From an uncultured Candidatus Peribacteria bacterium (GTDB lineage: Bacteria > Patescibacteriota > Gracilibacteria > Peribacterales > Peribacteraceae): a stretch of DNA of 64,000 bases. Shown piece after piece: positions 1-64,000 of this stretch. The notes under the pieces were generated by a model. It searched no databases and had not been told where the DNA came from. It was given only the letters and a program-made list of their open reading frames with translations. The stretch lies in assembly GCA_964497975.1 (NCBI GenBank), contig CAZCFO010000003.1, positions 6,620 to 70,619 of the forward strand, given 5' to 3'. The position numbers were made by a program, and so were the translations under genes. Each line of letters opens with the position of its first letter. Within the stretch, counting starts at the first letter, position 1.

Positions 1-798
1 ACAGGCGATCACACGCGGACTCAGCAGAATTCCCGTCACGGCTGCAGCCGCGCAGGCGAGGAGCAATCCCCGCCATGACCGGGAGATGAGCATGACGGCG
101 ATCCAGGCCGCGAGGAACAGCATGACGGCCATCAGATGGGGTGCCCGGACCCAGATGAGCGTCGCGAGCAGGAATCCCCCCGCCGCGGTCCATGCCCATG
201 CATTGCGCGTGCGGTCTTCCAGTGCGCGGAACACGCAACAGAGCGCAAGCAGCATCAGGCTCACCGCCAGCCCGTCGCTCAGCGGAAGCGCCGCGTGGGA
301 TGTGAGACCCGGATGTGCCAGCAGGAGCATTAAGGCCGCGGGATGGAGGGGATACGCGCGGCGCGCGGTCCGGTAGAAGAAGAATCCCGCGAGCAAATGA
401 ATCACAAGCGCGGAGATCGCCGCAGCATTCACCCAGAGAATCTGGCTGGTGATGCCGATCATCCGCAGTGCGTATTTGTGGATCGCCAGGAACGCCGGAT
501 ACCCGAGCGGCCGGTACCCGGCGTCGGTGAAAATCAAACGGACGAGGCCGCTGATTTTTCCCGTTGAGGGTGTTTCGACCGTTGTTTCCGTCGTCGTGTC
601 CGAAACAGAGGAATCAGACGGCTCCATCACTTGTTCCAGCTTCGCGCTCCCGGCTCCGCGCAGGTAATCCGCCGCGTCGCAGCAGAGCATGCCCCGGTAC
701 ACCGACGGGAGCAGGATCGTCGGGGTGAACCACGCAAGAGCAAGCATCACGCCCAGCGATCCCCATAGGATTTCCGATGAGAGGAGTCGGCGCTTCAT
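1..798 (-). CDS. integral membrane protein, PMT_2/ArnT-like glycosyltransferase candidate (partial, runs off window start)
   Basis: Absent from the ORF track because it has no stop inside the window. My reverse-strand translation from ATG at 798-796 reads MKRRLLSSEILWGSLGVMLALAWF...RRAYPLHPAALMLLLAHPG...LIWVRAPHLMAVMLFLAAWIAVML. It is multi-TM and open to base 1. The family assignment is at motif level only. Confidence 0.6.
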   Translation of the reverse strand, partial: MKRRLLSSEILWGSLGVMLALAWFTPTILLPSVYRGMLCCDAADYLRGAGSAKLEQVMEPSDSSVSDTTTETTVETPSTGKISGLVRLIFTDAGYRPLGYPAFLAIHKYALRMIGITSQILWVNAAAISALVIHLLAGFFFYRTARRAYPLHPAALMLLLAHPGLTSHAALPLSDGLAVSLMLLALCCVFRALEDRTRNAWAWTAAGGFLLATLIWVRAPHLMAVMLFLAAWIAVMLISRSWRGLLLACAAAAVTGILLSPRVIAC

Positions 799-911
799 CT
801 TGGGGAGAGTAATACCAATTTCTGATCATCGGAAGGATGCCGCCATGACACACAGGAGCCCTTCCGTCTGCGCGCAATCCGCCCGACGTTTCTCCCCACG
901 AGCACCGCGGG

Positions 912-933
912 CGTTCCACGGCGTCATGGAACG
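912..933. repeat. 22-bp hairpin CGTTCCA-CGGCGTCA-TGGAACG (near-identical copy at 31143-31164)
   Basis: Perfect 7-bp inverted repeat in the intergenic region between divergent genes. The same stem with a 2-nt different loop recurs after the HTTM gene. Confidence 0.6.
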
Positions 934-1029
934 TCCTTTGCCGCATGCCGGCGCGGAAAATTCATCCCACCGCAAAAAAATCCCCGGCGCGACCCTCCTC
1001 ATCGGCCGCCGCAGACGTACGGTGCGACC

Positions 1030-2130
1030 ATGACAGATTCCTCCCAACGCGCGGCTCTTCTCTGGTCCTGCATGCAGGTTCTCAACCGGGAACGGCACAA
1101 GGCCCTCCTCTCGGTCTTCGGCAGCCTCGAAGCCGCGGCCGCGCACGTGGACGGCGAGCTCCTGCGGGGGCTGGGCTGCCGGGAAGAAACGATCATCAAC
1201 GTGCTGCAGCGTCTGGAGAAATGCGATCCCGATGCGGAGCAAAAGCTCCTCGCCTCCGCGGGGGCATCCATTTTTTCCCTCTCCGATAACGAGTATCCAG
1301 ATCGTCTGCGGGATATCCCGGATTGTCCCGTGTTCGTCTACGCGCGCGGCGATATCTCCGTGCTGTCGCAGCCGTGCGTGGGAATGGTCGGCACCCGCAA
1401 GATGAGCCCCTATGGCCGACGGATCGCGGAAGAATTCACAAGAGCCCTTGCTGAAGCCCAAATCGTGACGGTCAGCGGGCTGGCGCGCGGCATCGACGCT
1501 CTCGTCGCCCGCGAAACGATCGCGGTGCGTTGCGGAAAAGGCAGGACGGTTGCCGTTCTCGGTCAGGGCCTCCTGACGCTCTCGGAAGGCGCGAAGGAAC
1601 TGGCCGATGCGATCGTCGCGGCCGGCGGATTGGTCCTCTCCGAATTCCCGCTGCGGATGGGCGCCGACATGTTCACGTTTCCCATGCGCAACCGCATCAT
1701 CGCGGGTCTCAGCCTCGCCACCGTCGTTCTCGAGGCACCCGAAAGCAGCGGCGCGCTCATCACCGCCCGCCTCGCCTTCGACTACAACCGCGACGTGTTC
1801 GCCGTGCCCGGGCAGATCTTCGATGCCAACTTTGCGGGTTGCCATGCTCTCATCAAAAACCAGCAAGCCAGGCTCTGTACCTCGGCAAAGGATGTTCTTT
1901 CGGAACTGGGAGTGATTGTTCCCGAGGAGGATCCGCAGAGGACTTTCTATTTCGCTCAAAGCCCCGAAGAGGAGCAGGTATTGAAGACACTTTCGACCAT
2001 GCCGCAGCTGGTGGATGAGATTGTGGAGAAGAGCGGGATCGGCGCGAGTGCGGTGAGTGCGATTCTCACTGTCCTGGAATTGAATGGGGCGGCGAGGAAC
2101 ATGGGATTGGGAAGTTGGATACGCACTTGA
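1030..2130 (+). CDS. dprA: DNA processing/protecting protein DprA (Smf)
   Basis: Motifs GMVGTRKMSPYG, VSGLARGIDA, FPMRNRIIAGLS, VVLEAPESSGALITA, and a C-terminal winged-helix-like tail. 366 aa. Confidence 0.9.
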   Translation: MTDSSQRAALLWSCMQVLNRERHKALLSVFGSLEAAAAHVDGELLRGLGCREETIINVLQRLEKCDPDAEQKLLASAGASIFSLSDNEYPDRLRDIPDCPVFVYARGDISVLSQPCVGMVGTRKMSPYGRRIAEEFTRALAEAQIVTVSGLARGIDALVARETIAVRCGKGRTVAVLGQGLLTLSEGAKELADAIVAAGGLVLSEFPLRMGADMFTFPMRNRIIAGLSLATVVLEAPESSGALITARLAFDYNRDVFAVPGQIFDANFAGCHALIKNQQARLCTSAKDVLSELGVIVPEEDPQRTFYFAQSPEEEQVLKTLSTMPQLVDEIVEKSGIGASAVSAILTVLELNGAARNMGLGSWIRT

Positions 2131-2131
2131 T

Positions 2132-2157
2132 CGAATTTCGAATTACGAATTACGAAT
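2132..2157. repeat. left arm of inverted repeat (CGAATTTCGAATTACGAATTACGAAT) flanking the four-helix-bundle gene
   Basis: Tandem GAATTAC units. The reverse complement matches the right arm at 2544-2569. Confidence 0.7.
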
Positions 2158-2162
2158 TTTTT

Positions 2163-2558
2163 ATGAATACAGCCCTCTCATCACAGAAAATTCGTACAGT
2201 TTTTGATATGCATTCTTGGCAGCAGGCGCATCAATTATTGTTATTGGTCTACAAATACACGGATTCCTTTCCGCCAAAGGAGATATACAAGCTCACGAGT
2301 CAGATACGCAGCGCCGCCGTTTCCATTACTTCAAATATTGCGGAAGGATTTGGCAGAAAGTCTTACAAAGAAAAACTTCAGTTCTATTCCATTGCCATGG
2401 GCTCCCTCATTGAAGTGCAAAACCAGTTATTCATCAGTAAAGGTGTGCAATACCTCTCTCAAGAAGGATTCGATCACATTTACAGGCAAAGCATTCGTGT
2501 TCACAAATTACTGAATGGACTCATGAAGAAAACCAAGACGGTGATTCGTAATTCCTAA
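2163..2558 (+). CDS. four-helix-bundle protein (23S rRNA intervening-sequence protein family)
   Basis: Motifs LTSQIRSAAVSITSNIAEGFGRKSYKEKLQFYSIAMGSLIEVQNQL typical of the family. Start taken at MNTALSS (2163) rather than the ORF-track start. AT-richer than its neighbours. Confidence 0.85.
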   Translation: MNTALSSQKIRTVFDMHSWQQAHQLLLLVYKYTDSFPPKEIYKLTSQIRSAAVSITSNIAEGFGRKSYKEKLQFYSIAMGSLIEVQNQLFISKGVQYLSQEGFDHIYRQSIRVHKLLNGLMKKTKTVIRNS

Positions 2559-2569
2559 TTCGTAATTCG
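2544..2569. repeat. right arm of inverted repeat (ATTCGTAATTCCTAATTCGTAATTCG)
   Basis: Complementary to 2132-2157. Contains the stop codons of both convergent genes (four-helix gene TAA at 2556-2558, tpiA TAG at 2555-2557). Confidence 0.7.
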
Positions 2570-3256
2570 TTCGGCCGCCTCAACAATTTTTTTGAATTCA
2601 TCAAGTTTTAACGACGCCCCTCCGATCAACCCACCATCAATATCCTTCTGCTTGAGCAACTCTTCCGCATTCCCGGCGTTCATCGAGCCGCCGTAGAGAA
2701 TCCTCGTATCCTTCTCCGGGAGCAGCCCCCGGATAAACGCATGCATCTCCTGCGCATCCTTCGGCGTGGCGGTCTTGCCCGTGCCGATCGCCCAGACGGG
2801 TTCGTAGGCAACGGTCACGCCCGCGGGGATCTCCTTCAGCTGCCTTTTCACGACGTCCTTCTCCTTTCCCTTCTTCCGCTCCTCTTCCGTCTCCCCCACG
2901 CAGACGATGGGATGCAGGCCCGCTTCGAGCGCGGCGACCGCCTGCTCTGCGACCTGCGTGTCGGTCTCGCCGTGATACCGGCGGCGCTCCGAATGTCCGC
3001 ACAGGACGTACCGGCAGCCGATGGTCTTGAGCATGGCGACGCTCACGTCTCCGGTGAACGCGCCCGACGGCTCCGCCCGGCCGCACTGGGCGCCCGTCAT
3101 CAGTTCCGCATCCAGGCACTTCCGCAGGTCCACGAAAGAGGGGAGCACGACCACGTCGACGTCGGCATGCGTGCGGTAGGGGGAATCCTGTCCGTCAAAT
3201 CCCGCGGGGGCGGCATTCATCTTCCAGTTGGCGGCGATGAGGAACTTCTTTGGCAT
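2555..3256 (-). CDS. tpiA: triosephosphate isomerase
   Basis: IAANWKMN, CGHSERR, AYEPVWAIGTGKTA, ILYGGS motifs. 233 aa. Confidence 0.95.
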   Translation of the reverse strand: MPKKFLIAANWKMNAAPAGFDGQDSPYRTHADVDVVVLPSFVDLRKCLDAELMTGAQCGRAEPSGAFTGDVSVAMLKTIGCRYVLCGHSERRRYHGETDTQVAEQAVAALEAGLHPIVCVGETEEERKKGKEKDVVKRQLKEIPAGVTVAYEPVWAIGTGKTATPKDAQEMHAFIRGLLPEKDTRILYGGSMNAGNAEELLKQKDIDGGLIGGASLKLDEFKKIVEAAERITN

Positions 3257-3277
3257 GTGCGCAGTCTAGCGTCTCGG

Positions 3278-3967
3278 CTATGCCTCTGCCACGGGCGCCA
3301 GTTCCGTCTCTCCTCCCACTGCCGTTCTCCGGCGGCTGCCGGTCAATTCCGCCAGCCGGTCTTCCATGGCGGGCAGCGCGTCCCGGGGATGCACTTCGGT
3401 GAATCCCAGATGATAGGTTTTGCAGAGGAAAAGAAGCCTCTCCAGTTCTCCGGCATTCAGACCGTTGATCATCGTGTACGGGAGGTTCAGGGGGCCTCCG
3501 AGTTTTCGCTGATGCCGGAAGACCAGCACGTCCTCGATCTCCTTGAGCGAGAGCACCGGCGGCAGCGGGACGTCGCGTTCCGCGTTCACCGAAAAATGCA
3601 GCTCGTCGCCCATGTCCACGCCTTTTCCCGAATTCAGCCCGTCATGCAGAAAGTCCTTCATGATGGTGCCTGCGGCGGCCTGCACGACGATGGGTTTTCC
3701 TCCGAGCAGTTTTTTCGCTTCATCGCGGGACATCCTCAGGAGATATCCGAATGCAGCTTTTTCCCGCTGGTGATTCAGATTAAAGCGGCGTTCGCCATGT
3801 TCAAGGATCCATTGGAGCACGATCAGTTCAAATGCCACTTTCTCCCGCCCGTGCGAAATCCTGTCCGATACTTCCACCTGCACCATCGTTAGGCCTTCGG
3901 CTTCGTCGGCGGGACGGATGGCCGTTGTATCTTCACGCACGGGAGCAGGGGGCATGCGCTGCATCAT
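3278..3967 (-). CDS. hypothetical protein
   Basis: 229-aa ORF in the same orientation as tpiA and 21 nt upstream of it. No family recognised. Confidence 0.6.
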   Translation of the reverse strand: MMQRMPPAPVREDTTAIRPADEAEGLTMVQVEVSDRISHGREKVAFELIVLQWILEHGERRFNLNHQREKAAFGYLLRMSRDEAKKLLGGKPIVVQAAAGTIMKDFLHDGLNSGKGVDMGDELHFSVNAERDVPLPPVLSLKEIEDVLVFRHQRKLGGPLNLPYTMINGLNAGELERLLFLCKTYHLGFTEVHPRDALPAMEDRLAELTGSRRRTAVGGETELAPVAEA

Positions 3968-4095
3968 GCGAGTATTCTCGCTCCTGATGGGGCTGAAAAG
4001 AATTATCCTCAGGCGTCCTGTTTTTTGCTCTTGCCCTTGAGCTTAAAAAGAATGAAGGGACTTTCCGTTTCTCGCGCTTTCTGTATTCTGTAGAC

Positions 4096-4530
4096 ATGCG
4101 AAAGCCCCCGCGCGTCGCTCTCGGCACGGACCATGCCGGCTACAAGCTGAAGGAAATCATCAAAGCCCATCTGATGAAGGAGGGGATCGACGTTGTCGAC
4201 GAGGGGACGTTTTCGGAGGATCCCGTCGACTATCCCGTGTTCATTCGCAAGGCATGCGCGGTCACCCTCGAGCAGGACTGCCCCGCGGTCGTCTTCGGCG
4301 GAAGCGGCATCGGTGAGTCGATCGCGGCCAACAAAGTGCGCGGCATCCGCGCGGCCCGCTGCTGCACCCTCGAAGACGCGGAACTCTGCCGCAGGCACAA
4401 CGACGCCAACGTGCTCAGCCTCGGCGGGCGCATGCTCGATCCGGAACTCGCGAAAAAAATGGTCGATGCGTTCCTCTCCACGGAGTTCGAAGGCGGACGG
4501 CACGTCGCGCGGATCCAGGATCTGGAGTAA
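4096..4530 (+). CDS. rpiB: ribose-5-phosphate isomerase B
   Basis: GTDHAGYKLKE, GGSGIGESIAANKVRGIRAA, HNDANVLSLGGR motifs. 144 aa. Confidence 0.9.
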   Translation: MRKPPRVALGTDHAGYKLKEIIKAHLMKEGIDVVDEGTFSEDPVDYPVFIRKACAVTLEQDCPAVVFGGSGIGESIAANKVRGIRAARCCTLEDAELCRRHNDANVLSLGGRMLDPELAKKMVDAFLSTEFEGGRHVARIQDLE

Positions 4531-4560
4531 GCGGATCCCGCTGACCGGTACACTCTCTCC

Positions 4561-5478
4561 ATGGATGTCTTTCTGATCCTCCTCGGCAAACTCAGCCCCC
4601 TCTATCTGCTCATCGGACTCGGCGCCGCCGCCGAGCGGCTTCTGCGCGTCCCCAAGGAAACCGTCGCGCGGCTGCTCATCTATCTCATCGGGCCGCTGAT
4701 GATCTTCCACGGTATCGCGACCATGGAACTCGAATGGGGCCTGCTTCTGCTCACCCCCATCATCGTCCTCATGGGCGTCTGCCTGTGCCTGACGTTTCTC
4801 GCCATCGGCCGCCGCCTGTTTGACGCCGAAACCGCGCACCTTCTTGCATTCGGCGCCGGCATGGGCAACAGCGGCTACTTCGGCTTTCCTCTGGTCCAGG
4901 CGCTCTTTCCGCCGGGTCTCTTTCCCGTTGCGCTCCTCATCGACCTGGGCATGGGCATCTACCAGCACACGTTCGGCGCGTTCATCGCCGCCCGCGGAAA
5001 CCGCACGCTGCGGGAGAGCATCGTGACGGTCCTGCGGCTCCCGATGATCTACGCGATGCTGGCGGGACTCGCGTGGAATGTTCTGGGATTCGGCATGCCG
5101 GCGGTCCTCCACGATCTGGGGCTGCAGATGCGCGGCGCGTACATCGTGCTCGGCATGATGCTCATCGGCATGGGCCTCTCGGCCGTGCGCATCCGCGGCA
5201 TGGACACGCGTTACCTGTCGCTCGTGTTTGCGGCCAAATTCCTCGCCTGGCCGGTCGTCATGATCGCCTTCATCCGCCTCGATACGGCCTGGCTCCATCT
5301 GTTTTCCGGGCCGGTGCATCAGGTCCTCCTCTCGCAGGCCATCGTCCCCGTGGCCGCGAACGTCGTCGCTTACGCGTCGGAATTCCGCCTGCATCCCGCA
5401 AAAGCCGCGGCTGCGGTGTTCGCCACCACGGTGTTCGCCTGCGTTCTCGCGCCCGTCGCTGCCGCGCTGCTCTTTTGA
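4561..5478 (+). CDS. AEC (auxin efflux carrier) family transporter
   Basis: 305 aa, about 10 TM segments, N-terminus MDVFLILLGKLSPLYLLIGLG typical of AEC/malate-permease-like proteins. Confidence 0.8.
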   Translation: MDVFLILLGKLSPLYLLIGLGAAAERLLRVPKETVARLLIYLIGPLMIFHGIATMELEWGLLLLTPIIVLMGVCLCLTFLAIGRRLFDAETAHLLAFGAGMGNSGYFGFPLVQALFPPGLFPVALLIDLGMGIYQHTFGAFIAARGNRTLRESIVTVLRLPMIYAMLAGLAWNVLGFGMPAVLHDLGLQMRGAYIVLGMMLIGMGLSAVRIRGMDTRYLSLVFAAKFLAWPVVMIAFIRLDTAWLHLFSGPVHQVLLSQAIVPVAANVVAYASEFRLHPAKAAAAVFATTVFACVLAPVAAALLF

Positions 5479-5498
5479 GCGCCGGGCGGAGGAGTACA

Positions 5499-6155
5499 AT
5501 GGCCGTCATGACTCAGGGGTCCGTCCTCATCACGCCTTCCATTCTCTCGTGCGATCTGGCGCGGCTGCAGCAGGAGGTCGACAGCGTCGAGGCCGAGGCC
5601 GACTGGCTGCAGGTCGACGTGATGGACGGGCATTTCGTGCCGAACCTCAGTTTCGGCGCGCCCGTGATCAAGTGGCTCAAGACGAGCCTTCCGCTCGATA
5701 TCCATCTGATGGTCAGCAATCCGCATGAGCGCCTTCCCGAGTTCCTCAAGATCGGCGTGAAGCACGTCACCTTCCATGCCGAAGCCGTCGCGAAGACCGC
5801 CGACCGCAGGCATCTCATCAGCGAAATCCGCTCCCGCGGAGCCACCGCGGGCATTGCGATCAACCCGGGGACGCCCGTCAGCGCCATTGAGGACGTCACG
5901 GACGACATCGATCTCGTCCTCGTCATGTCGGTCCATCCGGGCTTCAGCGGCCAGAAGTTCATCCCCGAAGTGCTCGAGAAAGTCAGCGCGCTCCGCGCGA
6001 AGTATCCCGCGCTCATGATCCAGATGGACGGCGGCATCGACGCGAAGAGCGCCGCGCAGTGCAAGAAGGCGGGCGCGGACAACCTGGTCGCCGCGAGCTT
6101 CATCTTCGGCGCGAAGGACCGGACGGCCGCCATCAACGCCCTCCGCGACGCATGA
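5499..6155 (+). CDS. rpe: ribulose-phosphate 3-epimerase
   Basis: ITPSILSCD, VDVMDGHFVPNLSFG, MSVHPGFSGQKF, MDGGI motifs. Start at 5499 (GGAGG 7 nt upstream) instead of the long antisense-extended ORF start at 5073. Confidence 0.92.
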   Translation: MAVMTQGSVLITPSILSCDLARLQQEVDSVEAEADWLQVDVMDGHFVPNLSFGAPVIKWLKTSLPLDIHLMVSNPHERLPEFLKIGVKHVTFHAEAVAKTADRRHLISEIRSRGATAGIAINPGTPVSAIEDVTDDIDLVLVMSVHPGFSGQKFIPEVLEKVSALRAKYPALMIQMDGGIDAKSAAQCKKAGADNLVAASFIFGAKDRTAAINALRDA

Positions 6156-6685
6156 AGGCATCGGTGTTCGCCAGCGGTCTCGTCAGCACGTCCGTCTTGC
6201 TGCTCATCGGCTGTGCCGGCCAGACCGCGGTTCCGCCGCCGCCGGCTCCGGTTGTGTCGTCGTCTTCCGTCCCGTCATCGTCGGCATCATCGGTGACATC
6301 ATCCGCACCTGCGACGACCGCCATCCATTTGAGAGGACCGGGCGGCCGTTCCGTGACCGTGCAGGCCGAACTCGCCCGGACCGACGCGGAGCGCTCCACC
6401 GGCCTCATGCACCGTACGCATCTGGATGCCGATGCCGGCATGCTCTTCGTCTTCGACGAGCCCCAGGAACTCTCGTTCTGGATGAAGAACACGCTGATTC
6501 CGCTCGATATCGCCTTCTTCGATGCCGCCGGCACATTCGTTTCCGCGACGAGCATGGAGCCCTGCAGAGCCGATCCGTGTCCCAGCTATCCCTCCTATGG
6601 CGCGGCGACGTATGCACTCGAAGTGAATGAGGGATTCCTGAAAAAGCACGGAGTGAGGGAGGGATGGATGATGATCCATGAGTGA
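6152..6685 (+). CDS. DUF192-domain lipoprotein with Ser-rich linker
   Basis: ATGA overlap with the rpe stop. Lipobox LLLIGC, poly-Ser/Val linker, then STGLMHRTHLDADAGMLFVF...FWMKNTLIPLDIAFFD (DUF192 signature). Confidence 0.8.
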   Translation: MKASVFASGLVSTSVLLLIGCAGQTAVPPPPAPVVSSSSVPSSSASSVTSSAPATTAIHLRGPGGRSVTVQAELARTDAERSTGLMHRTHLDADAGMLFVFDEPQELSFWMKNTLIPLDIAFFDAAGTFVSATSMEPCRADPCPSYPSYGAATYALEVNEGFLKKHGVREGWMMIHE

Positions 6686-6691
6686 ACTCTC

Positions 6692-6751
6692 AACTCACAA
6701 AAAACAACTCACAATGCGTTATTGTGAGTTGAAAACCGGGAATTGTGAGTT
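6692..6751. terminator. tandem-unit palindrome (AACTCACAA x2 / TTGTGAGTT x2) between convergent genes
   Basis: AACTCACAAaaaacAACTCACAATgcgTTATTGTGAGTTgaaaaccgggaaTTGTGAGTT. The purC stop codon lies at its right edge. Confidence 0.55.
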
Positions 6752-7721
6752 AGACCATGTACTCCTTCAGATTCCTCCCGATCCGTCCGATCACATCCGG
6801 ATCTTTCGGCACCTGGAATTCCAGACCCGTCATCTTTTCGTAGAGGCTGATGTACTTGGCCGCGAGCATGACCCGCACGTCGTCGGTGACTGGCGGGCGC
6901 GGGCGTCCGTCGTCCACGAAGCCCTGTTCCTTCAGCCACAGCCGGAAGAATTCCTTATCCAGGGATTCGGGCTCCTTCCCCGCCTTCATGCGTTCGTCGT
7001 AGCTCGACGCGAGCCAGTAGCGGGACGAATCCGGCGTGTGCACCTCGTCACCGACGCGCAGGACGCCGTCCTTGTCGTAGCCCATCTCGTACTTGGTATC
7101 CACGAGGATCAGCCCCCTCTTCGCGGCGACCTCCTGCCCCCGGCGGAACAGCGCGAAGGCGCAGTCCTTCACGCGGTCGATCTCCTCGCGGTTCGTGACG
7201 CCCAGTTCGATCAGGCCCTCGGGGCTCATCGATTCGTCGTGGCCGGTTTCGGGCTTGGTGGAGGGCGTGAAGATGATGTCGTCGAACTTCTGGTTCTTCC
7301 TCATGCCGTCGGGAAGCCTGTTGCCGCAGAAGTCGCGCACGCCCTTCTCGTAGTTCACCCATGCGGAGGTTGACGTGGAGCCGGTCAGGTACGCGCGCAC
7401 GACGACTTCGAACTTGATCATGCGCAGCTTGCTGGCGACCGTCACGTTGGGGTCTGGCGTCGCGAGCACGTGCGTCGGCATCACGTCCTTCACCTGGTCG
7501 AACCACCAGTCGCTCAGCTGGTTGAGCACCTGTCCCTTCAGCGGGATCGTGCACCATTGATAGTCGAAAGCCGACTGGCGGTCGGTCGAAATCAGCACGA
7601 CGCGGTCGCCGCTCGAATACACGTCGCGGACTTTGCCGCGGTACTTGGATCCGAGTCCTGCGAGGTCCGTGGCATCCAGGCAGGTCGTGAGGAACGGGCG
7701 GAGGGCGTCGTGGGTGATCAT
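6750..7721 (-). CDS. purC: phosphoribosylaminoimidazole-succinocarboxamide (SAICAR) synthase
   Basis: GKVRDVY, LISTDRQSAFD, LILVDTKYEMG motifs. 323 aa (long form). Confidence 0.93.
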   Translation of the reverse strand: MITHDALRPFLTTCLDATDLAGLGSKYRGKVRDVYSSGDRVVLISTDRQSAFDYQWCTIPLKGQVLNQLSDWWFDQVKDVMPTHVLATPDPNVTVASKLRMIKFEVVVRAYLTGSTSTSAWVNYEKGVRDFCGNRLPDGMRKNQKFDDIIFTPSTKPETGHDESMSPEGLIELGVTNREEIDRVKDCAFALFRRGQEVAAKRGLILVDTKYEMGYDKDGVLRVGDEVHTPDSSRYWLASSYDERMKAGKEPESLDKEFFRLWLKEQGFVDDGRPRPPVTDDVRVMLAAKYISLYEKMTGLEFQVPKDPDVIGRIGRNLKEYMV

Positions 7722-7824
7722 GCCGGCATTCTAGAATCATCCGCGGTCCGGATGCCAGTGGATGCCGTCTTGCGCATGGCTCGGCCCCGGCCTACCATTT
7801 CTGCTGACTTCCCCATTCTGCTTC

Positions 7825-8367
7825 ATGGAAACAACCGCCTCCCCGTCCCGCTCCAAGAAAGGCTCCGCGATCGGGAAATTTTTCGGATTTCTCGTCGTCC
7901 TGGGCCTGATCGGCCTCGTCGTCGTCCTCGACATGCAGCGTCGTCAGGCGGAGCAGAAGCTCACCGAGCTTTCCATGAAGTACGACGGCGCCAATCCCTC
8001 CCAGAATCAGGAGGCCGCCAAGGAAATCGTCGCGCGCGTCCGCAAGATCTACTCGATCCCCGCCGGGATCGATCCGACGGTCGCCACGATCGTGGACGTC
8101 ACCCAGCTCCGCGCGCGCAACGCCTTCTACAACAAGGCCAAGAACGGGGACCACCTGATCGTCACCAGCGACCGGGCCATCCTCTACGATCCCATCGCCG
8201 ACAAGATCATCGACGTCGTTCCGGTGCAGATCCAGGAGGCCGCGGCCTCGTCGGTATCGACTTCCGCCGCCGCGTCGCTCTCTTCCGGACGTTCAACGTC
8301 CTCGGCACGCACGTCTTCATCCGCCGTCTCCTCGTCCGCCAGGTCGTCCTCCGTCAGCAGCCGCTGA
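7825..8367 (+). CDS. membrane-anchored hypothetical protein with Ser-rich C-terminal tail
   Basis: Start taken at METTASPS. One TM (FFGFLVVLGLIGLVVVL), a globular part, then a tail ASSVSTSAAASLSSGRSTSSARTSSSAVSSSARSSSVSS. Confidence 0.6.
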   Translation: METTASPSRSKKGSAIGKFFGFLVVLGLIGLVVVLDMQRRQAEQKLTELSMKYDGANPSQNQEAAKEIVARVRKIYSIPAGIDPTVATIVDVTQLRARNAFYNKAKNGDHLIVTSDRAILYDPIADKIIDVVPVQIQEAAASSVSTSAAASLSSGRSTSSARTSSSAVSSSARSSSVSSR

Positions 8368-8371
8368 GGCG

Positions 8372-10198
8372 TCAGACCGAGAGCAGCAGGATCACCCACA
8401 GCACCACGGAGGACTGCAGCAGTCCCGTGGCGATGTGCCGCGGCAGCGTGGGAAGCCGCGATATGCCGTACACGATGAAGTACGCCGCCGGCACCAGCAT
8501 CGCCGTCGAGTAGCGGAAGTCCTGCGACGTGGAGAAAGGCGAGATCCAGCGGAAGGCCATGTGGCCCGCGGCGAACACCGCGAGGCTCGCGAAGAAGGGG
8601 AGTGCGTCGGGCAGCCTCCTGCGGACCGCGTCGACCATGCCCCAGAGGCCCGCCGGCAGCAGCATCAGGGCGAACATCAGGATCCACATGCACAGGATCT
8701 TCAGCGGTTCGCCGAAGTTCCACTCGCCGAAGAAGGCTGAGCGGAAGAGGTACTCCCAGAAGTATTTCCGCCGCGCGCCGTCGTCCCAGGGGTTCGCGTA
8801 CGGATACTGGAGCATGCCCGCCGGGTTGAACGTGACGTAGCTTTCGACGTCGTTGGGGATCGCCAGGGGCCCGTTGAGCGACACGATATTGCCCACCATG
8901 TACCGCTGCACCGACGACGTATCCGTCCGCGTCGAGAGCACCGCCGAGGCGCTGGCCACGATGAGGACGGCCGCGAGCCCGTGCAGCATGCGCTCCTTCC
9001 ACCGGATCTCGCCGCGGATCGCCAGCAGCAGGAGGGCGATCGGGAGCAGGAGGAGGCCGTTGCTCTTCGTCATGACGGCGAGCGCGGCCATGACGGCCAT
9101 CCCGTACCAGAGGGGATGGGAATGTGGACGTTTCCACCAGGCGAAGAGCATCGCCAGGAACACGAAAGCCAGCGCCGTCTCCAGCACGTCGTTATTGATG
9201 AAGGCGACGAGGTACAGAAGCCCGGGAAACGCCGCCATGATGGCCGTATAGTGCAGGCGCTCGGGCCGGTTCGCGTTTCCGGGGAACGCGGCGAAGGCAA
9301 TCCACATGCCCGCCGCGAGAATCACCAGCGACAGCAGGAGCGACTGCACCTGCACGCCGAAGAGCATCGCGCCGCTGCTCCAGGAAAGAAGGATTCCCAG
9401 TTCGTACCACAGCGCCGACACGGCGTAATACAGCGGCGGCTGCCAGTACTCCCATCCCGCGTTGGGGGGCGGCAGGGCCCAGTTGTCCACGAGGTACTGG
9501 ATGTATTCGATGTGCCCGTCCGTGTCGTGTCCCCGCAGCGGAACGGGCGTGAGGAGCATGTACACGAAGCGGAACGCGATGCCTCCCACCGCCAGCGCCA
9601 GGATGCCGATGTCGTCGGACGCCCCGCGCACCGGGCGCATCGCGGCCGATACCGCCCAGAGGATCACCATTCCGAGCAGGGCCATCAGCCCGATGACGAG
9701 GGGGTCATGGGGGGCCGTCTGCACGATGAGCCCCGCGCCGCCTCCGGCATTGGTGGAACGGACCGTCACGGTGTTTTCCCCGGCATGAAGGTACTCTCCC
9801 AGATGCAGGACCTTGTAGCGTCCGTAATCGCAGAAGGGGAGGGCCGCACCGGTCACCGGCTGCCCGTTCACTTCCACCGACTGCAGACAATCGTCGGTCA
9901 CGAACAGGTACGAGCCGGGATGCAGGAATCCCAGCCGCATCGGAAAGCGGATCTCGAAGTTCCCCTGGGGGTCTCCCGGGATCCGCAGCGGCAGGGTGAA
10001 GCGGACCGGGTCCTGGCCGTTCACGGCGTAGGTTCCGGTGCCGAAGTCGGGGGCGATCGCCATCCAGAGCGTCGCGCCCAGCAGCAGCGAGAGCATGGAG
10101 GGAAAGACGATCCGCCGCGCGGTCCGCACGCGGCGAGCCCAGCGTTTTTTTCGCCGCGTCTCGTACGGGGGAGGGAGTGCAACGGGTTTGTGAGGCAT
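8372..10198 (-). CDS. PMT_2/GT39-like membrane glycosyltransferase with N-terminal extracytoplasmic beta-rich domain
   Basis: Start at MPHKPVAL (10198), because the longer ORF overlaps the divergent GT2 gene. Motifs HDTDGHIEYIQYL, WQPPLYY, and many TM helices. Confidence 0.75.
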   Translation of the reverse strand: MPHKPVALPPPYETRRKKRWARRVRTARRIVFPSMLSLLLGATLWMAIAPDFGTGTYAVNGQDPVRFTLPLRIPGDPQGNFEIRFPMRLGFLHPGSYLFVTDDCLQSVEVNGQPVTGAALPFCDYGRYKVLHLGEYLHAGENTVTVRSTNAGGGAGLIVQTAPHDPLVIGLMALLGMVILWAVSAAMRPVRGASDDIGILALAVGGIAFRFVYMLLTPVPLRGHDTDGHIEYIQYLVDNWALPPPNAGWEYWQPPLYYAVSALWYELGILLSWSSGAMLFGVQVQSLLLSLVILAAGMWIAFAAFPGNANRPERLHYTAIMAAFPGLLYLVAFINNDVLETALAFVFLAMLFAWWKRPHSHPLWYGMAVMAALAVMTKSNGLLLLPIALLLLAIRGEIRWKERMLHGLAAVLIVASASAVLSTRTDTSSVQRYMVGNIVSLNGPLAIPNDVESYVTFNPAGMLQYPYANPWDDGARRKYFWEYLFRSAFFGEWNFGEPLKILCMWILMFALMLLPAGLWGMVDAVRRRLPDALPFFASLAVFAAGHMAFRWISPFSTSQDFRYSTAMLVPAAYFIVYGISRLPTLPRHIATGLLQSSVVLWVILLLSV

Positions 10199-10334
10199 GC
10201 GCAGGTTCGGTCCATCGACTCTACGACCCAAACGCCGCAACAGGAAGCCAATGCGCTGGACACCGCCGCGGAGAATGGACCAATCATGGTCGTTTGGAAT
10301 TGACATCATTCGCCGCCCTCCCGAAGATGCCGGC

Positions 10335-11039
10335 ATGGAAGCCTCCACGCTTTCGCTGGTTCTCCCGTGCTTCAATGAAGAAGCGAACGTCGAGCGCACC
10401 GTCCGCGACGTTCTCGGGTGGTACGACCGTTCCGGCACGCAGGGCGAAGTGGTCGCCGTCGATGACGGCTCCCGCGACGGCACGCGCTCGCTCCTCCAGA
10501 AACTCGCCGCAACGGATCCGCGTCTCCGCGTGGTGTGGCACGAGGTCAACCAGGGCTACGGGGCGGCGATCCGCACGGGATGCGACAGCGCCCGCATGGA
10601 GATCCTCGGCTTCATGGACAGCGACGGGCAGTTCCATGCCGAAGACCTGCGCCTGCTTCTGCCGTATATCAAGGACTTCGCGTTCGTCACCGGACGCCGC
10701 CGCCGCCGCGCCGACTCCTTCACGCGCAATATGCTCGGCAAAGTCCTGGGGCTGATGAACTGGATCGTCCTGGGCCTCTGGGTGCGCGACGTGAACTGCG
10801 GCATGAAGATCTTCCGCAAGGATCTCTGGCCGAAGATCCGTCCCGTCCACGGCATCGAGAAGCTGTTCAACACCGAGCTCTTCATGCATCTGCGCGAGAA
10901 CGGCATCGCCTGGAAGACCATCGACGTGCCGCACTATCCCCGCACGGCGGGCAACCCCACGGGAGCCAAGTGGTACGTGATCCGCAGGATGCTCACGGAG
11001 CTGAGGGGGCTGCGGAAGGTGAGGAAACCCTACAAATGA
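10335..11039 (+). CDS. family 2 glycosyltransferase, polyprenol-phosphate sugar synthase-like (Dpm1/Ppm1/GtrB type)
   Basis: LSLVLPCFNEEANV, VVAVDDGSRDGT, GFMDSDGQF, VNCGMKIFRK motifs. Start at MEAST (10335). Confidence 0.85.
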   Translation: MEASTLSLVLPCFNEEANVERTVRDVLGWYDRSGTQGEVVAVDDGSRDGTRSLLQKLAATDPRLRVVWHEVNQGYGAAIRTGCDSARMEILGFMDSDGQFHAEDLRLLLPYIKDFAFVTGRRRRRADSFTRNMLGKVLGLMNWIVLGLWVRDVNCGMKIFRKDLWPKIRPVHGIEKLFNTELFMHLRENGIAWKTIDVPHYPRTAGNPTGAKWYVIRRMLTELRGLRKVRKPYK

Positions 11040-11065
11040 TCGTACAGCTGTTTTTCGTTCCGAGG

Positions 11066-11134
11066 CGAATTACGAATCATGAATTATGAATACTTTCTAG
11101 TAAGGTATTCATAATTCATGATTCTTGATTCACG
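11066..11134. terminator. long palindrome GAATCATGAATTATGAATAC / GTATTCATAATTCATGATTC between convergent genes
   Basis: 20-bp perfect arms at 11074-11093 and 11105-11124, with related flanking units (CGAATTAC, TTGATTCACG). Confidence 0.6.
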
Positions 11135-12661
11135 TTATTCCCCGGGCCTCTTGTTCGGGATGACCAGCCCGTTGTTGCGGGGACAGTTGACGCAGTGCAT
11201 GTCCCACAGACTGAAGATGTTGCGCAGATTGAACTGGGCGTCGGTGAGAGGCTGGTAATACGTGAAGGGCCGGTAGAACTGGAACGAGATGAAGATCATC
11301 GTTGCGAAGCCGAGCGCCAGCAGCGTCTTGCTGTGCTCCTTCAGCACGTGGCGGCCCAGGTTCTGGAGGTCATCGAAGACGAGGCCGAGCATCACGAAGC
11401 TCAGCGTGAGCGGGATGAAGTAATGGTACAGATAGAGCACGCGGTCGATGCGGCTCACGGCGATCATGAACGAGACATACATGCCCAGGAACACGCACAT
11501 GAGGAACCGGTTCTTGAGCGGCTTCTTGGGCGGGCACAGGACGGAGCAGGCGAGCATGGCGGCGGTGAGCAGGACTGCGCCGAACGCGGTCCACCAGACG
11601 ACGGGGTTCGGGACCAGGTACAGGTAGCGGTAGCTCGAGCCGTCGGGCGTCTCCCACCGGAAGTTGATGGTGCGCGCGCCGAGCGGCCAGAAGTAGAACG
11701 GGCTGCCGTTCTCATCCTCTTTGCAGAGGTCGAGCCGGGGCGCGCCGTTGTTGTAGTGCGACACGAACGCGAGGGAATCGCGCAGCAAAATCGGGAACGA
11801 CAACCAGGAGCCTGTTGTTCCCTGCGCGATCACGGACTTGTAGGTCTCGGAGGCCTGGTAGTAGCCGTTGTCGGGCAGGTTGGGGTTGATGGTCTTGCCG
11901 AGCGAGAAGTGGATATGCCACACGCTGCAGTAGACGATGATGAACGGCAGGATGAAGCAGCCCAGGAAGATAAACATCTTCTTCGCGTGCGGGAACATCA
12001 CCCACCAGAGCGGCAGCAGCAGGAGAATGAAGAGCAATCCGAGGACCTTCGTCGTCACGATCAGCGCGAAAGCCACGCCCATTAACGCGCTCCAGACCAG
12101 CCATCGTCTCCCGGGCTTCTGCCAGTCGTTGAGCAGCAGGAAGAACATCAGCGTCATGAGCACGCAGAAGAACATCAGCGGGCCCTCGAGCATCGCGCCG
12201 CGCGTCTGCACGATGATGCCGTTGTCGAAGATGTAGAAGAAACTGAGCAGCGCGCTGTGGAGGGGATTTTTGAGAATCAGCAGGAATATCAGAAACAGCA
12301 GGGGCGCCGTCCACCATGCGAGCAGCGCCGAGAAGAAGCGATACCCCACGAACGAGAAGCCGCCGCTGAAGTCCGTGCCGTAGTCCGTCCCGAGGAACTG
12401 GTCGGTGCGTTCGTTGGCATGGAAGAGTTTTTCGCCCGCGGCGACGAGCAGCTTGCCGAGCGGGGGATGCTGCTCCATGAAGTACACGCCGTTGAGGTAC
12501 TTCTGCGCGCTGGCGATGTGGTAGTTCTCATCCCAGTACACCGCCTGCGGCTGCCAGTACCGGTGGAAGTAGGTCAGGTACGAGAGGGCGATCACGAAAC
12601 CGAGCAGGAGCAGCACATGGGAGCGCTTCCAAATAGTGGGGGAGTCGGGCTTGGTAGTCAT
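11135..12661 (-). CDS. protein O-mannosyltransferase homolog (GT39, PMT family)
   Basis: YWDENYHIASAQKYLNGVYFMEQHPPLGKLLVAAGEKLF matches the PMT signature (DE..H...Y.....F.D.HPPLGK). Multi-TM. Start at MTTKPDS (12661), not the 744-aa extended ORF. Confidence 0.85.
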   Translation of the reverse strand: MTTKPDSPTIWKRSHVLLLLGFVIALSYLTYFHRYWQPQAVYWDENYHIASAQKYLNGVYFMEQHPPLGKLLVAAGEKLFHANERTDQFLGTDYGTDFSGGFSFVGYRFFSALLAWWTAPLLFLIFLLILKNPLHSALLSFFYIFDNGIIVQTRGAMLEGPLMFFCVLMTLMFFLLLNDWQKPGRRWLVWSALMGVAFALIVTTKVLGLLFILLLLPLWWVMFPHAKKMFIFLGCFILPFIIVYCSVWHIHFSLGKTINPNLPDNGYYQASETYKSVIAQGTTGSWLSFPILLRDSLAFVSHYNNGAPRLDLCKEDENGSPFYFWPLGARTINFRWETPDGSSYRYLYLVPNPVVWWTAFGAVLLTAAMLACSVLCPPKKPLKNRFLMCVFLGMYVSFMIAVSRIDRVLYLYHYFIPLTLSFVMLGLVFDDLQNLGRHVLKEHSKTLLALGFATMIFISFQFYRPFTYYQPLTDAQFNLRNIFSLWDMHCVNCPRNNGLVIPNKRPGE

Positions 12662-12866
12662 ATGGCGGGAGTATAGGAGGCGGGTGGGGGAAGGAATAGG
12701 GCAGATCGGCCAATGGCCCGCATGTGCACGCCGGGTCTTGCTTTTTAGACATTTGTTGTTTATGACATTACAGCTTTGTGCCGTCAAGGTACCAGGGAAA
12801 CACTGATGGTGCAGACGCACCGCTCCTTGGAACCGCAGATGGCACGACTCAAAGAAAAGGTGTCCC

Positions 12867-13724
12867 ATGAACCGTTTGATCGCAGCCTGGATTCTCGTCG
12901 CCGTGTTTTTCGGCGGCGCCCACATTATCAACACGGGCGCACAGGATGCGCCCAAGGAACTCGGCAAGAAGCCGATGGATCCGCCACCCAAGCAATTGAC
13001 GCTTACCGTCATGATCGAGAGCGCGTCCCATCTCACGCAGACCGTGTTGATGGGCCAATCGAGTGGCATGTACGGTGAAGTCGTCACTGCCAAGAAGGTG
13101 GGTGACAACGTCAAAAAGGGTGAGAAGCTCTTCCAGCTTCGTTTTTTGGAAGGGAAACACGCCGAGCTGAAGGCACATCTCCATGCCGCCAAGGACCTGG
13201 CGCACGCCGCTGAGGCGGCATTCGAATGGAACGAGCACCTCAATAAAACGGCTGCAGTGCTTGCAAACAAGGGCGCATCAGCCAAGGAGGAGGCGGAAAA
13301 GCGCAAGCTTGGCGCGCTCAAGGCCAAGTTCGAATGGGAAGCTGCGGAGCAGCATGTTATTGCCGCCAAAGAACGTTCGTCACCTCACAATCCCGTCGCC
13401 GAAATCGACGGCGAGGTCATCTCGATGGATCGTCGGTTGATCCGTGGTTTCCAGATCACGGACCTCCCCATCACTATTGAGTTGATGCGGATCGCGGATC
13501 TGAAGGAGCTGGAGGTCACCCTTCAGATTCCTTTTAAGGTCCGCCATCGTATCCAAGGATACGAGGTGACGCCGGTGCGCGACGGAAAGAAGCGCATCGG
13601 TCGTGAAGTGCGCGTCAACAAGCTCACGGATGAGCTCCTCGAAATTTCCGTCGTCTTCGGCAACGAAGACGGCACCCTGCGGCCATTCGAGGCCGCCGAC
13701 GTTGTTGTCCGTCTGCGAGACTGA
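12867..13724 (+). CDS. HlyD-type membrane fusion (periplasmic adaptor) family protein, orphan
   Basis: Signal anchor, lipoyl-like motif GMYGEVVTAKKVGDNVKKGEKLFQL, alpha-hairpin region, second half-lipoyl PVAEIDGEVISMD, beta-barrel-like tail. Confidence 0.75.
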   Translation: MNRLIAAWILVAVFFGGAHIINTGAQDAPKELGKKPMDPPPKQLTLTVMIESASHLTQTVLMGQSSGMYGEVVTAKKVGDNVKKGEKLFQLRFLEGKHAELKAHLHAAKDLAHAAEAAFEWNEHLNKTAAVLANKGASAKEEAEKRKLGALKAKFEWEAAEQHVIAAKERSSPHNPVAEIDGEVISMDRRLIRGFQITDLPITIELMRIADLKELEVTLQIPFKVRHRIQGYEVTPVRDGKKRIGREVRVNKLTDELLEISVVFGNEDGTLRPFEAADVVVRLRD

Positions 13725-13731
13725 GGAGCTT

Positions 13732-13782
13732 GCCGTCTGTCCGTTCGCCATTTGGCGGACGGACGGGCGGCGGCTATTTTTT
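13732..13782 (+). terminator. rho-independent terminator
   Basis: 18-bp stem GCCGTCTGTCCGTTCGCC / GGCGGACGGACGGGCGGC with loop ATTT, followed by a T-run (CTATTTTTTCG). Confidence 0.7.
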
Positions 13783-13822
13783 CGTGTTTTGCGAAATTGT
13801 CCGCTTCCCATGCCAACAACCA

Positions 13823-13850
13823 TTGACACCCTGAGCGTTCGTCCTAGCAT
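13823..13850 (+). promoter_or_regulatory. candidate sigma70-type promoter (TTGACA-N16-TAGCAT)
   Basis: Hexamers read directly. 21 nt upstream of ATG 13872. Confidence 0.35.
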
Positions 13851-13871
13851 GCGCCCCTTTCCCTCCTCCCC

Positions 13872-15047
13872 ATGGAAAAGCGCGTCACGCTCTCGGTCGA
13901 ACCACTGCATGCCCGCATTCTGCCGTCAGCGACTCCCATGCCCATGCCCGCGCCGGAGCTCGCGCCCGCGCTCGTGTCGACTGTTCACGAGGAAACGATG
14001 GAGGTGTTGGGAGCCTCTGCGGAGGATGCATTCGAGGCGGAAGGCGTGGCGGATCTCAGCGGCGTCGAGCATCCGGAGGCGCTCTTTGAGGAGAGGCCCG
14101 CAAACCTGCACGTGGAGTTCGACGGTCACAACACCCTGACGCTGCACATGGATGAGTCCATCGCGGACGTGCATGTGTCCATCACGGTCGCCGGCGACGG
14201 TTCCATCACCGAGGCGGGCGATCACACGTTCATCCTCTCGCCCGAGGTCACGTCGGTGACGATCACCACGAAGGCCACGCTGCCCGGGTCCGCCGATTAC
14301 CCGGAGGAAGTGGAAGAGCTGTTTGATCACGGACACATGGTTTCCTTCACCGTCGCCACGCCCCACGATACTCCGTCCGAAACCGAACACGGCGCCAGCA
14401 TCGCGACGCATTCGCACGATTCCCATCACGAGGGTGAGGAAGAGGAAGAAGAAGAAGAAGAGGAGGAGGAAGAAGAGGAAGAAGAGCATCATCACGAGCA
14501 TGAACATGAGCATGTCCACGCGCACGAGCATGAGCACGCGCATGAACATGCGCACGAACATGCCCACGAGCACGCCCATGCGCACGAGCATGAACACCCG
14601 CACGAACACGGGCACGCGCACGCGGAGCACGAGGAGGAAGAGGAAGAAGAAGAAGAAGCACTCGTCGATCCCCCCGCCGAGAATCCGGCCGGGCGCCCGG
14701 ACGAGGATCCCGAGGATCGTCTCACGGATGGATTGGAAGAGGATGTCGGTGCATCTGCGCTTACCGTTGAGGAAATGACGCCCGAGGAACCCGTGGAGAT
14801 CGTGATTCCCGCGGGGTACTCCGTGCAGACGACTCCGGAGGCAAAAGCTGCCGCGATGCAGGAGTGGCTTGCCCGGGATGCCGGGGGCCCGTCCGCCGAA
14901 ACCCCCGTGTTCCTCCACACGGAGACGCTCGACGAGGCGCTCGCCCAATGGCTGGCCGCGGCGCAGCTTGCCGTCCTTCCCGCCGTCCCCGCGGAGCAGG
15001 AAGACGCCGATGCCCGCCGGAAAAAGTCGCGCAAGGCCGTGTCATGA
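13872..15047 (+). CDS. highly acidic His/Glu-repeat protein (putative metal-binding)
   Basis: 391 aa. Central tract HSHDSHHEGE(E)n HHHEHEHEHVHAHEHEHAHEHAHEHAHEHAHAHEHEHPHEHGHAHAEHE(E)n. No signal peptide seen. Confidence 0.75.
   Translation: MEKRVTLSVEPLHARILPSATPMPMPAPELAPALVSTVHEETMEVLGASAEDAFEAEGVADLSGVEHPEALFEERPANLHVEFDGHNTLTLHMDESIADVHVSITVAGDGSITEAGDHTFILSPEVTSVTITTKATLPGSADYPEEVEELFDHGHMVSFTVATPHDTPSETEHGASIATHSHDSHHEGEEEEEEEEEEEEEEEEEHHHEHEHEHVHAHEHEHAHEHAHEHAHEHAHAHEHEHPHEHGHAHAEHEEEEEEEEEALVDPPAENPAGRPDEDPEDRLTDGLEEDVGASALTVEEMTPEEPVEIVIPAGYSVQTTPEAKAAAMQEWLARDAGGPSAETPVFLHTETLDEALAQWLAAAQLAVLPAVPAEQEDADARRKKSRKAVS
14436..14657 (+). repeat. in-frame coding microsatellite-like tract: (GAR)n - (CAY GAR / CAY GCN)n - (GAR)n
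   Basis: Direct reading of gaggaagaggaagaagaa...catgagcacgcgcatgaacatgcgcacgaa...gaggaagaagaagaa. Confidence 0.8.
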
Positions 15048-15105
15048 AAAGCGACCGAGACCGTCCCGTTTCCTTCGGAATCCGGAGTGACCGGTCCGGG
15101 CGGGA

Positions 15106-17079
<1,974 letters not shown>

Positions 17080-17116
17080 CGTTCTTTAGGGCACTCTCAT
17101 ACGTTGAATCATGATT

Positions 17117-17144
17117 TTTACAAAATCAAATTTTATGTTATAAT
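17117..17144 (+). promoter_or_regulatory. sigma70-type promoter TTTACA-N16-(TGt)TATAAT, 6 nt before ATG 17151
   Basis: AT-rich island after ftsH. The -10 hexamer is at 17139-17144. Confidence 0.55.
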
Positions 17145-17150
17145 AACATA

Positions 17151-18707
17151 ATGGGAACGATCCTCGGTGAATCTTCTGCGCTCTTTCCCGGCTTCGCGCG
17201 CCCGGAGCTTTCGCATGTCGACCCGGCCGTGCCCGAGCAGCGGGTGCACGCCGACGCGGCGCTGCGTGCGCGGGGCATCCTGGAAACCCGGTGGTCTCTT
17301 GAGCTGGAACAATCGCTGATTCCCCGGATGCTTTCTGCGGATGAGCAGCGCGTGACGGATGAGCGCGTTGCGGCCCTGCGGCAACGGATTTTCGCGCACA
17401 TGAACCGGCGCGTCGCGGAGGCCCGCACACCCGAAGAACGTGCGACCGCGGAGCGGGAGCGGGCCGCCGTGGAGACGTTCGGCGCCAAGGCGCTGTTGCT
17501 CTTCGAGCTTCATGACCTGCATCCCGAGACCAGCCCCGTCCTCCAGAGGCTCTTTGGCGAAGGAAGAGGCGATGGCGGGTACTACGACGCTCCCGGCCTG
17601 CCGGAGTTCAAGTTGAAGCCGGTCCCGTCCGGGCAGTTGCAGACGAACGTGGAATCCCTGCTTCGGGTGATCCAGGAGAAAGCTGCCGAATACGGCTTCG
17701 ACGCGCCCCCGCCGTCCCCTCATCTCAATGCCAGTTTCTGGGATGCCGATGGCAACGTGTGCAATCCCCGTCATCCGCGGTTCACGACCGTTGGAGGACG
17801 GATTGCCTCGGGGGTCGCCCGGGCGGTTTCCCTCGCGGACAAGGCGGTTCCTCTTCACTGCGACGCCTCCATCGGTCCTGACCGGAAGCGCGCGATTCGC
17901 ATGACCGGCGAAGATGACGAAGGGCGTATGGAATTCCGCCTCCAGGGCGACAGCCACGGCATTGCACTGATGCATCTCCCGTCCATGATCGAGGGCGTCA
18001 TCAAGCCCGGCGCCACACAGGGTCTTGATGGTGACCGGCTTATGCCTGCGGCCTCCCGGGCCGTGCTTGCCATGGAAGGGGGCGCGTACAAGATGATTCT
18101 TCATGCGATGCAGGGTTCGCTCGTGGAGAGCGAGGGGCCTTCCACGTACCGGCTGAAGCCGCCGGAGAGGTACGTGATCGACGCTATGCGCAAGAATTCC
18201 TCCGCAATCTGCCGCGAGCTTGGCAAGGAATTCGTGCCCGAGCTCGATAAGGTCGATCTCGACGGCTTGCAGGACGATACGCGGATGCAGGACATTGTCT
18301 GCCGCATGCACACTCCCGATCTTCCCAAGCAGAAGAGCTACGAGGATTTCGTCGCGGCAAAGCTCCAGGCTATCCGCGAGCGGGGCATGGGCCCCCGCGA
18401 ACTTCTGGAGTTCTTCCAGGGCATCAGGATCCGGGAGGAGGACGGCCGATACCAGATCGTCTTTCCCGGCTCGTACCGTCTGTTCGGGGAGTCAAAATCC
18501 GTGGATGCCGCTGCTCTCTCCCGCGCCATCCGGTGCGAGGGCATCGTGCCGACGCTCGTCGCCCCGCATGCCGATGTGGACAAGGCGGAGGTGGCCGTGA
18601 GTCATCTCGCGTCACTCCAGGCGGACTTCCGGGATCGTTTTCAGCATTGCCTGAAGAAGGGCGATGTTTCCTGGCACTTCCGAGGTGGGGGACGATGGGG
18701 AAGATGA
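17151..18707 (+). CDS. hypothetical protein with glutamine-synthetase-like catalytic motifs (GS-fold amidoligase candidate)
   Basis: 518 aa. SPHLNASFWDADGN resembles GS H-x-H/N-x-S-L-W..DG. DRKRAIRMTGEDDEGRMEFRLQGD resembles GS [9 protein letters not shown]...RRIEVRFPD. Motif-level only, compared from memory. Confidence 0.65.
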   Translation: MGTILGESSALFPGFARPELSHVDPAVPEQRVHADAALRARGILETRWSLELEQSLIPRMLSADEQRVTDERVAALRQRIFAHMNRRVAEARTPEERATAERERAAVETFGAKALLLFELHDLHPETSPVLQRLFGEGRGDGGYYDAPGLPEFKLKPVPSGQLQTNVESLLRVIQEKAAEYGFDAPPPSPHLNASFWDADGNVCNPRHPRFTTVGGRIASGVARAVSLADKAVPLHCDASIGPDRKRAIRMTGEDDEGRMEFRLQGDSHGIALMHLPSMIEGVIKPGATQGLDGDRLMPAASRAVLAMEGGAYKMILHAMQGSLVESEGPSTYRLKPPERYVIDAMRKNSSAICRELGKEFVPELDKVDLDGLQDDTRMQDIVCRMHTPDLPKQKSYEDFVAAKLQAIRERGMGPRELLEFFQGIRIREEDGRYQIVFPGSYRLFGESKSVDAAALSRAIRCEGIVPTLVAPHADVDKAEVAVSHLASLQADFRDRFQHCLKKGDVSWHFRGGGRWGR

Positions 18708-18810
18708 AGAAAAGTCAAAGAGCTGTTCGTGATCGCAGTATTGACCTCTTCGGCACCACCGGTTTCGCATGCGTACGTTTTTGATCAACGATGCGCTACA
18801 ATGGGTCCCG

Positions 18811-20118
18811 ATGCAGCCCCTCAGCCCCCTCGACGGCCGCTACGCGAAGTCCGTTGACGCGTTGCGACCGTTCTTCAGCGAAGAAGGCCTGATGCAGGCG
18901 AGAGTCGAAGTCGAAGTGCGGTACTTCATCGCGCTGTCGAAGGAGAAGGGCGTCAAAGAACTGGCGCCCGTCAACAGCAGCCAGGAACGGCTGCTGCTGG
19001 GTTTGTTCGAGAATTTCACCGATGCCTCGTACGCGGCGATCAAGAATTTCGAGAAGACGACCCGGCACGACGTGAAGGCCGTCGAGTACTTCATCAAAGA
19101 GAAGGCCGCGAAGATCCCCGGACTCAAAAAGTCACTCGAGTTCGTCCACTTCGGCCTCACGAGTGAAGACGTGAACAATCTCGCGTACGGCCTGTGCATC
19201 CACCGCGCGATGTTCCAGGTCCTGTCGCCGTCCTTCTGCGGGTTGCAGGACGCGATGACGGCGCTCGCCAAAGAGGCGCGCGGTCTCCGCATGCTCAGCC
19301 TCACGCACGGCCAGCCAGCCACGCCCACCACGCTCGACAAGGAGATCATGGTCTTCATCTCCCGGGTGCACCGCCAGTGCGATCAGCTCTCGAAATTCCG
19401 CATGCAGGGCAAGCTCGGCGGAGCCGTCGGCAACTTCTCGGCGCACAAGGTCGCGTATCCCGACGTGAATTGGGAGAAATTCCGCATCACGTTCGTCAAA
19501 AGTCTCGGCCTGATCCCGCTCGAGCACACCACGCAGATCAATCCGCATGACGACCTGGCCGAGCTCAGCCATCACCTGTTCCGCATCAACACGATCCTCA
19601 TCGGCTTCTGCCGCGACGCGTGGATGTACATCAGCCGCGGCGTGTTCCGCCAGAAGGTCGTCAAAAACGAAGTCGGCTCCTCCGCGATGCCGCACAAGGT
19701 GAACCCCATCGACTTCGAGAACGCGGAGGGCAATCTGGGCCTCAGCAACGCGCTCTTCAGCCACTTCGCGGAAAAACTGCCCATCAGCCGCCTGCAGCGC
19801 GACCTCACCGATTCCACGGTGCAGCGCAACCTGGGCGTCGCGTTCGGCTATCACCTGCTCGCCATCGAATCGCTCAGGCGCGGACTCTCCAAGCTCTCCA
19901 TTGACCGCGACCTGATCGCGTGCGAGCTTGCCGACCATCCCGAGGTGATGGCCGAGGCGATCCAGACGATGCTCCGAAAGCACGGCGTCGACGGCGCATA
20001 CGAGAAGCTCAAAGAACTCACGCGCGGCGAGGCGATCACGCAGGAATCGCTGGAAGTGTTCATCGGCAACCTGGAGATCCCCAAAGCGGAGCGCGAGCGG
20101 CTGCTGGGGATGTTCTGA
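18811..20118 (+). CDS. purB: adenylosuccinate lyase
   Basis: SPLDGRY N-terminus and the SSAMPHKVNPIDFENAEGN signature. Start at 18811 (an in-frame upstream ATG at 18769 is also possible). Confidence 0.93.
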   Translation: MQPLSPLDGRYAKSVDALRPFFSEEGLMQARVEVEVRYFIALSKEKGVKELAPVNSSQERLLLGLFENFTDASYAAIKNFEKTTRHDVKAVEYFIKEKAAKIPGLKKSLEFVHFGLTSEDVNNLAYGLCIHRAMFQVLSPSFCGLQDAMTALAKEARGLRMLSLTHGQPATPTTLDKEIMVFISRVHRQCDQLSKFRMQGKLGGAVGNFSAHKVAYPDVNWEKFRITFVKSLGLIPLEHTTQINPHDDLAELSHHLFRINTILIGFCRDAWMYISRGVFRQKVVKNEVGSSAMPHKVNPIDFENAEGNLGLSNALFSHFAEKLPISRLQRDLTDSTVQRNLGVAFGYHLLAIESLRRGLSKLSIDRDLIACELADHPEVMAEAIQTMLRKHGVDGAYEKLKELTRGEAITQESLEVFIGNLEIPKAERERLLGMF

Positions 20119-20327
20119 AGGACGCTGAAACGGGGTCGGTTATTTCTCAGAATATCTGCCAACATCCATTGTGGGCTTTTGGAGAAATCGATTTTTGTAG
20201 CCCTGTATCGGTCTATACGCGTCTTCGTCGTCAAAATAGACAAAAATGAATATTAGGTAATAATAACCATTAGCTGGTCCGGCACAGTGCCTGTACTGGC
20301 TACTCGCCCTTTCACATTGAGGTGGTC

Positions 20328-20615
20328 ATGCCTGGCCTGTTTCAGTTCATCGGGTTTTTAATTTTTGGTTCGAACGCCGCGTTTGCGTTCGTTTTCATTT
20401 TGGCGGGGGAGGGAAACCTCCTCCACGTTATTTTGGCCCCCGTCCTGGGGGTCTGGGCCATCCGCTGTTTTGCAGCCTACCGGCGGGCCTGGAAAAGGGC
20501 CCACCAGTGGGTGGGCCCGGAAAATATGCGGAGCGAGTACGCTCGCCGGCTGACTTGGAGTCAGCCGGGATTTCGGTTCCACCACCATCTCCTGTGGTAT
20601 TATCTCAGGAGATGA
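20328..20615 (+). CDS. small 2-TM membrane protein, hypothetical
   Basis: GAGG 5 nt upstream of ATG 20328. MPGLFQFIGFLIFGSNAAFAFVFILAG...VLGVWAIRCFAAY, followed by a basic tail. Confidence 0.45.
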   Translation: MPGLFQFIGFLIFGSNAAFAFVFILAGEGNLLHVILAPVLGVWAIRCFAAYRRAWKRAHQWVGPENMRSEYARRLTWSQPGFRFHHHLLWYYLRR

Positions 20616-20743
20616 AAGGGCTTTCCCCTGTTTCCGGCCTCGTGCCGGGAACAGGGGATCTGTTTTTTTCTCCACAAGCAAAAACCAAAAGCATGCCGGG
20701 CATGCCGCAGCGGCGCTTCTGTTTCCGGGTATACTTCTCCGCA

Positions 20744-21340
20744 ATGCTCGCCTCCTCCGCGGACGTTTTCCTCTGGCTGCAACAGTACGGCTATTTCGCG
20801 ATCTTTCCATTGATGATCATCGAGGGGCCCATCGTCACCATCATCGCTTCGTTCCTCGCGTCTCTGGGAACGTTCAGCGTCCCTTGGGTGTACGCGTTGG
20901 CCGTGGCCGGCGACATCACCGGCGACATCATCTATTACGTGATCGGCCGGTGGGGAGGCAAGCCGCTCATCGAGCGGTGGGGCAGGTGGGTGGGCCTGAC
21001 GAAGGAGCGGATGACCGCCGCGGAGCAGTACTTCAACCGGCACAGCGGCAAGGCGCTGGTGATCGGCAAGCTCACGCACGGCGTGGGCATGTGGGTGCTG
21101 ATGGGCGCGGGTGCGGCGCGCACGCCGTTCTGGCCGTTTGTCTGGTTTAACATGATCGGAACGATCCCCAAGGCGTTGTTGTTCGTGGTCATCGGCTACT
21201 TCTTCGGGCAGGCGTACGCCAGCATCGGCGGCTACATCAACGATGTGTCGATTGTCCTGGGCCTGATCGTCCTCGTAGTCGGGGGAGGATACGTCCTCCA
21301 CCGTCGGCTCAAGAAACCCTCCGCTTCGGATCTCCGATGA
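20744..21340 (+). CDS. DedA (SNARE-associated/VTT) family membrane protein
   Basis: LQQYGYFAIFPLMIIEGPIVTIIASFLAS and GRWGGKPLIERWG motifs. Start at MLASS (20744). Confidence 0.8.
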   Translation: MLASSADVFLWLQQYGYFAIFPLMIIEGPIVTIIASFLASLGTFSVPWVYALAVAGDITGDIIYYVIGRWGGKPLIERWGRWVGLTKERMTAAEQYFNRHSGKALVIGKLTHGVGMWVLMGAGAARTPFWPFVWFNMIGTIPKALLFVVIGYFFGQAYASIGGYINDVSIVLGLIVLVVGGGYVLHRRLKKPSASDLR

Positions 21341-22512
21341 GAATCGCCCTCTTCTCCGACAACTTCTATCCCGAGATCGGGGGCATCCAGGATTCCGTCC
21401 TGACGCTGGGACGGGCACTCGCGGCGCGGGGACATTCCATTGCGTTCTGCGTCCCGAGTTTTTCGGAGCGCGACTGCCGCCTCGCGGGAGTTCCTTTCCG
21501 CGAACTGGATCTTCCCGGCAACATCTCGGTCCTGCGATTCGCGTCGATTCATGTTCCCAGTTCCACGCAGCAGTCGCGGCTGGTGATCCCCACGTGGCGG
21601 CGATGGAAGGCGCTCAAGGACTTCCGGCCCGAGATCATCCATGCGCATACCTTCCTCGGCCTCGGTCTTGAGGCGATCACCGCGTCGCGCCGTTTCTCCG
21701 CCCCCCTCATCGGGACGAACCACACGACGGAGATATTGTTTTCGCGGTTCAGCTCCGTCCCATCCGGTTTTCTCGCGCGCGTCGCAGGCCGGTTGATGGT
21801 CTGGTACTACAACCGGTGTCTGCGGGTGACGGCTCCATCGCAATCCCTCATCGATGAGATGCGCAAAAACGGGCTGCGCGTCGCTGCCGTCTCCATATCC
21901 AATCCCATCGATACAGATGCCTTTTCGCCCGTGCCGGACGAACGCCGGCGGGAACTCCGGAAAACGTTCGGATTCACCGCTCCGGTGGTCATGTACGCGG
22001 GACGGCTCGCGCTCGAAAAAAGCATCGACGTCGTGATGCGCGCCGTGGCATCCGTTCCGGACGTCACGCTCGCGCTCGCGGGACACGGGAATTTCCGCCC
22101 GGAACTGGAACGTCTTTCCCGCGATCTGGGCATCGCGGACCGGGTCCGCTTTCTGGGCACGCTCGACAAACCGGCGTTGGCCGATCTCTTCCGCGCATCG
22201 GATGTCTTCGCGATGGCGAGCACCACCGAGACCCAGAGCATGGTCACGCTGCAGGCGATGGCGTGCGGCGTTCCCGCGGTCGGCGTGCATGCCGAAGCGC
22301 TGCCGGAGTACATCGAGAACGGCGTGACGGGTCAGATCGTTCCCCGCGGGGATCACGCGGCGATGGGGGAGGCGATTCGGCGGCTGCTCTCGTCTCCGGA
22401 GCTGCGGCACCGGCAGGGCCAGGAAGCCGCGCGGCAGGTGCGTGAACACTACGGCATCGAGGCGATCGTGAAGAAGTTTGAGGAGGTGTATGAGTGTCAT
22501 GGTGAGGTGTGA
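21337..22512 (+). CDS. family 4 (GT-B) glycosyltransferase
   Basis: MRIALFSDNFYPEIGGIQ at the N-terminus and ETQSMVTLQAMACGVPAV (E-x7-E region). ATGA overlap with the DedA stop. Confidence 0.88.
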   Translation: MRIALFSDNFYPEIGGIQDSVLTLGRALAARGHSIAFCVPSFSERDCRLAGVPFRELDLPGNISVLRFASIHVPSSTQQSRLVIPTWRRWKALKDFRPEIIHAHTFLGLGLEAITASRRFSAPLIGTNHTTEILFSRFSSVPSGFLARVAGRLMVWYYNRCLRVTAPSQSLIDEMRKNGLRVAAVSISNPIDTDAFSPVPDERRRELRKTFGFTAPVVMYAGRLALEKSIDVVMRAVASVPDVTLALAGHGNFRPELERLSRDLGIADRVRFLGTLDKPALADLFRASDVFAMASTTETQSMVTLQAMACGVPAVGVHAEALPEYIENGVTGQIVPRGDHAAMGEAIRRLLSSPELRHRQGQEAARQVREHYGIEAIVKKFEEVYECHGEV

Positions 22513-22542
22513 GGCCCGTAGGGCCGAGCCTCGAACCATGAC
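22496..22542. repeat. GTCATGG...CCATGAC palindromic element (expanded copy)
   Basis: GTCATGGTGAG[gtgtgaggcccgtagggccgag]CCTCGAACCATGAC. It contains the GT4 stop codon (22510-22512). Confidence 0.6.
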
Positions 22543-22555
22543 ACGCTCAGTATGC

Positions 22556-23269
22556 TCACCGCACATCCACGTACTTCTTCGTCACCGTCTTCCCGATCAC
22601 CGCCTGCGAGAGAAAATTGGCAGCGTACACGGCGCCGGTGCGGAGAATTCCCCGTTCGCGCAGCCGCCGTCCCGACGTGAGAATCACGAATTCCTTCAGG
22701 AACTTCACCGGGCCGATGGCATGCAGCCGCCGGGCGATGTTGGCGTCCTCGCCGTAGAAGGGGATCTGCGTGTCGAAGCCCCCGATGCGCAGGAGGGCGT
22801 CGCGCTTCGCGACGAAATTTCCTCCCACCACCATGTACTTGGTCATGCGGTACGTCGACATCGCGAGCATGTTCCAATACAGCCCCACGGCGGATTTCTG
22901 CCATCCGGGGATATCGAAGTACTCGTACGGGCCGCTCAGGCAGACCATCACCGGATCCTTTTCGAACTCCCGGTTGACCGTCGGAAACCAGCCAGCGGGC
23001 ACGCGCGTGTCGGCGTCGATGCTTGCGAACAGGTCGCCGCGCGCCTCCGTGAGGCCCCGCTGCCGCGCGCAGGTCAGCCCTTTCTTCGGCTCATGGACGA
23101 CGCGCACCTTCGGGAACTGTTTCGCCACTTCCGCGGTTCCGTCGGTGCTCGCGTTGTCCACCACGATGATCTCCAGCAGGTTTTCCGGCGCATGCTCGAT
23201 GCAGCTGCGGAGGCAGTCGCCGAGATATTTTTCCTCGTTGTACGCGGGGATGACGACGCTGATGGTCAT
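22556..23269 (-). CDS. family 2 glycosyltransferase
   Basis: MTISVVIPAYNEEKYLGDCL, VVDNASTDGT, DADTRVP motifs. Start at 23269, not the extended ORF. Confidence 0.88.
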   Translation of the reverse strand: MTISVVIPAYNEEKYLGDCLRSCIEHAPENLLEIIVVDNASTDGTAEVAKQFPKVRVVHEPKKGLTCARQRGLTEARGDLFASIDADTRVPAGWFPTVNREFEKDPVMVCLSGPYEYFDIPGWQKSAVGLYWNMLAMSTYRMTKYMVVGGNFVAKRDALLRIGGFDTQIPFYGEDANIARRLHAIGPVKFLKEFVILTSGRRLRERGILRTGAVYAANFLSQAVIGKTVTKKYVDVR

Positions 23270-23490
23270 GGGGCGGAGAGGGGGCGATGCGGGGATTCCG
23301 CAACCGCGGCTCCATTCTGCCACGTGGACGCCAGACGGTATATGGTCGGAACGATGAACGGCACGGCGAACACGTCGATGGAATAGTGCGTGTGGGCCAG
23401 CAGCACCCCCATCGCGATGCCTTCCCCGTACGCGCGGGTGCGCCAGACGCCGGTGGAGGGGAAAACGATATCCATAGGAAGAACGCTCAA
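23266..23490 (-). pseudogene. PAP2_C-like C-terminal fragment (possible truncated gene)
   Basis: 74-aa ORF with LLAHTHYSIDVFAVPFIV (H-Y-x-x-D-V motif of PAP2/sphingomyelin-synthase-like proteins). It lacks the upstream TM and catalytic segments. 4-bp overlap with the GT2 start. The tRNA lies about 95 nt upstream. Confidence 0.35.
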
Positions 23491-23583
23491 CGGCCCGCGT
23501 TACGGGCACATCAAGAAGACGGGAATCCTCATCGGACCTGACAGACAAAGGGGCTGACGTCCGTGTTTGCGTATCGTTGATTC

Positions 23584-23669
23584 TGGTGCCCAGGAGAGGA
23601 CTCGAACCTCCACGGCCTTGCGGCCACCAGCCCCTCAAGCTGGCGCGTCTGCCATTTCGCCACCTGGGC
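23584..23669 (-). tRNA. tRNA-Leu (anticodon GAG), CCA encoded
   Basis: Folded by hand. 7-bp acceptor stem GCCCAGG/CCTGGGC, 3-bp D stem with a GG loop, anticodon stem CCAGC/GCTGG with loop TTGAGGG, long variable arm GGCC-GCAA-GGCC, T-loop TTCGAGT, discriminator A plus CCA. Confidence 0.95.
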
Positions 23670-23867
23670 AGGTGAACGACGCTCAAGTCTAGCAAGCGCT
23701 AGCGGAAGCGCAATATCGAGTTCCGAGGCCTTTTTGACCCGCAAAGGTCTTCCGGTGATTACGGGTTCCGAATTATCGCTTCACGGACAGCCGCCCATCG
23801 CATGCCGTGCGATTTTTTGCAGGCCGTTTGCGCAAAGAGTACCATCCGGAACCTCTATTTTTTCTCC

Positions 23868-24632
23868 ATGAGCCCGAAAAGCCCTGATTATCTCGCCGAA
23901 AAAGCGTCCGTACGTCTCTTTGACAGCATGGCGATCCGGCCTTCGGAATTCATCCCGCAGTTGGAAGAATGGGAGGAGTTGAATGCGGATACAAAAAGAA
24001 TAGCCGCGGCCTCCCTGGGAATGCATTTCGCCGATGACCGGTTGACGGACGCGTCCGGGGCGCCGACCCGGCGGGCAGACAATGAGGAGCTGGCACGTGT
24101 CGTGAAGGAAGAGCTCCATGAATGGCAGCAGACAGGTGTCCTGTCCGAGGATCGAAAAAGACTGTTCTATTCCATCTTCCGCTCTCTTGCTCCCAAGACA
24201 GAGCTTGCTCCGGACTGCGGAGCAGACGAGCTGCTCGAGAGTCTGCAACAACTCCTCAAAGGACGGGAATTGCCCCCGATCCACGTGATGCTGGAAAAAA
24301 GCGATCAGGAATACAGCGCGCTGATGCGGGTCCTGAGGGGCAGTGCGTTCGAGACCATCATCAGCGGCACGCTCAAAAAAATCGGGAGGATACTCGGTCA
24401 AGACGCAGAATTCATGGAGCGGTGCCGCCGGGAAAGCCATTGCATTCAGGACGGCAGCTCTGCGACGGCGGTTCTTGATCTCTTCGCGGAGAAGCTGGTG
24501 ACGTTCGCCTTACGGCGTTCGCCGCTTCTGCGGATGACCCGCTGCAGAAAAGGCGTTGAGGAACGGGTACATGTCCACCTGACGCGGATGTTCAAAACGA
24601 GAATCGAAGAGACATTCGGCAAAAAAGCCTGA
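23868..24632 (+). CDS. hypothetical protein
   Basis: ORF with GC3-rich codons. Start chosen at MSPKSPDY. No family recognised. Confidence 0.55.
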   Translation: MSPKSPDYLAEKASVRLFDSMAIRPSEFIPQLEEWEELNADTKRIAAASLGMHFADDRLTDASGAPTRRADNEELARVVKEELHEWQQTGVLSEDRKRLFYSIFRSLAPKTELAPDCGADELLESLQQLLKGRELPPIHVMLEKSDQEYSALMRVLRGSAFETIISGTLKKIGRILGQDAEFMERCRRESHCIQDGSSATAVLDLFAEKLVTFALRRSPLLRMTRCRKGVEERVHVHLTRMFKTRIEETFGKKA

Positions 24633-25013
24633 TCAGGCCTTCTTCAGCAGATCCCGGATCTCGGTAAGCAGACGGACCTCCTCGGGCGGCGGCGGAGGGG
24701 CCGGGGGCTTGGCCTCCTCCGGCTTCTTCTTTTTGAAGCGCTGCAGCTGCTGGATCATCAGGAAGATGCAGAACGCGACGATCAGGAAATCCACGATCGT
24801 CTGGATGAACGCGCCGTAGGCGATTTTCGAGTCGCCGACCTGCAGGGCGAGCGTCGAAAAGTCGACCTTGCCCATCAGCAGTCCCACCGCGGGCATGATG
24901 ATGTCGTTGACGAGCGACGTGACGATTTTGCCGAACGCGCCGCCGATGATCACGCCGACGGCGAGATCGATCACGTTGCCGCGCATCGCGAATTCCTTGA
25001 ATTCCTTGAGCAT
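24633..25013 (-). CDS. mscL: large-conductance mechanosensitive channel
   Basis: [32 protein letters not shown]-terminus is canonical MscL. Start at 25013. Confidence 0.92.
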
Positions 25014-25123
25014 AGGGGAGGGGGAATGCAATAAGCATAATCGGGCGCGTCGAAATTTCCAGCAGGTTGCGGAGAATCGGGGCTCGGGTTCGGGCCCGGA
25101 GAGGAGCGTGGCATACTGACGAC

Positions 25124-26401
25124 ATGCAGAGCCCCCGCCTGCCGGCTGTTCTGGTGCGCCATCCCTGGATCACGGCGGCAGCGCTCGGTCTCGGGCTCAC
25201 GCTGTTCCAGATTTTCCTCGCGCTGCTCGTGCAGGCGGATTTTTCGCCGCACGGGTACCGCGGGCTCTTCCGGTGGGACAGCCTCCATTACGGGCGGATC
25301 GTCGAGAAGGGATACTTCAACAATCTGCCGCCGCTCATCGGCGACACGGATCCCAGCCGCGCGAGTTACCAGCGCAACACCAACGTCGCGTTCTTCCCCG
25401 GATACATCATCGCGGGACGCGCCGTCCGCGCCGTCACCGGATTCTCCATCCCATTCTCTCTCCTTCTCGCGGCCGCCATCGCCGCGTGGGGGTTCTGGAC
25501 GGAGCTCCTGCTCCTGCTGCGGCACTGGAACCTGTCCGTGTGGTCGCGCTTTGCGGTGACGGCGGCGGTCCTCGCGCATCCCACGGCCTTCTATCTGGTC
25601 GCGGCGTACTCGGAATCGCTCTTTCTGCTCGGGATCGTCGGATTTTTCTTTTGGGCGCAGCGGGGCGTTGCGTGCAACGCCCCTACAAAATTCGTGCCAT
25701 CGGGACTCCTGTGCGCGGCCGCGGCGATCGGGCACGGCATCGTCATGACGGCGACGCGCATCTTTGGGCTGCCGCTCTGCCTGTACCCGGTCATCGTTGC
25801 GGCTCTGCGACGCGGAAAAACCCCCGATCTCGTCCGTGCGGGAGTCATCGCGACCGGCGCAAGCCTGGGCGCGCTGCTCTTCTTCCTCTATTCCTCCGTC
25901 GCGCTCGGCAAGTGGAACCTGTACATGCTGACGCAGGTGAAGCAGTGGGGCCTCGTTCCCGATTACCTGTTCTTCCTGCACGCGCCGCTCAATCTCTGGC
26001 TGCCCGTCCCGCCGCCCGCGCTCTTCGTGAACAACGCCATCGGGCCGGTGGCGACATCGCTCACGCTCTGGCTGCTGCTCGCTGCATCGGCGGCGGAATT
26101 TTTCTCGGGCAAGCACACCGGCACCCGTCCCCAGCGCATCGCGCTCCTCGCCTGCGCGTTCATGAGTCTCTACGTCAGCCTGATTGCGCTGGCGAACGCC
26201 GGGATGCGCAGCATGGTCCGGTACGCGTTCATTCCCTACGTCTTCATCGTTCTGCAGCTGGCGCTGCTCGCCCGCGAACATGCGTGGACGCGCGGACGCC
26301 GCGTCATCGCGACCGGCGTGATCGGCGCGGCGCTCGTCCTCCTCTTCGTCACGCAGGTGATTCTCCTGGACATCTTCACCTCCGGCGGGTGGGTGGCATA
26401 A
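25124..26401 (+). CDS. PIG-V/GT76-like membrane mannosyltransferase family protein
   Basis: [16 protein letters not shown]...VAFFPGY matches the Mannosyl_trans2 signature (WD..HY..IA..GY...aFFP). Multi-TM. Confidence 0.75.
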
Positions 26402-26477
26402 CGTACAGCGGGCGCAGCGTGCTGCGCCCCTACCGGACATGCGCGCGAATGTCTGGACCCGAAAATCAAATCCCGTC

Positions 26478-27440
26478 ATGATGAACGGTGATTTCCCCCG
26501 ATCACTCATGACCACGTTCCCCGATCTCCTCAAAAAGTCCGCCGCCGACTGCAACCGCGCGGGCAAGCCGCTCGGCATGGCCGTGTTGCTCGCCGGATGC
26601 GTGACCATCGCGATCACGCTGGTGCTCTGGGGCACGGCCCTGCGCAGCGGCATCCGGGAACTCTCGACGATCATCGGCCCCGATGCCGCATCCCGCATCC
26701 AGGAACAGGTGATGTATTCCGGCTCGCGCTCCGAGATGCAGACGCTGATGTCGGAGGTGAGCAAAGAGCTCGATGCAAAATTCAAAGATATGACGCCGGA
26801 GCGCAAGGCGGAGATGATCGGACTCTCCTTCGGCCGATTCATGACCGACGTGGCTCCGCTGTTCATCGGCTTCATCGTGTTTTCCGCCATCCTCGGCGTG
26901 TGGATGCGCGGCTTTTTCCTTCTTCTCGCCATCCGCAAGACCGGTGACTTCAAAGCGCTCGCGGGCGAGGCGCTCACATGGATGCTGCCCCTGCTGGGCC
27001 TGGGCCTGCTCCTCGGCGCGGCCTTCGGGGCCATCGCGCTTGTTCCGTTCGTGCTCGGTGGTCTGCTGGACAATTCGTACGTCATGGGCATCGGCGGATT
27101 TCTGGGAGTCGGTTTCGTCCTCTATCTCGTTCCGCGCGTGGCCTTCGCGCCGGTATTCCTGATCCAGGACAAAACCGGCATCCGCGGCGGCATCCGCAAG
27201 AGCCTCCTCCTCTCCGAAGGAAAGTGGTTCAAGATCGTCGGCAACCTGCTCGGTGCGGGCGCGATGGTCTGGATCGCGGTGTTCGTCTGCCAGTTCTTCA
27301 TCAACGTGCTCAGCAGCATCGCCGGTCCGGTTCCCGCGTTCGGGCTCATCATCGGGCAGGTGATGGTCTTCATCACGCTCATCGGAAAGGCCTACTCGAC
27401 GGTGTTCCTCGTGCGGTTGAAGGAGGGATTGAAGGCGTGA
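26478..27440 (+). CDS. multi-pass membrane protein, hypothetical
   Basis: About 6 TM segments. The start is ambiguous (26439, 26478 or 26508, all in frame). Confidence 0.6.
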   Translation: MMNGDFPRSLMTTFPDLLKKSAADCNRAGKPLGMAVLLAGCVTIAITLVLWGTALRSGIRELSTIIGPDAASRIQEQVMYSGSRSEMQTLMSEVSKELDAKFKDMTPERKAEMIGLSFGRFMTDVAPLFIGFIVFSAILGVWMRGFFLLLAIRKTGDFKALAGEALTWMLPLLGLGLLLGAAFGAIALVPFVLGGLLDNSYVMGIGGFLGVGFVLYLVPRVAFAPVFLIQDKTGIRGGIRKSLLLSEGKWFKIVGNLLGAGAMVWIAVFVCQFFINVLSSIAGPVPAFGLIIGQVMVFITLIGKAYSTVFLVRLKEGLKA

Positions 27441-27441
27441 T

Positions 27442-27468
27442 GTCATGGTGAGCCTGTCGAACCATGAC
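27442..27468. repeat. palindromic element GTCATGG-TGAGCCTGTCGAA-CCATGAC
   Basis: 7-bp perfect stem. Same loop as the GTCATCC/GGATGAC copies, but with the stem dinucleotide swapped in a compensatory way. Confidence 0.7.
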
Positions 27469-27476
27469 ATCTGAGT

Positions 27477-30190
<2,714 letters not shown>

Positions 30191-30194
<4 letters not shown>

Positions 30195-31135
30195 TGAAAA
30201 CACTGTTCCATGACCGGCGATTCTTCCCGCCCGCGCCCCGCGGCGCGACTCCCTGGCAGACCTTCGCGGGCGCATGGAATCACTTCTGGTTCCGGCAGGG
30301 TCCGCCGCATCTCCTTGCGGTCTTCCGCATCGTCTTCGGCGTGTGGCTCCTCTTCTATTTCGGCCTCCAGCTGCCGAGTATTGTCATGCTCTACTCGCGT
30401 GAGGGCATCCATCTCCCGCTCTTCACACCCTCCACCGCCCTCACGCTCGTCTTCACGCCTCCTCCCCCGTGGGTGGCGTGGACGATCTTCCTCACCTTCT
30501 ATGCCGCCATCGCGCTGTTCACCGTCGGGGCGCTCACGCGCGTGATGGGCTGGGTCGTCGTGATCCTCTACGCGTACTATTGGATCCTCTCACTCTGGCA
30601 GTTCGGCACCTCGTTCGACCGGCTCTTCCTCTTCATCATGCTCATTCTCGCGCCGAGCGGATGCAACAAGACGTTCTCGGTCGACATGCGCGTCAAACAC
30701 GGCTCGTGGCTCGCGTGGGAGCCCATCAGCATCGTGGCGCAGCGCATCCTCGCCGTGCAGGTGATGATGACGTATCTGGGGGTCGGTTGGCAGAAGCTGT
30801 ATCTGCCCGCGTGGCAGACGGGCAAAGTCCTCTCCGTCGGGTTTATGGGCCGGTGGGCGACGCCGCCGGCGTGGTGGATCGCGCGGCTCAATCTTCCTCT
30901 TCCGTTCTACGACGTGATGACGTGGGCGATCAAAGTGTTTGAGTGCACGATTCCGTTCGGGCTCTGGAGCAGGAAGTTCCGCTGGTGGTTCTTCGCCGGG
31001 GGAGCGGCGTTCCACATCGGGATCTCCATACTGCTGAATATTTGGTGGTTTCTCCCCTTAATTCCTGCGTACATCCTGTTTTTTGAGCCGGAGGAGGTGC
31101 AAATGGCGCTCAAGCGCTGGATGAAGTTCGCGTAA
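30191..31135 (+). CDS. HTTM (vitamin-K-dependent-carboxylase-like) domain membrane protein
   Basis: WNHFWFRQGPPHLLAVFRIVFGVWLLFYF is the characteristic HTTM N-terminal motif. Multi-TM. 314 aa. Confidence 0.75.
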
Positions 31136-31141
31136 TCCGCA

Positions 31142-31173
31142 CCGTTCCACGGGCTCATGGAACGTTTATTTTT
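31142..31173 (+). terminator. hairpin CGTTCCA-CGGGCTCA-TGGAACG followed by TTTATTTTT
   Basis: Direct reading. The same hairpin occurs at 912-933. Confidence 0.65.
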
Positions 31174-31322
31174 GGCCTTAAATAGCCAAAATTCATAGAT
31201 CACGGTGATCACCCTCCTTCACTCGTTCTTGTGTTTGCAGTTGCCGCTTCCCCTCAATTTGACTCCTCTACCTTAATGTAGTCTTTACTTACTTCGCCCA
31301 CCCCGGTAGCGTACGGATTTGT

Positions 31323-33092
31323 ATGAATTCCATCCCCGCCGGAATCGAAACATCATTGCTTGCGGCTGGCTTCACTCCGACCGAAGTCCTGGTGGTGCGG
31401 AAGCTGATGGAAAGCGACGCGCTCACCCTGCGCGAGCTTGCCGCGCGTACGGGAAAGGGGATCGGCGTGCTCGATCAGGCGGTAAAGAAGCTTCTCCGCA
31501 AGAACATTCTTCGCCGGGACACCATTAATGATTCCGCAAAGTACACGCTCACTTCCCTCGATCAGGTTTTGCATTGGGTGGAAACCGACATGAACCAAAA
31601 ACGCGAAGTTCTCCAGCGCCAGCATCAGAACTTCGAACAATTCATCCGCACGTTCGAGCAGGATAAAAAGAGGCCCGATATCCAGTACTTTGACGGGCTT
31701 GATGGGCTTGCGACCGCCTATCGGAAACTTCTCGAGCGGGGAAAAGAGATGCTCGCGTACGTTCCGGTCTTTTGCAGCATCGAGGATCACCCGCTGCGCG
31801 ACTTCATGGTGGAATGGTTCCGCATCCGTCGGAATCATGGAGTGTTCTTGCGCGTCATCGCTCACGACACTCCTCTGGGACGCCGGTACGTTTCCCGCGA
31901 TCCGTTCGAATACCGTCAGACGGTTCTGGTGGATGAGAAGACCTACCCCTTTACCTTTGAAAAGATCATCTCGGGGGACACGGTCGCCTGTATTAATTAT
32001 GCCGAAAAACGGGCGTGCCTACTCCGGTATCCGGAGTTGTCCACCATGGAAAAGTCGCTCTTTGAAGGCATTTGGAAGCAGGAACAAAAAAAAGATGTAT
32101 CTATAAAATCCACTGAAGCCATTGTGACAGCAATTAAAGTACCAAATACTGCGACGATACGAGTTCGTGTTCTCTCTGCGCTGCGAGAATTTTTTCTTAG
32201 CAAGAAGAGTGCTGCCATTATTTTGGTAATTATGCTCTTGGCCATAGTTGTAGCATTTGCAGTCCAAGCCTTATCAGAGCCCCATTCTGCAAGTGAAGTT
32301 TCAACAAGGATTTTCAAGTTTATGCTTTCGTTTTCAGCTACTTTCTTATTGTTTATAACAGTTCGCCTAGCTGCTGCCAATAAGTCATTAATAAAGGAAC
32401 TATGGTCGGTATTTAAAATTAAAAAAATTCTGTTAATTGCGGCACTATGTCTTGAACTTTCTTTTGCAATAACATTTGCAATTTATAAATATTCATTAAA
32501 TCAAATAATTGATGAAATCGGAATGAAAACTATGGCAGCAATGGCTACTGCTTCGACGGAAATAAAAACAGAGGATCTAATAAAAATTCAGTCAGCTGAA
32601 GATATGAAAACAGATAGTTATCAAAGCTTATTCCAAAAACTGAATCTAATTCGCACTACAAATCCTCATATAAAATACGTATATATAATGCGGTATTTGC
32701 CTAAAGAAAATGTCTTTGAATTTGTAGTTGATGCTAATTCAAACTTCAATTTGCCTGCGATTGGCCCCGATCTTAATGGAGATGGAATAATCAATCAGGC
32801 AGACGAAAATGTTTTTCCTGGAGTAAAATATCCTGTTGAAGGGAAAATGTTACAAGCTTTGGAAACCCCTTTATATGAATCTGAATTTTTTGCAGATCAG
32901 TGGGGCACTTGGATATCGGCGTATGCCCCACTCAAAAACAATAAAGCGAAGTATGCACTCTTAGGGGCTGATGTTGATATTTCAGATGTTTATGCATCTC
33001 AAAATCGAAAATTTTCGCCATGGTTATGGTTTTCGGGAATCTTTGGCCTTTTGGCTTTATTGTCCATTTTAATCAAGAGTATAAAGCCCTAG
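31323..33092 (+). CDS. membrane-tethered TrmB-family HTH regulator with extracytoplasmic Cache/PDC-like sensor domain
   Basis: N-terminus LLAAGFTPTEVLVVRKLMESDALTLRELAARTGKGIGVLDQAVKKLLRKNIL (TrmB-type wHTH), followed by 3 TM helices. The sensor region YVYIMRYL...EFVVDANS...DLNGDGII...WGTWISAYAPLKN...ALLGADVDI is homologous to the HK sensor at 35408-36874. There is a final TM helix. Confidence 0.75.
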   Translation: MNSIPAGIETSLLAAGFTPTEVLVVRKLMESDALTLRELAARTGKGIGVLDQAVKKLLRKNILRRDTINDSAKYTLTSLDQVLHWVETDMNQKREVLQRQHQNFEQFIRTFEQDKKRPDIQYFDGLDGLATAYRKLLERGKEMLAYVPVFCSIEDHPLRDFMVEWFRIRRNHGVFLRVIAHDTPLGRRYVSRDPFEYRQTVLVDEKTYPFTFEKIISGDTVACINYAEKRACLLRYPELSTMEKSLFEGIWKQEQKKDVSIKSTEAIVTAIKVPNTATIRVRVLSALREFFLSKKSAAIILVIMLLAIVVAFAVQALSEPHSASEVSTRIFKFMLSFSATFLLFITVRLAAANKSLIKELWSVFKIKKILLIAALCLELSFAITFAIYKYSLNQIIDEIGMKTMAAMATASTEIKTEDLIKIQSAEDMKTDSYQSLFQKLNLIRTTNPHIKYVYIMRYLPKENVFEFVVDANSNFNLPAIGPDLNGDGIINQADENVFPGVKYPVEGKMLQALETPLYESEFFADQWGTWISAYAPLKNNKAKYALLGADVDISDVYASQNRKFSPWLWFSGIFGLLALLSILIKSIKP

Positions 33093-33140
33093 CAGTGAAC
33101 ATTACATTTGCTCTTTAAATAGAGTAAAGTTCTTTTTATT

Positions 33141-33491
33141 ATGAAAAATTTTGTATGGGCAATGGCCATTATGGGGGCTGTCGCAATCGCTGCCTTGGCA
33201 GATTCCGTTAGTACCCTTTGGGCAAACGGTAATAATAGATTTTCAATTTATTTATTGTTAATTTTTCTTTTAGGCCCTCTAGTCTTCATAAGCTTTGGTT
33301 TAGTAACGACAAAAGTAGGTTTGGCCATAACATCGGGGGTGGTGAATTCCTTATTGGTACTAACATCTATTTCTATCGGACTTTTTGTTTTTGGAGAGTG
33401 GAATAAAGTTTCCTTTCTTCAGTATGTCGGAATGGCTTTTGCAATTACGGGAATAATTTTTATGTTGTTTTTTCCGAAGGTAAATTCCTAG
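33141..33491 (+). CDS. SMR/DMT-superfamily 4-TM protein (EamA-half / ArnE-like)
   Basis: 116 aa with four hydrophobic helices. Low-GC codon usage. Confidence 0.7.
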   Translation: MKNFVWAMAIMGAVAIAALADSVSTLWANGNNRFSIYLLLIFLLGPLVFISFGLVTTKVGLAITSGVVNSLLVLTSISIGLFVFGEWNKVSFLQYVGMAFAITGIIFMLFFPKVNS

Positions 33492-33494
33492 GCT

Positions 33495-35360
33495 ATGCCT
33501 AAAGCTTTTGAAAAAAAACTTCTTCATGTATCAAATGTTTCGATTAAGAGGCAAGCTGCATCAGAAAAAGAGGGCAGCTATTTGGAAATATTAAGCTTTG
33601 AACGAATTAGCAAAAAAACAAATGCTTTTGCAGATCACATTCAAAAAAATCTTGAAAAAATCACAAATGTGCTTTTGGAATATGAAAGTTATGAAGTAGT
33701 AATGGACGAGATTTCACGTTCGCTAGATTTGTTACAAAATTTACAGGAAAACAGGACCTACTTCTCCTTAAGGATTGGGAATATTGTCGCCTTTTTACCT
33801 CGTAACCAGCCTCTTTATGCATTTACATGTTTTGTGATCGTCCCATCACTGATGGCAACAGAAGTACACTTTAGAATTCCTCACAGCATGAAAAAGTTTT
33901 TTCCTCAATTATTAGACATTCTTGAGGTAAGTGACTTTTTTCCAAATGTAAAAATTTCTAAAAAGGAACGAGTGGAATTTTTAAGTGAGCATTCCTCATT
34001 AAGATTTGATCCACTCACAAATCGGGCATTGCCTTTAACTGAGGCGGTAATATTTACTGGAGCCTCACATCATGCTGAAAAATTACGTTTAGTTTTTGAT
34101 AAGCGAACCCTGTTTATTACAAATGGAGCAGGCCACAACCCTTTAATTGTCAGTTGCGATGCAGATATGCAAGCGGCAGTTACAGCGGCAGTTAGTCTGC
34201 AATTTTATAATCAAGGCCAGGATTGCGCTGCTCCGAATGCAGTTTTAGTTCATTCTAAAATATTTAATAAATTTGCAAAATTGCTCAGGGAAAAAATTAG
34301 TCATCTTAAGGTTGGGCCATATAAAGATCGATCTTGTCGGATAGGACCCATCAGTGACTCTAGGGATTTGGTTAGAATACAAACCATATTAGTGGATAAT
34401 GAGAAATGGTTGGACCCAAATACTCCTGGCGTAATTTCAACAGCTCAATCCCTTGTAATGCCGACTATTATTAATAAGCCCCTACAGGAAGGAGGTAATT
34501 TTACAGAAGTATTTGCACCAATACTTTTTTTGCAAAAATATAACGACGACCCAAGTCTATCTTTGTATTTTGAGGATAAAAGCTATGCACGAAATGCAAT
34601 GTACGTAACGCTTTATGGTAGCAGTTCATATGTAGAATCCTTGGTGGGTAAAACAGTGCATGGAAAAATACTCCACGATACGGATTCCATATTAATTAAT
34701 AAGCATTTGCACGAAAAAGGTATTGAAAGAGGGACTAAGCCGTATGGTGGATATGGTATTGGCGCTTCAAGTCTTAGTATTAATTCGAAAACAATTTGCA
34801 TGCCGACCCTTCCTCAGCGCGATATCTATGAGCATCTTGCAAAACCGTTTTTAAATGAGAAAGAAAGGAGTATTCAGCAAGAAATGATCAGTCGTGCTTC
34901 CATCCTTCTCCCGAAAGACATAAAAAAATTCTTGGCATTTAGATCAATTGAGGACAAGGAAAAACAGCAAATATCCTTATTAGATTCTTACATTGACTTG
35001 CAGGGAATGAAAGTGGACGGAAAAAGATATGTAAAACTACAACCTGAAAATAGTTATACGCTTCTTGATAAGCCAAACATTCCATATGCAGCTCATTTGC
35101 ATCCAAAGGACCTACAAAATATTAGATTACTAAGAGAGTTTTTAAAAATTGATAAGAAAATTTCTCCCGAAGAGTTTTCAAGGTTTTTATACGATTTACC
35201 CAAGGGACGGGAGGAAGCTTCGGAAGCAAATCACACAGCACAAGCGAACTTCTTTACACACATCTATTATTTGGTATTTGGGAAATCAACAGGTCCTCGA
35301 CTTGCTAGATTTCTTTTGGAAGTTGATAAGCAAAAGATATGTGAACTGTTGGATGTATAA
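33495..35360 (+). CDS. aldehyde-dehydrogenase-superfamily domain fused to a class-I lysyl-tRNA-synthetase-like C-terminal domain
   Basis: ALDH core: FTGASHHAEKL, LFITNGAGHNPLIV (the ELGGK position lacks Glu), YNQGQDCAAPNAVLVH (catalytic Cys motif GQ.C.A), LKVGPY. Tail: SPEEFSRFLYDL...FFTHIYYLVFGKSTGPRLARFLLEVDKQKICELL resembles the LysRS-I C-terminus (..Y..L.GK.RGPRLASFL..), compared from memory. Confidence 0.7.
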   Translation: MPKAFEKKLLHVSNVSIKRQAASEKEGSYLEILSFERISKKTNAFADHIQKNLEKITNVLLEYESYEVVMDEISRSLDLLQNLQENRTYFSLRIGNIVAFLPRNQPLYAFTCFVIVPSLMATEVHFRIPHSMKKFFPQLLDILEVSDFFPNVKISKKERVEFLSEHSSLRFDPLTNRALPLTEAVIFTGASHHAEKLRLVFDKRTLFITNGAGHNPLIVSCDADMQAAVTAAVSLQFYNQGQDCAAPNAVLVHSKIFNKFAKLLREKISHLKVGPYKDRSCRIGPISDSRDLVRIQTILVDNEKWLDPNTPGVISTAQSLVMPTIINKPLQEGGNFTEVFAPILFLQKYNDDPSLSLYFEDKSYARNAMYVTLYGSSSYVESLVGKTVHGKILHDTDSILINKHLHEKGIERGTKPYGGYGIGASSLSINSKTICMPTLPQRDIYEHLAKPFLNEKERSIQQEMISRASILLPKDIKKFLAFRSIEDKEKQQISLLDSYIDLQGMKVDGKRYVKLQPENSYTLLDKPNIPYAAHLHPKDLQNIRLLREFLKIDKKISPEEFSRFLYDLPKGREEASEANHTAQANFFTHIYYLVFGKSTGPRLARFLLEVDKQKICELLDV

Positions 35361-35407
35361 GCAAATTAACTCTTTATTGAAAGAGCCATTTGTGCTAGAA
35401 TATTAAG

Positions 35408-36874
35408 ATGGATTCTCAGTCCAAGACAAAAAAGAAGTGGCAGTCAACATTAATACAAGGGTTCATTGTATTAGTAGCTATTCTAATAACAGCAGGGGTT
35501 TCTTGGTTTTTGTATGAGCATACCGTTAATCTTTTAACTGATAACTTGCGTCAGCGACTTCTTTCTATAGGAACCACTCAAGTAGCTAATATTGATCCGT
35601 CAGATGTAGAAAAATTGCAAAAAGAAGATGATTGGAAACGACCCGAGTGGGCCAGAGTTGTAGGGCAATTAAAGAGGGCAAAAAATAACAACTCAAATAT
35701 TGTTTTTATGTACATTTTTAGAAAGAAAGGAAATGATGCCACGCAAATGGAATTTGTAGCAGATGCAGAGTCAATTAATCCATATGCCAACATTGATACA
35801 GACTCTTCAAATGACGTTGATGCTAATGGAGATGGAAAAATTGAACCGGATGGAGCTGACCAATTACAATGGCCCGGGCAAGATTATCCAGAGCCACCGG
35901 ACGAAGCCTTTCTGGCATATGACGGACCTCTTACCAATAAGGATCTCTATGCTGATGCCTATGGGCAAGTACTCACAGGTTATGCACCCATAAAAAATGG
36001 TAGTGGGAAAGTAATCGCAATCCTAGGTACTGATATAAAAGCCAATGACTTCTTTACGGTTACACGACAAACACTTTATCCATTTTTAGCTTTCATTATT
36101 TTGCTTATAGGGATTTTGCTCATCCTTGCCAGTAGCCTTATTAAAATTTGGTCCAAGCAAGTGGATTTGATTGTTGAACTAGATCGTCAGAAAGACTCTG
36201 TTTTGCATATGGTTGCCCATCAATTTAAAGGGCCTGTTTCCACCATTAACTTCACTACGGAGCTGCTTCTCGATGGCACTTATGGGAAGCTTTCCCCTGA
36301 GCAGCAGGAGAACGTAAATGTTATTCGTACGGCTTCGCAAAAGATGGGATCGCAATCAGAAATGGTCTTGGATGCTGCAAAAATTACGCTCGGGAAGCTG
36401 CCGCTTGAACCCAAGCCCGTTGAGCTTGATCAGCTCTTCAAGGAAGTAGTGAAGGAGGCCGAGACTCACGCAAAGGAACGCAAAGTGAATTTGAAGGTTG
36501 TTCTTCCCAACGAACCGCTTCCCACAGCGACTCTCGATCGGAGATATACACAGCTGGCCTTCGATAACCTTCTCAGTAATGCCATTAAATACACCGCTCT
36601 GAAAGCGGAGGGCGGCAGTGCTGAATTCATCGTCCAAATGCAGGGTAAGACGTTACGTGCTTCCGTGAAGGACACCGGCATCGGTATCCCCAAGGCAGAA
36701 CAGGACAATATCTTCAAGGAACTCTATCGTGCCTCGAATGCTGGCAAGGATGGCAATGGGCTTGGTTTGCACGTCACCAAGGGCGCCATCGAAGCCCAGG
36801 GCGGCAAGCTGTGGTTTGAAAGCGAAGAAGGGAAGGGAACGACGTTCTTTGTGGAGCTTCCCTTGAATTCTTAA
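35408..36874 (+). CDS. sensor histidine kinase with Cache/PDC-like periplasmic domain
   Basis: TM1, sensor (IVFMYIFRKK...EFVADAES...DANGDGKI...YGQVLTGYAPIKN...AILGTDIKA), TM2, H-box HMVAHQFKGPV, N box LLSNAIKYT, G boxes DTGIGIP and GNGLGLHV. Confidence 0.88.
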   Translation: MDSQSKTKKKWQSTLIQGFIVLVAILITAGVSWFLYEHTVNLLTDNLRQRLLSIGTTQVANIDPSDVEKLQKEDDWKRPEWARVVGQLKRAKNNNSNIVFMYIFRKKGNDATQMEFVADAESINPYANIDTDSSNDVDANGDGKIEPDGADQLQWPGQDYPEPPDEAFLAYDGPLTNKDLYADAYGQVLTGYAPIKNGSGKVIAILGTDIKANDFFTVTRQTLYPFLAFIILLIGILLILASSLIKIWSKQVDLIVELDRQKDSVLHMVAHQFKGPVSTINFTTELLLDGTYGKLSPEQQENVNVIRTASQKMGSQSEMVLDAAKITLGKLPLEPKPVELDQLFKEVVKEAETHAKERKVNLKVVLPNEPLPTATLDRRYTQLAFDNLLSNAIKYTALKAEGGSAEFIVQMQGKTLRASVKDTGIGIPKAEQDNIFKELYRASNAGKDGNGLGLHVTKGAIEAQGGKLWFESEEGKGTTFFVELPLNS

Positions 36875-37308
36875 AAAGTCGCCTCCGCGTACCAGTGAGA
36901 GTTTTCTCGATTTTCAACTCCTAACATGTGAATTTTGTCCTTCAGGAAAAAATAAAGCATGGGAGTATCGTTATCAGGCGATGGCTCAGGCTCAAGATGC
37001 ACACTTGGGCTATTAGGGTCAGGATCGAGATTAAAAAGAAGATCGACCTGTCCATTTTGGTCAGCGGTGGCTGGTGTATTTAAAGCAGGAATGTCGCACC
37101 AAGTTGATGGAGCTGTATTTTCAATCGTTGCTTCATAATCTCCATCTCTTACAGTTTTGTCAGAGCAACTTAAGCCCGCTCTCTGGATCACTGCTCCAGT
37201 CATTTTCTGGCCCATAAAAACAGAAACGACAAGATTATGCTTAGGGGAGTAAGAAAAAATTTGGCAGCCTGCTAAGATAAAACATCCGATAAAGAAAATC
37301 TTTTTCAT
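36871..37308 (-). CDS. lipoprotein, hypothetical (candidate immunity protein)
   Basis: MKKIFFIGCFILAGC lipobox. 145 aa. ATGA overlap with the stop of the 1327-aa gene. Low GC. Confidence 0.7.
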   Translation of the reverse strand: MKKIFFIGCFILAGCQIFSYSPKHNLVVSVFMGQKMTGAVIQRAGLSCSDKTVRDGDYEATIENTAPSTWCDIPALNTPATADQNGQVDLLFNLDPDPNSPSVHLEPEPSPDNDTPMLYFFLKDKIHMLGVENRENSHWYAEATF

Positions 37309-40300
37309 GATTCTATACGGTAAATAGTGGTGTAAGTTGCCTTCAAATTCAACGAATTAAAGGACATGAAATGATATCGTGGGGTATTATCTGGCTGTTT
37401 CCACAGAGTGGGTTGAATGCCTGCATTTTTTTCCTCAGCGGTTAATTCTCTTGGGCTGTGAGTGAATTCATCAATAACACCACGTGTAATTTCTAAATGA
37501 GTATTTATATCTCCAGGAAAATCTTTAATTTCCATCCAATTTTCATTATTTCCGAAATTCGTATCAAGAACCCACAAACCATCGCTTTGAATTTTTGTAA
37601 TCAACATTGTGTGCGGAATGCTCCCATATCCCATTTGGACAACATCTCCGACTTTCACATCAGAGCTATTATTAATCATTTCCTCAAACGTTTTGTCGCC
37701 TCGAATAGATGCAACAACAGTTACGTTGGCAGTAGTACTCGAAAATGAATTCCATTCATACGAGCCTATCCCTTTAATGTCGCTGGTTTTATTTGTCGGC
37801 AGTTTATTAAGAGTAATTCCACTCGATTGTAGCCAGTTTTGAATCCAAGTTTTGCACTGCTCCAGTCCAGTTCCGTGAAGTTCTCCAATAAAGGGATATG
37901 TGCCATTATTTTGATATTTAAGGGTAGGAATAATGGAATTCATCACATACGTCAGGATTTTCTGATTTGTTTCCGGCAGTTCATTAAAGTTGTCGATGCT
38001 TAAAACCTCTTGGGCAATTTTCTTTTGTGCGTCAGTAAGATCATCCCAGTTGCGCGGAATGCCACTTGTGTTGGCAGCTCTCTCCACCACCTTCTGCACT
38101 CCTACCTGCAGAGCCGGCTTCAGAGAATTGAAAAACGAGGTGAATGAGGACGACACTCCCGTTACAAGCTGCTCCGTTCCTTGCATTTTGGCAGAAATCC
38201 ATTTGGATACTTCGGAAAGGTCTCTTGCGATGAGCGTAATGGGATTGAACGTCGAAGGAGGAATGCCCCCTGCCGTCGCAACGAGATAGGCCGATTGCCG
38301 CAGGGTGAATGTGCCGTCGGAATTGCGCTGCAGAATGAGTCCCTCACCCATGGAATTTCTATAGGCGATGGCGGTGCCCTCCTGAGTGACAAATTCCTTG
38401 GGAGGCTCCACTTTCGAAGCGGCCACAACGGCGCCGGAGAACTTCGTAAACTCGGCCACCGTCCACCCCGCCCGGTCCGGTGCGCCGGCGACGGCAACGA
38501 AGACTTTATCGAGTGCAAGCTGCTGTTCAGTCGTCCGTTGCGCAATGGGAATGTTCTGGACGTGCAGCAGCCCCGCTGCCGCCAAGGCATCGTGCAACGC
38601 CTGGTCCTGCTCCTGCGAGCGCACGCTCGCGGCATGCTCGGCGTTGAACACGGCGATGCTGTCGGCGCAGATGCGCTCGTACTCCTGTTCGTAAATCTCT
38701 TCGCACCTCGCCTTGCACATCCGGTAGATCTCGTCCCGCGACGGGAGATTGGGGATGGAGGCCTGCGCATTGTGTCCAGTGGGGTCCTTGATGGGGGAGG
38801 TGTTGCGCGGCAGCACCACGCCGTTCATTTCCATCAGCACCGTGTTCCAGGTGTCCTGCACCGCGACGAGATAGGCGTCCCACATGCGCCCTTTCGCGAC
38901 TTCAATGGCATTGCGCAGGTCTGACTGGCCCTGGGGGCTCAGCTGGTCATAAGCGGCGCTGCCCATCTGCCACCGCGCGATATCGGTACTGGACGAATTG
39001 ATCGTGACGACCCCCGGCCCGCGGTCAAAGAGGTTCAATTTCTCGATGATGCCCGTTGCGAGGAGGTTCTGCAGCGCGGGGTTCACGTTGCCCATGCCGT
39101 ATTCGCCCTGCCGCGGAACGCTCGTGGGGACGAAAGCCGCTTTCAGATCGACCTGGATGGAATCGCACAGATCGTCCGCGCCGCTCGTGATGGTCAGGAC
39201 GATACTGTCGCCGGCTGCAAGTCCGAAGAGGCGCTGGTCGAGGGGGAGGTTGTCGAAATTGGAAAGAGCCCCGCCGTTGGCGATGGCCTTCCTCCACTGC
39301 TCGCGCATCGTGCCATCCGCCGAGCGGATACTCAGCGCCACCGTTACGCCGTCCCCCACGCGTGCGTCCAGATCGGTGATCGATCCGCGCAGCATCGCGG
39401 TGCCCGAACCGTTGGGGGTGAACAACACCCGGACGTCTTTGTCTGTCGTCGGGTGGACAAGAAGGGTCTGGCCGGCGAGAGGAGCGGCATTGCCGGTTCC
39501 TTCCAGGGCGGCCGGTGCATCGCTGCGGTTGACCGCCACGCTCAGCGGAAGGTCGCGCGTGCCCGCCGGCGGCGCGTAGGCGATCTGCGAGAGATTGAAG
39601 GCGCTCGGCTGGCCGGTGTAGGTATCACCCATTACGTACGCTCCGGCCTTGGTGCGGATATTCCAGTCCCGGGCATCGAGCGGAATCTCCATGACCGATG
39701 TGCCCGCGGCGATATCCAGCGTCACGGGATTTTTCCACGGCCGGATGTATTCGAGCACGTACCCCTCCGCGAAATTCCGCAGGGTGAACCGCTGCTTCTG
39801 CGTGTCGCCATCGGGGTAGATCTCCACGCGCGGCGTGATCCTGGGGATCTCTTTCCCCTGCGTTCCGTCCGGCGACACGCCGCTGAGCGTCCCGATGGGG
39901 GCTAGCTGGGAGAAGGAAAGGGGAGTCGCATTGCCTCCGGTCGTCACCACTTCCGCGCTCCAGGTTCCGATGACGGAATGGGAAAACAGATCACCGGTGG
40001 CGGTCATTGCGGCGGGCATATCCCAGCTTTGCATCTGCCTGTTCACGATCGTCTGGATTGCCGGAAGATCGCCCCGGATGGTTTCGGGAACAACCCATCG
40101 CGGCACCTTGATCACGCGGTCGCCGGCTTCGGGCGTGATCGTCGCGCTTCCAAGAGTGAATGACGCCGTTCCGCTGAAGTACTTCGTCCGCAGGTACAGC
40201 CAGTCCATGTCGCCGGTGATCTCCACGCCCATGGACATCCGCACAAAGGATTCCTTCACCGTCGCCTGAGGGACGAGCGGCGCTTGGGGAGAGAGCAGCT

Positions 40301-41288
40301 CCTGTTGTTTTGCGAGGAACATCTCCACCAGTCCCTCCACTTCCGCATCCAGCGCATCCACGAGCAGCGTTTCGTTCTGCAGCGTCTGCCAGACCGTCCC
40401 CAGTTCTTCCTGCCGTTCCTCGAGAAGGTTTTCCGTTTCCGAGAACGCGGCGAAGACCGCGTCATATGCCGCGCGTGAGGCCTTCACTTCCCCCCGCAGT
40501 CGCTCCACGGCCGCATCCAGGGACGACAGCGCTCTCTCGGCGTCCTGGCGGCGGGTCTGGGCCCCGGCAATGTCGGCCGGCAATACGTTCAGCCGGTCCT
40601 GCAGGCGGGCGAGCTCCGCTTCGTCCGCCGCTTTCGCCGCGTTGACCGCGGTGATCTGCGCAGATACGACCGTGCGCTGCGCCTGCACGCCGTCGATCTG
40701 GGGCTGCAGAATTTTGATCGAGGATTCCAGCGAGGATTTCTTGCTGAGCAATTTCTTGTCTCTGGGACGCTTGGTCAGTTCCTGCGTGACGATTACAAGG
40801 TCTTTCTGCAGCGTCTCCATTTTGGTGAGCATCGGGGCAAGCGTCGTCTGCAATTGCTCGCTTTGCGCGCCAAATGAGGTGAGCTGCGACTGAAATGCGG
40901 TGATTTCCCCCTGCAACGCGGAGACTCTCTGCAGCGCGGAGCCCTGCTCCGCACGCAGGGACGTTTCCTGTCCCTGAAAGGTCTGAACGTTCTGGGTCAA
41001 GGGGGGCCGCTGGTCGAGGGCTCCCTGCAGCTGACTGTTCACGACGTCCCACGCCGAGCGCGCCGCTTCCGTCCCCGCTTGTCTGGCGCCCAAATCCTGC
41101 GTGAGCAGGGAGACGTCGTTTTGCAGGAGGCCCGCGCGGGATGTGACGGTATCCAGGACGGCGTGCTCCTGCTGCCACGCCACTATCTGCGGGTCGGCGA
41201 CCAGGGCGGGAGGAACGCTCACTAGCGCGGGCGTGTCCCGGGTTTCGAGTTGTTCAACGTTCAAGGCTGTGTCGCGGCGGTTGTCCAT
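37305..41288 (-). CDS. 1327-aa protein: N-terminal coiled coil, large central region, C-terminal CHAP/NlpC-P60-like cysteine peptidase domain
   Basis: About 330 aa of Q/L/A/E-rich heptad-like sequence. The C-terminus has GLEQCKTWIQNW (Cys), GSIPHTMLITKI (His) and LWVLDTNF (polar third residue), arranged as in CHAP domains. No classical signal peptide. Confidence 0.85.
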   Translation of the reverse strand: MDNRRDTALNVEQLETRDTPALVSVPPALVADPQIVAWQQEHAVLDTVTSRAGLLQNDVSLLTQDLGARQAGTEAARSAWDVVNSQLQGALDQRPPLTQNVQTFQGQETSLRAEQGSALQRVSALQGEITAFQSQLTSFGAQSEQLQTTLAPMLTKMETLQKDLVIVTQELTKRPRDKKLLSKKSSLESSIKILQPQIDGVQAQRTVVSAQITAVNAAKAADEAELARLQDRLNVLPADIAGAQTRRQDAERALSSLDAAVERLRGEVKASRAAYDAVFAAFSETENLLEERQEELGTVWQTLQNETLLVDALDAEVEGLVEMFLAKQQELLSPQAPLVPQATVKESFVRMSMGVEITGDMDWLYLRTKYFSGTASFTLGSATITPEAGDRVIKVPRWVVPETIRGDLPAIQTIVNRQMQSWDMPAAMTATGDLFSHSVIGTWSAEVVTTGGNATPLSFSQLAPIGTLSGVSPDGTQGKEIPRITPRVEIYPDGDTQKQRFTLRNFAEGYVLEYIRPWKNPVTLDIAAGTSVMEIPLDARDWNIRTKAGAYVMGDTYTGQPSAFNLSQIAYAPPAGTRDLPLSVAVNRSDAPAALEGTGNAAPLAGQTLLVHPTTDKDVRVLFTPNGSGTAMLRGSITDLDARVGDGVTVALSIRSADGTMREQWRKAIANGGALSNFDNLPLDQRLFGLAAGDSIVLTITSGADDLCDSIQVDLKAAFVPTSVPRQGEYGMGNVNPALQNLLATGIIEKLNLFDRGPGVVTINSSSTDIARWQMGSAAYDQLSPQGQSDLRNAIEVAKGRMWDAYLVAVQDTWNTVLMEMNGVVLPRNTSPIKDPTGHNAQASIPNLPSRDEIYRMCKARCEEIYEQEYERICADSIAVFNAEHAASVRSQEQDQALHDALAAAGLLHVQNIPIAQRTTEQQLALDKVFVAVAGAPDRAGWTVAEFTKFSGAVVAASKVEPPKEFVTQEGTAIAYRNSMGEGLILQRNSDGTFTLRQSAYLVATAGGIPPSTFNPITLIARDLSEVSKWISAKMQGTEQLVTGVSSSFTSFFNSLKPALQVGVQKVVERAANTSGIPRNWDDLTDAQKKIAQEVLSIDNFNELPETNQKILTYVMNSIIPTLKYQNNGTYPFIGELHGTGLEQCKTWIQNWLQSSGITLNKLPTNKTSDIKGIGSYEWNSFSSTTANVTVVASIRGDKTFEEMINNSSDVKVGDVVQMGYGSIPHTMLITKIQSDGLWVLDTNFGNNENWMEIKDFPGDINTHLEITRGVIDEFTHSPRELTAEEKNAGIQPTLWKQPDNTPRYHFMSFNSLNLKATYTTIYRIES

Positions 41289-41556
41289 GAGAAAGGATGG
41301 GAAGAAATCCTGGCCATCAAAGCGTGTACGACGGAGGGGTGTCAGATGCCTGAGGAGTCTTTCTTTTGCATTCCCATTTTTTTGTCTTCAACTAGGGCTC
41401 TTCCCGGTTCCATATCCCTGTGGAACAGGGGCCAATATTCATACGATTCACAATAGCCAAGCCTTCGATGCAATGTCCATGAGTGCACCACCTTTCACTT
41501 GAACTGCTTCCGCTTGGGTCTCCATACTGTCCCCTGAACTTTCCCCACAGCCCGTT

Positions 41557-43014
41557 ATGAAATCCCGCCTCCTTCTTTCCGCAGTCTTCCTTCTCGGCCT
41601 CGGCGTCGGTGCGCTCGCGACCGTGGGTGCCGCGGACGTGCTCGGCTCCGCCGTCTTCAGCGACGTGCCCTCCGGCTCGTACTACGATGCTCCCATCGGC
41701 CGTCTCTACGGACAGGGGATCATCAAAGGATCTGGCGGCCGGTACAACCCCGCAGACTTTGTGACTCGCGCCGACATCGCCGTGATGCTCGATCGGGCGC
41801 TCAACGGCGGCGAAGGCGTGAGCAGCCGTTCCAGCAGCAGCCGCGCTCCGCGTTCGTCTTCCTCCAGCAGCAGCGTGTCGTCCTCGTCCAGCGTCAGCTC
41901 GGTTGCCAACATCGGCGCCGCGGGCGGATTCCGGTTCACGAACGAGAAGTTCAACTTCCCCGAGAGCGCGTCCAACGTGACCATCGGCGTGCAGCGCTAC
42001 GGCGGGACGGCTGGGAGCGTGACGGTGAAGTACCGGACGGTCGACGGGTCCGCCAAGAACGAGAAGCGGTACAACGCGAAGGAGGGGACGCTGTCGTTCG
42101 GCGACGGCGAGACGAACAAGACCATTTCGCTGCACTTCATCAACAACCTGATCGCCGATCCCAACGAGACGTTCACCATCGAGCTCTTTGAGGCCACGGG
42201 CGGCGCGGTCGTCGGTACCCCTGCGACCACCACCGTCACGATCCTGGACAACGACGGAGGCGGCGGCACCACGGTCTCGTCCTCGTCCTCGTCGTCCCTC
42301 AACTCCAGCGCCGCTGCCAGCGCGCCGGGCGGGGTGATCACCTTCAGCGCCTGGGCGTACGCGGTGGACGAGAAGGCCGGATCCATCACCGTCAACGTGC
42401 TGCGCAAGAGCAACAGCTCCGCGGCGGTCAACGTCGACTACGCCACGGTGGCGGGCTCCGCGACGGCCGGCACCAACTACACGCACACCGCGGGGACGCT
42501 CAGCTTCGCCGCCGGCGAGACCAGCAAGTCCTTCACGGTCCCCGTGCTCTCGCAGACGACCATCGACGGCAACAAGAGCCTCACGCTCAAGCTGACGAAT
42601 CCCACGGGCGGAGCCCTGCTGGATTCGCCGAGCTCCGTGACGCTCACCGTCATCGACAACGAAGCCGTGGGGGCGGCGGGCTCGGGCACGGTCATGCTCT
42701 CGACCTCCACGTACACGGCATCGCGCCGCGACGCGAGCGCGCTCATCACGGTCCATCGCCGCGGCAGCTACACGGGCACGGTCACCCTCAGTTACGCCAC
42801 CTCCGACAGCACGGCGATCGCGGGCACCAATTACACCGCCACGTCGGGCACCATGACCTTCGCGCCCGGAGAGTCGAACAAGTCGTTCACCATCCCGCTG
42901 CTCACCGCATCGTTCATCGGCGAGAAGAACGTGAACCTGACGCTCAGCAACCTGAGCGGCAACGCGGCATGGGGCACGCCCAACACCGGAGTGCTGACGA
43001 TCTACGGACAGTAA
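41557..43014 (+). CDS. S-layer-homology (SLH) domain protein with four Calx-beta domains
   Basis: Signal peptide, then SLH (FSDVPSGSYYDAPIGRLYGQGIIKG...VTRADIAVMLDRAL) and a poly-Ser linker. Four repeats follow of the type Y.T.DGSA.AG.DY....GTL.F..GET.K.F.......D..NE.F. Confidence 0.88.
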   Translation: MKSRLLLSAVFLLGLGVGALATVGAADVLGSAVFSDVPSGSYYDAPIGRLYGQGIIKGSGGRYNPADFVTRADIAVMLDRALNGGEGVSSRSSSSRAPRSSSSSSSVSSSSSVSSVANIGAAGGFRFTNEKFNFPESASNVTIGVQRYGGTAGSVTVKYRTVDGSAKNEKRYNAKEGTLSFGDGETNKTISLHFINNLIADPNETFTIELFEATGGAVVGTPATTTVTILDNDGGGGTTVSSSSSSSLNSSAAASAPGGVITFSAWAYAVDEKAGSITVNVLRKSNSSAAVNVDYATVAGSATAGTNYTHTAGTLSFAAGETSKSFTVPVLSQTTIDGNKSLTLKLTNPTGGALLDSPSSVTLTVIDNEAVGAAGSGTVMLSTSTYTASRRDASALITVHRRGSYTGTVTLSYATSDSTAIAGTNYTATSGTMTFAPGESNKSFTIPLLTASFIGEKNVNLTLSNLSGNAAWGTPNTGVLTIYGQ

Positions 43015-43015
43015 T

Positions 43016-43079
43016 CCCTCGATACGTTCGCATCTCCGATGCGAACTACCTGCCTGCCGGCAGGCAGGCTCGGGATGAC
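43016..43079 (-). repeat. GTAG-box hairpin element 1 (reverse orientation) with a nested 20-bp palindrome
   Basis: CCCTCGATACG TTCGCATC TCC GATGCGAA CTAC, then CCTGCCTGCCGGCAGGCAGG, then CTCGGGATGAC. Lies between the stop codon and the terminator. Confidence 0.75.
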
Positions 43080-43090
43080 ATGAGCATCCA

Positions 43091-43123
43091 GCCGGCGCTC
43101 CGCGAGGGGCGCCGGTTTTTTTT
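43091..43123 (+). terminator. rho-independent terminator
   Basis: GCCGGCGC-tccgcgagg-GGCGCCGG followed by T8. Confidence 0.8.
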
Positions 43124-43124
43124 G

Positions 43125-43168
43125 TTCCTCGTACGCTGCCGGCTCCGCCGGCAGCTACTCGGAATGAC
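43125..43168 (-). repeat. GTAG-box hairpin element 2 (reverse orientation)
   Basis: TTCCTCGTACG CTGCCGGC TCC GCCGGCAG CTACTCGGAATGAC. Confidence 0.8.
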
Positions 43169-43190
43169 AGTGCATTTTTTTAAAAGGTAA

Positions 43191-43235
43191 CCCCTCGATA
43201 CGAAACCTGCTCCGCAGGTTTCTACTCGGGGGCAT
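43191..43235 (-). repeat. GTAG-box hairpin element 3 (reverse orientation, degenerate GTCAT end)
   Basis: CCCCTCGATACG AAACCTGC TCC GCAGGTTT CTACTCGGGGGCAT. Confidence 0.75.
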
Positions 43236-43251
43236 CTGTAATAGTACGTGC

Positions 43252-43290
43252 GCCGAGTAGTTCAGCGCGGAGCGCTGAACGTATCGAGGC
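43252..43290 (+). repeat. GTAG-box hairpin element 4 (forward)
   Basis: GCCGAGTAG TTCAGCGC GGA GCGCTGAA CGTATCGAGGC. Confidence 0.8.
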
Positions 43291-43310
43291 GTTACTCTTT
43301 CAAACCCTAT

Positions 43311-43354
43311 GTCATTCCGAGTAGCCCGCTTCGGAGAAGCGGGCGTACGAGGAA
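43311..43354 (+). repeat. GTAG-box hairpin element 5 (forward)
   Basis: GTCATTCCGAGTAG CCCGCTTC GGA GAAGCGGG CGTACGAGGAA. Confidence 0.8.
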
Positions 43355-43391
43355 CGGATAATTCTGAGCCAGGCACGGGCGTATGAGCAAC

Positions 43392-43415
43392 AAAAAACCC
43401 TCTCATCCGAGAGGG
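43392..43415 (-). terminator. rho-independent terminator for the 43481-44389 gene
   Basis: On the minus strand: CCCTCTC-GGAT-GAGAGGG followed by T6. Confidence 0.75.
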
Positions 43416-43435
43416 CTCTTGGGGATTGAACGCCT

Positions 43436-43480
43436 GTCATCCCGAGTAGCTGGTGCCGGAGGCACCAGCGTATCGAGGGG
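43436..43480 (+). repeat. GTAG-box hairpin element 6 (forward)
   Basis: GTCATCCCGAGTAG CTGGTGCC GGA GGCACCAG CGTATCGAGGGG. Abuts the stop codon of the minus-strand gene. Confidence 0.8.
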
Positions 43481-44389
43481 TTAGTAGCAGTTGATGCCTT
43501 CCCTGCACGGGTACATTCCGTACACGTCCGTCGATGTGCGGCCGTTGTACCACGTGTTCTCGGTCCCGTAGACGGTGCCGCGCGGCGTCAGGCGGTAGCC
43601 GTAGTTGGGCGGCTGGACTTCCCCCAGGCGGCGGTAGACGGGCGGGTACCCGACCGGGCCGTAGATGCCGTCCTCGCGGTATTCGATCGCGTTGGAGCCG
43701 AAGCCGCTGGCCAGCACGCGGGTCGTCATGGAATCGAGGCTGCTTCCGGCGTGCGCCTGGAAGGCGAGCGTGCGGCCCACGGGGATGTTGCCGCGCACGT
43801 AGGCGTTTACCTGCACCGTGCGGCTGGACATGGGCGGCATCTGCATCGTGTTCCAGCGGACGTTCTTGCCGTCGCTGTAGCCGCCGAACGTGGCGCTTTC
43901 GAAGACCGTGTCGCTGTCGAGGTACGCGCGCAGGTCCACCGTGCGCGTCTGGCTGTCGTTGTTGCGGAGGTAGACGTTGTACGTGATGAGGCCGCGCGGG
44001 GCGACCGTGGTGGGCGACGACGAGACGCGGACCGTCACTTCGCCCGTGCAATCCGTCGTGGGGGTGCAGGCGTAGCGGTAACCGTACATGTTGCCGTTCA
44101 CCGTCGCGGACCAGGGCTGGCGGATGACCGGCTGCGCGTAGCGGACCGGCTGGCGGTACGTCGGTGCGACGTAGACGTTGCGGTAATCCGGGTCAGCGGC
44201 GTTGCGGTAGTCGATGTAGCTGTAATCGCTGCACTCGCCGCGGGCGTTCCAGGCATGGCAGACGAAGCCCGGGTAGGAGCGGAAGGGGAGCGACGCGTCG
44301 TACGCGAAGGCGGGGGAGATGAGAAGGGCGCCGGACACGATTCCCGTGAGGGAAGCGGCGATGCGGAGGGAGAGTGGACAATTTTTCAT
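43481..44389 (-). CDS. secreted protein with DUF11-like (conserved repeat) domain and Tyr/Pro/Arg-rich flanks
   Basis: Signal peptide MKNCPLSLRIAASLTGIVSGALLISPAFA. Core LITYNVYLRNNDSQTRTVDLRAYLDSDTVFESAT...VRW. Confidence 0.75.
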   Translation of the reverse strand: MKNCPLSLRIAASLTGIVSGALLISPAFAYDASLPFRSYPGFVCHAWNARGECSDYSYIDYRNAADPDYRNVYVAPTYRQPVRYAQPVIRQPWSATVNGNMYGYRYACTPTTDCTGEVTVRVSSSPTTVAPRGLITYNVYLRNNDSQTRTVDLRAYLDSDTVFESATFGGYSDGKNVRWNTMQMPPMSSRTVQVNAYVRGNIPVGRTLAFQAHAGSSLDSMTTRVLASGFGSNAIEYREDGIYGPVGYPPVYRRLGEVQPPNYGYRLTPRGTVYGTENTWYNGRTSTDVYGMYPCREGINCY

Positions 44390-44526
44390 AGGGATGATGC
44401 TATGCTGTACGTACGGCAACTGTCAATCGTTCTGTCAATCTCTCTGCGTCTTTCCGGAGGCGTGAATTTGCGCTCCGTCTTGCGAACGGGGGTAGAATTC
44501 GCCTGTTTCTTCCCCACCCCCTCTCT

Positions 44527-44847
44527 ATGTCCTGCGGATCCTGTTGCTCGTCGGGCTGCGGCCCGTGTCTCGTCTGCAAAATCGCCAGCGGCATCGTCGG
44601 GCTCCTCGTGACCGTCACGACCGTCGCGACGCTCATCGGCGTCTGGATGACGCACAACACCCCCGAGGGCTGGGCCTTCGGCACGCCGAACGGATCGCTC
44701 TCCGTGATCGCCTTCGTGGTCTCGGCCGCGGTCTGGCTGAAGATCTTCAAGAAGATGTGCGGCTGCTGCGGCAAGAAGGGCGGCGCCTGCAAGGATGGCG
44801 CCTGTACGGATGGCGGTTGCGGCGACGGCTCGTGCGGCGGCAAGTGA
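44527..44847 (+). CDS. Cys-rich 2-TM small protein
   Basis: MSCGSCCSSGCGPCLVCK, TM, loop, TM, then KKMCGCCGKKGGACKDGACTDGGCGDGSCGGK. 106 aa. Confidence 0.65.
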   Translation: MSCGSCCSSGCGPCLVCKIASGIVGLLVTVTTVATLIGVWMTHNTPEGWAFGTPNGSLSVIAFVVSAAVWLKIFKKMCGCCGKKGGACKDGACTDGGCGDGSCGGK

Positions 44848-44881
44848 GCCACGACGTGAATCGTGAATCATGAATCGTGAA

Positions 44882-44909
44882 GCGGTCCGCCTCGGCGGGC
44901 CGCTTTTTT
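44882..44909 (+). terminator. rho-independent terminator
   Basis: GCGGTCCGCC-tc-GGCGGGCCGC followed by T6. Preceded by direct units GTGAATCGTGAATCATGAATCGTGAA. Confidence 0.65.
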
Positions 44910-44913
44910 CGAT

Positions 44914-44993
44914 GTCATCCCGCGTGCCCGTCCGTAGCTCGGAAGAGCGAAGGCGGGAGTAGTTCGTGGCGGCCCACGAACGTAACGAGGGAC
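44914..44993 (+). repeat. GTAG-box hairpin element 7 (forward, with internal insertion)
   Basis: GTCATCCCG [34-nt insert] GAGTAG TTCGTGG CGGC CCACGAA CGTAACGAGGGAC. Confidence 0.65.
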
Positions 44994-45096
44994 AAACAGC
45001 GGCCCGGCTTCCCCCGTACCAGTCGCTGCGCTCCGGTACAGGACATGGCGCTACTCGGACACGTTCAAACAGCGGGGCAGCGCTGTCTGGAGTCTC

Positions 45097-45441
45097 CTAC
45101 TCCTTCTTCAATTTCGGGCGGACGAAGACTTCCCTCGCATCATCCTGATGCGTGAGGGCGACATAACTGGTGCCATTCAGGCCTATGTGCTTGACCTGGA
45201 TTTCACCTTCCTTGGCTTCGCGACTGACAAACGTTTTTGTGGTTCCGTCCGTGTAATCGATCCGGACGGATTTTTCTCCGATAGTGAAGCCGGAGACCGG
45301 AGTTGCGTTGGTCAACTCCGAATGCTGTCTCCAGGTTGTGATCGCCGCGAGGACGACCACGACAATAAGGGCCAGGATAACCGCATACTCGACGGCCGTC
45401 GGGCCGTCGTCGCGCTTCAAAAAAGAAAGAACTCGTTTCAT
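45097..45441 (-). CDS. Flp/Fap-type pilin-like protein with extended C-terminal domain
   Basis: MKRVLSFLKRDDG/PTAVEYAVILALIVVVVLAAI matches the Flp prepilin motif G/xxxxEY plus a hydrophobic helix. GGAG lies 8 nt upstream. About 75 extra C-terminal residues. Confidence 0.7.
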   Translation of the reverse strand: MKRVLSFLKRDDGPTAVEYAVILALIVVVVLAAITTWRQHSELTNATPVSGFTIGEKSVRIDYTDGTTKTFVSREAKEGEIQVKHIGLNGTSYVALTHQDDAREVFVRPKLKKE

Positions 45442-45715
45442 GGAAAAAACTCCGGTTGTTGCTGCCCCACATCGTCCTCCTTCCTTCGCTCTGCCCAGCG
45501 ACGGTCGAAAGACGATCGTGGGACGTTGCGGGTCCGCGGCCGGCAAACGGCCAGCCACGGTTTCCTCGGAATGAGGACGAGTGGGTCAAGGCGGTGGATT
45601 TTCAAAAAACAGTGGGTCATTCTGACCGCATGCCAACAAAATTCAATAGCAGATGAGCTCCGCACCGCTTTGTATCACGAAACGGCGAGGGCAGCGCCGC
45701 TTGGGGGAGTCGAGG

Positions 45716-45913
45716 TCACTTTTTGGTGACCCCGTGGATGACGGGATGCGCCGGACGCTGAGGCGGTTTTCTCAATTCAGAGAAAATCACCCAGGCGAAG
45801 ACGACGATGAGAATCATCGACGCATACACATTGCATTCCGTTGCACTCAGACTTTCCAGGAAAGCCTGAATCCGTGCGTGAATTCTTTTCACGAACTCGA
45901 CAATGTTTTTCAC
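45716..45913 (-). CDS. small single-TM protein (non-canonical Flp-like core), GTG start
   Basis: VKNIVEFVKRIHARIQAFLESLSATECNVYASMILIVVFAWVIF... GTGA overlap with the stop of the preceding 38-aa ORF. Confidence 0.35.
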   Translation of the reverse strand: MKNIVEFVKRIHARIQAFLESLSATECNVYASMILIVVFAWVIFSELRKPPQRPAHPVIHGVTKK

Positions 45914-46026
45914 AGGAATTTCTCCAAAACAATAACCAGAAGCAGAAGAAAAATGACCAGCAGGCCGAGCATGAATGCTTTCGCGTGCTCCACGCTGCCG
46001 CGACGCCGTCGGAAGCAATATTTCAT
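45910..46026 (-). CDS. 38-aa hydrophobic peptide
   Basis: My translation is MKYCFRRRRGSVEHAKAFMLGLLVIFLLLLVIVLEKFL. GGAG lies 5 nt upstream of the ATG at 46026. Confidence 0.35.
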   Translation of the reverse strand: MKYCFRRRRGSVEHAKAFMLGLLVIFLLLLVIVLEKFL

Positions 46027-46138
46027 ACGGACTCCTTATCTGTGCTGCCCCCACGATCCTCCTTCCTGGACGGAAACCGCACCGAGCGGTCTCACGGGAA
46101 AAGAGGAATAGTAGGGGAAGGGGAATGACAAAGAGCGG

Positions 46139-46390
46139 TCAGCCGAGCGGTGCCATCAGGCAGACGTTGCTTTCGCCGGTCTCGGGATCGATGTGGGTGC
46201 CGCACATGGGCAGGGAGATGGAGCGGTTCGCGCGCTTTTCCAAAACCCTCCGGAATTTTTTCTCATCCACTTCCCTCATTTTCTGAAGGTTCCGGCAGGA
46301 CTTTCCCATTTTCTTCCGTGCAGGGGCCACGGCCAATGTCGGAACAATGGGCTCGTCGTACAAGCCGTCGATTTCCACCTGGGAAGGCAC
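46139..46390 (-). CDS. small hypothetical protein
   Basis: 83 codons from GTG 46390, which sits 6 nt after a TTGACT-N17-TTAAAT promoter. An internal ATG (MGKSC) is an alternative start. Confidence 0.45.
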   Translation of the reverse strand: MPSQVEIDGLYDEPIVPTLAVAPARKKMGKSCRNLQKMREVDEKKFRRVLEKRANRSISLPMCGTHIDPETGESNVCLMAPLG

Positions 46391-46396
46391 GAAGCA

Positions 46397-46425
46397 ATTT
46401 AAAAATATTTATGACTTATAGTCAA
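46397..46425 (-). promoter_or_regulatory. sigma70-type promoter TTGACT-N17-TTAAAT
   Basis: Read on the minus strand directly after the terminator at 46446-46476. Confidence 0.5.
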
Positions 46426-46445
46426 TGTTCGAATTTCCGCACACG

Positions 46446-46476
46446 CAAAAGGCTGGGGGGCGACGGAATCCCAGCC
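46446..46476 (-). terminator. rho-independent terminator
   Basis: On the minus strand: GGCTGGG-attccgtcgc-CCCCAGCC followed by TTTTG. Confidence 0.65.
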
Positions 46477-46501
46477 ATGTTCGACGTGAGTCGAAAGATT
46501 T

Positions 46502-46618
46502 TTACATCAGGCCGAGAGCGTGCAGGACGCACCCGGCCAACATGAGGCCGCCCGCGAGAGCGGCGAGGCAATCGCGCCATGACATGTTTTCGACGACGGG
46601 GAACTGATTCTGGCTCAT
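46502..46618 (-). CDS. 38-aa membrane peptide
   Basis: My translation is MSQNQFPVVENMSWRDCLAALAGGLMLAGCVLHALGLM. AAGGAG lies 8 nt upstream. Directly preceded by leader copy A. Confidence 0.45.
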   Translation of the reverse strand: MSQNQFPVVENMSWRDCLAALAGGLMLAGCVLHALGLM

Positions 46619-46633
46619 TGTGGAACTCCTTGT

Positions 46634-46750
46634 GCCCCCACAGCATCCTCTTTCTCATTCACCTTGCCGGTGAATCGAAGATTCACTGTGGGCAAAATGA
46701 TGGTGCGTCGGCTTGGAGCCGACGTTCCCTCGAAAAAGAGGGTGCGTGGG
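46634..46750 (-). promoter_or_regulatory. structured leader element, copy A
   Basis: Shares the 5' arm CCCACGCACCCTCTTTTTCGAGG and the 3' arm GAGAAAGAGGATGCTGTGGGGGCA with copies B and C. The internal hairpins differ by compensatory changes. Confidence 0.6.
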
Positions 46751-46830
46751 GATGATGCGGTGATGACAAGGGCCAAAATCGCTGAGGGGCAGTCAGCGAG
46801 ATGTGGCATGGCGCGAGGCCCTGCCAAAAA

Positions 46831-47277
46831 TTATTTGATCGTCAGGGTGCCGGTTTGATCCGGCGCCCTTTTCAAAGTCAGAGACTTCGACTTGGTCGTC
46901 GAAATCCTGACTTCATCGGAGGTGACGTGAATGGAACTCACGTCACCCTCGAGATCGTGGCCTTCCTCAAGCCACGTGACCGTGATGCCCGGGCGGGGCG
47001 TCACGTCGTCGGGATAGCGGAGCTCCATCTGGAGCCCCGCGACGGTGTAGCGGCCCGCGGTCGTCGTGACCACGAGCCGGTTTTTTTTGAGCTGAACGGC
47101 CGTGATGGCTTTCCCTGCCATCTGCTGAGTTTTCTTTTCACCCGAGGCGTCGGTGGCGGTGACGCCGATTTGCATTCTGGGCGAACGTTCCTCCGTTGCC
47201 CAAAAGCCGATGGCCGTAGCGAGGCCAAGGAACGTGACGAGCATCAGGGCCGTCATACTTTGCGATCTGATAATCAT
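46831..47277 (-). CDS. membrane-anchored beta-rich protein, paralog B
   Basis: 148 aa. The end ...TTAGRYTVAGLQMELRYPDDVTPRPGITVTWLEEGHDLEGDVSSIHVTSDEVRISTTKSKSLTLKRAPDQTGTLTIK aligns along its length with the 47498-47944 product. Confidence 0.75.
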   Translation of the reverse strand: MIIRSQSMTALMLVTFLGLATAIGFWATEERSPRMQIGVTATDASGEKKTQQMAGKAITAVQLKKNRLVVTTTAGRYTVAGLQMELRYPDDVTPRPGITVTWLEEGHDLEGDVSSIHVTSDEVRISTTKSKSLTLKRAPDQTGTLTIK

Positions 47278-47295
47278 TAGATTCTCTCACTTTCT

Positions 47296-47418
47296 GCCCC
47301 CACAGCATCCTCTTTCTCATCGCCCTGCCCGGCGATTCAAAAAAGAATGCCTGAGGGCAAGACGTAATAGTTGCGTCAGCCTGCGGCTGACGTTTCCTCG
47401 AAAAAGAGGGTGCGTGGG
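47296..47418 (-). promoter_or_regulatory. structured leader element, copy B
   Basis: Nearly identical to copy C. Immediately 5' of start codon 47277. Confidence 0.6.
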
Positions 47419-47497
47419 AACGTGCGATGATGACAAAGGCCAAAATCGCTGAGGGGCAGTCAGCGAGATGTGGCATGGCGCGAGGCCGTGCCAAAAA

Positions 47498-47944
47498 CTA
47501 CTTGATTGTCAGGGTGCCGTATTGATCCGGCGTCCTAGTTAGGATCACGAGCTTCGACTTGGTAGTCAAAAGTGTGATTTCATTGGCGGTGACGCGAATC
47601 GAACTTACGTCACCATCCAAGGTGTGGCTTTGTTCAAGCCACCTTATCGTGACGCTCGTTCGCGGCGTCACGTCCTCGTGGTACTCGAACCGCATGTCGC
47701 GGCCCCCGATGGGGTAACGGCCGGCGGTGGTCAAGATGACCAGCCGGTGTTGCTCTACGCGAATACCGCTGATCGATTTCCCAGCGATAGGGTAGCGCGG
47801 ATCCGTCCGGTACCCTTCTGGGTCGATCCTGGGTATCACGACGATGTCATTGCCGCTCGGGTTGACGAGTGCCCAGTAGGCACAAGCCGCCGAAAGGCCG
47901 ACAAAAGTGACCGACAACACGATGACCAATGTTTTCTGCTTCAT
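47498..47944 (-). CDS. membrane-anchored beta-rich protein, paralog C
   Basis: Start at MKQKTLVIV (47944). The C-terminus ...LTRTPDQYGTLTIK matches paralog B. Confidence 0.75.
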   Translation of the reverse strand: MKQKTLVIVLSVTFVGLSAACAYWALVNPSGNDIVVIPRIDPEGYRTDPRYPIAGKSISGIRVEQHRLVILTTAGRYPIGGRDMRFEYHEDVTPRTSVTIRWLEQSHTLDGDVSSIRVTANEITLLTTKSKLVILTRTPDQYGTLTIK

Positions 47945-47960
47945 AGCTTTCTCGCTTTCT

Positions 47961-48081
47961 GCCCCCACAGCATCCTCTTTCTCATCGCCCTGCCCGGCGA
48001 TTCAAAAAAGAATGCCTGAGGGCAAGACGTAATAGTTGCGTCAGCCTGCGGCCGACGTTTCCTCGAAAAAGAGGGTGCGTG
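47961..48081 (-). promoter_or_regulatory. structured leader element, copy C
   Basis: As copy B, with one substitution that turns an A-U pair into G.U on the minus-strand transcript. Confidence 0.6.
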
Positions 48082-48114
48082 AGGGTGCTTGTTGATGACA
48101 ATGACCAAGATATT

Positions 48115-48143
48115 ATTATACCATAAATAATAAAATCAGTCGA
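48115..48143 (-). promoter_or_regulatory. sigma70-type promoter TCGACT-N17-(TGg)TATAAT driving the leader/paralog operon
   Basis: Read on the minus strand in the AT-rich divergent region shared with typA. Confidence 0.5.
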
Positions 48144-48222
48144 ATATGCGCTTCCGGAAGCGTGAAGTTTGCCCTACACTCTCGCCGCTCCGGGACCTCC
48201 GGAGGAGCTTCCCGCTGCTTTT

Positions 48223-50022
48223 ATGAGTATCCGCAATATCGCCATTATCGCCCACGTCGACCATGGAAAGACGACGCTCGTCGATGCGCTGCTCAAGCAG
48301 GGCGGGGCGTTCGCCGCGCATGAGCAGGAGAAAGTCGGCGAGCTGATCATGGACTCCAACGCGCAGGAGAAGGAGCGCGGCATCACCATCTACGCCAAGA
48401 ACTGCTCCATCCAGTACAAGGACTGCCGCATCAACATCGTCGACACCCCCGGCCACGCGGATTTCGGTTCCGAGGTCGAGCGCGTGCTGCGCACCGTCGA
48501 CTGCGTGCTGCTCGTCGTCGACGCGCAGGAAGGGCCCATGCCGCAGACGAAATTCGTGCTCAAGAAGTCGCTCGAGCTCGGCCTCAAGCCGATCGTCGTC
48601 ATCAACAAGATCGACAAGCCCGCGTCGCGCGCCATGGAGGTGGTCGACGAGGTCTTCGATCTCTTCGTCGCGCTCAAGGCCAACGACCAGCAGCTCGACT
48701 TCCCGTACATCTTCGCCATCGCCCGCGAGGGCATGGCAAAGCGCAAGCTCGAGGATTCATCCAAAGACCTGACACCGCTCTTCGATTTGATCATGGAGCA
48801 TGTTCCCGCCGTGGAGCAGAACATGACCGCGCCGTTCCGCATGCAGCCCTGCAGTCTTGCGTACGACAACTACGTCGGCCGCCTTGCCATAGGGCGTGTG
48901 ACCGAAGGCGTCGCCAAGGTCGGCGACAAGGTGTTCATCAAAAAGCCCGACGGACACACGCGCACCAGCAAGATCACGAAAATTCTGCTGTACAAAGGGC
49001 TCCGCCGAATTGAGGCCCCCGAGGCCGTCGCCGGCGACATCGTGACCATCGCGGGCATTCCCGACATCTACGTCGGCGAGACCATCACCACCAGCGATTC
49101 CGCCGAGGCGCTTCCCGCGCTCAACATCGACCCCCCGACGATCAGCATGGAATTCCTCGTCAACAACTCGCCGTTCGCCGGCAAGGAAGGCGAGCTCGTC
49201 ACCACGCGGCACATCAAGGCCCGCCTGGAGCGCGAGAAGGAGACGAACGTCGGTCTGCACGTGGAGGAGGTCCCGAATTCCGACACGTACAAAGTCTCCG
49301 GCCGCGGCGAGCTGCATCTTTCGGTGCTCATCGAGGACATGCGCCGCGAGGGCTTTGAGCTGCAGGTCTCCCGCCCCGAAGTGATCATGCGCACGATCGA
49401 CGGCAAAAAGCACGAGCCCATCGAGCAGGCGATCATCGACGTTCCCGAGGAATTCACGGGCACGGTCATCGACATGCTCTCGCGCCGCAAGGGCGAGCTC
49501 GTGGACATGAAGACCTCCGAAGGCCACGCGCGCATCGAGTTCAAAGTGCCCACCAGGGGCCTGCTCGGCTTCCGGGGCGACTTCATCATCGAAACGCGCG
49601 GGGAGGGGATCCTGAGCCATTCCTTCATCGGCTACGAGCCGTACAAGGGCGACCTGCCGGGCCGCACGCGCGGCTCCATGATCTCCATGGGCGGCGGCAA
49701 GACCGTCGCGTTCGGTCTCTGGGGCCTCCAGGACCGCGGCAAGCTGTTCGTCGTCCCGGGCGTCGACGTGTACGAAGGCATGATCGTCGGTGAGAGCGCG
49801 AAGAACGAGGACATGATCGTGAACGCCACCAAGGAGAAGAAGCTCACGAACATGCGCGCCTCGGGCTCCGATGAGGCGATCAATCTGACGCCGGTCAACC
49901 AGATGACGCTCGAGCAGGCGCTCGAGTACATCGCGGATGACGAGCTGGTCGAGATCACGCCGAAGAACATCCGTCTCCGCAAGAAGCTGCTCAAGGAACA
50001 CGAGCGGAAGAGGCAGAAGTGA
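48223..50022 (+). CDS. typA: translational GTPase TypA/BipA
   Basis: [31 protein letters not shown] motifs and EF-G-like domains. Start at MSIRN (48223). Confidence 0.95.
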
Positions 50023-50056
50023 GCGCACGTCTTCGATGTGCGATTGGACGCGTCAT

Positions 50057-50494
50057 TCACACGGCCGAAATATCGCTTGTTTCCCACCGTCTGTTAGCGG
50101 ACGACCAGGGATATTCATCAGCAGACTCACACAAATTTTTTTTCAAAGGGTTCGCATGGATGTAATCGCGTGCGTCGGGAATGCTATGTACGCATCGGAT
50201 ATGAAAACGTCTTTGCCAAAGGGAATGAATGCCTGTTTGAAAAGACAGCCCCATTTTATAGATGCGCATGATATTGGAGATGGTTTCCGGCTCAGGGATA
50301 CGGACCAGCAGATGCACATGGTCGGGCATGATGACGAATGCGTACAGGAGGAATGGCCGCTGTTTCTGAACCCGATAGATGTGAGTTGCGGCTTCCTGGG
50401 CAAATGCAGGAGATGCAAAAAACGGACGTCGGCCGCGGGTGACGCTCGTCACCAGCATGGTCTCTTCATTTTGAATGAAATGGCGCTGGGTCAT
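50057..50494 (-). CDS. IS200/IS605-like Y1 HUH transposase, RAYT (REP-associated tyrosine transposase)-like
   Basis: LYAFVIMPDHVHLLV (HUH), RDYIHANPLKKNL (catalytic Tyr helix), YPWSS. Start taken at MTQRHF, though longer in-frame starts are possible up to 50740. Confidence 0.8.
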   Translation of the reverse strand: MTQRHFIQNEETMLVTSVTRGRRPFFASPAFAQEAATHIYRVQKQRPFLLYAFVIMPDHVHLLVRIPEPETISNIMRIYKMGLSFQTGIHSLWQRRFHIRCVHSIPDARDYIHANPLKKNLCESADEYPWSSANRRWETSDISAV

Positions 50495-50783
50495 GACGTC
50501 ATCATTTCTTCTGAAACTGTCTTCCAGCAGATCGGAACTGTGCGATGGAAATATGCAAATGGGGGTTTTATGCATTGGCATGGGAAAGCAGTCGGTTCCA
50601 TGGAGCAGTGGAACGCCACGGCCGCACGTCGAAGACGTGCGGCTGACTGCCGACCCCATTTCCGCGGCTTTTTCATTGCCCAAACCCCCGTATAACCCTA
50701 TAAAAGGGCGCTCCAATTTGTCCGGAGACCCTATTAACACTATGCAACAATTCTGCTATAATAGCAATGAACCGCTCACACCC

Positions 50784-51515
50784 ATGCAAAAAAAACATTT
50801 CCGCGTCCTCCTGATGAATGTGGGCTATGCCACGGGCCTCGACGGGTCCATGCGGAGCTATCTGACGCAGTGGTACCGGTACCTGTACACGCCGCAGCGG
50901 ATCATCCGCCAGGTGCGCCAGTCCATCTACGGCCTGCTCAACCGCGAGAACCCCGATCTCTGCTGCTTCGTCGAAATCCACCGCCGCCACGGCTTTGTCC
51001 CGCACCCGCATGCCTACACGTCGCACATCGACAACAAGTACGGCCGCTTCTCGCCGTTGCGCTTCATGCCGTTCTTCCGTGACAACTGCAACGGCTTCTT
51101 CAGCCACCACCAGTTGCAGTTCAAAAAGCGCTACTTCAAGAACGGCTCCAAAAAGCTGATTTACGACATCAATCTGGGCAACGGCATGTCGCTGCTGCTC
51201 ATCCACTTCTCTCTCAACCGCGATACGCGCAAGCTGCAGTTCCGCGAGCTCAAGAAGATCCTCAAGGGCCGCCCGAACACCCTCATCTGCGGCGACTTCA
51301 ACATCTTCCGCGGCACGCGCGAACTCCATTCCCTCGCGGAGTCCTGCAATCTCAAGATCGTCAACGCGCATTCGCCCACCTTCCCGGCCGCCCGTCCCAA
51401 GCGTGCGCTGGACCTGTTCCTGGCCCCCAAGTCGCTGGAGCATGTGTCGGCGTCCGTGATGGGGGACGTGCAGGTGTCGGATCACCTGCCGGTGATGCTG
51501 GAGATGGCCTTCTAG
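50784..51515 (+). CDS. endonuclease/exonuclease/phosphatase (EEP) family protein
   Basis: RVLLMNVGY, LICGDFNIFRG, VSDHLPVMLE motifs. An extended -10 (TGcTATAAT, 50754-50762) lies upstream of ATG 50784, which favours this start over 50742. Confidence 0.82.
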   Translation: MQKKHFRVLLMNVGYATGLDGSMRSYLTQWYRYLYTPQRIIRQVRQSIYGLLNRENPDLCCFVEIHRRHGFVPHPHAYTSHIDNKYGRFSPLRFMPFFRDNCNGFFSHHQLQFKKRYFKNGSKKLIYDINLGNGMSLLLIHFSLNRDTRKLQFRELKKILKGRPNTLICGDFNIFRGTRELHSLAESCNLKIVNAHSPTFPAARPKRALDLFLAPKSLEHVSASVMGDVQVSDHLPVMLEMAF

Positions 51516-51516
51516 A

Positions 51517-51595
51517 GGGCAAACAGGGGACATAGGGCATAGAAGGCATACAGGATTTTCCTGTATGCCCTGTATGCCGTTTATGCCCTTTTTCC
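51517..51595 (+). terminator. tandem-unit palindrome (GGGCATA/AGGCATACAGG vs CCTGTATGCC x2/TTATGCCC) followed by a T-run
   Basis: GGCATACAGG-attttc-CTGTATGCC core with repeated units on both arms, then CTTTTTCC. Confidence 0.6.
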
Positions 51596-51685
51596 TTTAA
51601 AAAACGTGCGCGTACACGGTACTTGACGTAATACAATAAAAGTGATATCTTGCACGTCCTTCGTTTTCCTATCCCCCCTCTATCC

Positions 51686-52594
51686 ATGAGACTTTTGGCT
51701 TCTGTCAGCGCCGCAGTCATCCTCCTTGCCGGGGGCATGGGTATGATGCCGAATACCGCTTCCGCCTACACGTACTACGACGTGTCCTCCAGCGCCCCCA
51801 TGGTCCCGTCCAGCGCGGGTTCTTCGGCCGGAACCACCAGTTCCGTCACGGTGAGCCCCGCATCGGGCGATTCGACCTCCTCTGCAGTGCTCCCCCCCTC
51901 GTACTACAGCTCGTCGTCCGTATCGTCCGCTCCCCAGGCCGTCGATTCCCCGTACCCGTACTTCCGCCGCGATGACGGCGCGGGTTCCGTTTCGACCGAC
52001 CAGGGTCAGCAGCAGTACGTGCCCCAGGACACGGGTCGTCCGTCGTACATCAGCGACGTTCCCAAGGTCGGTCTCTCCGTCGAATCGGACCGCAGCGAGG
52101 CCAACCCCGGCGACGATGTCCGGTACTGGATCCGCGCGCGCAACCTGTACAGCCGCGACCTGCCGCAGTGGAAAGTCGCCTTCTTCTTCGACCCCAACGA
52201 CATGCAGATCCTCGATGCCGGCGGCGGCCGCATCCAGGGCGACCATATCCTCTTTAACGTCCCCGCCTCGCGCTCCGACGAAGAGCACGTCTACAGCGTC
52301 CGGGTGCATCTCTTCAAGAAGCACAAGAACGGCAAGGTCATCCGCGTCTACGGCTCCATGGTCTGGGACGGCACCATCAGCCCAGCCTGCTCCAAGAACG
52401 AGCTGCGCATCATCGAGAAGCCGCCCGTGACGGGTGCCGACGACGACTACACGGGTCCCGTCGAAAACCTCCAGGCCTTCCTCCGTCCCGTGAACGCCGC
52501 GACCCATGGTTCCCCGATGCCCCTTCTGGTCTGGATCGCCGTCGCCGCAGCGGGTATCGCCATCGGAGGAGCGGTGAGCAAGAAGCTTGCCTAA
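51686..52594 (+). CDS. surface protein with Ser-rich region, DUF11-like domain and C-terminal TM anchor
   Basis: Signal peptide MRLLASVSAAVILLAGG. ANPGDDVRYWIRARNLYSRDLPQWKVAFFFDPNDMQILDAGGG. PPVTGADD, then LLVWIAVAAAGIAIGGAVSKKLA. Confidence 0.7.
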   Translation: MRLLASVSAAVILLAGGMGMMPNTASAYTYYDVSSSAPMVPSSAGSSAGTTSSVTVSPASGDSTSSAVLPPSYYSSSSVSSAPQAVDSPYPYFRRDDGAGSVSTDQGQQQYVPQDTGRPSYISDVPKVGLSVESDRSEANPGDDVRYWIRARNLYSRDLPQWKVAFFFDPNDMQILDAGGGRIQGDHILFNVPASRSDEEHVYSVRVHLFKKHKNGKVIRVYGSMVWDGTISPACSKNELRIIEKPPVTGADDDYTGPVENLQAFLRPVNAATHGSPMPLLVWIAVAAAGIAIGGAVSKKLA

Positions 52595-52687
52595 GGCAAA
52601 GGAAGGAATCGAAGAAAACGACGCAAACGAGGAAGAAAACGAGGACTATCCTCGTTTTCTTCGTTTGCCTCGTTTGCGTCGTTTGCC
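52595..52687 (+). terminator. long tandem-unit palindrome (GAAAACGAGG/CAAACGAGG units)
   Basis: ...GAAGAAAACGACGCAAACGAGGAAGAAAACGAGGA-ctat-CCTCGTTTTCTTCGTTTGCCTCGTTTGCGTCGTTTGCC. Confidence 0.6.
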
Positions 52688-52964
52688 TCTCCGCTGGCAA
52701 GCCCAACTCCTTGAAAGACTGTCGGCTTCCTGCCATCCTTCGTCGTCCTTCCCACATACCCGCTATGCGTCGATTTTCCGTGGTTCTGGCGTGTCTGTCG
52801 CTGTTGATCTTGCCGCTGCTGAGCAGGGCGGTCTGAAGCAGAGTAGCGGGGATTGGAGTAGTAGAGTAATAGGGCGAGGCCAGGAGGCCTTGCTCTTCCG
52901 TAGTACGCTGATTCGCTTTCCTACTATCCTGCTATTCCAGTAGTCCAATATTCCTCATCGTTCG

Positions 52965-54089
52965 ATGCGTTTTCCGTCCTTACTTCTTCTCACCATCTTC
53001 GTTGCCTCCTGCTCCGCCAGCGCGGGTCCGGTTGACGGCACGGCCGGCGAAATGGGGGGAAACTTCGGCGACGAGATCAGCACGGTTCTCTTCGTCGATC
53101 CCGCGACGGTGACGGCGGAGCGTCAGGCGTTCATCGCGGAACTGCGGACGATCCCGGCCCGCGCCAGCAAGCGCGAGCTCTATGAGAAGTACGTGCCCGT
53201 CATCGGCGCCAACGGCGTGCTGGAGGGCATCACGCAGCTCTGGCCCACGTGCCACAGCGAAGCGCATGACCTGGGCAAAGTCATCCAGGCGACGATCAAC
53301 GACATCGGCACGTCGCTCCGGGTCTGCCGCGACGGCTGTTATTCGGGCTGCATGCACGGGGTGCTCATGGAGGCGTTCGCGGGCGCGCGGACGGGCGCAG
53401 AAAACGATCCGGAGCGGCATGTGGATGTCGAGCTGGTCAAAACGATGCTCAGCGATCTCTGCGCGCGCAATGAGACGATGACCGCGGCGTACTCGCCCGG
53501 CGATTGCGCGCACGGCGTGGGCCACGCGCTCATGGTCCTCTCGGACTACCGCATTCCCGAAACCATCCGGTACTGCGACGGGTTCGGCGAAGACCACCTC
53601 AATTATTACTGCGCGACGGGTGCTTACATGGAATACGTGACGGAGCGCGACGCCGAGGACGTCGCCACCGGCAAGCGCGAGTTCTATCCCTGCGATGTCG
53701 GCAAATATCCCGCGGCCTGCGCGCGGTACAAGATGGTCCACGTGATCCCCCGCAACGTGAAGTCGCGCGCGCAGATCGGGCCCTTCCTGCGCAAGTGCGC
53801 TCAGCTCACGGGCAAGTACCGAGTCGGCTGTTACCACGGCGCAGGAAACGGCTTCATGGGGCCCATCGTGCAGGGCAAGGTCACCCTCCTGGATGTCTGC
53901 GGCGGGGCGACGGGTGATGACCGGTTCGCGTGCATCGAGGGGGCCATCGAGCGGATGGTCAAGTACCACCCGGATCTCGCGAAAAAAACATGCGCCACGG
54001 TGCAGGGAAGCGACAGAGAGACGTGTGACGACGCCATCGCGCACGGCATGTACAATATGGAGAAGGACATGTCGCTGTACGCGCATTAG
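52965..54089 (+). CDS. lipoprotein with repeated Cys/His-containing helical units
   Basis: Lipobox LLTIFVASC. Recurring C-x-x-G/E-x-x motifs: CHSEAHDLG, CMHGVLME, CAHGVGHAL, CATGAYMEY, CYHGAGNGF, CIEGAIERM. Confidence 0.7.
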   Translation: MRFPSLLLLTIFVASCSASAGPVDGTAGEMGGNFGDEISTVLFVDPATVTAERQAFIAELRTIPARASKRELYEKYVPVIGANGVLEGITQLWPTCHSEAHDLGKVIQATINDIGTSLRVCRDGCYSGCMHGVLMEAFAGARTGAENDPERHVDVELVKTMLSDLCARNETMTAAYSPGDCAHGVGHALMVLSDYRIPETIRYCDGFGEDHLNYYCATGAYMEYVTERDAEDVATGKREFYPCDVGKYPAACARYKMVHVIPRNVKSRAQIGPFLRKCAQLTGKYRVGCYHGAGNGFMGPIVQGKVTLLDVCGGATGDDRFACIEGAIERMVKYHPDLAKKTCATVQGSDRETCDDAIAHGMYNMEKDMSLYAH

Positions 54090-54179
54090 GAAAAGCCGAC
54101 AGCTGCGGAATTCTTTGCCGTGTTTTTTTGTCATGGATGGGGGTGCCGTCTCAACGCCGCATTTCTCCTGTTTTTTTCC

Positions 54180-54368
54180 ATGCTGACGTCATCGAATGCG
54201 CGCCGGGCGCTCAGTCATTTCAGTCTGGCGACATTCCTGTTGTCGATATTTCTCGGCTCCCTCGCAGCGGCATTGCCGGTGGTCAGCGCCCCTGGGTTGA
54301 CAGCCTACGTTCCTGCCTCGCCGCCGACCGCCTGCAACGGTTCGCCGGCTGCCATCGATGTTGCATGA
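54180..54368 (+). pseudogene. 62-aa ORF homologous only to the N-terminal signal region of the downstream surface protein
   Basis: MLTSSNARRALSHFSLATFLLSIFLGSLAAALPVVS compared with MSSSFSRVRSALSTFSTTALVLNIAVGSLVAALPVFS. Confidence 0.35.
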
Positions 54369-54710
54369 ATCGCATACAAAAGAGCTGTGATTGCACGTGA
54401 AGTAGGATTTGCACAGAATCCCGTTCTTTCGCATAACGAAAAAAATCCTGCAGATCTCATCACTCTGTCGGACCAATCTTTCAATTTTCAGCCTTTCAGA
54501 GCTCTCTTTGGCGTATGTTGCCTCATCGATATCTGCGGCTGGAGTGGATTCCTGCTTTCGCTCTTGCCTATGACATCCGGCTTTGAATGTGTGGGCAACA
54601 ATGGTCCAGATCGCGGTAGAGATTCTCGCTTTTGATCTATTATATGGCTCCGGAAGCCTTGACTTGCTAAATGCCATCAATATGATTTGGATGATTTCCC
54701 CCTCCTCTTT

Positions 54711-57700
54711 ATGTCGAGTTCCTTCTCGCGCGTGCGGTCCGCATTGAGTACGTTTAGTACGACCGCGCTTGTTTTGAATATTGCTGTTGGTTCGCTCGTC
54801 GCGGCGCTGCCGGTGTTCTCACCGATCGCTGCAGCGGCGACTTTTGGTCCGAGTAATGCCGGCGCAGGCGCGAATGTGACGGGTGTCGGATCGGTAAACT
54901 GGTCGAACGCCGGATTCATCATCGCCGATGATACGAATTACGCCACGGCTACTCTCGGAGCATCAGCAACGTCTCGTTATCTGCAGGGCACCAATTACGG
55001 CTTCGCTATTCCCACTGGTGCGACGATTAACGGAATTCAGGTATCCATCATGCGTGAAACTTCTGACGTGACTCTGGGTGCCAGTATCGATGACAATATC
55101 GTCCGCCTGGTAAAGGCAGGGACTATTGTTGGTGATAACAAAGCAACATCCGCTGATTGGCCTACCTCTATGACTGCAGCCAGCTATGGCGGGCCGTCCG
55201 ATTTATGGGGCACAACCTGGACTGCAGCAGAAATCAATGCGAGCAATTTCGGTGTCGTCCTTTCAATTTTGAATGAAGGAATTGTGACTTCAAGAACGGG
55301 GAGAGTTGATTACATGCAGATTACCGTCACGTATACCCTTTCCACGGGAACTATTCACGTGACCAAGACTGCGGTGGGCGGCGACGGGACATTCAATTTT
55401 ACGAATGCGGCCAGCTTTGCGATTACCACCACCGGCGGTACGGGAACGCACGATATCACCGACTTGTCACCGGCGTCGTATTCGGTGGATGAGACGGCGC
55501 CCACGGGCTGGACGGTCACGAGCAACGGTTGCCAGAACGTGTCGGTGACCGCAGGCAATACCACAAACTGCACGATCACGAACACCAAGCTCGGTACGGT
55601 GACGGTTATCAAAAATTCCCTTCCGGTCAGTGCGCAGTCCTTCCCGTTCACCACCACGATCGGAGGTGGCGAGGGGGGATTCAGTCTCAGCGATGATGGC
55701 GAAGGCTCGGAGGACACGGTTGAATTTACGAGCGTCGCTCTCGGCAGCCACACGATTACCGAAGGATCGGTCGCGGGCTGGAGCCTCACGGGTCTCGTGT
55801 GTACCGGCGGCGATGCCGACGGATCCACCGATCTCGTGACCCGTACCGCCACGATCGACGTGGACGCGGGCGAACACATCACCTGCACGTTTACCAACAG
55901 TCAGTACGGAACGCTGCACATCACCAAGAACGCGTACGGTGGCGATGACGAATTCGACTTCACGATCGATGGCGAGGGCAGCGACGTCCTTGAGTCCGCT
56001 TCCATCACCACGACCGCCGGCACGGGCACCGCCGATGTGTCTCTCCCCGTGGGCGATTACAATGTGTCCGAAACTCTTCCCGAAAGCGGCGCATGGCAGC
56101 AGGTGAGCAACGGCTGTTCCTTTGCCGTCATCCAGCCCGGTCTGACCACGAATTGCACCGTCGAGAACGTTAAGCGCACCCGCATCTCGGTGGGCAAGGA
56201 GACGACCAACGGCGGCGAGGCGAACTTCACCTTCACCCGGAAATTCGGCAGCAGCAGTAGCAGCAGCTTCTCGCGTGGCGTCACGGAACCAGGCGTTCCT
56301 GTGGGCCTCGATTCGTTCTTCGAAATCTTTGCGTCGGTCAGCTCCAGCAGCGCGGCTGCGATCCCCGTCGAAATCGTCGAATTGAATCTTCTGAACTGGA
56401 ACTTCAACCAGGTGCAGTGCACCCTCAACGAGAGCCCGATGAGCGTCACGCCCCAGTTGGGAGAAGACGGCGTTCTGATCGGTTTCAACGCCCAGGCAGG
56501 CGATCAGATCCAGTGCCTCTTTAACAACAGAATGTCCGTGTGTGGCAACAGCGTTGTCCAGAGCGGCGAGCAGTGCGACGACGGCAATGCGACGGTCGGC
56601 GACGGATGCTCCGACACCTGCCAGTACGAACTTGGCTGGTCGTGTAATCACAACGAGCCGAGCGTTTGCACCACGAGCTGCGGCGACAATATCGTCGCCG
56701 GAGTGGAGGAGTGCGACAATGACCTCACCAATACCAGCGGCGACGGATGCGACGCCTTCTGCCACATCGAAGTCTGTGGCGATGGCGTTATCAACAATAC
56801 GCATGTCGAGGGTGAAACGACCGTTACCGAACAGTGCGACGACGGCGATGACGATGCGGGCGACGGATGCTCCGATACCTGCCAGATCGAAATCGGCTAC
56901 GCGTGTCCCACGGTCAACGAGTCGTGCGTCGCAATCTGCGGCGACGGCCTGGTCCTCGGCGGCGAGCAGTGCGACGATGGCGAGAGCAGTTGCGGCGACG
57001 GCTGTTCGTCCTCGTGCGAAGTCGAAACCGGTTACCAGTGCATCAACAGCACCGAAACCGATCCCAACAGCACCTGCGAGCTACATCTGGATTTCGGCGA
57101 CGCGCCGGATGGCGAGGGTGAAGACGCCGGATATCCGACTCTGCTGGAAGACAACGGCGCCCGTCACGTTATCGTCGAGGAGTACATGCTCGGTGCGACG
57201 ATCGACGGCGAGCCCAATGGCCAGCCGGATTTTGCGGCCGCTGGCGACGGTTCGGATGAAGACGGCGTTTCGTTCACGACGTCACTCACCCAGGGTGCCA
57301 CCGCAGGTGTGACGGTAGTCACCTCTCTGCCGGACGGCGAAGGCGAGGATGACGGTTATCTGGAGGCCTGGGTTGACTTCAACCAGGACGGCGACTGGGA
57401 CGATGAGGGCGAACACGTCATCGACAATCTCTCTCTTACGAGCGGCACGCATGCTCTGACGTTCTCCGTTCCCGCAGGCGCGGTTCTGGGCGAGACCTAC
57501 GCCCGGTTCCGCTGGAGCAGCATCGGCGGCATCGAGGAAAGCGGTCTTGATGTTACGGGGTACGCGCCGAATGGCGAAGTAGAGGACTATCTGGTCACGA
57601 TCACGGCTCCCGTTACCGAGACTACCTCCGACGACGAAGACGAGGGTCCGGTTTCGGATGACGGCGGCAACGGGGGTTCCCGCGGCAGCCAGACGAACCG

Positions 57701-58322
57701 TATTGGAGCGGCTATCAACAGGTTGATCTCCAACTTTATCGGCGACACCCCTCCTCCCGCGTTCGGAGGCACCGATGACGCTCCGTTCTCCGACGAGCAG
57801 AACGATCTGCTGCGGAGAATCAATCTGATGATCGGCTGCAACGCGTCGAATTCCGTCTTCCATGCTGCTGCTCAGATTATCGCCAAGAAGTTCAGCGGCA
57901 ACACGGCCGCCATCGAGGCTCAGATGCAGCTCATCTGCACGCAGCTTGCGGAGCGGTCGGGCATGAACAAGCCCGTGGTCCAGATCAAGCCCCGCCAGAT
58001 TGTGCTGGCCGAGGACGGTTACCCCGTTTCGAGCGACGATCTCTGGAACCTCTGCGTTCGTGGCAAGGCGACGCTTGCGGATTTCCGCAGCCACCCCATG
58101 GTGATCGACCGCGACACCGGCAAAACTGCGTCGAAAACATGCGGACTGTATCGCATATCCGGCACTCAGATCTGGAAGTTCCCGGATGATCTGTTCCTCA
58201 CGGGGCTCATCATCAATCCGTCAAAGTCCGGCAAGCCCGTCGTCAGCGTGTTCCAGAAGGGCTACGCGGTGCTGCCGTCCGCTCAGCGGACCGCCGAGGC
58301 CAGTTCGGCTGCGGCTCAGTAA
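54711..58322 (+). CDS. giant surface protein: N-terminal domain, prealbumin-like (SpaA/Cna-B-like) repeats, DUF4215 Cys-rich repeats, GEVED domain, C-terminal domain
   Basis: Repeats GT(I/L)H(V/I)TK.A.GGD..F.F. CG(N/D)..V...E.CDDGN...GDGCS..C (Myxococcus-type Cys-rich repeat). FGDAPD...NGEVEDY (GEVED). Start at ATG 54711, downstream of TTGACT-N16-TATGAT (54659-54686). Confidence 0.88.
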   Translation: MSSSFSRVRSALSTFSTTALVLNIAVGSLVAALPVFSPIAAAATFGPSNAGAGANVTGVGSVNWSNAGFIIADDTNYATATLGASATSRYLQGTNYGFAIPTGATINGIQVSIMRETSDVTLGASIDDNIVRLVKAGTIVGDNKATSADWPTSMTAASYGGPSDLWGTTWTAAEINASNFGVVLSILNEGIVTSRTGRVDYMQITVTYTLSTGTIHVTKTAVGGDGTFNFTNAASFAITTTGGTGTHDITDLSPASYSVDETAPTGWTVTSNGCQNVSVTAGNTTNCTITNTKLGTVTVIKNSLPVSAQSFPFTTTIGGGEGGFSLSDDGEGSEDTVEFTSVALGSHTITEGSVAGWSLTGLVCTGGDADGSTDLVTRTATIDVDAGEHITCTFTNSQYGTLHITKNAYGGDDEFDFTIDGEGSDVLESASITTTAGTGTADVSLPVGDYNVSETLPESGAWQQVSNGCSFAVIQPGLTTNCTVENVKRTRISVGKETTNGGEANFTFTRKFGSSSSSSFSRGVTEPGVPVGLDSFFEIFASVSSSSAAAIPVEIVELNLLNWNFNQVQCTLNESPMSVTPQLGEDGVLIGFNAQAGDQIQCLFNNRMSVCGNSVVQSGEQCDDGNATVGDGCSDTCQYELGWSCNHNEPSVCTTSCGDNIVAGVEECDNDLTNTSGDGCDAFCHIEVCGDGVINNTHVEGETTVTEQCDDGDDDAGDGCSDTCQIEIGYACPTVNESCVAICGDGLVLGGEQCDDGESSCGDGCSSSCEVETGYQCINSTETDPNSTCELHLDFGDAPDGEGEDAGYPTLLEDNGARHVIVEEYMLGATIDGEPNGQPDFAAAGDGSDEDGVSFTTSLTQGATAGVTVVTSLPDGEGEDDGYLEAWVDFNQDGDWDDEGEHVIDNLSLTSGTHALTFSVPAGAVLGETYARFRWSSIGGIEESGLDVTGYAPNGEVEDYLVTITAPVTETTSDDEDEGPVSDDGGNGGSRGSQTNRIGAAINRLISNFIGDTPPPAFGGTDDAPFSDEQNDLLRRINLMIGCNASNSVFHAAAQIIAKKFSGNTAAIEAQMQLICTQLAERSGMNKPVVQIKPRQIVLAEDGYPVSSDDLWNLCVRGKATLADFRSHPMVIDRDTGKTASKTCGLYRISGTQIWKFPDDLFLTGLIINPSKSGKPVVSVFQKGYAVLPSAQRTAEASSAAAQ

Positions 58323-58343
58323 TAGCATCGATTCTGCGTCATA

Positions 58344-58375
58344 AAGAAGGACGGCACGTGCCGTCCTTCTTTTGC
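58344..58375. terminator. bidirectional terminator between convergent genes
   Basis: AAGAAGGACGGCAC/GTGCCGTCCTTCTT, a perfect 14-bp palindrome flanked by an A-run and a T-run. Confidence 0.75.
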
Positions 58376-58388
58376 GCATGATCTTCAT

Positions 58389-59642
58389 TCACGCCCCTCC
58401 CGCGTAGCGCCGGATGAACTCGATGGGGTTCACCATCCAGCGGTCCGCTTCCGCGCGCGACATCACGCCCGACGGGACATACGGCACGTGGATGCCCGCG
58501 CCCTGCCCCCGGTCGACCTGCAGATGCAGATGCGGGGCGCTCGTGTTGCCCGTCATGCCCACCGTGCCGATGAACTCGCCCGGTTCCAGATCCTGTCCGG
58601 GCTTCACCGCGGCGAACCCCAGGTGTCCGTAGACCGAGTAGAACGTCTGATGCCCGATGCGGTGCTCGATGATCACGTGCAGGCCGAGCGTCTTGGTGGT
58701 GGTCACCGTCTGCACGCGGCCTCCCGCGATGGCACCGAGCGGCGTGCCGAGCGCCAGCTTGAGGTCCACGCCCGGGTGCGTGCCCTCGTACTCTCCGGCG
58801 TCGAGGCTGTAGGTGGAAAGGTACTTGGTCGAATAGAACAGCTTGCGGGTGATGTCGTCGGTGTCATCTTCCTGCACGTACTTCTTGAACGGCGTCAGGA
58901 GCTTCTGCAGGTCGTACTCCGGCACGGGCACGAAATCCTCGCTTGCCAGCTTGTCGTAGGGGCGGTTCCATTCCGCCGCAGCGTGCATTGCGCCCCAATT
59001 GGGCACTTTCCCCACGGGATAGACGGTACGGCCGAAAGCAGGGAAGTTCGTGCTCCCTTCGACGTCGCTCAGGGCCTTCGGCGTGCTCGGGCTTGGACTC
59101 GGACTCGGGCTCGGGTGCGACATCTCGCTGGAACTGCTGACCGGCGTCGCGACGGGCAGGGGGGTCTCGGTGGAGATCTGCGCCGGGACGGCGGCGCCCT
59201 GCGTGGGGGCTATCACCTGCTGGGGCCACTGCCGGACCTGGGGCGAAGCTGCCGCGTGGTAGGACGCCGAACTCTTCGTTGCCGGCACCCACGCGCGGCG
59301 GGAGATGACACTGCTGGAGGATGCCGCGCGGCTGATCTGCGAACTGCGCGCCACGGAGCGTGTCGCCGGGGATGACCGTCGAAGCCGGAAGATCACGCGG
59401 GAGCGGGACGACGTCGCGGAGGACCGGCGCGAGGACACTGCCGCTGTCCGTGACGACGATGACTGCATCAGCGCGTCGGAGCGCCACTGCTTCATGCTCT
59501 CGAGCACGTACCCCTGGAGTCCCGTGGAGTGCGTCGCGAGCGCGATGCCCCACAGAAAACTGGCCACGCAGGCAACGGCGATCCGGGGATCGATATGCAG
59601 CGACTGGCAGAGCCGGGAGAGGGTGTGTTTGAGTTTGTTCAC
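58389..59642 (-). CDS. M23 (LytM) family metallopeptidase, membrane-anchored with Ser/Pro-rich linker
   Basis: HPGVDL, YGHL, GNTSAPHLHLQV motifs. N-terminal TM. GTG start at 59642. Confidence 0.88.
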   Translation of the reverse strand: MNKLKHTLSRLCQSLHIDPRIAVACVASFLWGIALATHSTGLQGYVLESMKQWRSDALMQSSSSRTAAVSSRRSSATSSRSRVIFRLRRSSPATRSVARSSQISRAASSSSVISRRAWVPATKSSASYHAAASPQVRQWPQQVIAPTQGAAVPAQISTETPLPVATPVSSSSEMSHPSPSPSPSPSTPKALSDVEGSTNFPAFGRTVYPVGKVPNWGAMHAAAEWNRPYDKLASEDFVPVPEYDLQKLLTPFKKYVQEDDTDDITRKLFYSTKYLSTYSLDAGEYEGTHPGVDLKLALGTPLGAIAGGRVQTVTTTKTLGLHVIIEHRIGHQTFYSVYGHLGFAAVKPGQDLEPGEFIGTVGMTGNTSAPHLHLQVDRGQGAGIHVPYVPSGVMSRAEADRWMVNPIEFIRRYAGGA

Positions 59643-59650
59643 TTCCTTGT

Positions 59651-59679
59651 ATTATACAATATTATGTTAGTTTTGTCAT
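59651..59679 (-). promoter_or_regulatory. sigma70-type promoter ATGACA-N17-TATAAT, 8 nt before GTG 59642
   Basis: Read on the minus strand in the AT-rich spacer. Confidence 0.55.
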
Positions 59680-59764
59680 TATTTCAAAAGGCTGATTGAA
59701 GCGGAAGGAACACCAGGAACACAAAGAACACAAAGAATATCTCGTCTTTGCTCTCCTTGTGTTC

Positions 59765-60220
59765 CTACGCCCGTCGTCCGAGCAATCCCCACAGCCCCTT
59801 CCGCTCCGGCGGCGGGCAGAGGAACACGACGACGGCTCCGGCGATCGCGCCGTTGACGGTGCCCCAGGAGACATCCACCAGCGCCAGCACGATGTCCCAC
59901 CAGGGGAGCAGCGCGTGGTTCAAAAAGTTCACCGTTCCCGTCACCGTGAATCCCAGCAGCGCGCCGAGCCACACGGCATCACACACCGGCTGGCCCGAGG
60001 GGCGGCAGTGCAGGAGGATGTAGGAGAACGTCACTGCGTTGATGGCCTGCACGAGGAAGATGAACGGCGAGATTGAGGGCCCGCCCACCACATTGGGGTT
60101 CATCAGCGCCAGACGCTGCCCATAAAAACTCATCATGAGACCGCCGTGCCAGACGGCGTCCGAAATGGTGAAGAGCACGAAACTGACGACAAAGGCTTTG
60201 ACGAAACGGGTGGGGGTCAT
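59765..60220 (-). CDS. DUF2177-like membrane protein
   Basis: FVVSFVLFTISDAVWHGGLMMSFYGQRL pattern and 4 TM helices. Start at MTPTRF (60220). Confidence 0.7.
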   Translation of the reverse strand: MTPTRFVKAFVVSFVLFTISDAVWHGGLMMSFYGQRLALMNPNVVGGPSISPFIFLVQAINAVTFSYILLHCRPSGQPVCDAVWLGALLGFTVTGTVNFLNHALLPWWDIVLALVDVSWGTVNGAIAGAVVVFLCPPPERKGLWGLLGRRA

Positions 60221-60266
60221 GCGGCATCTATAGCACCGGTCCCGGCATAGGTACAATCCGCTCATC

Positions 60267-61307
60267 TTGCACTCTTTCGAGGACGTTCTCCGGCTCTATG
60301 ACTACGCCCTCCCCCCGGAGCGCATCGCGCAGGCCCCGGCCACGCCGCGCGACAGCGCCAGGCTGCTCGTCTACAGGAGAGCGGCGGACGCGGTTGAGTG
60401 GAGCACGATCAGCAAACTGCCCGCCCTGCTCCCGCCGCGCGCGGTCCTGGTTCTCAACGAAACCAAGGTGATCCCCGCGCGCCTGCCGGCCAAGCGGAGC
60501 ACCGGAGGGCAGGTTCTGTTGCTGTATCTGGGCCGCAATGCCCGGGAGCTGAAATTCCTCTCCAATCGACGATTGCGCCCGGGAGAGGTGTTGCGGATTT
60601 CCCCGCGCCGCACGCTCACCGTTCTCCGCGCCGACGCGAAGGTCTGGTTTCTCAAGCCCTCGTTTTCGCCGTCCGCGATCCGCTCCGTTCTCCATCGTCA
60701 TGGCATCGTCCCGCTGCCGCCGTACATCAACCGCACGCCGCTCAGTCGCGCCGAGGTCCGCCGCCGCTACCAGACCGTTTTCGCCAAAACCGAAGGATCC
60801 ATTGCGGCGCCCACCGCGTCGCTGCACTTCACCAGGGGGCTGCTCCAGAAGCTCGAACGCTCCGGGGTGTCCATCGCGCGCGTCACGCTGCACGTCCATC
60901 TCGGCACGTTCTCGCCGCTCACCGAGGAGCATTGGAAAACCGGGAAGCTGCATCCCGAGAGTTACTCCATCGATTCCCGCAGCGCCCGTCTTCTCGCGGA
61001 GGCGAAACGCACCGGTCGTCCCATCATCGCCGTGGGCACGACTGCCCTGCGAGCGCTCGAGTCTGCCGCCGACGGCCGCGGGCGCATTGTCCATCCGCAG
61101 GGCGTCACACGTCTGTTCGTCCGCGAGCCCTATCGGTTCCGGATCATCGACGGCCTGCTGACCAACTTCCACGTGCCCAAGAGCAGCCTGCTGATGCTCG
61201 TGGCCGCGCTCACCGGCCGGGAGAAGATTCTCGGGCTGTACGATGAAGCGATCCGCAGGGACTTTCGGTTCTTCTCGTTCGGCGATGCGATGCTGATTTT
61301 GCAGTGA
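60267..61307 (+). CDS. queA: S-adenosylmethionine:tRNA ribosyltransferase-isomerase
   Basis: YDYALPPERIAQ.P...RDSARLLV, LPPYI, AVGTTALRALES, FRFFSFGDAMLI motifs. TTG start. Confidence 0.9.
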   Translation: MHSFEDVLRLYDYALPPERIAQAPATPRDSARLLVYRRAADAVEWSTISKLPALLPPRAVLVLNETKVIPARLPAKRSTGGQVLLLYLGRNARELKFLSNRRLRPGEVLRISPRRTLTVLRADAKVWFLKPSFSPSAIRSVLHRHGIVPLPPYINRTPLSRAEVRRRYQTVFAKTEGSIAAPTASLHFTRGLLQKLERSGVSIARVTLHVHLGTFSPLTEEHWKTGKLHPESYSIDSRSARLLAEAKRTGRPIIAVGTTALRALESAADGRGRIVHPQGVTRLFVREPYRFRIIDGLLTNFHVPKSSLLMLVAALTGREKILGLYDEAIRRDFRFFSFGDAMLILQ

Positions 61308-61317
61308 TACGAGGATA

Positions 61318-61346
61318 TTGACAAATATAATCAAATAATTTCTAAT
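61318..61346 (+). promoter_or_regulatory. sigma70-type promoter TTGACA-N17-TCTAAT, 6 nt before ATG 61353
   Basis: Direct reading. Confidence 0.55.
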
Positions 61347-61352
61347 ACGAAC

Positions 61353-62267
61353 ATGTCGCTTATCATCCTTGAGGAGGGTTCGAACAATGAGGAGCAGGAC
61401 GAATATGACAGAGTGTCCCTGAAGGCATGGCAGCCGGAGTGTGAATGGATGCGGGAGCGGGGCGTCTACGCCGACATCGCTTTTCTCGTGGGGCTCAAGC
61501 GTGGCGACGTGTACATGAATCTCTGCGCGGGACTCTGTCCTCTGGAAGAAGAGCTTCTCCGGTCGCGCCCGGAGGCACACGTCATTTCCGTGGAGACGAA
61601 TCTCCGGACCATGGATGCCGCTGCACGCAGGCTTATCGAGCGGGGCATTCCGGTCCATCGCGTTACCACGCGCGCGGAGGATGATGTGTTCTGCCGGGGG
61701 CCGGGCGGCATTGCGGATGTGTATCAACGGTCATGGCAATCGCTCTCCGGGGAAGTGCTGGCGCTGCAGGCCGACATTCATGATCATTCCCGCGTGCGCA
61801 ATCTTCTGGGGACTCAGCAGCCGTCCGTGACGACGCTGACCTTCGCGGGGGCATCGCTCAAGGAGGTCTACAAAAAGTACGACATAGGGATCGCGGGGTC
61901 CCAGGGGATGCAGAACACCATCGATGACGTCATCCGTGCCGCGTATGCCCTGACGACGGCCATTACTCCTCCGGGAGGCAGGCTCGTTCGCGCGGAACGC
62001 GCAGCGAGAGGACAACGCGAGTCGCCGGCGTCCGTGCTGAATTGTGCTGCCCGGGAATACCGGGCCAAGGTGGGGCGGTATTGGGAAGTCGGAGTGCCGC
62101 AGTATGTCCAGGAGCTCACCGGCGCCCCGTGCGCCCACGAATTGCAGGCGCGCCTCGCCGGCATCACCCGATTCGCCTACGGCATCGTGCTGCAGCGAAA
62201 TGACCGGCCCTGCACTCTTCCGGAGGCCCAGACATTCATGGCATCCGCCGAAATGGATGGATTGTAG
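61353..62267 (+). CDS. hypothetical protein, class-I SAM-methyltransferase-like (weak)
   Basis: DVYMNLCAGLCPLE (motif-I-like), VISVETN, LQADIHD. Assignment is tentative. Confidence 0.6.
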   Translation: MSLIILEEGSNNEEQDEYDRVSLKAWQPECEWMRERGVYADIAFLVGLKRGDVYMNLCAGLCPLEEELLRSRPEAHVISVETNLRTMDAAARRLIERGIPVHRVTTRAEDDVFCRGPGGIADVYQRSWQSLSGEVLALQADIHDHSRVRNLLGTQQPSVTTLTFAGASLKEVYKKYDIGIAGSQGMQNTIDDVIRAAYALTTAITPPGGRLVRAERAARGQRESPASVLNCAAREYRAKVGRYWEVGVPQYVQELTGAPCAHELQARLAGITRFAYGIVLQRNDRPCTLPEAQTFMASAEMDGL

Positions 62268-62281
62268 ACGGTCGCACGGTT

Positions 62282-62311
62282 TTGGACTTAAAGGTGTTTT
62301 TGCGCTATAAT
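62282..62311 (+). promoter_or_regulatory. candidate promoter TTGGAC-N18-TATAAT
   Basis: Direct reading. 28 nt upstream of ATG 62340. Confidence 0.4.
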
Positions 62312-62339
62312 AGAAGGAATTCCACACACACAGAAACGT

Positions 62340-64000
62340 ATGCCCAAAAAATCCCGCGCCCGACGTGCCTGCCGCGTATCGCAACAGACGTTATTCGTGA
62401 TCATCGCGCTGCTTGCGTCCATCATCATCGTTTCCTCCCTGGAACTGTCCGGAGGACAGGCGCAGGTCACGCGCCCCACCATCTCGCGGCCCGTTCCGTC
62501 CGTGCCCCCGCCCGCGCCGGCCACCTACATCCAGATGCGCTGCGGCGACGGCGTCGTCAGTCCCACGTGGAACGAGAAGTGCGACGACCGGAACACCTTC
62601 AACGGCGACGGATGCAGCAACGTCTGTCAGATCGAAGCGGGATACTCCTGCCCGCCCACGGGCGGCCGCTGCACGAATACCAATCCGCCTCTCTGCGGCG
62701 ACGGGAAATGGAACCCTCTGGAAACCTGCGATGACGGTAACAAGGCGGGCGGCGACGGGTGTTCCGCCCTGTGCACGCTCGAACGGAACATGTACGGGAA
62801 TCAGACGCCGGTCTGGTACTGCACCACGGAGTATCCCACCCGGTGCTGGGTTATTTCGCTGTCGATGCAGACCACGTGCGGCAACGGCACGATGGATACG
62901 CGCCGCAACGGGGAGGCCGGAGAACAGTGCGACGACGGGCAGCTCCGCAACGGCGACGGCTGCACCAGCCAATGCAGGATCGAACCGGGATACCTCTGCA
63001 GCGGCAGGCCCAGCAAGTGCACCCAGGTCCCCACGTGCGGAAACCGGGTGCGCGATCCCGGCGAAACCTGCGAAGACGCAAACACTCTTTCCGGTGACGG
63101 CTGCTCGTCTCTGTGTCAGATCGAACCCGGCTACACCTGCCAGGGCTTCGTCTGCACGAAGCCCGTCTGCGGCAACGGCATCGTCGATACGCAGGAAAAC
63201 AGCCAGGAGCAGTGCGACGACGGCAACCTGCTTTCCGGCGACGGCTGCAGCAACCGGTGCGCGATCGAAAAAAATTACTCCTGCACCGGAGCCAGGCCCA
63301 GCGAGTGCGAGACCGTGTTTACGTGCGGAAATGCCTCGCTGGAAACAGGGGAGCAGTGCGACGACGGCAACAGGGTCACGGGCGACGGCTGCAGCGCGCA
63401 ATGCTCGACGGAAGCGGGATTTTCGTGCGGCAGGGTGTACCAAAATGGCGGGTATGTGAGCCAATGCATCAAGTTGTATCCCTGCGGCAACGGCATCGTG
63501 GAGCTCACGGATCGCTGCGACGACGGCAACAATGTCTCCGGCGACGGCTGCAATTTCAACTGCCAGCTGGAATCGGGATATGTCTGTTCCGGACAGCCGA
63601 GCAAGTGCGAGCGCAACACCTGCGGAAACGGAAAATATGACTGGGGCGAGTACTGCGACGACGGCAACACGGTTGCCGGCGACGGCTGCAACGCCACGTG
63701 CACCGCCGTCGAACCCGGCTACTACTGTTCCGGACTGCCCAACACCTGCAAAAAGCCCGTCTGCGGCAACCGGATCATCGAACCGACGGAGAGCTGCGAC
63801 GACGGCAATAACCGTCCCGGCGACGGCTGCTCCCTCTGCAGGCTGGAAGGGGGATTCCAGTGCATACCCGATTACGGCTGCACGAGAATCGCGCGCTTCT
63901 GCGGCGACGGCGTCACGCACCTTAACTACGGCGAAATGTGCGATGACGGCAACGGCGAACCCGGAGACGGCTGCAGCACTCTCTGCACCGTCGAACAGTA
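62340..64000 (+). CDS. secreted/membrane-anchored DUF4215 (Myxococcus-type) cysteine-rich repeat protein (partial, runs off window end)
   Basis: Absent from the ORF track (no stop in the window). My translation: MPKKSRARRACRVSQQTLFVIIALLASIIIVSS, then more than 10 repeats of CG(D/N)G.....E.CDDGN...GDGC...C..E.G(Y/F).C. The frame is open to base 64000. Confidence 0.85.
   Translation, partial: MPKKSRARRACRVSQQTLFVIIALLASIIIVSSLELSGGQAQVTRPTISRPVPSVPPPAPATYIQMRCGDGVVSPTWNEKCDDRNTFNGDGCSNVCQIEAGYSCPPTGGRCTNTNPPLCGDGKWNPLETCDDGNKAGGDGCSALCTLERNMYGNQTPVWYCTTEYPTRCWVISLSMQTTCGNGTMDTRRNGEAGEQCDDGQLRNGDGCTSQCRIEPGYLCSGRPSKCTQVPTCGNRVRDPGETCEDANTLSGDGCSSLCQIEPGYTCQGFVCTKPVCGNGIVDTQENSQEQCDDGNLLSGDGCSNRCAIEKNYSCTGARPSECETVFTCGNASLETGEQCDDGNRVTGDGCSAQCSTEAGFSCGRVYQNGGYVSQCIKLYPCGNGIVELTDRCDDGNNVSGDGCNFNCQLESGYVCSGQPSKCERNTCGNGKYDWGEYCDDGNTVAGDGCNATCTAVEPGYYCSGLPNTCKKPVCGNRIIEPTESCDDGNNRPGDGCSLCRLEGGFQCIPDYGCTRIARFCGDGVTHLNYGEMCDDGNGEPGDGCSTLCTVEQ

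Follow-up and report, generated by a model that had tools for sequence, protein, structure and literature searches.

Organization of the low-GC block

The window, meaning the whole stretch of 64,000 nt that was analysed, derives from a Candidatus Peribacteria (CPR) bacterium and contains at positions 32040–38300 a block with 39.3% GC (0.393), against 61.2% (0.612) in the remainder. The first-pass annotation had estimated about 60% GC for the sides, and its two hand counts, 19/60 at 33501–33560 and 36/60 at 39001–39060, were exact on recount. Compared to 46 control windows of 6.26 kb taken outside the block (GC 0.611 ± 0.016, minimum 0.574) the block has a z score of -13.9, and the step in GC is a sharp one of 22 points. 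The tetranucleotide distance to the remainder of the window reaches its maximum, 0.84, at 32–36 kb and is 0.11–0.24 elsewhere, GC1 falls and not GC3 alone, and the amino-acid usage is shifted (FYMINK 0.32 vs 0.21, GARP 0.20 vs 0.29). In third codon positions A3 is approximately equal to T3, and there is thus no strand-specific damage signature. Maximum-likelihood change points on GC place the left border at 32050 or 32083, within CDS 31323–33092 (plus strand), and the right border at 38250, within CDS 37305–41288 (minus strand), and both reading frames are uninterrupted throughout, in agreement with the earlier proposal of transitions inside a TrmB-like gene and a gene for a 1327-aa protein. 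The intermediate patch reported at 36250–36870 has a GC content of 0.517. The block consists of two sets of AT-rich modules, 32058–36142 and 36871–38066, with the transmitter part of a histidine kinase between them. GC3 is 0.83–0.90 in the flanks, above the 0.69 of the N-terminal half of the regulator and the 0.56 of the kinase transmitter.

The left border is located in the CDS of a membrane-bound HTH-sensor regulator. The GC-rich half of this gene (aa 1–245 of 589, 31323–32057, plus strand) encodes a winged HTH of the MarR/TrmB type and a conserved cytoplasmic domain, with weak Pfam matches to MarR/HVO_A0114 and homologues that carry TrmB, MarR and HTH_24 domains. It is 61–73% identical to its closest relatives, and across loci its identity follows that of the upstream DNA ligase (Spearman 0.43). 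The junction (32050–32083, plus strand) is in frame at the end of the cytoplasmic domain, which is marked by the nearly invariant W251, and the nucleotide similarity of the gene to all relatives ends at +712 to +772. The AT-rich half (aa 246–589, 32058–33092, plus strand), where GC3 drops from 0.69 to 0.28, comprises a linker, transmembrane segments and one extracytoplasmic Cache/PDC-like sensor domain. When compared with the same proteins to which the N-terminal half is closest, it shows 42–54% identity to their last sensor repeat. These relatives are 745–1013 aa long with 2–3 sensor repeats, the first of which is missing here. Over the whole family the conservation is 43% in the sensor domains and 61% in the HTH half.

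Two CDSs, here called cargo, lie between the regulator and the kinase. The first (33141–33491, plus strand, GC3 0.35) encodes a small multi-pass membrane protein of 116 aa that had no match in a Pfam search, but homologues were found in 11 loci (family 10), all of them low in GC, with 70% identity in locus L087. The second (33495–35360, plus strand, GC3 0.30) encodes a 621-aa enzyme of the aldehyde dehydrogenase (ALDH) superfamily with a C-terminal extension (Pfam Aldedh, 4.8e-23), having succinate-semialdehyde and gamma-aminobutyraldehyde dehydrogenases as best PDB matches with the catalytic Cys aligned. Elsewhere in Peribacteria one finds in the cargo, among others, an AdoMetDC-type decarboxylase, arginase-family enzymes, NNMT-type and other methyltransferases, SET-domain proteins, and EamA and ABC-2 transporters. 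The cargo enzymes may be functionally linked to the sensor domains.

Downstream of the kinase two genes are found on the minus strand. CDS 36871–37308 (GC3 0.37) encodes a predicted lipoprotein of 145 aa, whose start codon overlaps the stop of the giant gene by 4 nt and whose N-terminus, MKKIFFIGCFILAGC, ends in the lipobox-type L-A-G-C. Its sole homologue (32% identity), L028 9324–9851, is located directly 3' of L028 5566–9324, which is the sole homologue of the giant protein tip among the loci, and the lipoprotein may be a partner of the tip or its immunity protein. The tip itself (aa 1075–1327 of 1327, 37305–38066, minus strand, GC3 0.36) is AT-rich and constitutes a putative divergent papain-like module resembling CHAP and Amidase_6. 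It has 48 homologues among 1.84 billion representatives, where long matches always terminate at the C-terminus of proteins of 860–1900 aa and the others are short proteins or fragments. Cys86, His167, Asp183 and Asn185 are invariant, and members of the family show weak Pfam matches to Amidase_6 (10 of 15) or CHAP (3 of 15). The tip model (pLDDT 87.5) gave nothing significant in Foldseek, the best weak matches being CHAP enzymes. A linker (aa 957–1074, 38067–38420, minus strand, GC3 0.60) contains the right junction and is the sole stretch of the giant protein that cannot be aligned with the orthologue P0118. The GC-rich body (38421–41288, minus strand, GC3 0.78–0.81) has an N-terminal coiled coil, with SMC-like matches, and a large middle region that is 48% identical to P0118 and 30–51% to L007. 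The middle is GC-rich yet poorly conserved, and GC is therefore no simple mirror of conservation.

A chimeric histidine kinase

Judged by the relationships of its two parts the histidine kinase is a chimera, the sensor and the transmitter having different nearest relatives. The AT-rich sensor half (aa 1–245 of 488, 35408–36142, plus strand, GC3 0.31) consists of a single Cache/PDC domain between two transmembrane segments, and its AlphaFold model (pLDDT 92.3) matched the sensor domains of KinD, Tlp3, CitA, WalK and McpU in Foldseek with a probability of about 1.0. The transmitter half (36173–36874, plus strand, GC3 0.56) is of intermediate GC and contains HisKA (4.2e-10) and HATPase_c (1.4e-23); no response regulator was present among the ORFs scanned. 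Between the second transmembrane segment and the DHp (HisKA) helix there is a third in-frame junction (36128–36176, plus strand), where GC climbs from about 0.38 to about 0.50 and where sliding identity profiles place the crossover at aa 240–256. The sensor half shares 70–76% identity with a first set of homologues, in which the transmitter identity is only 44–52%, while the transmitter half is 71–82% identical to P0166, P0217, P0214 and P0216, in which set the sensors show 27–35% identity, with P0166 best at 52%. Over 119 kinase homologues the identity in the sensor falls as that in the transmitter rises (r = -0.54), and across 31 loci the two are uncorrelated (0.03), with neither following the ligase identity. 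In the comparison of the window with L087 the sensor has a dN of 0.19, against 0.33 in the N-terminal half of the regulator and 0.37 in the transmitter.

The ALDH gene accompanies the kinase sensor in L025, L039, L084 and L087. The low-GC ALDH-plus-sensor cassette of L084 and L087 is the same but is followed, from the same boundary on, by different transmitters; the partners at this boundary are only 45–52% identical. The kinase is the clearest case of in-frame module exchange at the locus, and the first-pass annotation had only half seen it. In the lineage as a whole GC3 is 0.31 in kinase sensors and 0.53 in transmitters, with the difference in 50 of 52 genes (p = 7e-10). The transmitter follows host GC3 with a slope of 0.69 and the sensor only weakly, with a slope of 0.21, so that some dependence of the modules on the host remains.

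Conservation of the locus in Peribacteria

The locus was compared with those of 77 species-level relatives. In most of these the region 3' of the DNA ligase is syntenic, with the ligase 2–10 kb upstream, and a GC trough is present there in nearly all of them. The closest relatives, L004–L006 and the P0005 contig, share the gene order ligase, p160, p314, regulator, cargo, kinase, small gene, giant protein and SLH/Calx protein. A low-GC zone with intragenic steps in the same gene families is found at the orthologous ligase-linked site in most of the 77 species. The mean GC is 0.54 upstream, 0.40–0.43 at +1.5 to +5 kb, and restored by +10 kb. The lowest 2-kb GC, 0.357 ± 0.036, is uncorrelated with the flank GC of 0.40–0.66 (r = 0.03, n = 36), against an upstream control of 0.49 that tracks it (r = 0.91). 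The downstream trough is likewise uncorrelated (r = -0.10), and the downstream side is the lower one in 26 of 28 loci. An intragenic GC3 step is present in 40 of 56 genes for the HTH-sensor regulator and in 21 of 33 genes for giant proteins, where the last 250 codons have a GC3 of 0.42 vs 0.62 in the middle.

All relatives of the island genes that could be named belong to Peribacteria or Peregrinibacteria, and the best matches of the segments differ from module to module. The closest relative found has about 73% protein identity, and the nucleotide identity of island DNA to any relative is at most about 75%, so that no recent transfer was caught. Synonymous sites are saturated (pS 0.77–0.81) and pN is 0.17–0.32; the island genes are intact and evolve under purifying selection, and the GC contrast is therefore of old standing and maintained rather than recent. 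The data support module swapping among Peribacteria lineages, but the discordant similarities could also come from ancient sorting of alleles or paralogues instead of lateral exchange.

Interpretation and origin of the AT-rich modules

With a probability of roughly 70% we consider the block to represent, in this genome, a flexible module zone that is conserved in position across class Peribacteria. The AT-rich DNA 3' of the ligase, at about 36% GC, encodes the specificity-determining parts of several systems, namely the Cache/PDC sensors of the regulator and the kinase, the variable cargo of exporters and small-molecule enzymes between them, and the tip of the giant surface protein with its small lipoprotein gene. 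These are joined in frame at domain boundaries to the GC-rich HTH domain, the transmitter and the giant body, and in its distribution the ALDH-plus-sensor cassette is discordant with the flanks. Whole specificity cassettes would be exchanged, or sorted as alleles, by recombination in or beside the conserved GC-rich parts, and the arrangement would therefore work like the agr/comQXP pherotype loci and like polymorphic-toxin tips. It would also be akin to flexible islands, whose hallmark is variability within species. The AT-richness would be upheld by a local regime, either a divergent and poorly recombining allele pool that escapes a GC-raising force or repeated replacement from such a pool; a simple lag after a single transfer would not explain it.

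Recombining genes are GC-richer in bacteria, and one tentative explanation is that diversifying or frequency-dependent selection has preserved the modules as old and divergent alleles, in a zone at AT-biased mutational equilibrium. The zone would escape recombination-linked GC enrichment (GC-biased gene conversion or selection through recombination) because unlike alleles cannot recombine homologously, and the conserved parts would recombine and hence remain GC-rich. This is consistent with a constant trough over 26 points of flank GC, with the intermediate GC3 of the short conserved segments adjoining the zone, with the transmitter following host GC3 more than the sensor does, and with the similar A3 and T3. 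Against it, the giant protein has a GC-rich middle that diverges no less than the AT-rich parts do, and GC-biased gene conversion is not known from CPR bacteria.

More doubtful is a recurrent import of the modules from an AT-rich source, for example low-GC Peregrinibacteria or an unseen mobile element, which would never leave them enough time to ameliorate. The discordance between cassette and flanks fits such a supply, as does the still lower GC3 of the same cassette in lower-GC hosts (0.19 for the ALDH gene of L025). However, no near-identical island copies were found in 5.8 billion proteins or in contig collections, searches for phage or plasmid copies gave no match, and many independent in-frame insertions would be required at one domain boundary between the poorly matching partners described above.

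It is rather unlikely that the AT-rich DNA itself is selected, for example because the adjacent HTH regulator, or a nucleoid-associated or silencing protein, binds there and so makes expression of the zone conditional. The zone always starts inside or beside the gene of the DNA-binding regulator and its composition is confined to a narrow range, but promoter-like sites are not in excess (10 found, 13.6 expected), a repeated operator-like motif was looked for and not found, and no silencer homologue was identified.

Drift toward AT in situ, by relaxed constraint or decay toward a mutational equilibrium, would account for the constant trough and for sensor domains being less conserved than the HTH half of the regulator family, but it is very improbable when every ORF is intact with pN far below pS, and when conservation extends to the kinase motifs, to the catalytic Cys in the ALDH and to Cys and His in the tip. 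Moreover, the AT-rich tip is better conserved than the GC-rich body (55 and 48% identity to P0118), and in comparison with L087 or L084 no segment of the window is conserved as well as the AT-rich kinase sensor.

The first-pass annotation was right about a mosaic block with intragenic borders at domain boundaries and in-frame module exchange, but the single foreign cassette of about 6 kb that would recently have recombined in frame into two resident genes is contradicted by the data and is rejected as hardly credible. The sharp step across open reading frames had suggested it, and the cassette of membrane protein, ALDH and sensor is indeed missing in L003 and L004, the closest relatives, and present in more distant ones. 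However, the trough with its intragenic borders occurs at the same locus in most relatives, there are at least two sets of modules with different nearest relatives, comparison with every known copy shows saturated synonymous sites, and the borders are without tRNA, flanking or att repeats, integrase or other mobility genes. Separate searches of the high-GC and low-GC parts of both junction-spanning proteins gave the same nearest relatives, without discordance between the sensor half and the N-terminal half of the regulator or between the tip and the body of the giant protein in this genome.

Although the genome derives from a metagenome, a chimeric assembly joining contigs of a low-GC organism to those of a high-GC one is virtually out of the question, as the per-run Logan assemblies L001 (SRR14271331) and L002 (SRR14271332) are 100% identical to the window over all junctions, the 215-kb source contig has the same sequence there, all three junctions are in frame at domain boundaries, the locus of a relative is found with 100% identity in three further runs, and the same architecture occurs in >30 MAGs of unrelated projects.

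Composition of the low-GC block

The region 32040–38300 has a GC content of 39.3% compared to 61.2% for the rest of the window, and lies 13.9 standard deviations below 46 control windows of the same length (61.1 ± 1.6%). A low-GC block had been claimed here in the first-pass annotation, and its two hand counts are both exact on recount. Maximum likelihood change points are located at 32050 or 32083 on the left side and at 38250 on the right side, and as had been claimed both borders fall inside long open reading frames, namely 31323..33092 on the plus strand, encoding a 589-aa regulator with a HTH and a sensor part, and 37305..41288 on the minus strand, encoding a giant protein of 1327 aa. The intermediate patch described by eye at 36250–36870 is also real, with 51.7% GC. 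At the DNA level the fall is largest in GC3 but GC1 is lowered too, the usage of FYMINK residues is increased in the block (0.32 vs 0.21) with a decrease of GARP residues (0.20 vs 0.29), and the tetranucleotide distance is maximal over the block, 0.84 against about 0.17.

Upstream of the block the DNA ligase gene and p314, which together with p160 is located between the ligase and the regulator, have GC3 values of 0.83 and 0.85. Residues 1–245 of the regulator, with a winged HTH and a cytoplasmic domain, are encoded with a GC3 of 0.69, and residues 246–589, containing a linker, transmembrane segments and one extracytoplasmic sensor, with 0.28. Then follow a 116-aa membrane protein (0.35) and a 621-aa enzyme of the ALDH superfamily (0.30), which constitute the cargo of this locus, and a histidine kinase of 488 aa starting at 35408 on the plus strand, in which the transmembrane-sensor-transmembrane part (residues 1–245) has a GC3 of 0.31 and the HisKA and HATPase_c part (residues 256–488) 0.56. 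On the minus strand a lipoprotein of 145 aa (36871..37308) has 0.37, the tip of the giant protein (residues 1075–1327) 0.36, its linker (residues 957–1074) 0.60 and its body 0.78–0.81, and the SLH/Calx-beta surface protein beyond it 0.90. The block is therefore made up of two AT-rich module sets, 32058–36142 and 36871–38066, with the kinase transmitter between them, and it contains three in-frame junctions and not two.

Authenticity and mobility signatures

Contigs SRR14271331_98525 and SRR14271332_5075, from separate single-run assemblies, match the window at 100% identity over stretches of 2.9 and 16 kb, which include every junction. The block is not an assembly artefact, and the strongest argument for this is the comparative picture across the relatives. 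No integrase or transposase was detected by Pfam in the six ORFs of the block, no flanking repeats of at least 16 nt beyond chance expectation are present at its borders, and no tRNA gene adjoins them. The only tRNA gene in the window is a tRNA-Leu(GAG) at 23584–23669 on the minus strand, which is 86–99% identical in many related loci; it is located about 8 kb from the island and is thus not an insertion site. Viral contigs scanned with the tip, the ALDH enzyme and the regulator family gave no match, and blastn with the complete island found none in phages or plasmids. Rfam gave zero matches in the 30–40 kb region, where promoter-like and terminator-like sites are not in excess.

In the Logan gene calls the kinase has just 221 of its 488 aa (locus L002, 6407–7072, corresponding to 36209–36874 in the window). 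The short call starts near the GC step, indicating that composition steps within an ORF shorten automatic gene calls.

A trough at the same site across the lineage

Nearly all regulator homologues with usable names belong to Candidatus Peribacteria or Peregrinibacteria. The contigs with the closest homologues are syntenic, running from the ligase through p160, p314 and the regulator to variable small genes, the kinase, one or more small minus-strand genes, the giant minus-strand protein and SLH/Calx. They share the GC trough as well, with a bump where the kinase transmitter is encoded. In species-representative genomes 77 loci were detected by a scan, most of them with the DNA ligase gene 2–10 kb upstream, and the trough is found at the ligase-linked locus in most of these relatives. 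The idea of module swapping was partly right, but a single foreign cassette, as the first-pass annotation had it, is wrong. When the loci are aligned on the start codon of the regulator, their mean GC falls from 0.54 upstream to 0.46 at +1 kb and to 0.40–0.43 from +1.5 to +5 kb, and has returned to 0.55 by +10 kb. The minimum 2-kb GC downstream is 0.357 ± 0.036 and shows no correlation with a flank GC ranging from 0.40 to 0.66 (r = 0.03, n = 36), while the upstream minimum of 0.49 follows the flank (r = 0.91); the downstream minimum is the lower one in 26 of 28 loci.

Steps inside genes are the rule across the lineage. Within the regulator GC3 drops by more than 0.15 in 40 of 56 genes, at somewhat varying positions, the earliest being that of the window. 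The sensor halves of the kinases have a mean GC3 of 0.31 versus 0.53 for the transmitter halves, with the transmitter higher in 50 of 52 (Wilcoxon p = 7e-10), and in the kinase of locus L012 the values are 0.33 and 0.89 in one gene. In the giant proteins the final 250 codons have a mean GC3 of 0.42 and the middles 0.62, with a drop above 0.15 in 21 of 33, and this C-terminal drop is seen across unrelated giant-protein families. Neither the Peribacteria genome paper nor other literature searched was found to describe such an AT-rich zone.

At L028 (5566–9851), and also at L009, L017 and L021, the giant gene, with the low-GC tip and the partner gene beside it, is located upstream of the regulator, not downstream of the kinase, indicating that the two AT-rich module sets can take different arrangements around the regulator. 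Loci of the Peribacteria type also occur under other labels, L025, L063 and L083 as Gammaproteobacteria, L039 as Saccharibacteria, and the proteins P0168 and P0199 as Uhrbacteria and Planctomycetota. Their presence in MAGs of unrelated phyla is probably due to mis-binning, to which the mixed composition of the contigs perhaps contributes.

Sensors, kinase, regulator and cargo

The kinase sensor is modelled (pLDDT 92.3) as a single Cache/PDC domain between two transmembrane helices. Foldseek matches it with a probability of about 1.0 to KinD, Tlp3, CitA and WalK, with E values from 6e-4 and target-normalised TM scores up to 0.55–0.68, and the matches include McpU and PctC, polyamine and GABA chemoreceptors. 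Pfam Cache models are present in homologues, and the regulator sensor is 31% identical to that of the kinase. The HisKA (40 bits) and HATPase_c (83.8 bits) domains both score above the Pfam cut-offs. No match to Response_reg was found in the approximately 46 of 54 long ORFs scanned in the window, nor in the annotated loci of the relatives, and the kinase is apparently an orphan that has a one-component regulator with a related sensor encoded beside it.

In both sensor domains, at 35408–36142 and 32500–33000 (alignment A3), the Cache fold contains an inserted acidic loop with the conserved motif D-x-N-x-D-G-x-I and then W/F-P-G-x-x-Y. The loop resembles a calcium-binding loop, and the motif, being common to both sensors, accounts for the short direct DNA repeats D2 and D3. 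The regulator of the window has one extracytoplasmic sensor domain, compared to two in closest relatives of about 765 aa and three in those of about 1000 aa (the comparison was with P0004, P0005 and P0003). The window regulator has kept the transmembrane segments and lost the first sensor repeat, which is the regulator repeat most similar (45%) to the kinase sensor.

The 621-aa enzyme is nearest to succinate-semialdehyde and aminobutyraldehyde dehydrogenases and has kept the catalytic Cys. It occurs together with the kinase sensor in the window and in L025, L039, L084 and L087. Low-GC cargo in other lineages includes SET-domain proteins, EamA transporters, methyltransferases (Methyltransf_25 and NNMT/PNMT/TEMT), arginase-family enzymes, AdoMetDC-like proteins, and ABC-2 transporters. 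Neither a peptide precursor nor a processing enzyme was found at the locus. The commonest cargo is a 180-aa SET-domain protein, similar to lysine methyltransferases, present in 26 loci (e.g. L037, 2320–2874) with a GC content about 0.19 below the flank; it is not present in the window. One AdoMetDC homologue from Peribacteria was demonstrated to act as an ornithine decarboxylase, and it is found in a cluster with homospermidine synthase (PMC10407285).

The tip of the giant protein and the lipoprotein

The tip is rare, with 48 matches among 1.84 billion representatives in an exhaustive search with the tip alone. The long matches always end at the C-terminus of proteins of 860–1900 aa, and the others are short proteins or fragments. 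Most of the homologues have just the tip in common with the window protein, on unrelated bodies. A word-index search with the whole 1327-aa protein gave the self match alone, probably because coiled-coil words swamped the candidates. Cys86, His167, Asp183 and Asn185 are invariant in the tip. Amidase_6 scores 22 bits (cut-off 23.2) and is weakly matched in 10 of 15 members, CHAP weakly in 3 of 15. The model has a pLDDT of 87.5, and Foldseek gave nothing significant, the best weak matches being CHAP enzymes (E = 0.05, TM at most 0.30); PDB searches with the single sequence and with a profile gave no match.

In the window the lipoprotein gene overlaps the stop codon of the giant gene, and in L028 a lipoprotein homologue comes directly after the tip homologue, these being the sole tip and the sole lipoprotein homologue among the loci. 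The small gene downstream of the tip thus seems, in these two cases, to be co-inherited with it.

Reassortment of modules

The window proteins were cut into 100-aa pieces and the nearest relatives compared for each module. The flanks and the N-terminal half of the regulator are nearest to L003, L004, L010 and L011 (60–80%). The membrane protein, the ALDH enzyme and the kinase sensor are nearest to L025, L039, L045 and L078 (59–78%), in which the regulator N-halves are just 50–57% identical to that of the window. The kinase transmitter is nearest to L007, L080 and L032 (65–80%), the middle of the giant protein to L007, and the tip and the lipoprotein to L028. Among 119 kinase homologues the identities of sensor and transmitter are anticorrelated (r = -0.54); those with sensors at least 70% identical have transmitters of 44–52%, and those with transmitters at least 70% identical have sensors of 27–35% (52% in P0166). 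The crossover is located at residues 240–256, nt 36128–36176, just past the second transmembrane helix.

L087 has in common with the window, at low GC, the membrane protein (70%), the ALDH enzyme (52%) and the kinase sensor (75%). Its ligase at 67%, the N-half of its regulator at 63% and its transmitter at 52% are more distant than those of L004, which is without the cassette. In L084 a low-GC ALDH gene and sensor (74%) are joined at the same boundary to a GC-rich transmitter (45%), and no regulator gene is present. Over 31 loci the Spearman correlation with ligase identity is 0.43 for the regulator N-half, -0.13 for the kinase sensor and 0.09 for the transmitter, and the kinase halves are uncorrelated with each other (0.03).

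Discordance between the two halves of the regulator, or of the giant protein, was not seen. The AT-rich half of the regulator has the same nearest relatives as the GC-rich half, at a lower identity, and the orthologue P0118 matches both the body (48%) and the tip (55%) of the giant protein; compared with this closest orthologue the tip appears to be vertically inherited. No relative above 73% protein identity was found in any collection, the cases from several samples being 100% identical, and the best match in the JGI metagenome contigs has 66%.

These data show that AT-rich specificity modules are joined in frame to GC-rich chassis domains at a chromosomal site which is conserved, and that the modules have been reassorted over evolutionary time. 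Cassettes are probably exchanged, or alleles sorted, through the conserved parts. The lineage would thereby change what is sensed, made and exported, and which effector tip is displayed, with no alteration of the DNA-binding and phosphotransfer domains or of the surface protein's body.

Age and cause of the AT-richness

The island DNA is at most about 75% identical to that of any locus. By the Nei-Gojobori method the island genes compared to L087 and L084 have a saturated pS of 0.77–0.81 and a pN of 0.17–0.32, indicating that they are functional and constrained. Their dN is lowest in the kinase sensor (0.19), the N-terminal half of the regulator having 0.33 and the transmitter 0.37. The AT-rich state is older than a full turnover of the synonymous sites, in hosts where the other genes have a GC3 above 0.8. 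The slope of GC3 against that of the host is weak for the sensor (0.21) and strong for the transmitter (0.69).

Among the possible causes we rank first, tentatively, an escape from recombination-linked GC enrichment in a pool of divergent alleles. Repeated import from an AT-rich reservoir is placed second as a less probable cause, and selection for AT-rich DNA as such third, being doubtful. The other explanations, namely relaxed constraint, one recent transfer or a chimera, are all very improbable. Strand-biased deamination was rejected since third positions in the island lack strand asymmetry (A3 ~ T3 and C3 ~ G3). A replication terminus or origin was likewise rejected; the cumulative skew has no sustained inflection, and troughs are also present in L009, L017 and L021, with no ligase detected within the 10-kb flank.

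Comparison with known systems

Replacement-type islands, or hypervariable regions, are found in O-antigen and capsule loci, in Salinibacter ruber and in SAR11. With these the zone shares a fixed site between conserved flanks, lineage-specific content, a lower GC, and a lack of integrase, tRNA and att repeats. On one side are the ligase, p160, p314 and the regulator, on the other the kinase transmitter, the giant protein and SLH/Calx, and between them the cargo differs between lineages (ALDH, AdoMetDC, EamA, SET, methyltransferases, arginase). The zone can therefore be said to behave like a flexible island of this type, for which PMC6060240 may serve as an example. It differs in that its borders cut through the ORFs of three gene families, at domain boundaries, that it encodes sensor domains, small-molecule enzymes and an effector tip and not glycosylation functions, and that the design is kept across a class-level lineage. 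A classical integrative island would have the same deviant composition and tetranucleotide usage, but here there is no integrase, direct repeat or adjoining tRNA, and the site is occupied in the relatives.

The comQXP locus of Bacillus subtilis is a pherotype locus. In Staphylococcus aureus the hypervariable region of agr runs through agrB, agrD and agrC (PMC12312760). The kinase junction mirrors both systems, in which a hypervariable segment runs through the N-terminal sensor half of a kinase with a conserved transmitter and borders inside ORFs; here the sensor half is likewise variable and the transmitter conserved, with the crossover at residues 240–256 inside the ORF and the step in 50 of 52 kinases. 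In agr and comQXP the segment spans signal-production genes, whereas the cargo here consists of genes for amine/aldehyde metabolism and exporters, with a putative role in signalling. Further differences are a second receptor, the HTH regulator, with the same sensor type, the strong GC contrast, and that no adjacent response regulator is seen.

The AT-rich C-terminal module on a long GC-rich body, the presence of one tip on unrelated bodies and the co-inherited small downstream gene are shared with polymorphic toxins (Rhs, CdiA-CT/CdiI). Rhs tips and immunity genes are AT-rich relative to the core. The tip and the lipoprotein mirror the tip and immunity modules of polymorphic toxins, and are by this analogy a candidate effector-immunity module. 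The giant protein is however without Rhs/YD or filamentous-haemagglutinin repeats, no demarcation motif was identified in it, no orphan pairs of tip and immunity gene were found, and the tip is just weakly similar to CHAP and Amidase_6.

A supergene-like reading of the locus

In the CPR lineage, as episymbionts, the AT-rich zone might act as a specificity locus of a supergene type, a reading to which we give a probability of about 15%. In each cassette a small-molecule signal private to it, probably derived from an amine, would be encoded with an exporter and with matching Cache sensors on the kinase and on the membrane-bound transcription factor, next to a matched pair of tip and immunity protein, and divergent cassettes, unable to recombine with each other, would be maintained by long-term balancing selection. 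Without recombination the cassette half of the genes should rest at an AT-biased mutational equilibrium, at a GC of about 36% whatever the host, and recombination-linked forces would drive the conserved half GC-rich. If this is true the genes constitute a natural within-gene experiment on the determinants of bacterial GC content.

Significance of the lineage-wide zone

An apparent foreign insertion has become a lineage-wide rule for a major uncultured group, the Peribacteria, in which ligand-binding domains, small-molecule enzymes and the tip of a surface protein are encoded in AT-rich DNA, in frame with GC-rich domains, and reshuffled. A lineage-wide, host-independent (sensor GC3 slope on host 0.21) and persistent GC dichotomy within genes is an uncommon finding, and allows one to test at a single locus what determines the GC content of bacteria. 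With a GC3 of about 0.3 beside 0.6–0.9 in single ORFs despite saturated synonymous sites, and the same low value in hosts of 40% to 66% GC, the system is unusually clean for testing whether bacterial GC is determined by mutation bias or else by selection or biased gene conversion. It also yields a concrete list of candidate genes for host interaction and signalling in organisms not yet culturable, and the truncated kinase call and the mislabelled MAGs are a practical warning for binning and gene calling.

Other composition dips in the window

A local GC dip with a GC3 of 0.48 is found at 2115–2558 on the plus strand, where a 147-aa four-helix-bundle protein similar to 23S-rRNA-intervening-sequence and bAvd proteins is encoded, adjoining dprA (1030–2130). 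A diversity-generating retroelement, suspected from this gene, was rejected, as no reverse transcriptase or template/variable repeat pair is present within 6 kb. Several short ORFs with no Pfam match, a GC3 of 0.42–0.59 and a regional GC of 0.53–0.57 are located at 44877–46545 and at 54189–54680, the latter adjoining a 1211-aa SpaA/DUF4215/GEVED surface protein (54687–58322). These two milder dips may be smaller versions of the block phenomenon.

Follow-up and report, generated by a model that had tools for sequence, protein, structure and literature searches.

An aldehyde dehydrogenase-superfamily protein joined to a class-I lysyl-tRNA synthetase anticodon-binding domain homologue in a Candidatus Peribacteria bacterium, a possible reductase of Lys-tRNA

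What use would an enzyme of the aldehyde dehydrogenase (ALDH) superfamily have for the tRNA-binding end of a lysyl-tRNA synthetase (LysRS)? The question is raised by a gene of an uncultured Candidatus Peribacteria bacterium, found in a 64,000-nucleotide stretch of contig CAZCFO010000003.1 (the window) at positions 33495..35360 of the forward strand, as are all features given here. Its 621-aa product, delimited from the list of open reading frames, consists of an ALDH-fold module, a linker and a homologue of the class-I LysRS (LysRS-I) anticodon-binding cage. A sequence-only reading of this DNA had proposed such a fusion and knew of no report of one, and a full-text literature search likewise turned up no description of an ALDH-LysRS fusion; database names for the protein are generic only, such as 'aldehyde dehydrogenase family protein'. 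Full-length homologues, with identities of 50-55%, numbered more than 120, the named matches being Patescibacteria/CPR, and homologues with E<=1e-30 formed 216 clusters (50% clustering). The protein is a member of an ALDH-superfamily clade, so far uncharacterised, with a functional tie to lysyl-tRNA synthesis.

An ALDH core, a linker and a synthetase-derived tail

Membership of the ALDH superfamily was clear from the match to Pfam Aldedh (PF00171), which at 81.9 bits (E 4.8e-23) lay well above the gathering threshold of 23, and from the AlphaFold model (pLDDT 89.2, pTM 0.86), in which the three-domain fold is present and which Foldseek superposed on many solved ALDHs over ~450 columns at TM-scores of 0.60-0.70, normalised to the target. 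The ALDH landmarks described earlier in the first ~430 aa are borne out by these searches, and the Pfam and Foldseek matches, along with the segment shared among relatives, place the catalytic module at residues ~30-452 (33582..34850).

The likeness of the tail to the C-terminal domain of class-I LysRS is far beyond chance. The alpha-helical domain at residues 507-621 (35013..35357), which includes FFTHIYYLVFGKSTGPRLARFLLEVDKQKICELL at residues 586-619, gave a weak match as a single sequence to NCBIfam lysS_arch (TIGR00467; E 1.6e-4, 20.3 bits where the cut-off is 147.55), and Pfam searches with the isolated tail and with the N-terminal 182 aa returned nothing significant. A profile built from 36 homologous tails matched solely the LysRS-I of P. 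horikoshii, 1irx (E 1.5e-9), aligning with residues 443-517 of its 523. With a model of the tail alone (pLDDT 84), Foldseek ranked the same structure first (probability 1.00, rmsd 3.0 A over 104 columns) and bacterial GluRS next. LysRS-I proteins of CPR, like the ALDH-LysRS-I fusions, end in a segment that shares 32-40% identity with the tail (E 1e-11 to 1e-19). The tail is conserved across CPR classes with a mean column identity of 49%, Q583, F587, Y591, G600 and P601 being invariant, and the final 40 residues hold seven invariant positions. Searching the two domains separately and predicting their structure thus upheld both assignments, and with them the fusion of an ALDH core to a LysRS-I module. 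The helical cage of LysRS-I serves in anticodon binding (PMC12088422).

The homology to class-I LysRS (1irx; PF01921, TIGR00467) and to domain V of GluRS is confined to the last ~115 residues. Unlike class-I LysRS, the 621-aa protein has no Rossmann catalytic domain, no match to PF01921 and neither HIGH nor KMSKS; with these absent and TIGR00467 below its cut-off, the protein cannot be a synthetase. The LysRS-like tail, initially put at ~190 aa, is correspondingly shorter, as residues 453-506 (34851..35012) form a helical, partly disordered linker, modelled as two helices and a low-confidence loop (pLDDT <50 at residues 484-494), for which Pfam, the tail profile and Foldseek gave no family or structure match. 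In the alignment, this linker sits where the long CPR forms have the LysRS-I catalytic core.

An active site without the general base

The catalytic residues were located by alignment. Cys244 (34224..34226), in the motif NQGQDCAAPN at residues 239-248 (34209..34238), aligned in both HMMER and MAFFT with the catalytic Cys of GabD/3jz4, which marks it as the nucleophile, and is invariant; the surrounding N-Q-G-Q-D-C is kept in all but one (L042) of 18 aligned representatives covering all architectures. Asn104 (33804..33806), in 'PRNQP', aligned as the oxyanion-hole Asn with 'ftPwNfPv' of ALDH 9zh8 and PWNFP of E. coli GabD, and is invariant among the same 18. Glu338 aligned with the Glu of EEIFGP that contacts the NAD nicotinamide ribose, and the predicted NAD(P)-site residues FTG187-189, E338 and F340 are conserved. 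The ALDH2 counterparts are C302 for the nucleophile, N169 for the oxyanion Asn, E399/F401 for EEIFGP and E268 for the general base. Motifs invariant across the clade comprise LPxNQP, FTG, LFIxNGxGHNP, YNxGQDC, E..F/xAP, YGG and TLPxR.

The suggestion that the general-base Glu is missing at TNGAGHNP (residues 209-216) proved correct. Three independent alignments placed Asn210 (34122..34124) at the position of the Glu of ELGG, and this Asn is invariant in the 18 representatives; Ser replaces it in one distant class-II-LysRS fusion, and none of the clade members examined has Glu there, as a hydrolytic ALDH would. Where E. coli GabD reads SLELGGNAP, the clade reads IxNGAGHNP, which resembles AdhE (IGVGAGNTP) and EutE (IAAGAGNPP), so that the site, with no general base and a GxGxxP-type motif, is of the acylating or reductase type. 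The ALDH fold, a presumed Cys thioester and the absence of the general-base Glu are all shared with the AdhE N-domain, EutE/PduP and ProA. The clade nonetheless differs from AdhE, EutE and ProA in its low overall similarity to them, in its own signature of LPxNQP, YNQGQDC and TLPQRD, and in having as its partner an aminoacyl-tRNA synthetase in place of CoA or an acyl-phosphate kinase.

The overall sequence and structure of the module are closest to hydrolytic ALDHs and not to known reductases, the family HMM scoring GabD at 64.4 bits, AdhE at 29.2, EutE at 20.4 and ProA at 5.6. The earlier suggestion of a reductase-type ALDH needs correcting to this extent. LuxC gave no Pfam match to the 621-aa protein at E<0.1, and a weak one (E 5e-6) to a Photorhabdus relative. 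Since the water-activating Glu is replaced, the thioacyl-enzyme would escape the usual hydrolysis, though hydrolysis could be restored by another base, for which His214 and Asp243, both invariant, are candidates.

Repeated linkage to lysyl-tRNA synthetases

The ALDH module is ~40% identical to that of LysRS-I-linked proteins of Pseudomonas, Photorhabdus and actinomycetes, and the phyletic distribution of the fusion, left open by the sequence-only reading, was found to take in these bacteria, CPR and metagenomic class-II forms. The proteins of Photorhabdus (962 aa) and Pseudomonas (965 aa) consist of a complete LysRS-I (tRNA-synt_1f, E 5e-71 and 1e-82, respectively) followed by the ALDH module; in actinomycetes, LysRS-I is either fused to the ALDH-clade gene or encoded directly upstream of it; and the long CPR forms, of 977-1117 aa, have the order ALDH-LysRS-I, which one locus (L049) carries as a split gene pair. 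At two loci (L030 and L048), the short form has a separate LysRS-I gene within 3 kb of it. HIGH and KMSKS are intact in most of the LysRS-I-linked relatives and degenerate in one (L043), which, judged by these motifs, seems to be a step on the way to the truncated form. Gamma-proteobacteria translate with a class-II LysRS, and their LysRS-I-ALDH gene is therefore accessory. Some CPR lineages have a fused LysRS-I that scores above the NCBIfam equivalog cut-off and lies among housekeeping genes, which means that the module may there serve translation, not metabolite synthesis; an unregulated reductase in such a setting would drain Lys-tRNA.

The linkage extends beyond one synthetase fold. A distant metagenomic member (P0232) is fused to a class-II LysRS (NF001756 lysine--tRNA ligase, E 2.9e-61) and two others (P0224 and P0262) carry an OB anticodon domain of the LysRS-II type, indicating that what ties the clade to both LysRS classes is lysine activation or Lys-tRNA and not a particular fold. 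A further member (P0275) is fused to a PLP aminotransferase, a type of enzyme that acts on aldehydes. Others are fused to Pol-beta nucleotidyltransferases and have no aminoacyl-tRNA synthetase domain that Pfam recognises, so tRNA(Lys) is not the sole possible partner. For the distant fusions with class-II LysRS and with the aminotransferase, gene context was uninformative.

These relatives bear on whether the protein is simply an ordinary aldehyde dehydrogenase with an alternative base, a functionless leftover for a tail and coincidental neighbours. Hydrolytic ALDHs are indeed its best matches in sequence and structure, and the databases name it accordingly. Yet every member examined is without the general base, the tail is kept across CPR classes with its five named invariant residues, and repeated, independent linkage to two unrelated LysRS folds in three gene orders is very unlikely to have arisen without a functional tie, so that we consider this explanation very improbable.

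Our best reading, tentatively held, is that the protein may depend on Lys-tRNA(Lys) as its substrate and make lysinal by reducing a thioester, the product being exported. The helical cage would grip tRNA(Lys) through its anticodon, and Cys244 would attack the lysyl ester of Lys-tRNA(Lys), which the short form would receive from the LysRS of the cell, giving a lysyl-thioester that NAD(P)H would reduce to L-lysinal (2,6-diaminohexanal). Both the acyl donor and the redox direction are inferred. The proposed chemistry would parallel that of glutamyl-tRNA reductase (GluTR; HemA of the C5 haem pathway), in which an aminoacyl-tRNA ester is converted through a Cys thioester and NADPH reduction to an alpha-amino aldehyde, and which acts after a synthetase of class I that binds the anticodon with a domain homologous to this cage. 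GluTR differs in having an unrelated fold and another amino acid as substrate and in being without a synthetase-derived tRNA-binding domain, and no GluTR family or structure was among the Pfam, NCBIfam, PDB and Foldseek matches of the 621-aa protein.

The module might instead reduce lysyl-adenylate, a mixed anhydride as is the gamma-glutamyl phosphate used by ProA, in which case the cage of the short form would be a structural leftover, or a surface on which the cell's LysRS-I docks, and would not bind tRNA. The partners of the module are adenylate-forming enzymes of two classes, the ALDH-type reductase ProA acts on an acyl-phosphate, and two loci have a separate LysRS-I gene near the short form. 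However, class-I LysRS requires tRNA to activate lysine and makes no Lys-AMP without it; it is the anticodon-binding parts that survive truncation or divergence of the synthetase, as seen in the cage of the short form (class I) and in the OB fold of P0224 and P0262 (class II); and the seven invariant positions near the end of the tail exceed what a passive remnant would need. We regard reduction of the adenylate as unlikely.

Pairing of an activating enzyme with a reductase has parallels elsewhere. ProB/ProA and the carboxylic acid reductases couple a kinase or an adenylase, respectively, to thioester reduction, and carboxylic acid reductases, Lys2 (alpha-aminoadipate reductase) and the terminal reductase domains of NRPSs all combine ATP-dependent carboxyl activation with a step in which NAD(P)H reduces a thioester to the aldehyde. 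What these three produce is often exported or cyclises spontaneously. They use ANL adenylation, a phosphopantetheine carrier and an SDR-type reductase, whereas the activator proposed here is an aminoacyl-tRNA synthetase, the carrier tRNA and the reductase of the ALDH fold. Mycobacterial LysX, a class-II LysRS fused to an MprF lysyl-phosphatidylglycerol synthase, joins LysRS to a consumer of Lys-tRNA(Lys) outside translation, a logic that the long relatives share. LysX differs in that the enzyme joined to its LysRS is a membrane lysyl-transferase instead of a redox enzyme of the ALDH type, and in that it keeps the synthetase core, which the 621-aa protein has lost.

Transporter and kinase neighbours, and what the cassette may mean

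A 116-aa protein (33141..33491) is encoded immediately upstream, its gene ending 3 nt before that of the 621-aa protein, and a small 4-TM homologue occupies the same place in 25 of 41 CPR loci. The protein had been called SMR-like, which its size and four hydrophobic segments bear out. Its family profile and residues do so less well. The window protein itself had no Pfam match, and the 22 family members searched gave weak ones, to EamA in 11 (best E 0.0024), TMEM234 in nine (1e-4) and Multi_Drug_Res in six (0.23), with no significant match to the SMR profile (PF00893) and no solved-structure match in the PDB for the family profile. The hallmark of SMR proteins is a membrane-embedded Glu in TM1 (E14 of EmrE); the TM1 consensus of this family, 'A..ANS.SA.WA', has no conserved acidic residue, Asp21 of the window protein is not conserved, and the near-invariant acid is E86, before TM4. 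The protein is thus weakly DMT/SMR-like and, as far as its sequence goes, probably a transporter subunit of the DMT (EamA/SMR-like) clan. In the relatives outside CPR, an MFS gene lies directly downstream at all seven Pseudomonas loci, all eight actinomycete loci and four enterobacterial loci; clustering of non-CPR neighbours was polluted by spurious overlapping ORFs in the high-GC DNA, and the MFS linkage alone passed direct BLAST.

With complete LysRS of both classes linked and a transporter nearly always adjacent, a substrate of activated lysine or Lys-tRNA, and export of the product, become much more plausible. In the CPR cassette, lysinal or a product of its spontaneous cyclisation or dimerisation would exit through the adjoining DMT-like protein. 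No lysinal-processing enzyme is conserved near the cassette, no dedicated tRNA gene lies near it, and Rfam detected neither a T-box nor a lysine riboswitch in the window, its sole match being one tRNA-Leu 10 kb away.

The operons that include an MFS gene weigh against an enzyme that works in the oxidative direction, in which an aldehyde and NAD(P)+ would give a long-lived thioacyl-enzyme resolved by the amine of lysine or Lys-tRNA, yielding N-acyl-lysine, or by another acceptor, or in which Cys244 would serve as a redox-independent lysyl-transferase. Loss of the hydrolytic base does open the thioester to other nucleophiles, the engineered amide-forming ALDHs 9jem and 9jvl are among the Foldseek matches, and the LysRS-MprF fusion of LysX offers a precedent for LysRS with a lysyl-transferase. 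However, this would leave carboxyl activation by the synthetase unexplained, no aldehyde-generating partner is conserved, and the two-gene operon of the fusion and an MFS transporter reads most simply as activation, reduction and export; a role independent of redox is also at odds with NAD-site residues that are invariant in the 18 representatives. An oxidative or transferase function is, in our judgement, quite unlikely.

A gene for a membrane sensor histidine kinase of 488 aa (35408..36874), overlooked in the earlier reading, starts 47 nt downstream, and the kinase is tightly linked to the cassette, an orthologue lying directly downstream in 30 of 39 CPR loci with short or overlapping junctions. 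HisKA and HATPase_c were the only Pfam domains detected in it. On the other side of the cassette is a 589-aa membrane protein (31323..33092) with TM segments, an extracellular domain and, on weak Pfam matches, an N-terminal MarR/TrmB-like winged helix; its residues 353-570 match residues 3-229 of the kinase (26% identity, E 7e-22), and its homologues adjoin the cassette at six loci. The kinase and this winged-helix protein, which have the extracellular domain in common, probably control the system or react to it, and this is the least certain link. The tight junctions, and a kinase with no further Pfam domain, would also suit a mainly regulatory 621-aa protein that responds to tRNA(Lys) in its charged or uncharged state, or to lysine status, and signals to its co-transcribed partner. 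That the catalytic and cofactor residues are all invariant, that the relatives outside CPR have a transporter and no kinase, and that the ORF list and Pfam revealed no response regulator in the cassette make such a role highly doubtful.

A more far-reaching extension of the Lys-tRNA reductase reading, which we put forward with little confidence and think improbable as a whole, is that the CPR cassette may be a tRNA-dependent small-molecule signalling circuit, in which a lysinal-derived product of the reductase, an enzyme that would be convergent with GluTR, would be exported by the 4-TM protein and sensed outside the cell by the kinase and the winged-helix regulator, and that the LysRS-ALDH and MFS operons of Pseudomonas, Photorhabdus/Xenorhabdus and actinomycetes may make the same or a related metabolite.

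The cassette lies within a mosaic low-GC tract of a high-GC, Peregrinibacteria-like host genome; FtsH of the window is 75% identical to that of another locus (L016), and synteny with this locus extends to the two genes that precede the cassette. Transfer from CPR to a Planctomycete was considered for a locus labelled Planctomycetota (L046) and rejected, since the flanks of the window are Peregrinibacteria-like and L046 is uniform in GC (56-62%); it also has no nucleotide similarity to the window.

Should the protein indeed reduce Lys-tRNA(Lys), GluTR would be the sole aminoacyl-tRNA reductase known before it, and one built on another scaffold; the reaction would also represent a new route by which cells divert an amino acid from translation to small-molecule chemistry. 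Fused as it is to LysRS of both classes, which are structurally unrelated, the ALDH clade is a clean case of domain fusions indicating function and not fold. The family has culturable, genetically tractable carriers (Pseudomonas cichorii, Photorhabdus, Xenorhabdus and Saccharothrix). To our knowledge, CPR/Patescibacteria have a minimal metabolism with very few conserved enzymes that lack an assigned role. With full-length homologues at ~50% identity across these bacteria and so many clusters, the family is not marginal, and with a kinase and a transporter so tightly linked, CPR bacteria may make a signalling or defence metabolite that has gone unrecognised.

Domain structure and active site of the 621-aa protein

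The 621-aa protein (33495–35360, + strand) is encoded by the third of four closely spaced ORFs on that strand, preceded by a 589-aa protein (31323–33092, +) and a 116-aa protein with four transmembrane segments (4-TM; 33141–33491, +) and followed by a 488-aa histidine kinase (35408–36874, +), with intergenic gaps of 48, 3, and 47 nt in gene order. The motifs quoted in the sequence-only reading were found in this protein: TNGAGHNP at residues 209–216, NQGQDCAAPN at 239–248, and FFTHIYYLVFGKSTGPRLARFLLEVDKQKICELL at 586–619. Pfam Aldedh was matched with an E-value of 4.8e-23 and a score of 81.9 bits, above the cut-off of 23, and for the ALDH part NCBIfam and PDB sequence searches returned only ALDHs, at modest scores. 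An AlphaFold model built from an alignment of 62 homologues was confident (pLDDT 89.2, pTM 0.86) and Foldseek aligned ~450 columns on many solved ALDHs (target-relative TM 0.60–0.70), indicating that residues ~30–452 form a complete ALDH fold, where Pfam reports 182–365 only.

HMMER alignments placed the oxyanion Asn at N104 (FLPRNQP on FTPWNFP), the nucleophile at C244 (NQGQDC on NAGQxC), and E338 in TEVFAPI on EEtFGP. The position of the general-base Glu, which lies in the ELGG motif of hydrolytic ALDHs such as GabD (L-E-L-G-G-N-A-P) and 9zh8 (M-E-L-G-G-H-A-P), is taken by Asn210 (I-T-N-G-A-G-H-N-P). The protein is a member of the ALDH superfamily but lacks the general base that defines the hydrolytic enzymes. 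Among the E. coli sequences aligned at this site, GabD reads SLELGGNAP, AdhE IGVGAGNTP, EutE IAAGAGNPP, and ProA ITGGIGVCH; the family reads IxNGAGHNP and looks like the thioester-exchanging or reducing ALDHs. The family HMM, in contrast, scored hydrolytic GabD highest at 64 bits (AdhE 29, EutE 20, ProA 5.6) and, since the base site is reductase-like yet GabD scores best, the hydrolytic base appears to have been lost independently in this clade. The proposal of a reductase-type active site is supported by the site itself, with Asn210 replacing Glu in an AdhE/EutE-like motif, but not by the whole sequence, to which hydrolytic GabD is nearest. This whole-sequence similarity counts against the lysyl-tRNA reductase that we propose below, and His214 or Asp243 might act as a substitute base; an ordinary ALDH with an alternative base is, given the Asn at position 210, very unlikely.

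The sequence-only reading likened the ~190-aa tail to the C-terminal helical domain of class-I LysRS. As a single sequence, the tail drew weak matches from the class-I LysRS models of NCBIfam (E 1.6e-4 and 1.4e-3), and searched alone against Pfam it matched nothing. A profile of 36 homologous tails (A2) matched one structure family in the whole PDB, the P. horikoshii class-I LysRS 1irx (E 1.5e-9), with tail positions 102–183 aligned to residues 443–517 of 523. When the tail was modeled on its own with AlphaFold (pLDDT 84), Foldseek also ranked 1irx best (prob 1.00, 104 columns, rmsd 3.0 Å), followed by bacterial GluRS structures. The anticodon-binding domain of bacterial GluRS is formed by its alpha-helical subdomains, of which domain V is the conserved alpha-helical cage, and class-I LysRS has evolutionarily related subdomains (PMC12088422). 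The likeness to class-I LysRS was right, given the profile and Foldseek matches and this relationship, but the homology is confined to the last ~115 residues (507–621); residues 453–506 are a linker, made up of two helices and a loop of low confidence. Without the catalytic domain, and at a score of 20 bits where the cut-off is 148, the protein is not a LysRS.

Fusions of the ALDH module to LysRS and nucleotidyltransferases

More than 120 full-length homologues (~600–625 aa, 50–55% identity) were found in Patescibacteria/CPR, spanning Parcubacteria, Peregrinibacteria, Uhrbacteria, and Paceibacteria, and are named 'aldehyde dehydrogenase family protein' or 'lysyl-tRNA synthetase class 1'. Outside the CPR, a scan of one genome per species found the ALDH module alone (query ~30–450, ~40% identity) in Pseudomonas, Photorhabdus, Xenorhabdus, and Brenneria as well as in Saccharothrix, Streptosporangium, Crossiella, Kibdelosporangium, and Actinosynnema. 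A 962-aa Photorhabdus protein and a 965-aa Pseudomonas protein each carry a complete N-terminal class-I LysRS (tRNA-synt_1f, E 5e-71 and 1e-82, respectively) with the ALDH module as the C-terminal half, and in actinomycetes the LysRS-I gene abuts the module or is fused to it. The reverse order, ALDH followed by complete LysRS-I, occurs in some CPR loci (L042, 1117 aa; L043, 988; L045, 1102; L054, 977), while at locus L049 the two are adjacent genes.

The tail of the 621-aa protein is 32–40% identical to the C-terminal ~110 residues of these CPR LysRS-I parts (E 1e-11 to 1e-19), and because it aligns with exactly those C-termini, this short form looks like a long form from which the synthetase core was deleted. 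Most fused synthetases keep HIGH-type (HFGN/HIGT) and KMSKS-type (KMSGSKG/KISKSKG) motifs. A fusion from a Peribacterales MAG (L043:1310–4276) has lost KMSKS and has an altered HIGH region, retains the ALDH signature and the C-terminal cage, and is a plausible intermediate between the two forms. Across all architectures, LPxNQP, FTG, LFIxNGxGHNP, YNQGQDC, E338, YGG, and TLPQRD are constant, and 57 positions of the aligned modules are invariant.

When 1.84 billion cluster representatives were searched exhaustively, 216 clusters of many lengths were obtained at E ≤ 1e-30. In one of these distant relatives, P0232 (892 aa), the ALDH module is followed by a class-II lysine–tRNA ligase (NF001756, E 2.9e-61) comprising an OB anticodon domain and tRNA-synt_2, and in P0224 and P0262 a LysRS-II-type OB anticodon-binding domain, C-terminal to the module, is the sole synthetase part still recognized. 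Class-I and class-II LysRS catalyze the same reaction with unrelated structures, and fusion to both therefore indicates that the module needs a LysRS product or ligand (Lys-AMP, Lys-tRNA(Lys), or tRNA(Lys)) rather than one fold. Since the anticodon-binding part is what is kept in both classes, the domain pattern favors tRNA(Lys) as a handle, which in turn makes Lys-tRNA(Lys) the favored substrate. A reaction in which Lys-AMP itself is reduced, the cage being a remnant or a surface for docking, would also draw on a LysRS product, but is unlikely given this selective retention.

The domain matches point to a nucleotidyltransferase as the second recurrent partner of the ALDH module besides LysRS. 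A Pol-beta-type nucleotidyltransferase is fused to the module in four distant relatives (P0222, P0216, P0239, and P0249; Pfam), a fifth (P0275) combines a PLP aminotransferase, the ALDH module, and an NTase-like C-terminal region, the last by sequence inspection, and an NTP_transf_2 gene abuts the long form at L042:9017–9874 (Pfam). NTase-like ORFs near the module were recognized by sequence inspection only at L049:4197–5780, L053:4923–5171, and L047:8621–10210. Two features of the family speak against a lysyl-tRNA reductase: the nucleotidyltransferase-fused members have no Pfam-recognized synthetase domain, and some CPR lineages have a fused LysRS-I that resembles the housekeeping enzyme (TIGR00467, 290 bits, above cut-off), with TyrRS, RuvC, YebC, and a PBP as neighbors.

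Gene neighborhood and host genome

We considered 41 non-redundant loci from the CPR that carry the complete short form. The gene immediately after it encodes an orthologue of the 488-aa kinase in 30 of the 39 that were evaluable, with short or overlapping junctions, and the gene immediately before it encodes a homologue of the 116-aa 4-TM protein in 25 of 41. No kinase was found at the cassette in loci outside the CPR, where an MFS gene directly follows the LysRS-I/ALDH gene in Pseudomonas (7/7), actinomycete (8/8), and four enterobacterial loci, the MFS proteins being 35–46% identical across phyla. With a 4-TM gene in the CPR, an MFS gene elsewhere, and the kinase limited to the CPR, the constant partner is a transporter gene, which nearly always adjoins. 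Although the kinase gene so often follows in the CPR, its restriction to that group makes a regulatory sensor for the histidine kinase the least probable reading we considered; a role for the kinase, if it has one, is something we infer. The MFS gene is present in P. asymbiotica, Xenorhabdus, and Brenneria and absent in most Photorhabdus species (L070–L078 versus L079–L082); rdgC directly follows the LysRS-I/ALDH gene at L073 (Pfam), and L067 has a 48-aa MFS remnant.

Members of the 4-TM family matched DMT-clan families (EamA 11/22, TMEM234 9/22, and Multi_Drug_Res 6/22 with a best E of 0.23) and had no match in the PDB, and conservation of an SMR-type TM1 Glu was not found in the family. The neighbor, described previously as SMR-like, is thus fairly called a DMT-like half-transporter, but SMR is unestablished, as the matches are weak and the Glu is unconserved. 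The 589-aa protein has a weak MarR/TrmB-like winged helix at its N-terminus and a TM-flanked, presumed extracellular domain that is a paralogue of the kinase's sensor domain (26% identity, E 7e-22). The protein may regulate as a one-component membrane system that senses the same ligand as the kinase, and its homologues lie beside the cassette in several loci. Both proteins contain a DxNGDG Ca-binding-like loop. A locus labelled Planctomycetota (L046, JAXMAQ010000010.1, 142-kb contig, 56–62% GC) carries the small-TM/ALDH-cage/kinase cassette with an apparently interrupted ALDH ORF matching residues 92–544 only; either a CPR contig was binned wrongly here, or the cassette was acquired by transfer and may be decaying.

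The window has ~62% GC, falling to ~36% at 32.1–38.1 kb. Its flanks are Peregrinibacteria-like: FtsH (15106–17079) shares 75% identity with its counterpart in Candidatus Peregrinibacteria Gr01-1014_25, where homologues of the two genes at 29286–31135 closely precede the same cassette. The cassette therefore occupies its native site in a CPR genome of high GC content. Junctions of the mosaic low-GC tract lie near 32040, 36190, and 38020, and GC3 switches within intact ORFs, from 0.70 to 0.30 near codon 240 of the 589-aa ORF, from 0.30 to 0.55–0.68 near codon 260 of the kinase ORF, and from 0.8 to 0.35 near codon 1090 of a 1327-aa ORF (37305–41288, −). Several junctions being in frame inside intact ORFs, recombination with a low-GC relative appears more likely than a simple assembly chimera. 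The low-GC portions include the TM-flanked domains of the 589-aa protein and kinase, the ALDH gene, the small TM gene, and the putatively amidase-like C-terminus of the 1327-aa protein. In that protein, an extended N-terminal coiled coil precedes a C-terminal region with a weak Amidase_6/NlpC-P60-like match. It is followed by a 145-aa putative lipoprotein (36871–37308, −), whose gene end overlaps the kinase stop codon; neither has a homologue among the 82 related loci (L001–L082). The window also encodes a predicted surface protein of 1211 aa that combines SpaA-like prealbumin folds with DUF4215 and a GEVED domain (54687–58322, +), a PMT-family glycosyltransferase (11135–13369, −), and tRNA-Leu(GAG) (23584–23669, −), its sole RNA gene.

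A possible lysyl-tRNA reductase

To our knowledge, the sole well-known reason for an enzyme that makes an adenylate or ester to be coupled with a Cys enzyme dependent on NAD(P)H is that an activated carboxyl is reduced to an aldehyde. Such pairings include GluRS/GluTR, ProB/ProA, Ask/Asd, the carboxylic acid reductases, and Lys2. On this precedent, and because the thioacyl and NAD(P) residues are invariant, the hydrolytic residue is gone, the module is coupled to lysine carboxyl activation, and a transporter is adjacent, we tentatively propose, at somewhat less than an even chance, a lysyl-tRNA(Lys) reductase, for which we infer substrate, direction, product, and export. The enzyme would accept lysyl-tRNA(Lys), with the tRNA as a swinging carrier, and reduce the carboxyl of lysine to give L-lysinal; in the short form, the cage would be kept as the binding site for tRNA(Lys) that the cellular LysRS has charged. 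L-lysinal, or a cyclic imine or pyrazine that forms from it spontaneously, would then be exported. Use of the thioester for oxidative amidation or lysyl transfer is a further reading, which we regard as distinctly unlikely.

The 621-aa protein is unrelated to GluTR, though it may work in a similar mode. A full-text literature search gave no account of a LysRS-ALDH fusion, in agreement with the sequence-only reading, nor, GluTR aside, of a reductase acting on lysyl-tRNA or any aminoacyl-tRNA, and a survey of aaRS paralogues leaves the fusion unmentioned; database names for the family are 'aldehyde dehydrogenase family protein', 'lysine--tRNA ligase', or 'hypothetical protein' only. Reduction of an activated carboxyl, or a tRNA-dependent enzyme fused to its own synthetase, would be a known theme, and there is a realistic chance that the family represents a new enzyme activity.

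Follow-up and report, generated by a model that had tools for sequence, protein, structure and literature searches.

Why would a bacterium encode a giant coiled-coil protein with a putative wall-hydrolase tip and, overlapping its stop codon, a small lipoprotein? The original prediction was that the two form an effector/immunity-like pair. We analyzed the genes in their surrounding window, the whole stretch of 64,000 nt from an uncultured Candidatus Peribacteria bacterium (GCA_964497975.1 CAZCFO010000003.1:6620-70619); to our knowledge, Peribacteria have no cultured representative. Both the 1327-aa giant ORF and the 145-aa lipoprotein gene are present as described, although the true start of the giant gene may lie further upstream. 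The lipoprotein ATG sits in the ATGA that holds the giant gene's stop (junction GAATCATGAAAAAG), and the 3' end of the lipoprotein gene shares 4 nt with a histidine kinase gene. The features of the locus are as follows.

35408..36874, (+): sensor histidine kinase gene, convergent to the lipoprotein gene (Pfam HisKA and HATPase_c)
36871..37308, (-): partner gene for a predicted 145-aa lipoprotein of partner family B (ATGA overlap; family-B homologs in relatives)
37305..41288, (-): giant protein gene, 1327 aa (ORF; identical protein on independent Logan contigs)
41226..41258, (-): leader-like motif VEQLETRDTPA, aa 11-21 (motif common to most full-length relatives)
40299..41156, (-): putative coiled-coil stalk, about aa 45-330 (weak coiled-coil-type matches only)
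38421..40298, (-): middle body, aa 331-956, high GC, without known domain; 52% identical to aa 521-1148 of the relative P0002
38082..38420, (-): linker, aa 957-1069, intermediate GC3 of 0.5-0.63, where relatives have a pre-tip module
37308..38081, (-): tip domain, aa 1070-1327, probably papain-like and CHAP-related (family alignment, AlphaFold, Foldseek)
31900..38100, no strand: AT-rich block, 35-47% GC versus about 62% in the rest of the window

The three motifs that had pointed to a cysteine hydrolase are all found in the translation of the giant protein: EQCKTWIQNW with C1145 (codon 37854..37856), PHTMLITKI with H1226 (codon 37611..37613), and LDTN with D1242 and N1244 (codons 37563..37565 and 37557..37559). 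The folded domain that contains them is larger than the 37560-37890 first assigned to it, extending over about 37308..38081 (aa 1070-1327). It has about 48 relatives, nearly all of them in Candidatus Peribacteria. An alignment of 37 relatives shows Cys1145, Asp1242, and Asn1244 without exception and His1226 in 36/37; because the mean column identity is only 25%, this conservation argues that the motifs are not there by chance. These residues, C1145, H1226, and D1242 (plus N1244), are candidates for the catalytic site.

The AlphaFold model of the tip is confident (pLDDT 92.4) and has the arrangement of CHAP-type enzymes, with Cys at the N-terminus of a helix and His and a polar residue on adjacent strands: in model numbering, Cys76 opens the helix 76-86, strand 155-165 contains His157, and the adjacent strand 168-174 contains Asp173. 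The top Foldseek matches are CHAP endolysins, Tae2, Gsp amidase, and PlyC. Solved CHAP structures head the list (5d74, 2k3a, 3a2z, 4f88, 2vob, 8xyf; best E 7e-3, TM 0.27-0.36), and a search of a viral library returned phage CHAP, peptidase C51, and lysin proteins (best E 1e-3); overall, E values are only 1e-3 to 7e-3 and TM scores 0.2-0.4. As in CHAP (PF05257; endolysin Ly7917 5d74, PlyC 4f88, Gsp amidase 3a2z) and Amidase_6, the tip Cys starts its helix within QC..W. A GD(I/V)(I/V)Q...HT strand followed by a D-x-N strand is likewise comparable to CHAP, where the counterpart of D-x-N is E-x-N. What sets the tip apart from CHAP is an additional helical subdomain at its N-terminus, an insertion of ~60 aa, and scores that fall below every curated threshold.

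The expected Pfam assignment was not reached. There is a weak match to Amidase_6 (PF12671; 22.0 bits versus a cut-off of 23.2) that covers profile positions 88-133 of 163, around the His strand, but nothing above threshold; Pfam CHAP has no match in the window protein, and NlpC/P60 (PF00877) has none on the tip up to E 10 and is absent from the families listed for the 37 members. Among these 37, sub-threshold matches are found to Amidase_6 in 21 and to CHAP in 9 (best CHAP E about 2e-4). Comparing the tip by sequence with solved structures gave no match, nor did a tip profile compared with one canonical CHAP protein. The tip family reaches no curated family threshold and is previously unclassified. 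The sub-threshold Pfam matches, the confident model, and the leading position of CHAP enzymes and Tae2 in the two fold searches agree with the predicted CHAP/NlpC-P60-like character, and support the view that the tip represents a new papain-like family, closest to CHAP/NlpC-P60-type wall hydrolases.

Upstream of the tip, we recognised no classical signal peptide and no known trafficking or secretion domain in the giant protein. Most full-length relatives carry a [LF]E.[LF]E.R..P motif near the N-terminus, and an LE.LE.R..P-type motif is also found in a canonical CHAP protein at locus L042; the motif may have a role in export. The stalk shows weak matches to Pfam ATG16, Fez1, Tropomyosin, and Filament and to NCBIfam SMC within aa 57-307, and the middle body (aa 331-956) has no Pfam match.

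The overlapping lipoprotein gene was expected to be a conserved partner of the tip. Indeed, a small ORF follows the tip gene in 24/24 non-redundant loci with downstream DNA, starting -3 to +18 nt from the stop, and 14 of the 21 tabulated tip-partner junctions have the ATGA overlap. The N-terminus of the window lipoprotein, MKKIFFIGCFILAGC, reads as a signal peptide with a lipobox (L12-A13-G14-C15): MKKIFFIGCFILAG followed by C conforms to [LVI][ASTVI][GAS]C, with L-A-G-C at 12-15, so that the protein is predicted to be lipid-anchored at Cys15. Partners at 20 loci have a lipobox, while in 3 they carry a signal peptide and SLH domains. The window lipoprotein matches no Pfam or NCBIfam family; family-B homologs lie downstream of tips in P0014 (L005), P0007 (L042), and P0016 (L050), and the L005 homolog matches Pfam LPAM_1. 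Partners are far more diverse than tips, with at least three unrelated families as well as singletons.

Several hallmarks of polymorphic toxins, as foreseen, are found in the wider family. A pre-tip module of ~200 aa has HMM matches in 19 frames, which is every relative with enough upstream sequence, and the same module precedes either a CHAP-like tip or an M23-like peptidase tip. The M23-like tip occurs at two loci, in the L006 giant protein and the L049 orphan; the partners at both belong to one family, which we did not see beside CHAP-like tips. The L049 cassette is a 5'-truncated orphan that begins inside the pre-tip module; the window holds no such orphan, since its lipoprotein gene abuts the convergent kinase gene. 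Relatives also have tandem copies and AT-rich 3' ends. With their alternative tips after one pre-tip module, orphan cassette, and very diverse partners, the 3' cassettes of tip and partner appear, from their sequences, to behave family-wide like polymorphic-toxin cassettes. The template of Zhang et al. 2012 (PMC3482391) runs from leader, stalk, and pre-toxin domain to a C-terminal toxin and a downstream immunity gene, and includes NlpC/P60 toxins; as a family, the Peribacteria proteins have the same order of parts, from leader to downstream small gene, as these CDI/Rhs/LXG-type systems. They differ from them in having no known trafficking domain, repeat type, or pre-toxin domain; near the window pair, we saw no T6SS, T4SS, T7SS, or other known secretion-system genes. 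Among them we saw only two types of tip, both wall hydrolases, and the pre-tip module is missing from the window protein, which does not match its HMM even at relaxed thresholds.

If tip and lipoprotein were replaced as a unit, as the original prediction supposed, related scaffolds should carry different tips with different small genes. That expectation was not borne out at this locus. The only body ortholog found, P0002, is collinear over window aa 333-956 with 52% identity, and its tip belongs to the same family as the window tip, with 62% identity, above that of the body; its partner lipoprotein is unrelated to that of the window. Different tips on related scaffolds are seen family-wide, not within this ortholog pair. 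When loci are compared, the similarity of their tips shows no correlation with that of their partners (Spearman 0.09). Unlike in polymorphic toxin systems, tips and partners shuffle independently. It is unusual for cognate toxin-immunity pairs that the closest tip (62%) has a partner of an unrelated family. BipA is 89% identical between the two genomes; compared with the 52% of the body, this shows that the giant protein evolves fast.

We favor, with a probability of roughly 55%, the reading that the giant protein is a wall-hydrolase effector and the lipoprotein its co-translated inhibitor in the envelope, the two being one case of a two-gene module widespread in Candidatus Peribacteria (candidate phyla radiation, CPR). 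The giant protein, modular and fibre-like with its leader motif, coiled-coil stalk, and variable middle, would be exported and would present a cysteine hydrolase at its C-terminal end. This enzyme would most likely cut peptide or amide bonds in the peptidoglycan of another cell, a host or a competitor, or cut the wall locally. Co-translation of the downstream gene would yield a small protein tethered in the wall zone of the producer, with a lipid anchor in the window pair or SLH domains in certain relatives, where it could bind and block the hydrolase and so protect the producer as an immunity or inhibitor protein. Lipoprotein immunity is known from the X-Tfe/X-Tfi effectors of the T4SS. A gene for an effector acting in the wall zone, directly upstream of one for a secreted or membrane-tethered small protein, is also the order of the T6SS Tae-Tai (Tae2, 6win) and T7SS TelC-TipC (PMC6193138) pairs. 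Unlike in all three of these systems, the effector here would be a fibre of 1100-1900 aa, not small cargo, and neither the window partner nor those of the family are related to immunity families already known (no Pfam matches).

Some observations count against the effector/inhibitor reading: tip and partner do not co-vary, only two tip types were seen, and the window protein has neither the pre-tip module nor an orphan cassette nor a recognisable signal peptide or known secretion domain. The sub-threshold family scores, the modest Foldseek values, and the negative profile comparison with a canonical CHAP protein weigh on the same side. The neighborhood matters here as well. Homologous histidine kinases adjoin the module in L006, L015, L016, L021, L042, L048, and the P0002 contig, and the neighborhood of kinase and wHTH-sensor genes is conserved; this linkage could equally fit a regulated housekeeping envelope function. 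The protein would then be an oversized autolysin that remodels the cell's own wall in division, growth, or pilus or fibre passage, and the lipoprotein its regulator or activator, not an antidote, with the kinase and wHTH-sensor in control. PcsB (CHAP), CwlO/RipC (NlpC/P60), and EnvC (M23-like) combine a coiled coil with a C-terminal wall hydrolase (PMC10694151, PMC10214136), and the window protein mirrors them with its coiled-coil matches in the N-terminal part and its CHAP-like tip, as do relatives with M23-like tips. In a patescibacterial operon, a papain-like or Gly-Gly peptidase is found on the same coiled coil (PMC12419801), and here, too, peptidase types alternate on one scaffold. The absence of tip-partner co-variation also fits such a regulator. 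In contrast to these hydrolases, the window protein has no signal peptide, and we found no FtsE/FtsX or other ABC gene among the ORFs scanned or read within about 6 kb; unlike FtsEX-type hydrolases and the patescibacterial operon, the window pair has no ABC/FtsEX or VanZ gene next to it. The giant proteins are 3-5 times larger than PcsB, CwlO/RipC, and EnvC, their middles are variable, and they diverge much faster than housekeeping genes. The coupled partners are hypervariable and come from unrelated families, and the cassettes occur in tandem, in multiple copies, and as an orphan. On balance, we consider a regulated autolysin unlikely.

The envelope anchors of the partners could have a different meaning. 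If the tip served mainly to dock the fibre on the envelope, by binding a partner anchored through lipid or SLH domains, the giant protein would act as an adhesin in host attachment, and catalysis would be secondary or serve covalent attachment. Lipobox and SLH anchors are interchangeable among the partners, and the bodies of relatives include adhesion-type modules, beta-propeller and laminin-G. Peribacteria are also described as having large extracellular proteins that vary between strains and have a presumed role in attachment (PMC4736985). That Cys, His, Asp, and Asn are so strictly conserved, however, argues for catalysis, and the partner families are unrelated to one another. Moreover, a structurally unrelated M23-like hydrolase can take the place of the tip, which fits alternative enzymes but not a docking surface. 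An anchoring module therefore strikes us as improbable.

The base composition of the locus fits with the proposed effector/inhibitor cassette, and extends beyond it. The contrast noted at the outset between a low-GC tip and lipoprotein and a high-GC upstream part is borne out by GC3, which is 0.8-0.9 to about aa 900 of the giant gene, 0.5-0.63 over aa 960-1080, 0.1-0.47 from aa 1081 to the end, and 0.37 in the lipoprotein gene. In 14 of 16 loci, the tip has a lower GC3 than the body. In this respect, the family is again like polymorphic toxin systems; in Rhs, tip and immunity genes are likewise AT-rich relative to the body. The block itself, at about 31.9-38.1 kb, reaches beyond the pair, taking in the histidine kinase gene, an ALDH-like gene, a small membrane protein gene, and part of the wHTH-sensor gene; the GC change is sharp, and both edges lie inside intact genes. 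Because the block is 6 kb long, contains housekeeping-type signalling genes, and has comparable counterparts in diverged relatives, it did not arise by recent insertion of a cassette. Nor is the GC break an assembly chimera, as the same DNA is present at 100% identity in contigs that were assembled separately in three other runs; one of these contigs (19.7 kb) covers the entire AT-rich block with both of its junctions. A chimeric assembly, or a recent phage or foreign insertion fused in frame, would explain the sharp GC change inside two genes and the phage lysins and tail proteins among the tip's fold matches, but identical junctions in three other assemblies, the recurrence of the GC3 drop and the gene order in diverged relatives, and the absence of phage genes near the pair and of true tip matches in IMG/VR viral contigs largely refute this origin and leave it hardly credible.

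The module looks like a toxin/antidote cassette system that has so far gone undescribed in these host-dependent bacteria; the lineage listing in the available part of PMC3482391 does not include CPR Peribacteria among those with polymorphic toxin systems. It is lineage-specific, combining a fibre-borne putative wall hydrolase with a co-encoded putative inhibitor beside envelope sensors. With it come a new family of papain-like domains, a pre-tip module, several families of partners, and what may be a new export signal. The persistence of an AT-rich cassette in GC-rich genes offers a clean case for studying how compositional gaps persist. Tentatively, and at somewhat less than even odds, we suggest that this may be the first recognised polymorphic-toxin-like weapon system of the CPR, in which giant fibres exported through a leader of a new kind (LE.LE.R..P) would carry exchangeable wall-cutting tips, of the new CHAP-like family or M23-like, with equally exchangeable envelope-anchored antidotes, and would breach the walls of hosts or rivals, the cassettes staying AT-rich through continual cross-species recombination. 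The module is a concrete candidate for a part in the way in which ultra-small CPR bacteria, dependent on hosts, attach to host cells, open them, or compete for them.

Two overlapping, co-oriented genes occupy the stretch that the original prediction had read as an effector/immunity-like pair, and both the overlap and the fall in GC inside the giant gene were confirmed from the ORFs and the GC3 profile.

Features of the window
31323..33092, plus strand: wHTH-sensor gene, intact, encoding a winged helix at the N-terminus and a membrane sensor at the C-terminus; the left GC boundary falls inside it
33495..35360, plus strand: ALDH-like gene, 621 aa, with a C-terminal extension of about 250 aa
36871..37308, minus strand: lipoprotein partner gene, ORF of 145 aa; its ATG lies within the ATGA holding the giant gene's stop
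37305..41288, minus strand: giant protein gene, ORF of 1327 aa, co-oriented with the lipoprotein gene
41226..41258, minus strand: N-terminal motif VEQLETRDTPA, the window instance of [LF]-E-x-[LF]-E-x-R-x-x-P-[SA]
54687..58322, plus strand: Cys-rich giant secreted protein, 1211 aa, with GDGCSDTCQ-type Cys-rich and Ig-like repeats

The lipoprotein begins with MKKIFFIGCFILAGC, a short signal peptide with the lipobox L-A-G-C at its end. Its gene and the histidine kinase gene (35408..36874, plus strand) are convergent and their 3' ends overlap by 4 nt (36871..36874), leaving no space there for a terminator or orphan cassettes. At the other end, the giant frame stays open for 33 codons 5' of the ATG at 41288 (41289..41387, minus strand), and a peptide encoded there, DFFPSFLM, resembles the N-terminus of the ortholog P0002, MDAFFPPLFM; the real start may lie upstream of this ATG or be non-canonical.

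For the tip, the C-terminal domain of the giant, 48 relatives emerged when 1.84 billion representative proteins were searched exhaustively with HMMER, and most of them are the last 200-260 residues of proteins of 1100-1900 aa. Given these relatives, the blank result of a word-indexed search of 5.8 billion proteins with the tip, the middle body and a 37-sequence tip profile (zero matches, self included) is not evidence of orphan status. The whole giant protein, searched against GTDB genomes for related loci, found no relative. Pfam returned no match to the tip at its curated threshold; what the search for a peptidase family did yield is a weak match of the last 271 residues to Amidase_6 (22.0 bits against a cut-off of 23.2, profile positions 88-133 of 163). 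When family members were scanned singly, weak matches appeared to Amidase_6 in 21 of 37 and to CHAP in 9 of 37. Positions C1145, K1146, W1148, W1179, G1214, Q1218, T1227, G1237, D1242 and N1244 (window numbering) are invariant in the 37-sequence alignment, whose mean identity is 25%, and H1226 is kept in 36 of the 37 tips.

AlphaFold modeled the tip from this alignment with a pLDDT of 92.4 and a pTM of 0.88 (from the single sequence, an unusable pLDDT of 36); in the model the Cys begins a helix and the His and Asp lie on two successive strands, a papain-like layout. Searches of the PDB with the tip sequence and profile matched no solved structure, only ARX1 by chance, and Foldseek with the model gave nothing below E = 1e-3 in the PDB or the viral library. 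At the top of the PDB list were the CHAP endolysin Ly7917, Tae2, Gsp amidase and a staphylococcal CHAP domain, and then PlyC, trypanothione synthetase-amidase, an NlpC/P60 endopeptidase and PlyGRCS; at the top of the viral list were CHAP-domain proteins, peptidase C51, Lysin A and endolysins. The tops of the two lists of model matches are consistent with each other. Compared with one canonical CHAP protein (from relative locus L042), the tip profile showed no relationship (probability 1.7%), a result that says little either way and is not contrary evidence. The CHAP-like assignment is thus supported by the Foldseek tops, the AlphaFold layout and the sub-threshold Amidase_6 and CHAP matches: the tip is a predicted papain-fold Cys-His-Asp hydrolase, nearest to CHAP and outside every curated family.

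We located further copies with a hand-made degenerate DNA pattern, GD..Q-x7-13-HT-x9-G.WV, validated on the window and one relative. Among one genome per GTDB species it gave 15 matches: 10 in metagenome-assembled Candidatus Peribacteria, Peribacterales or Peribacteraceae genomes, one true tip from a 3.5-kb contig assigned to a Gammaproteobacteria bin, and four by chance. A metagenome scan added about a dozen true loci. A phage origin of the tip is unsupported, since the scan of viral contigs produced only chance matches to terminase-like ORFs. The closest relative is P0002; between its genome and the window BipA identity is 89%, and the two have the gene order BipA ... SLH/Calx-beta, giant, small gene, kinase in common. 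Peribacteria belong to the CPR, have small genomes with a GC content near 58% and are presumed symbionts, and large cysteine-rich extracellular proteins have been reported for them (PMC4736985), a description that the 1211-aa window protein at 54687..58322 (plus strand) fits. The window thus almost certainly derives from a Peribacteria genome (Candidatus Peregrinibacteriota).

The small downstream gene recurs with the tip. All 24 non-redundant loci whose DNA continues past the tip gene have an ORF beginning -3 to +18 nt from the stop of that gene, which supports the functional pairing of tip and lipoprotein put forward originally; among the 21 junctions tabulated, 14 are ATGA overlaps and five are TAATG or TGATG overlaps. 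Twenty of the 24 partners have a signal peptide and lipobox, three combine a signal peptide with SLH domains at the C-terminus (SLH match E = 1.5e-21), and one is ambiguous; lipobox or SLH alike, the partner's functional domain of 150-200 aa is predicted to be held in the wall zone. Iterative HMM searches sorted the partners of CHAP-like tips into a large superfamily A, a family B (the window lipoprotein and the partners of three relatives, P0007, P0014 and P0016), a family D and several singletons. Judged by these sequences, the small gene is a constant partner of the tip gene and highly variable in sequence.

Tip similarity and partner similarity are uncorrelated across loci (Spearman 0.09). 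The tip of the window giant has 62% identity to that of P0002, and the partners of the two, of family B and family A, have the signal peptide alone in common; conversely, loci L021 and L029 have near-identical partners and tips just 42% identical. In both pairs tip and partner appear clearly decoupled. P0002, the sole body ortholog found, carries the same tip family beside an unrelated partner. A recent swap of tip and lipoprotein as a unit, as originally proposed, is unsupported for this gene, given this ortholog and the decoupling; the partner was exchanged independently.

The low-GC stretch does not mark a swapped cassette either, as the AT-rich block exceeds one in both size and age. GC averages about 62% in the window and 35-47% in the block at 31.9-38.1 kb (31900..38100), where GC3 is 0.30-0.45 against 0.83-0.90 in the flanks. 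Within the giant gene GC3 falls in steps, from 0.8-0.9 up to about residue 900, to 0.5-0.63 at residues 960-1080, and to 0.1-0.47 in the last 250 codons. These junctions are real and no assembly chimera, because 100% identical DNA was independently assembled from three other sequencing runs, with one contig covering both junctions. A body-to-tip fall in GC3 of 0.15-0.45 occurs in 14 of 16 loci, beginning at the tip or at the pre-tip module depending on the locus, and in several relatives the AT-rich stretch runs 4-6 kb over homologs of the kinase, EamA-like, ALDH-like and wHTH-sensor genes. The block is thus a lineage-wide property of the cluster and not a recent insertion. An AT-rich block over the same cluster recurs in loci L004, L015, L021, L042 and L048, whose housekeeping genes have diverged. 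Rhs/CDI tips are AT-rich as well.

P0002 alone matches the body of the window giant (52% identity over residues 333-956); other giants have differing mosaic bodies with coiled coils, beta-propellers and laminin-G domains. Nearly all share a module of ~200 aa directly ahead of the tip, and its HMM matches every relative with enough upstream sequence. The window giant gives no match to this HMM and has in that position an unrelated 113-aa linker of intermediate GC3; a degenerate pre-tip module is therefore rejected. At two loci the pre-tip module leads into an alternative tip.

Alternative tips in relatives
L006, 869..5971 (original coordinates), minus strand: M23-tipped giant, 1700 aa, with LEDR leader and coiled coils
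L049, 17129..19228: orphan M23-tip cassette with its own SLH partner; 440-aa ORF beginning inside the pre-tip module

The L006 tip scores 26.9 bits against Pfam M23 (cut-off 28.7, E = 5.6e-6), and a lytic endopeptidase in the PDB matches it weakly. Here a CHAP-tip module is followed by the M23-tipped giant. The lipoprotein gene coupled to this giant and a kinase gene in convergent orientation come next, which places the giant as in the window. The L049 ORF, whose M23-like tip is homologous to that of L006, lies 3' of a CHAP-tipped giant and its SLH partner and is directly followed by an ATGA-coupled partner. The partners of the two M23-like tips form a homologous pair, and neither is homologous to any CHAP-associated partner. 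At L028 two CHAP-tip modules stand in tandem within 8.6 kb.

The leader motif lies 10-150 aa from the start in most full-length giants, including those of L006 and L007, and also occurs in the canonical 333-aa CHAP protein (L042, 7317..8318, minus strand). Neither the motif-bearing giants nor this CHAP protein has a classical signal peptide, which makes the conserved motif a candidate leader for export or sorting, specific to the lineage. Planctomycetes have similar motifs near protein N-termini; a literature search on the LEDR-type motif found nothing. Among the neighbors, the wHTH-membrane gene (31323..33092) and the kinase gene (35408..36874), both on the plus strand, are kept beside the giant gene in relatives, and residues 355-589 of the former's product, its C-terminal extracytoplasmic domain, share homology with residues 23-244 of the latter's, the kinase sensor domain. 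The ALDH-like protein falls far under all NCBIfam equivalog cut-offs and has a 51% identical copy next to the L048 kinase.

On the most economical reading, the module follows the polymorphic-toxin template of leader, stalk, pre-toxin module, C-terminal toxin and immunity gene, as outlined in PMC3482391. The tip would be a wall-hydrolase warhead behind leader, stalk and pre-toxin module, and the co-translated partner an inhibitor in the producer's wall zone. We favor this reading because two alternative wall-hydrolase folds share one position, partner families are fold-specific at the level of CHAP versus M23, an orphan cassette exists (L049), partners are hypervariable and bodies fast-evolving, and the 3' cassettes are AT-rich. 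Against it, the giants have no known secretion signal, tip and partner do not co-vary within the CHAP-like group, and the loci yielded just two types of tip.

The chief alternative is that the giant is a regulated autolysin resembling PcsB, CwlO, RipC and EnvC, enzymes that join a coiled coil to a domain of CHAP, NlpC/P60 or M23-like type (PMC10694151, PMC10214136); also known is a patescibacterial operon in which one coiled coil bears either kind of peptidase (PMC12419801). In contrast, no FtsEX/ABC gene was found among the neighboring ORFs scanned or read, and the size, copy number, orphan cassettes and evolutionary rate suit a housekeeping enzyme poorly. A tip that serves purely for docking is unlikely, given that its catalytic residues are invariant and an unrelated enzyme fold substitutes for it.

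Effector plus immunity is the best available inference about the tip and lipoprotein. We found no description of the module in the literature searched, and the tip, pre-tip module, partner families and leader motif are without curated models. The giants and their partners would constitute a polymorphic-toxin-like effector/immunity system in a lineage in which none has been characterized.
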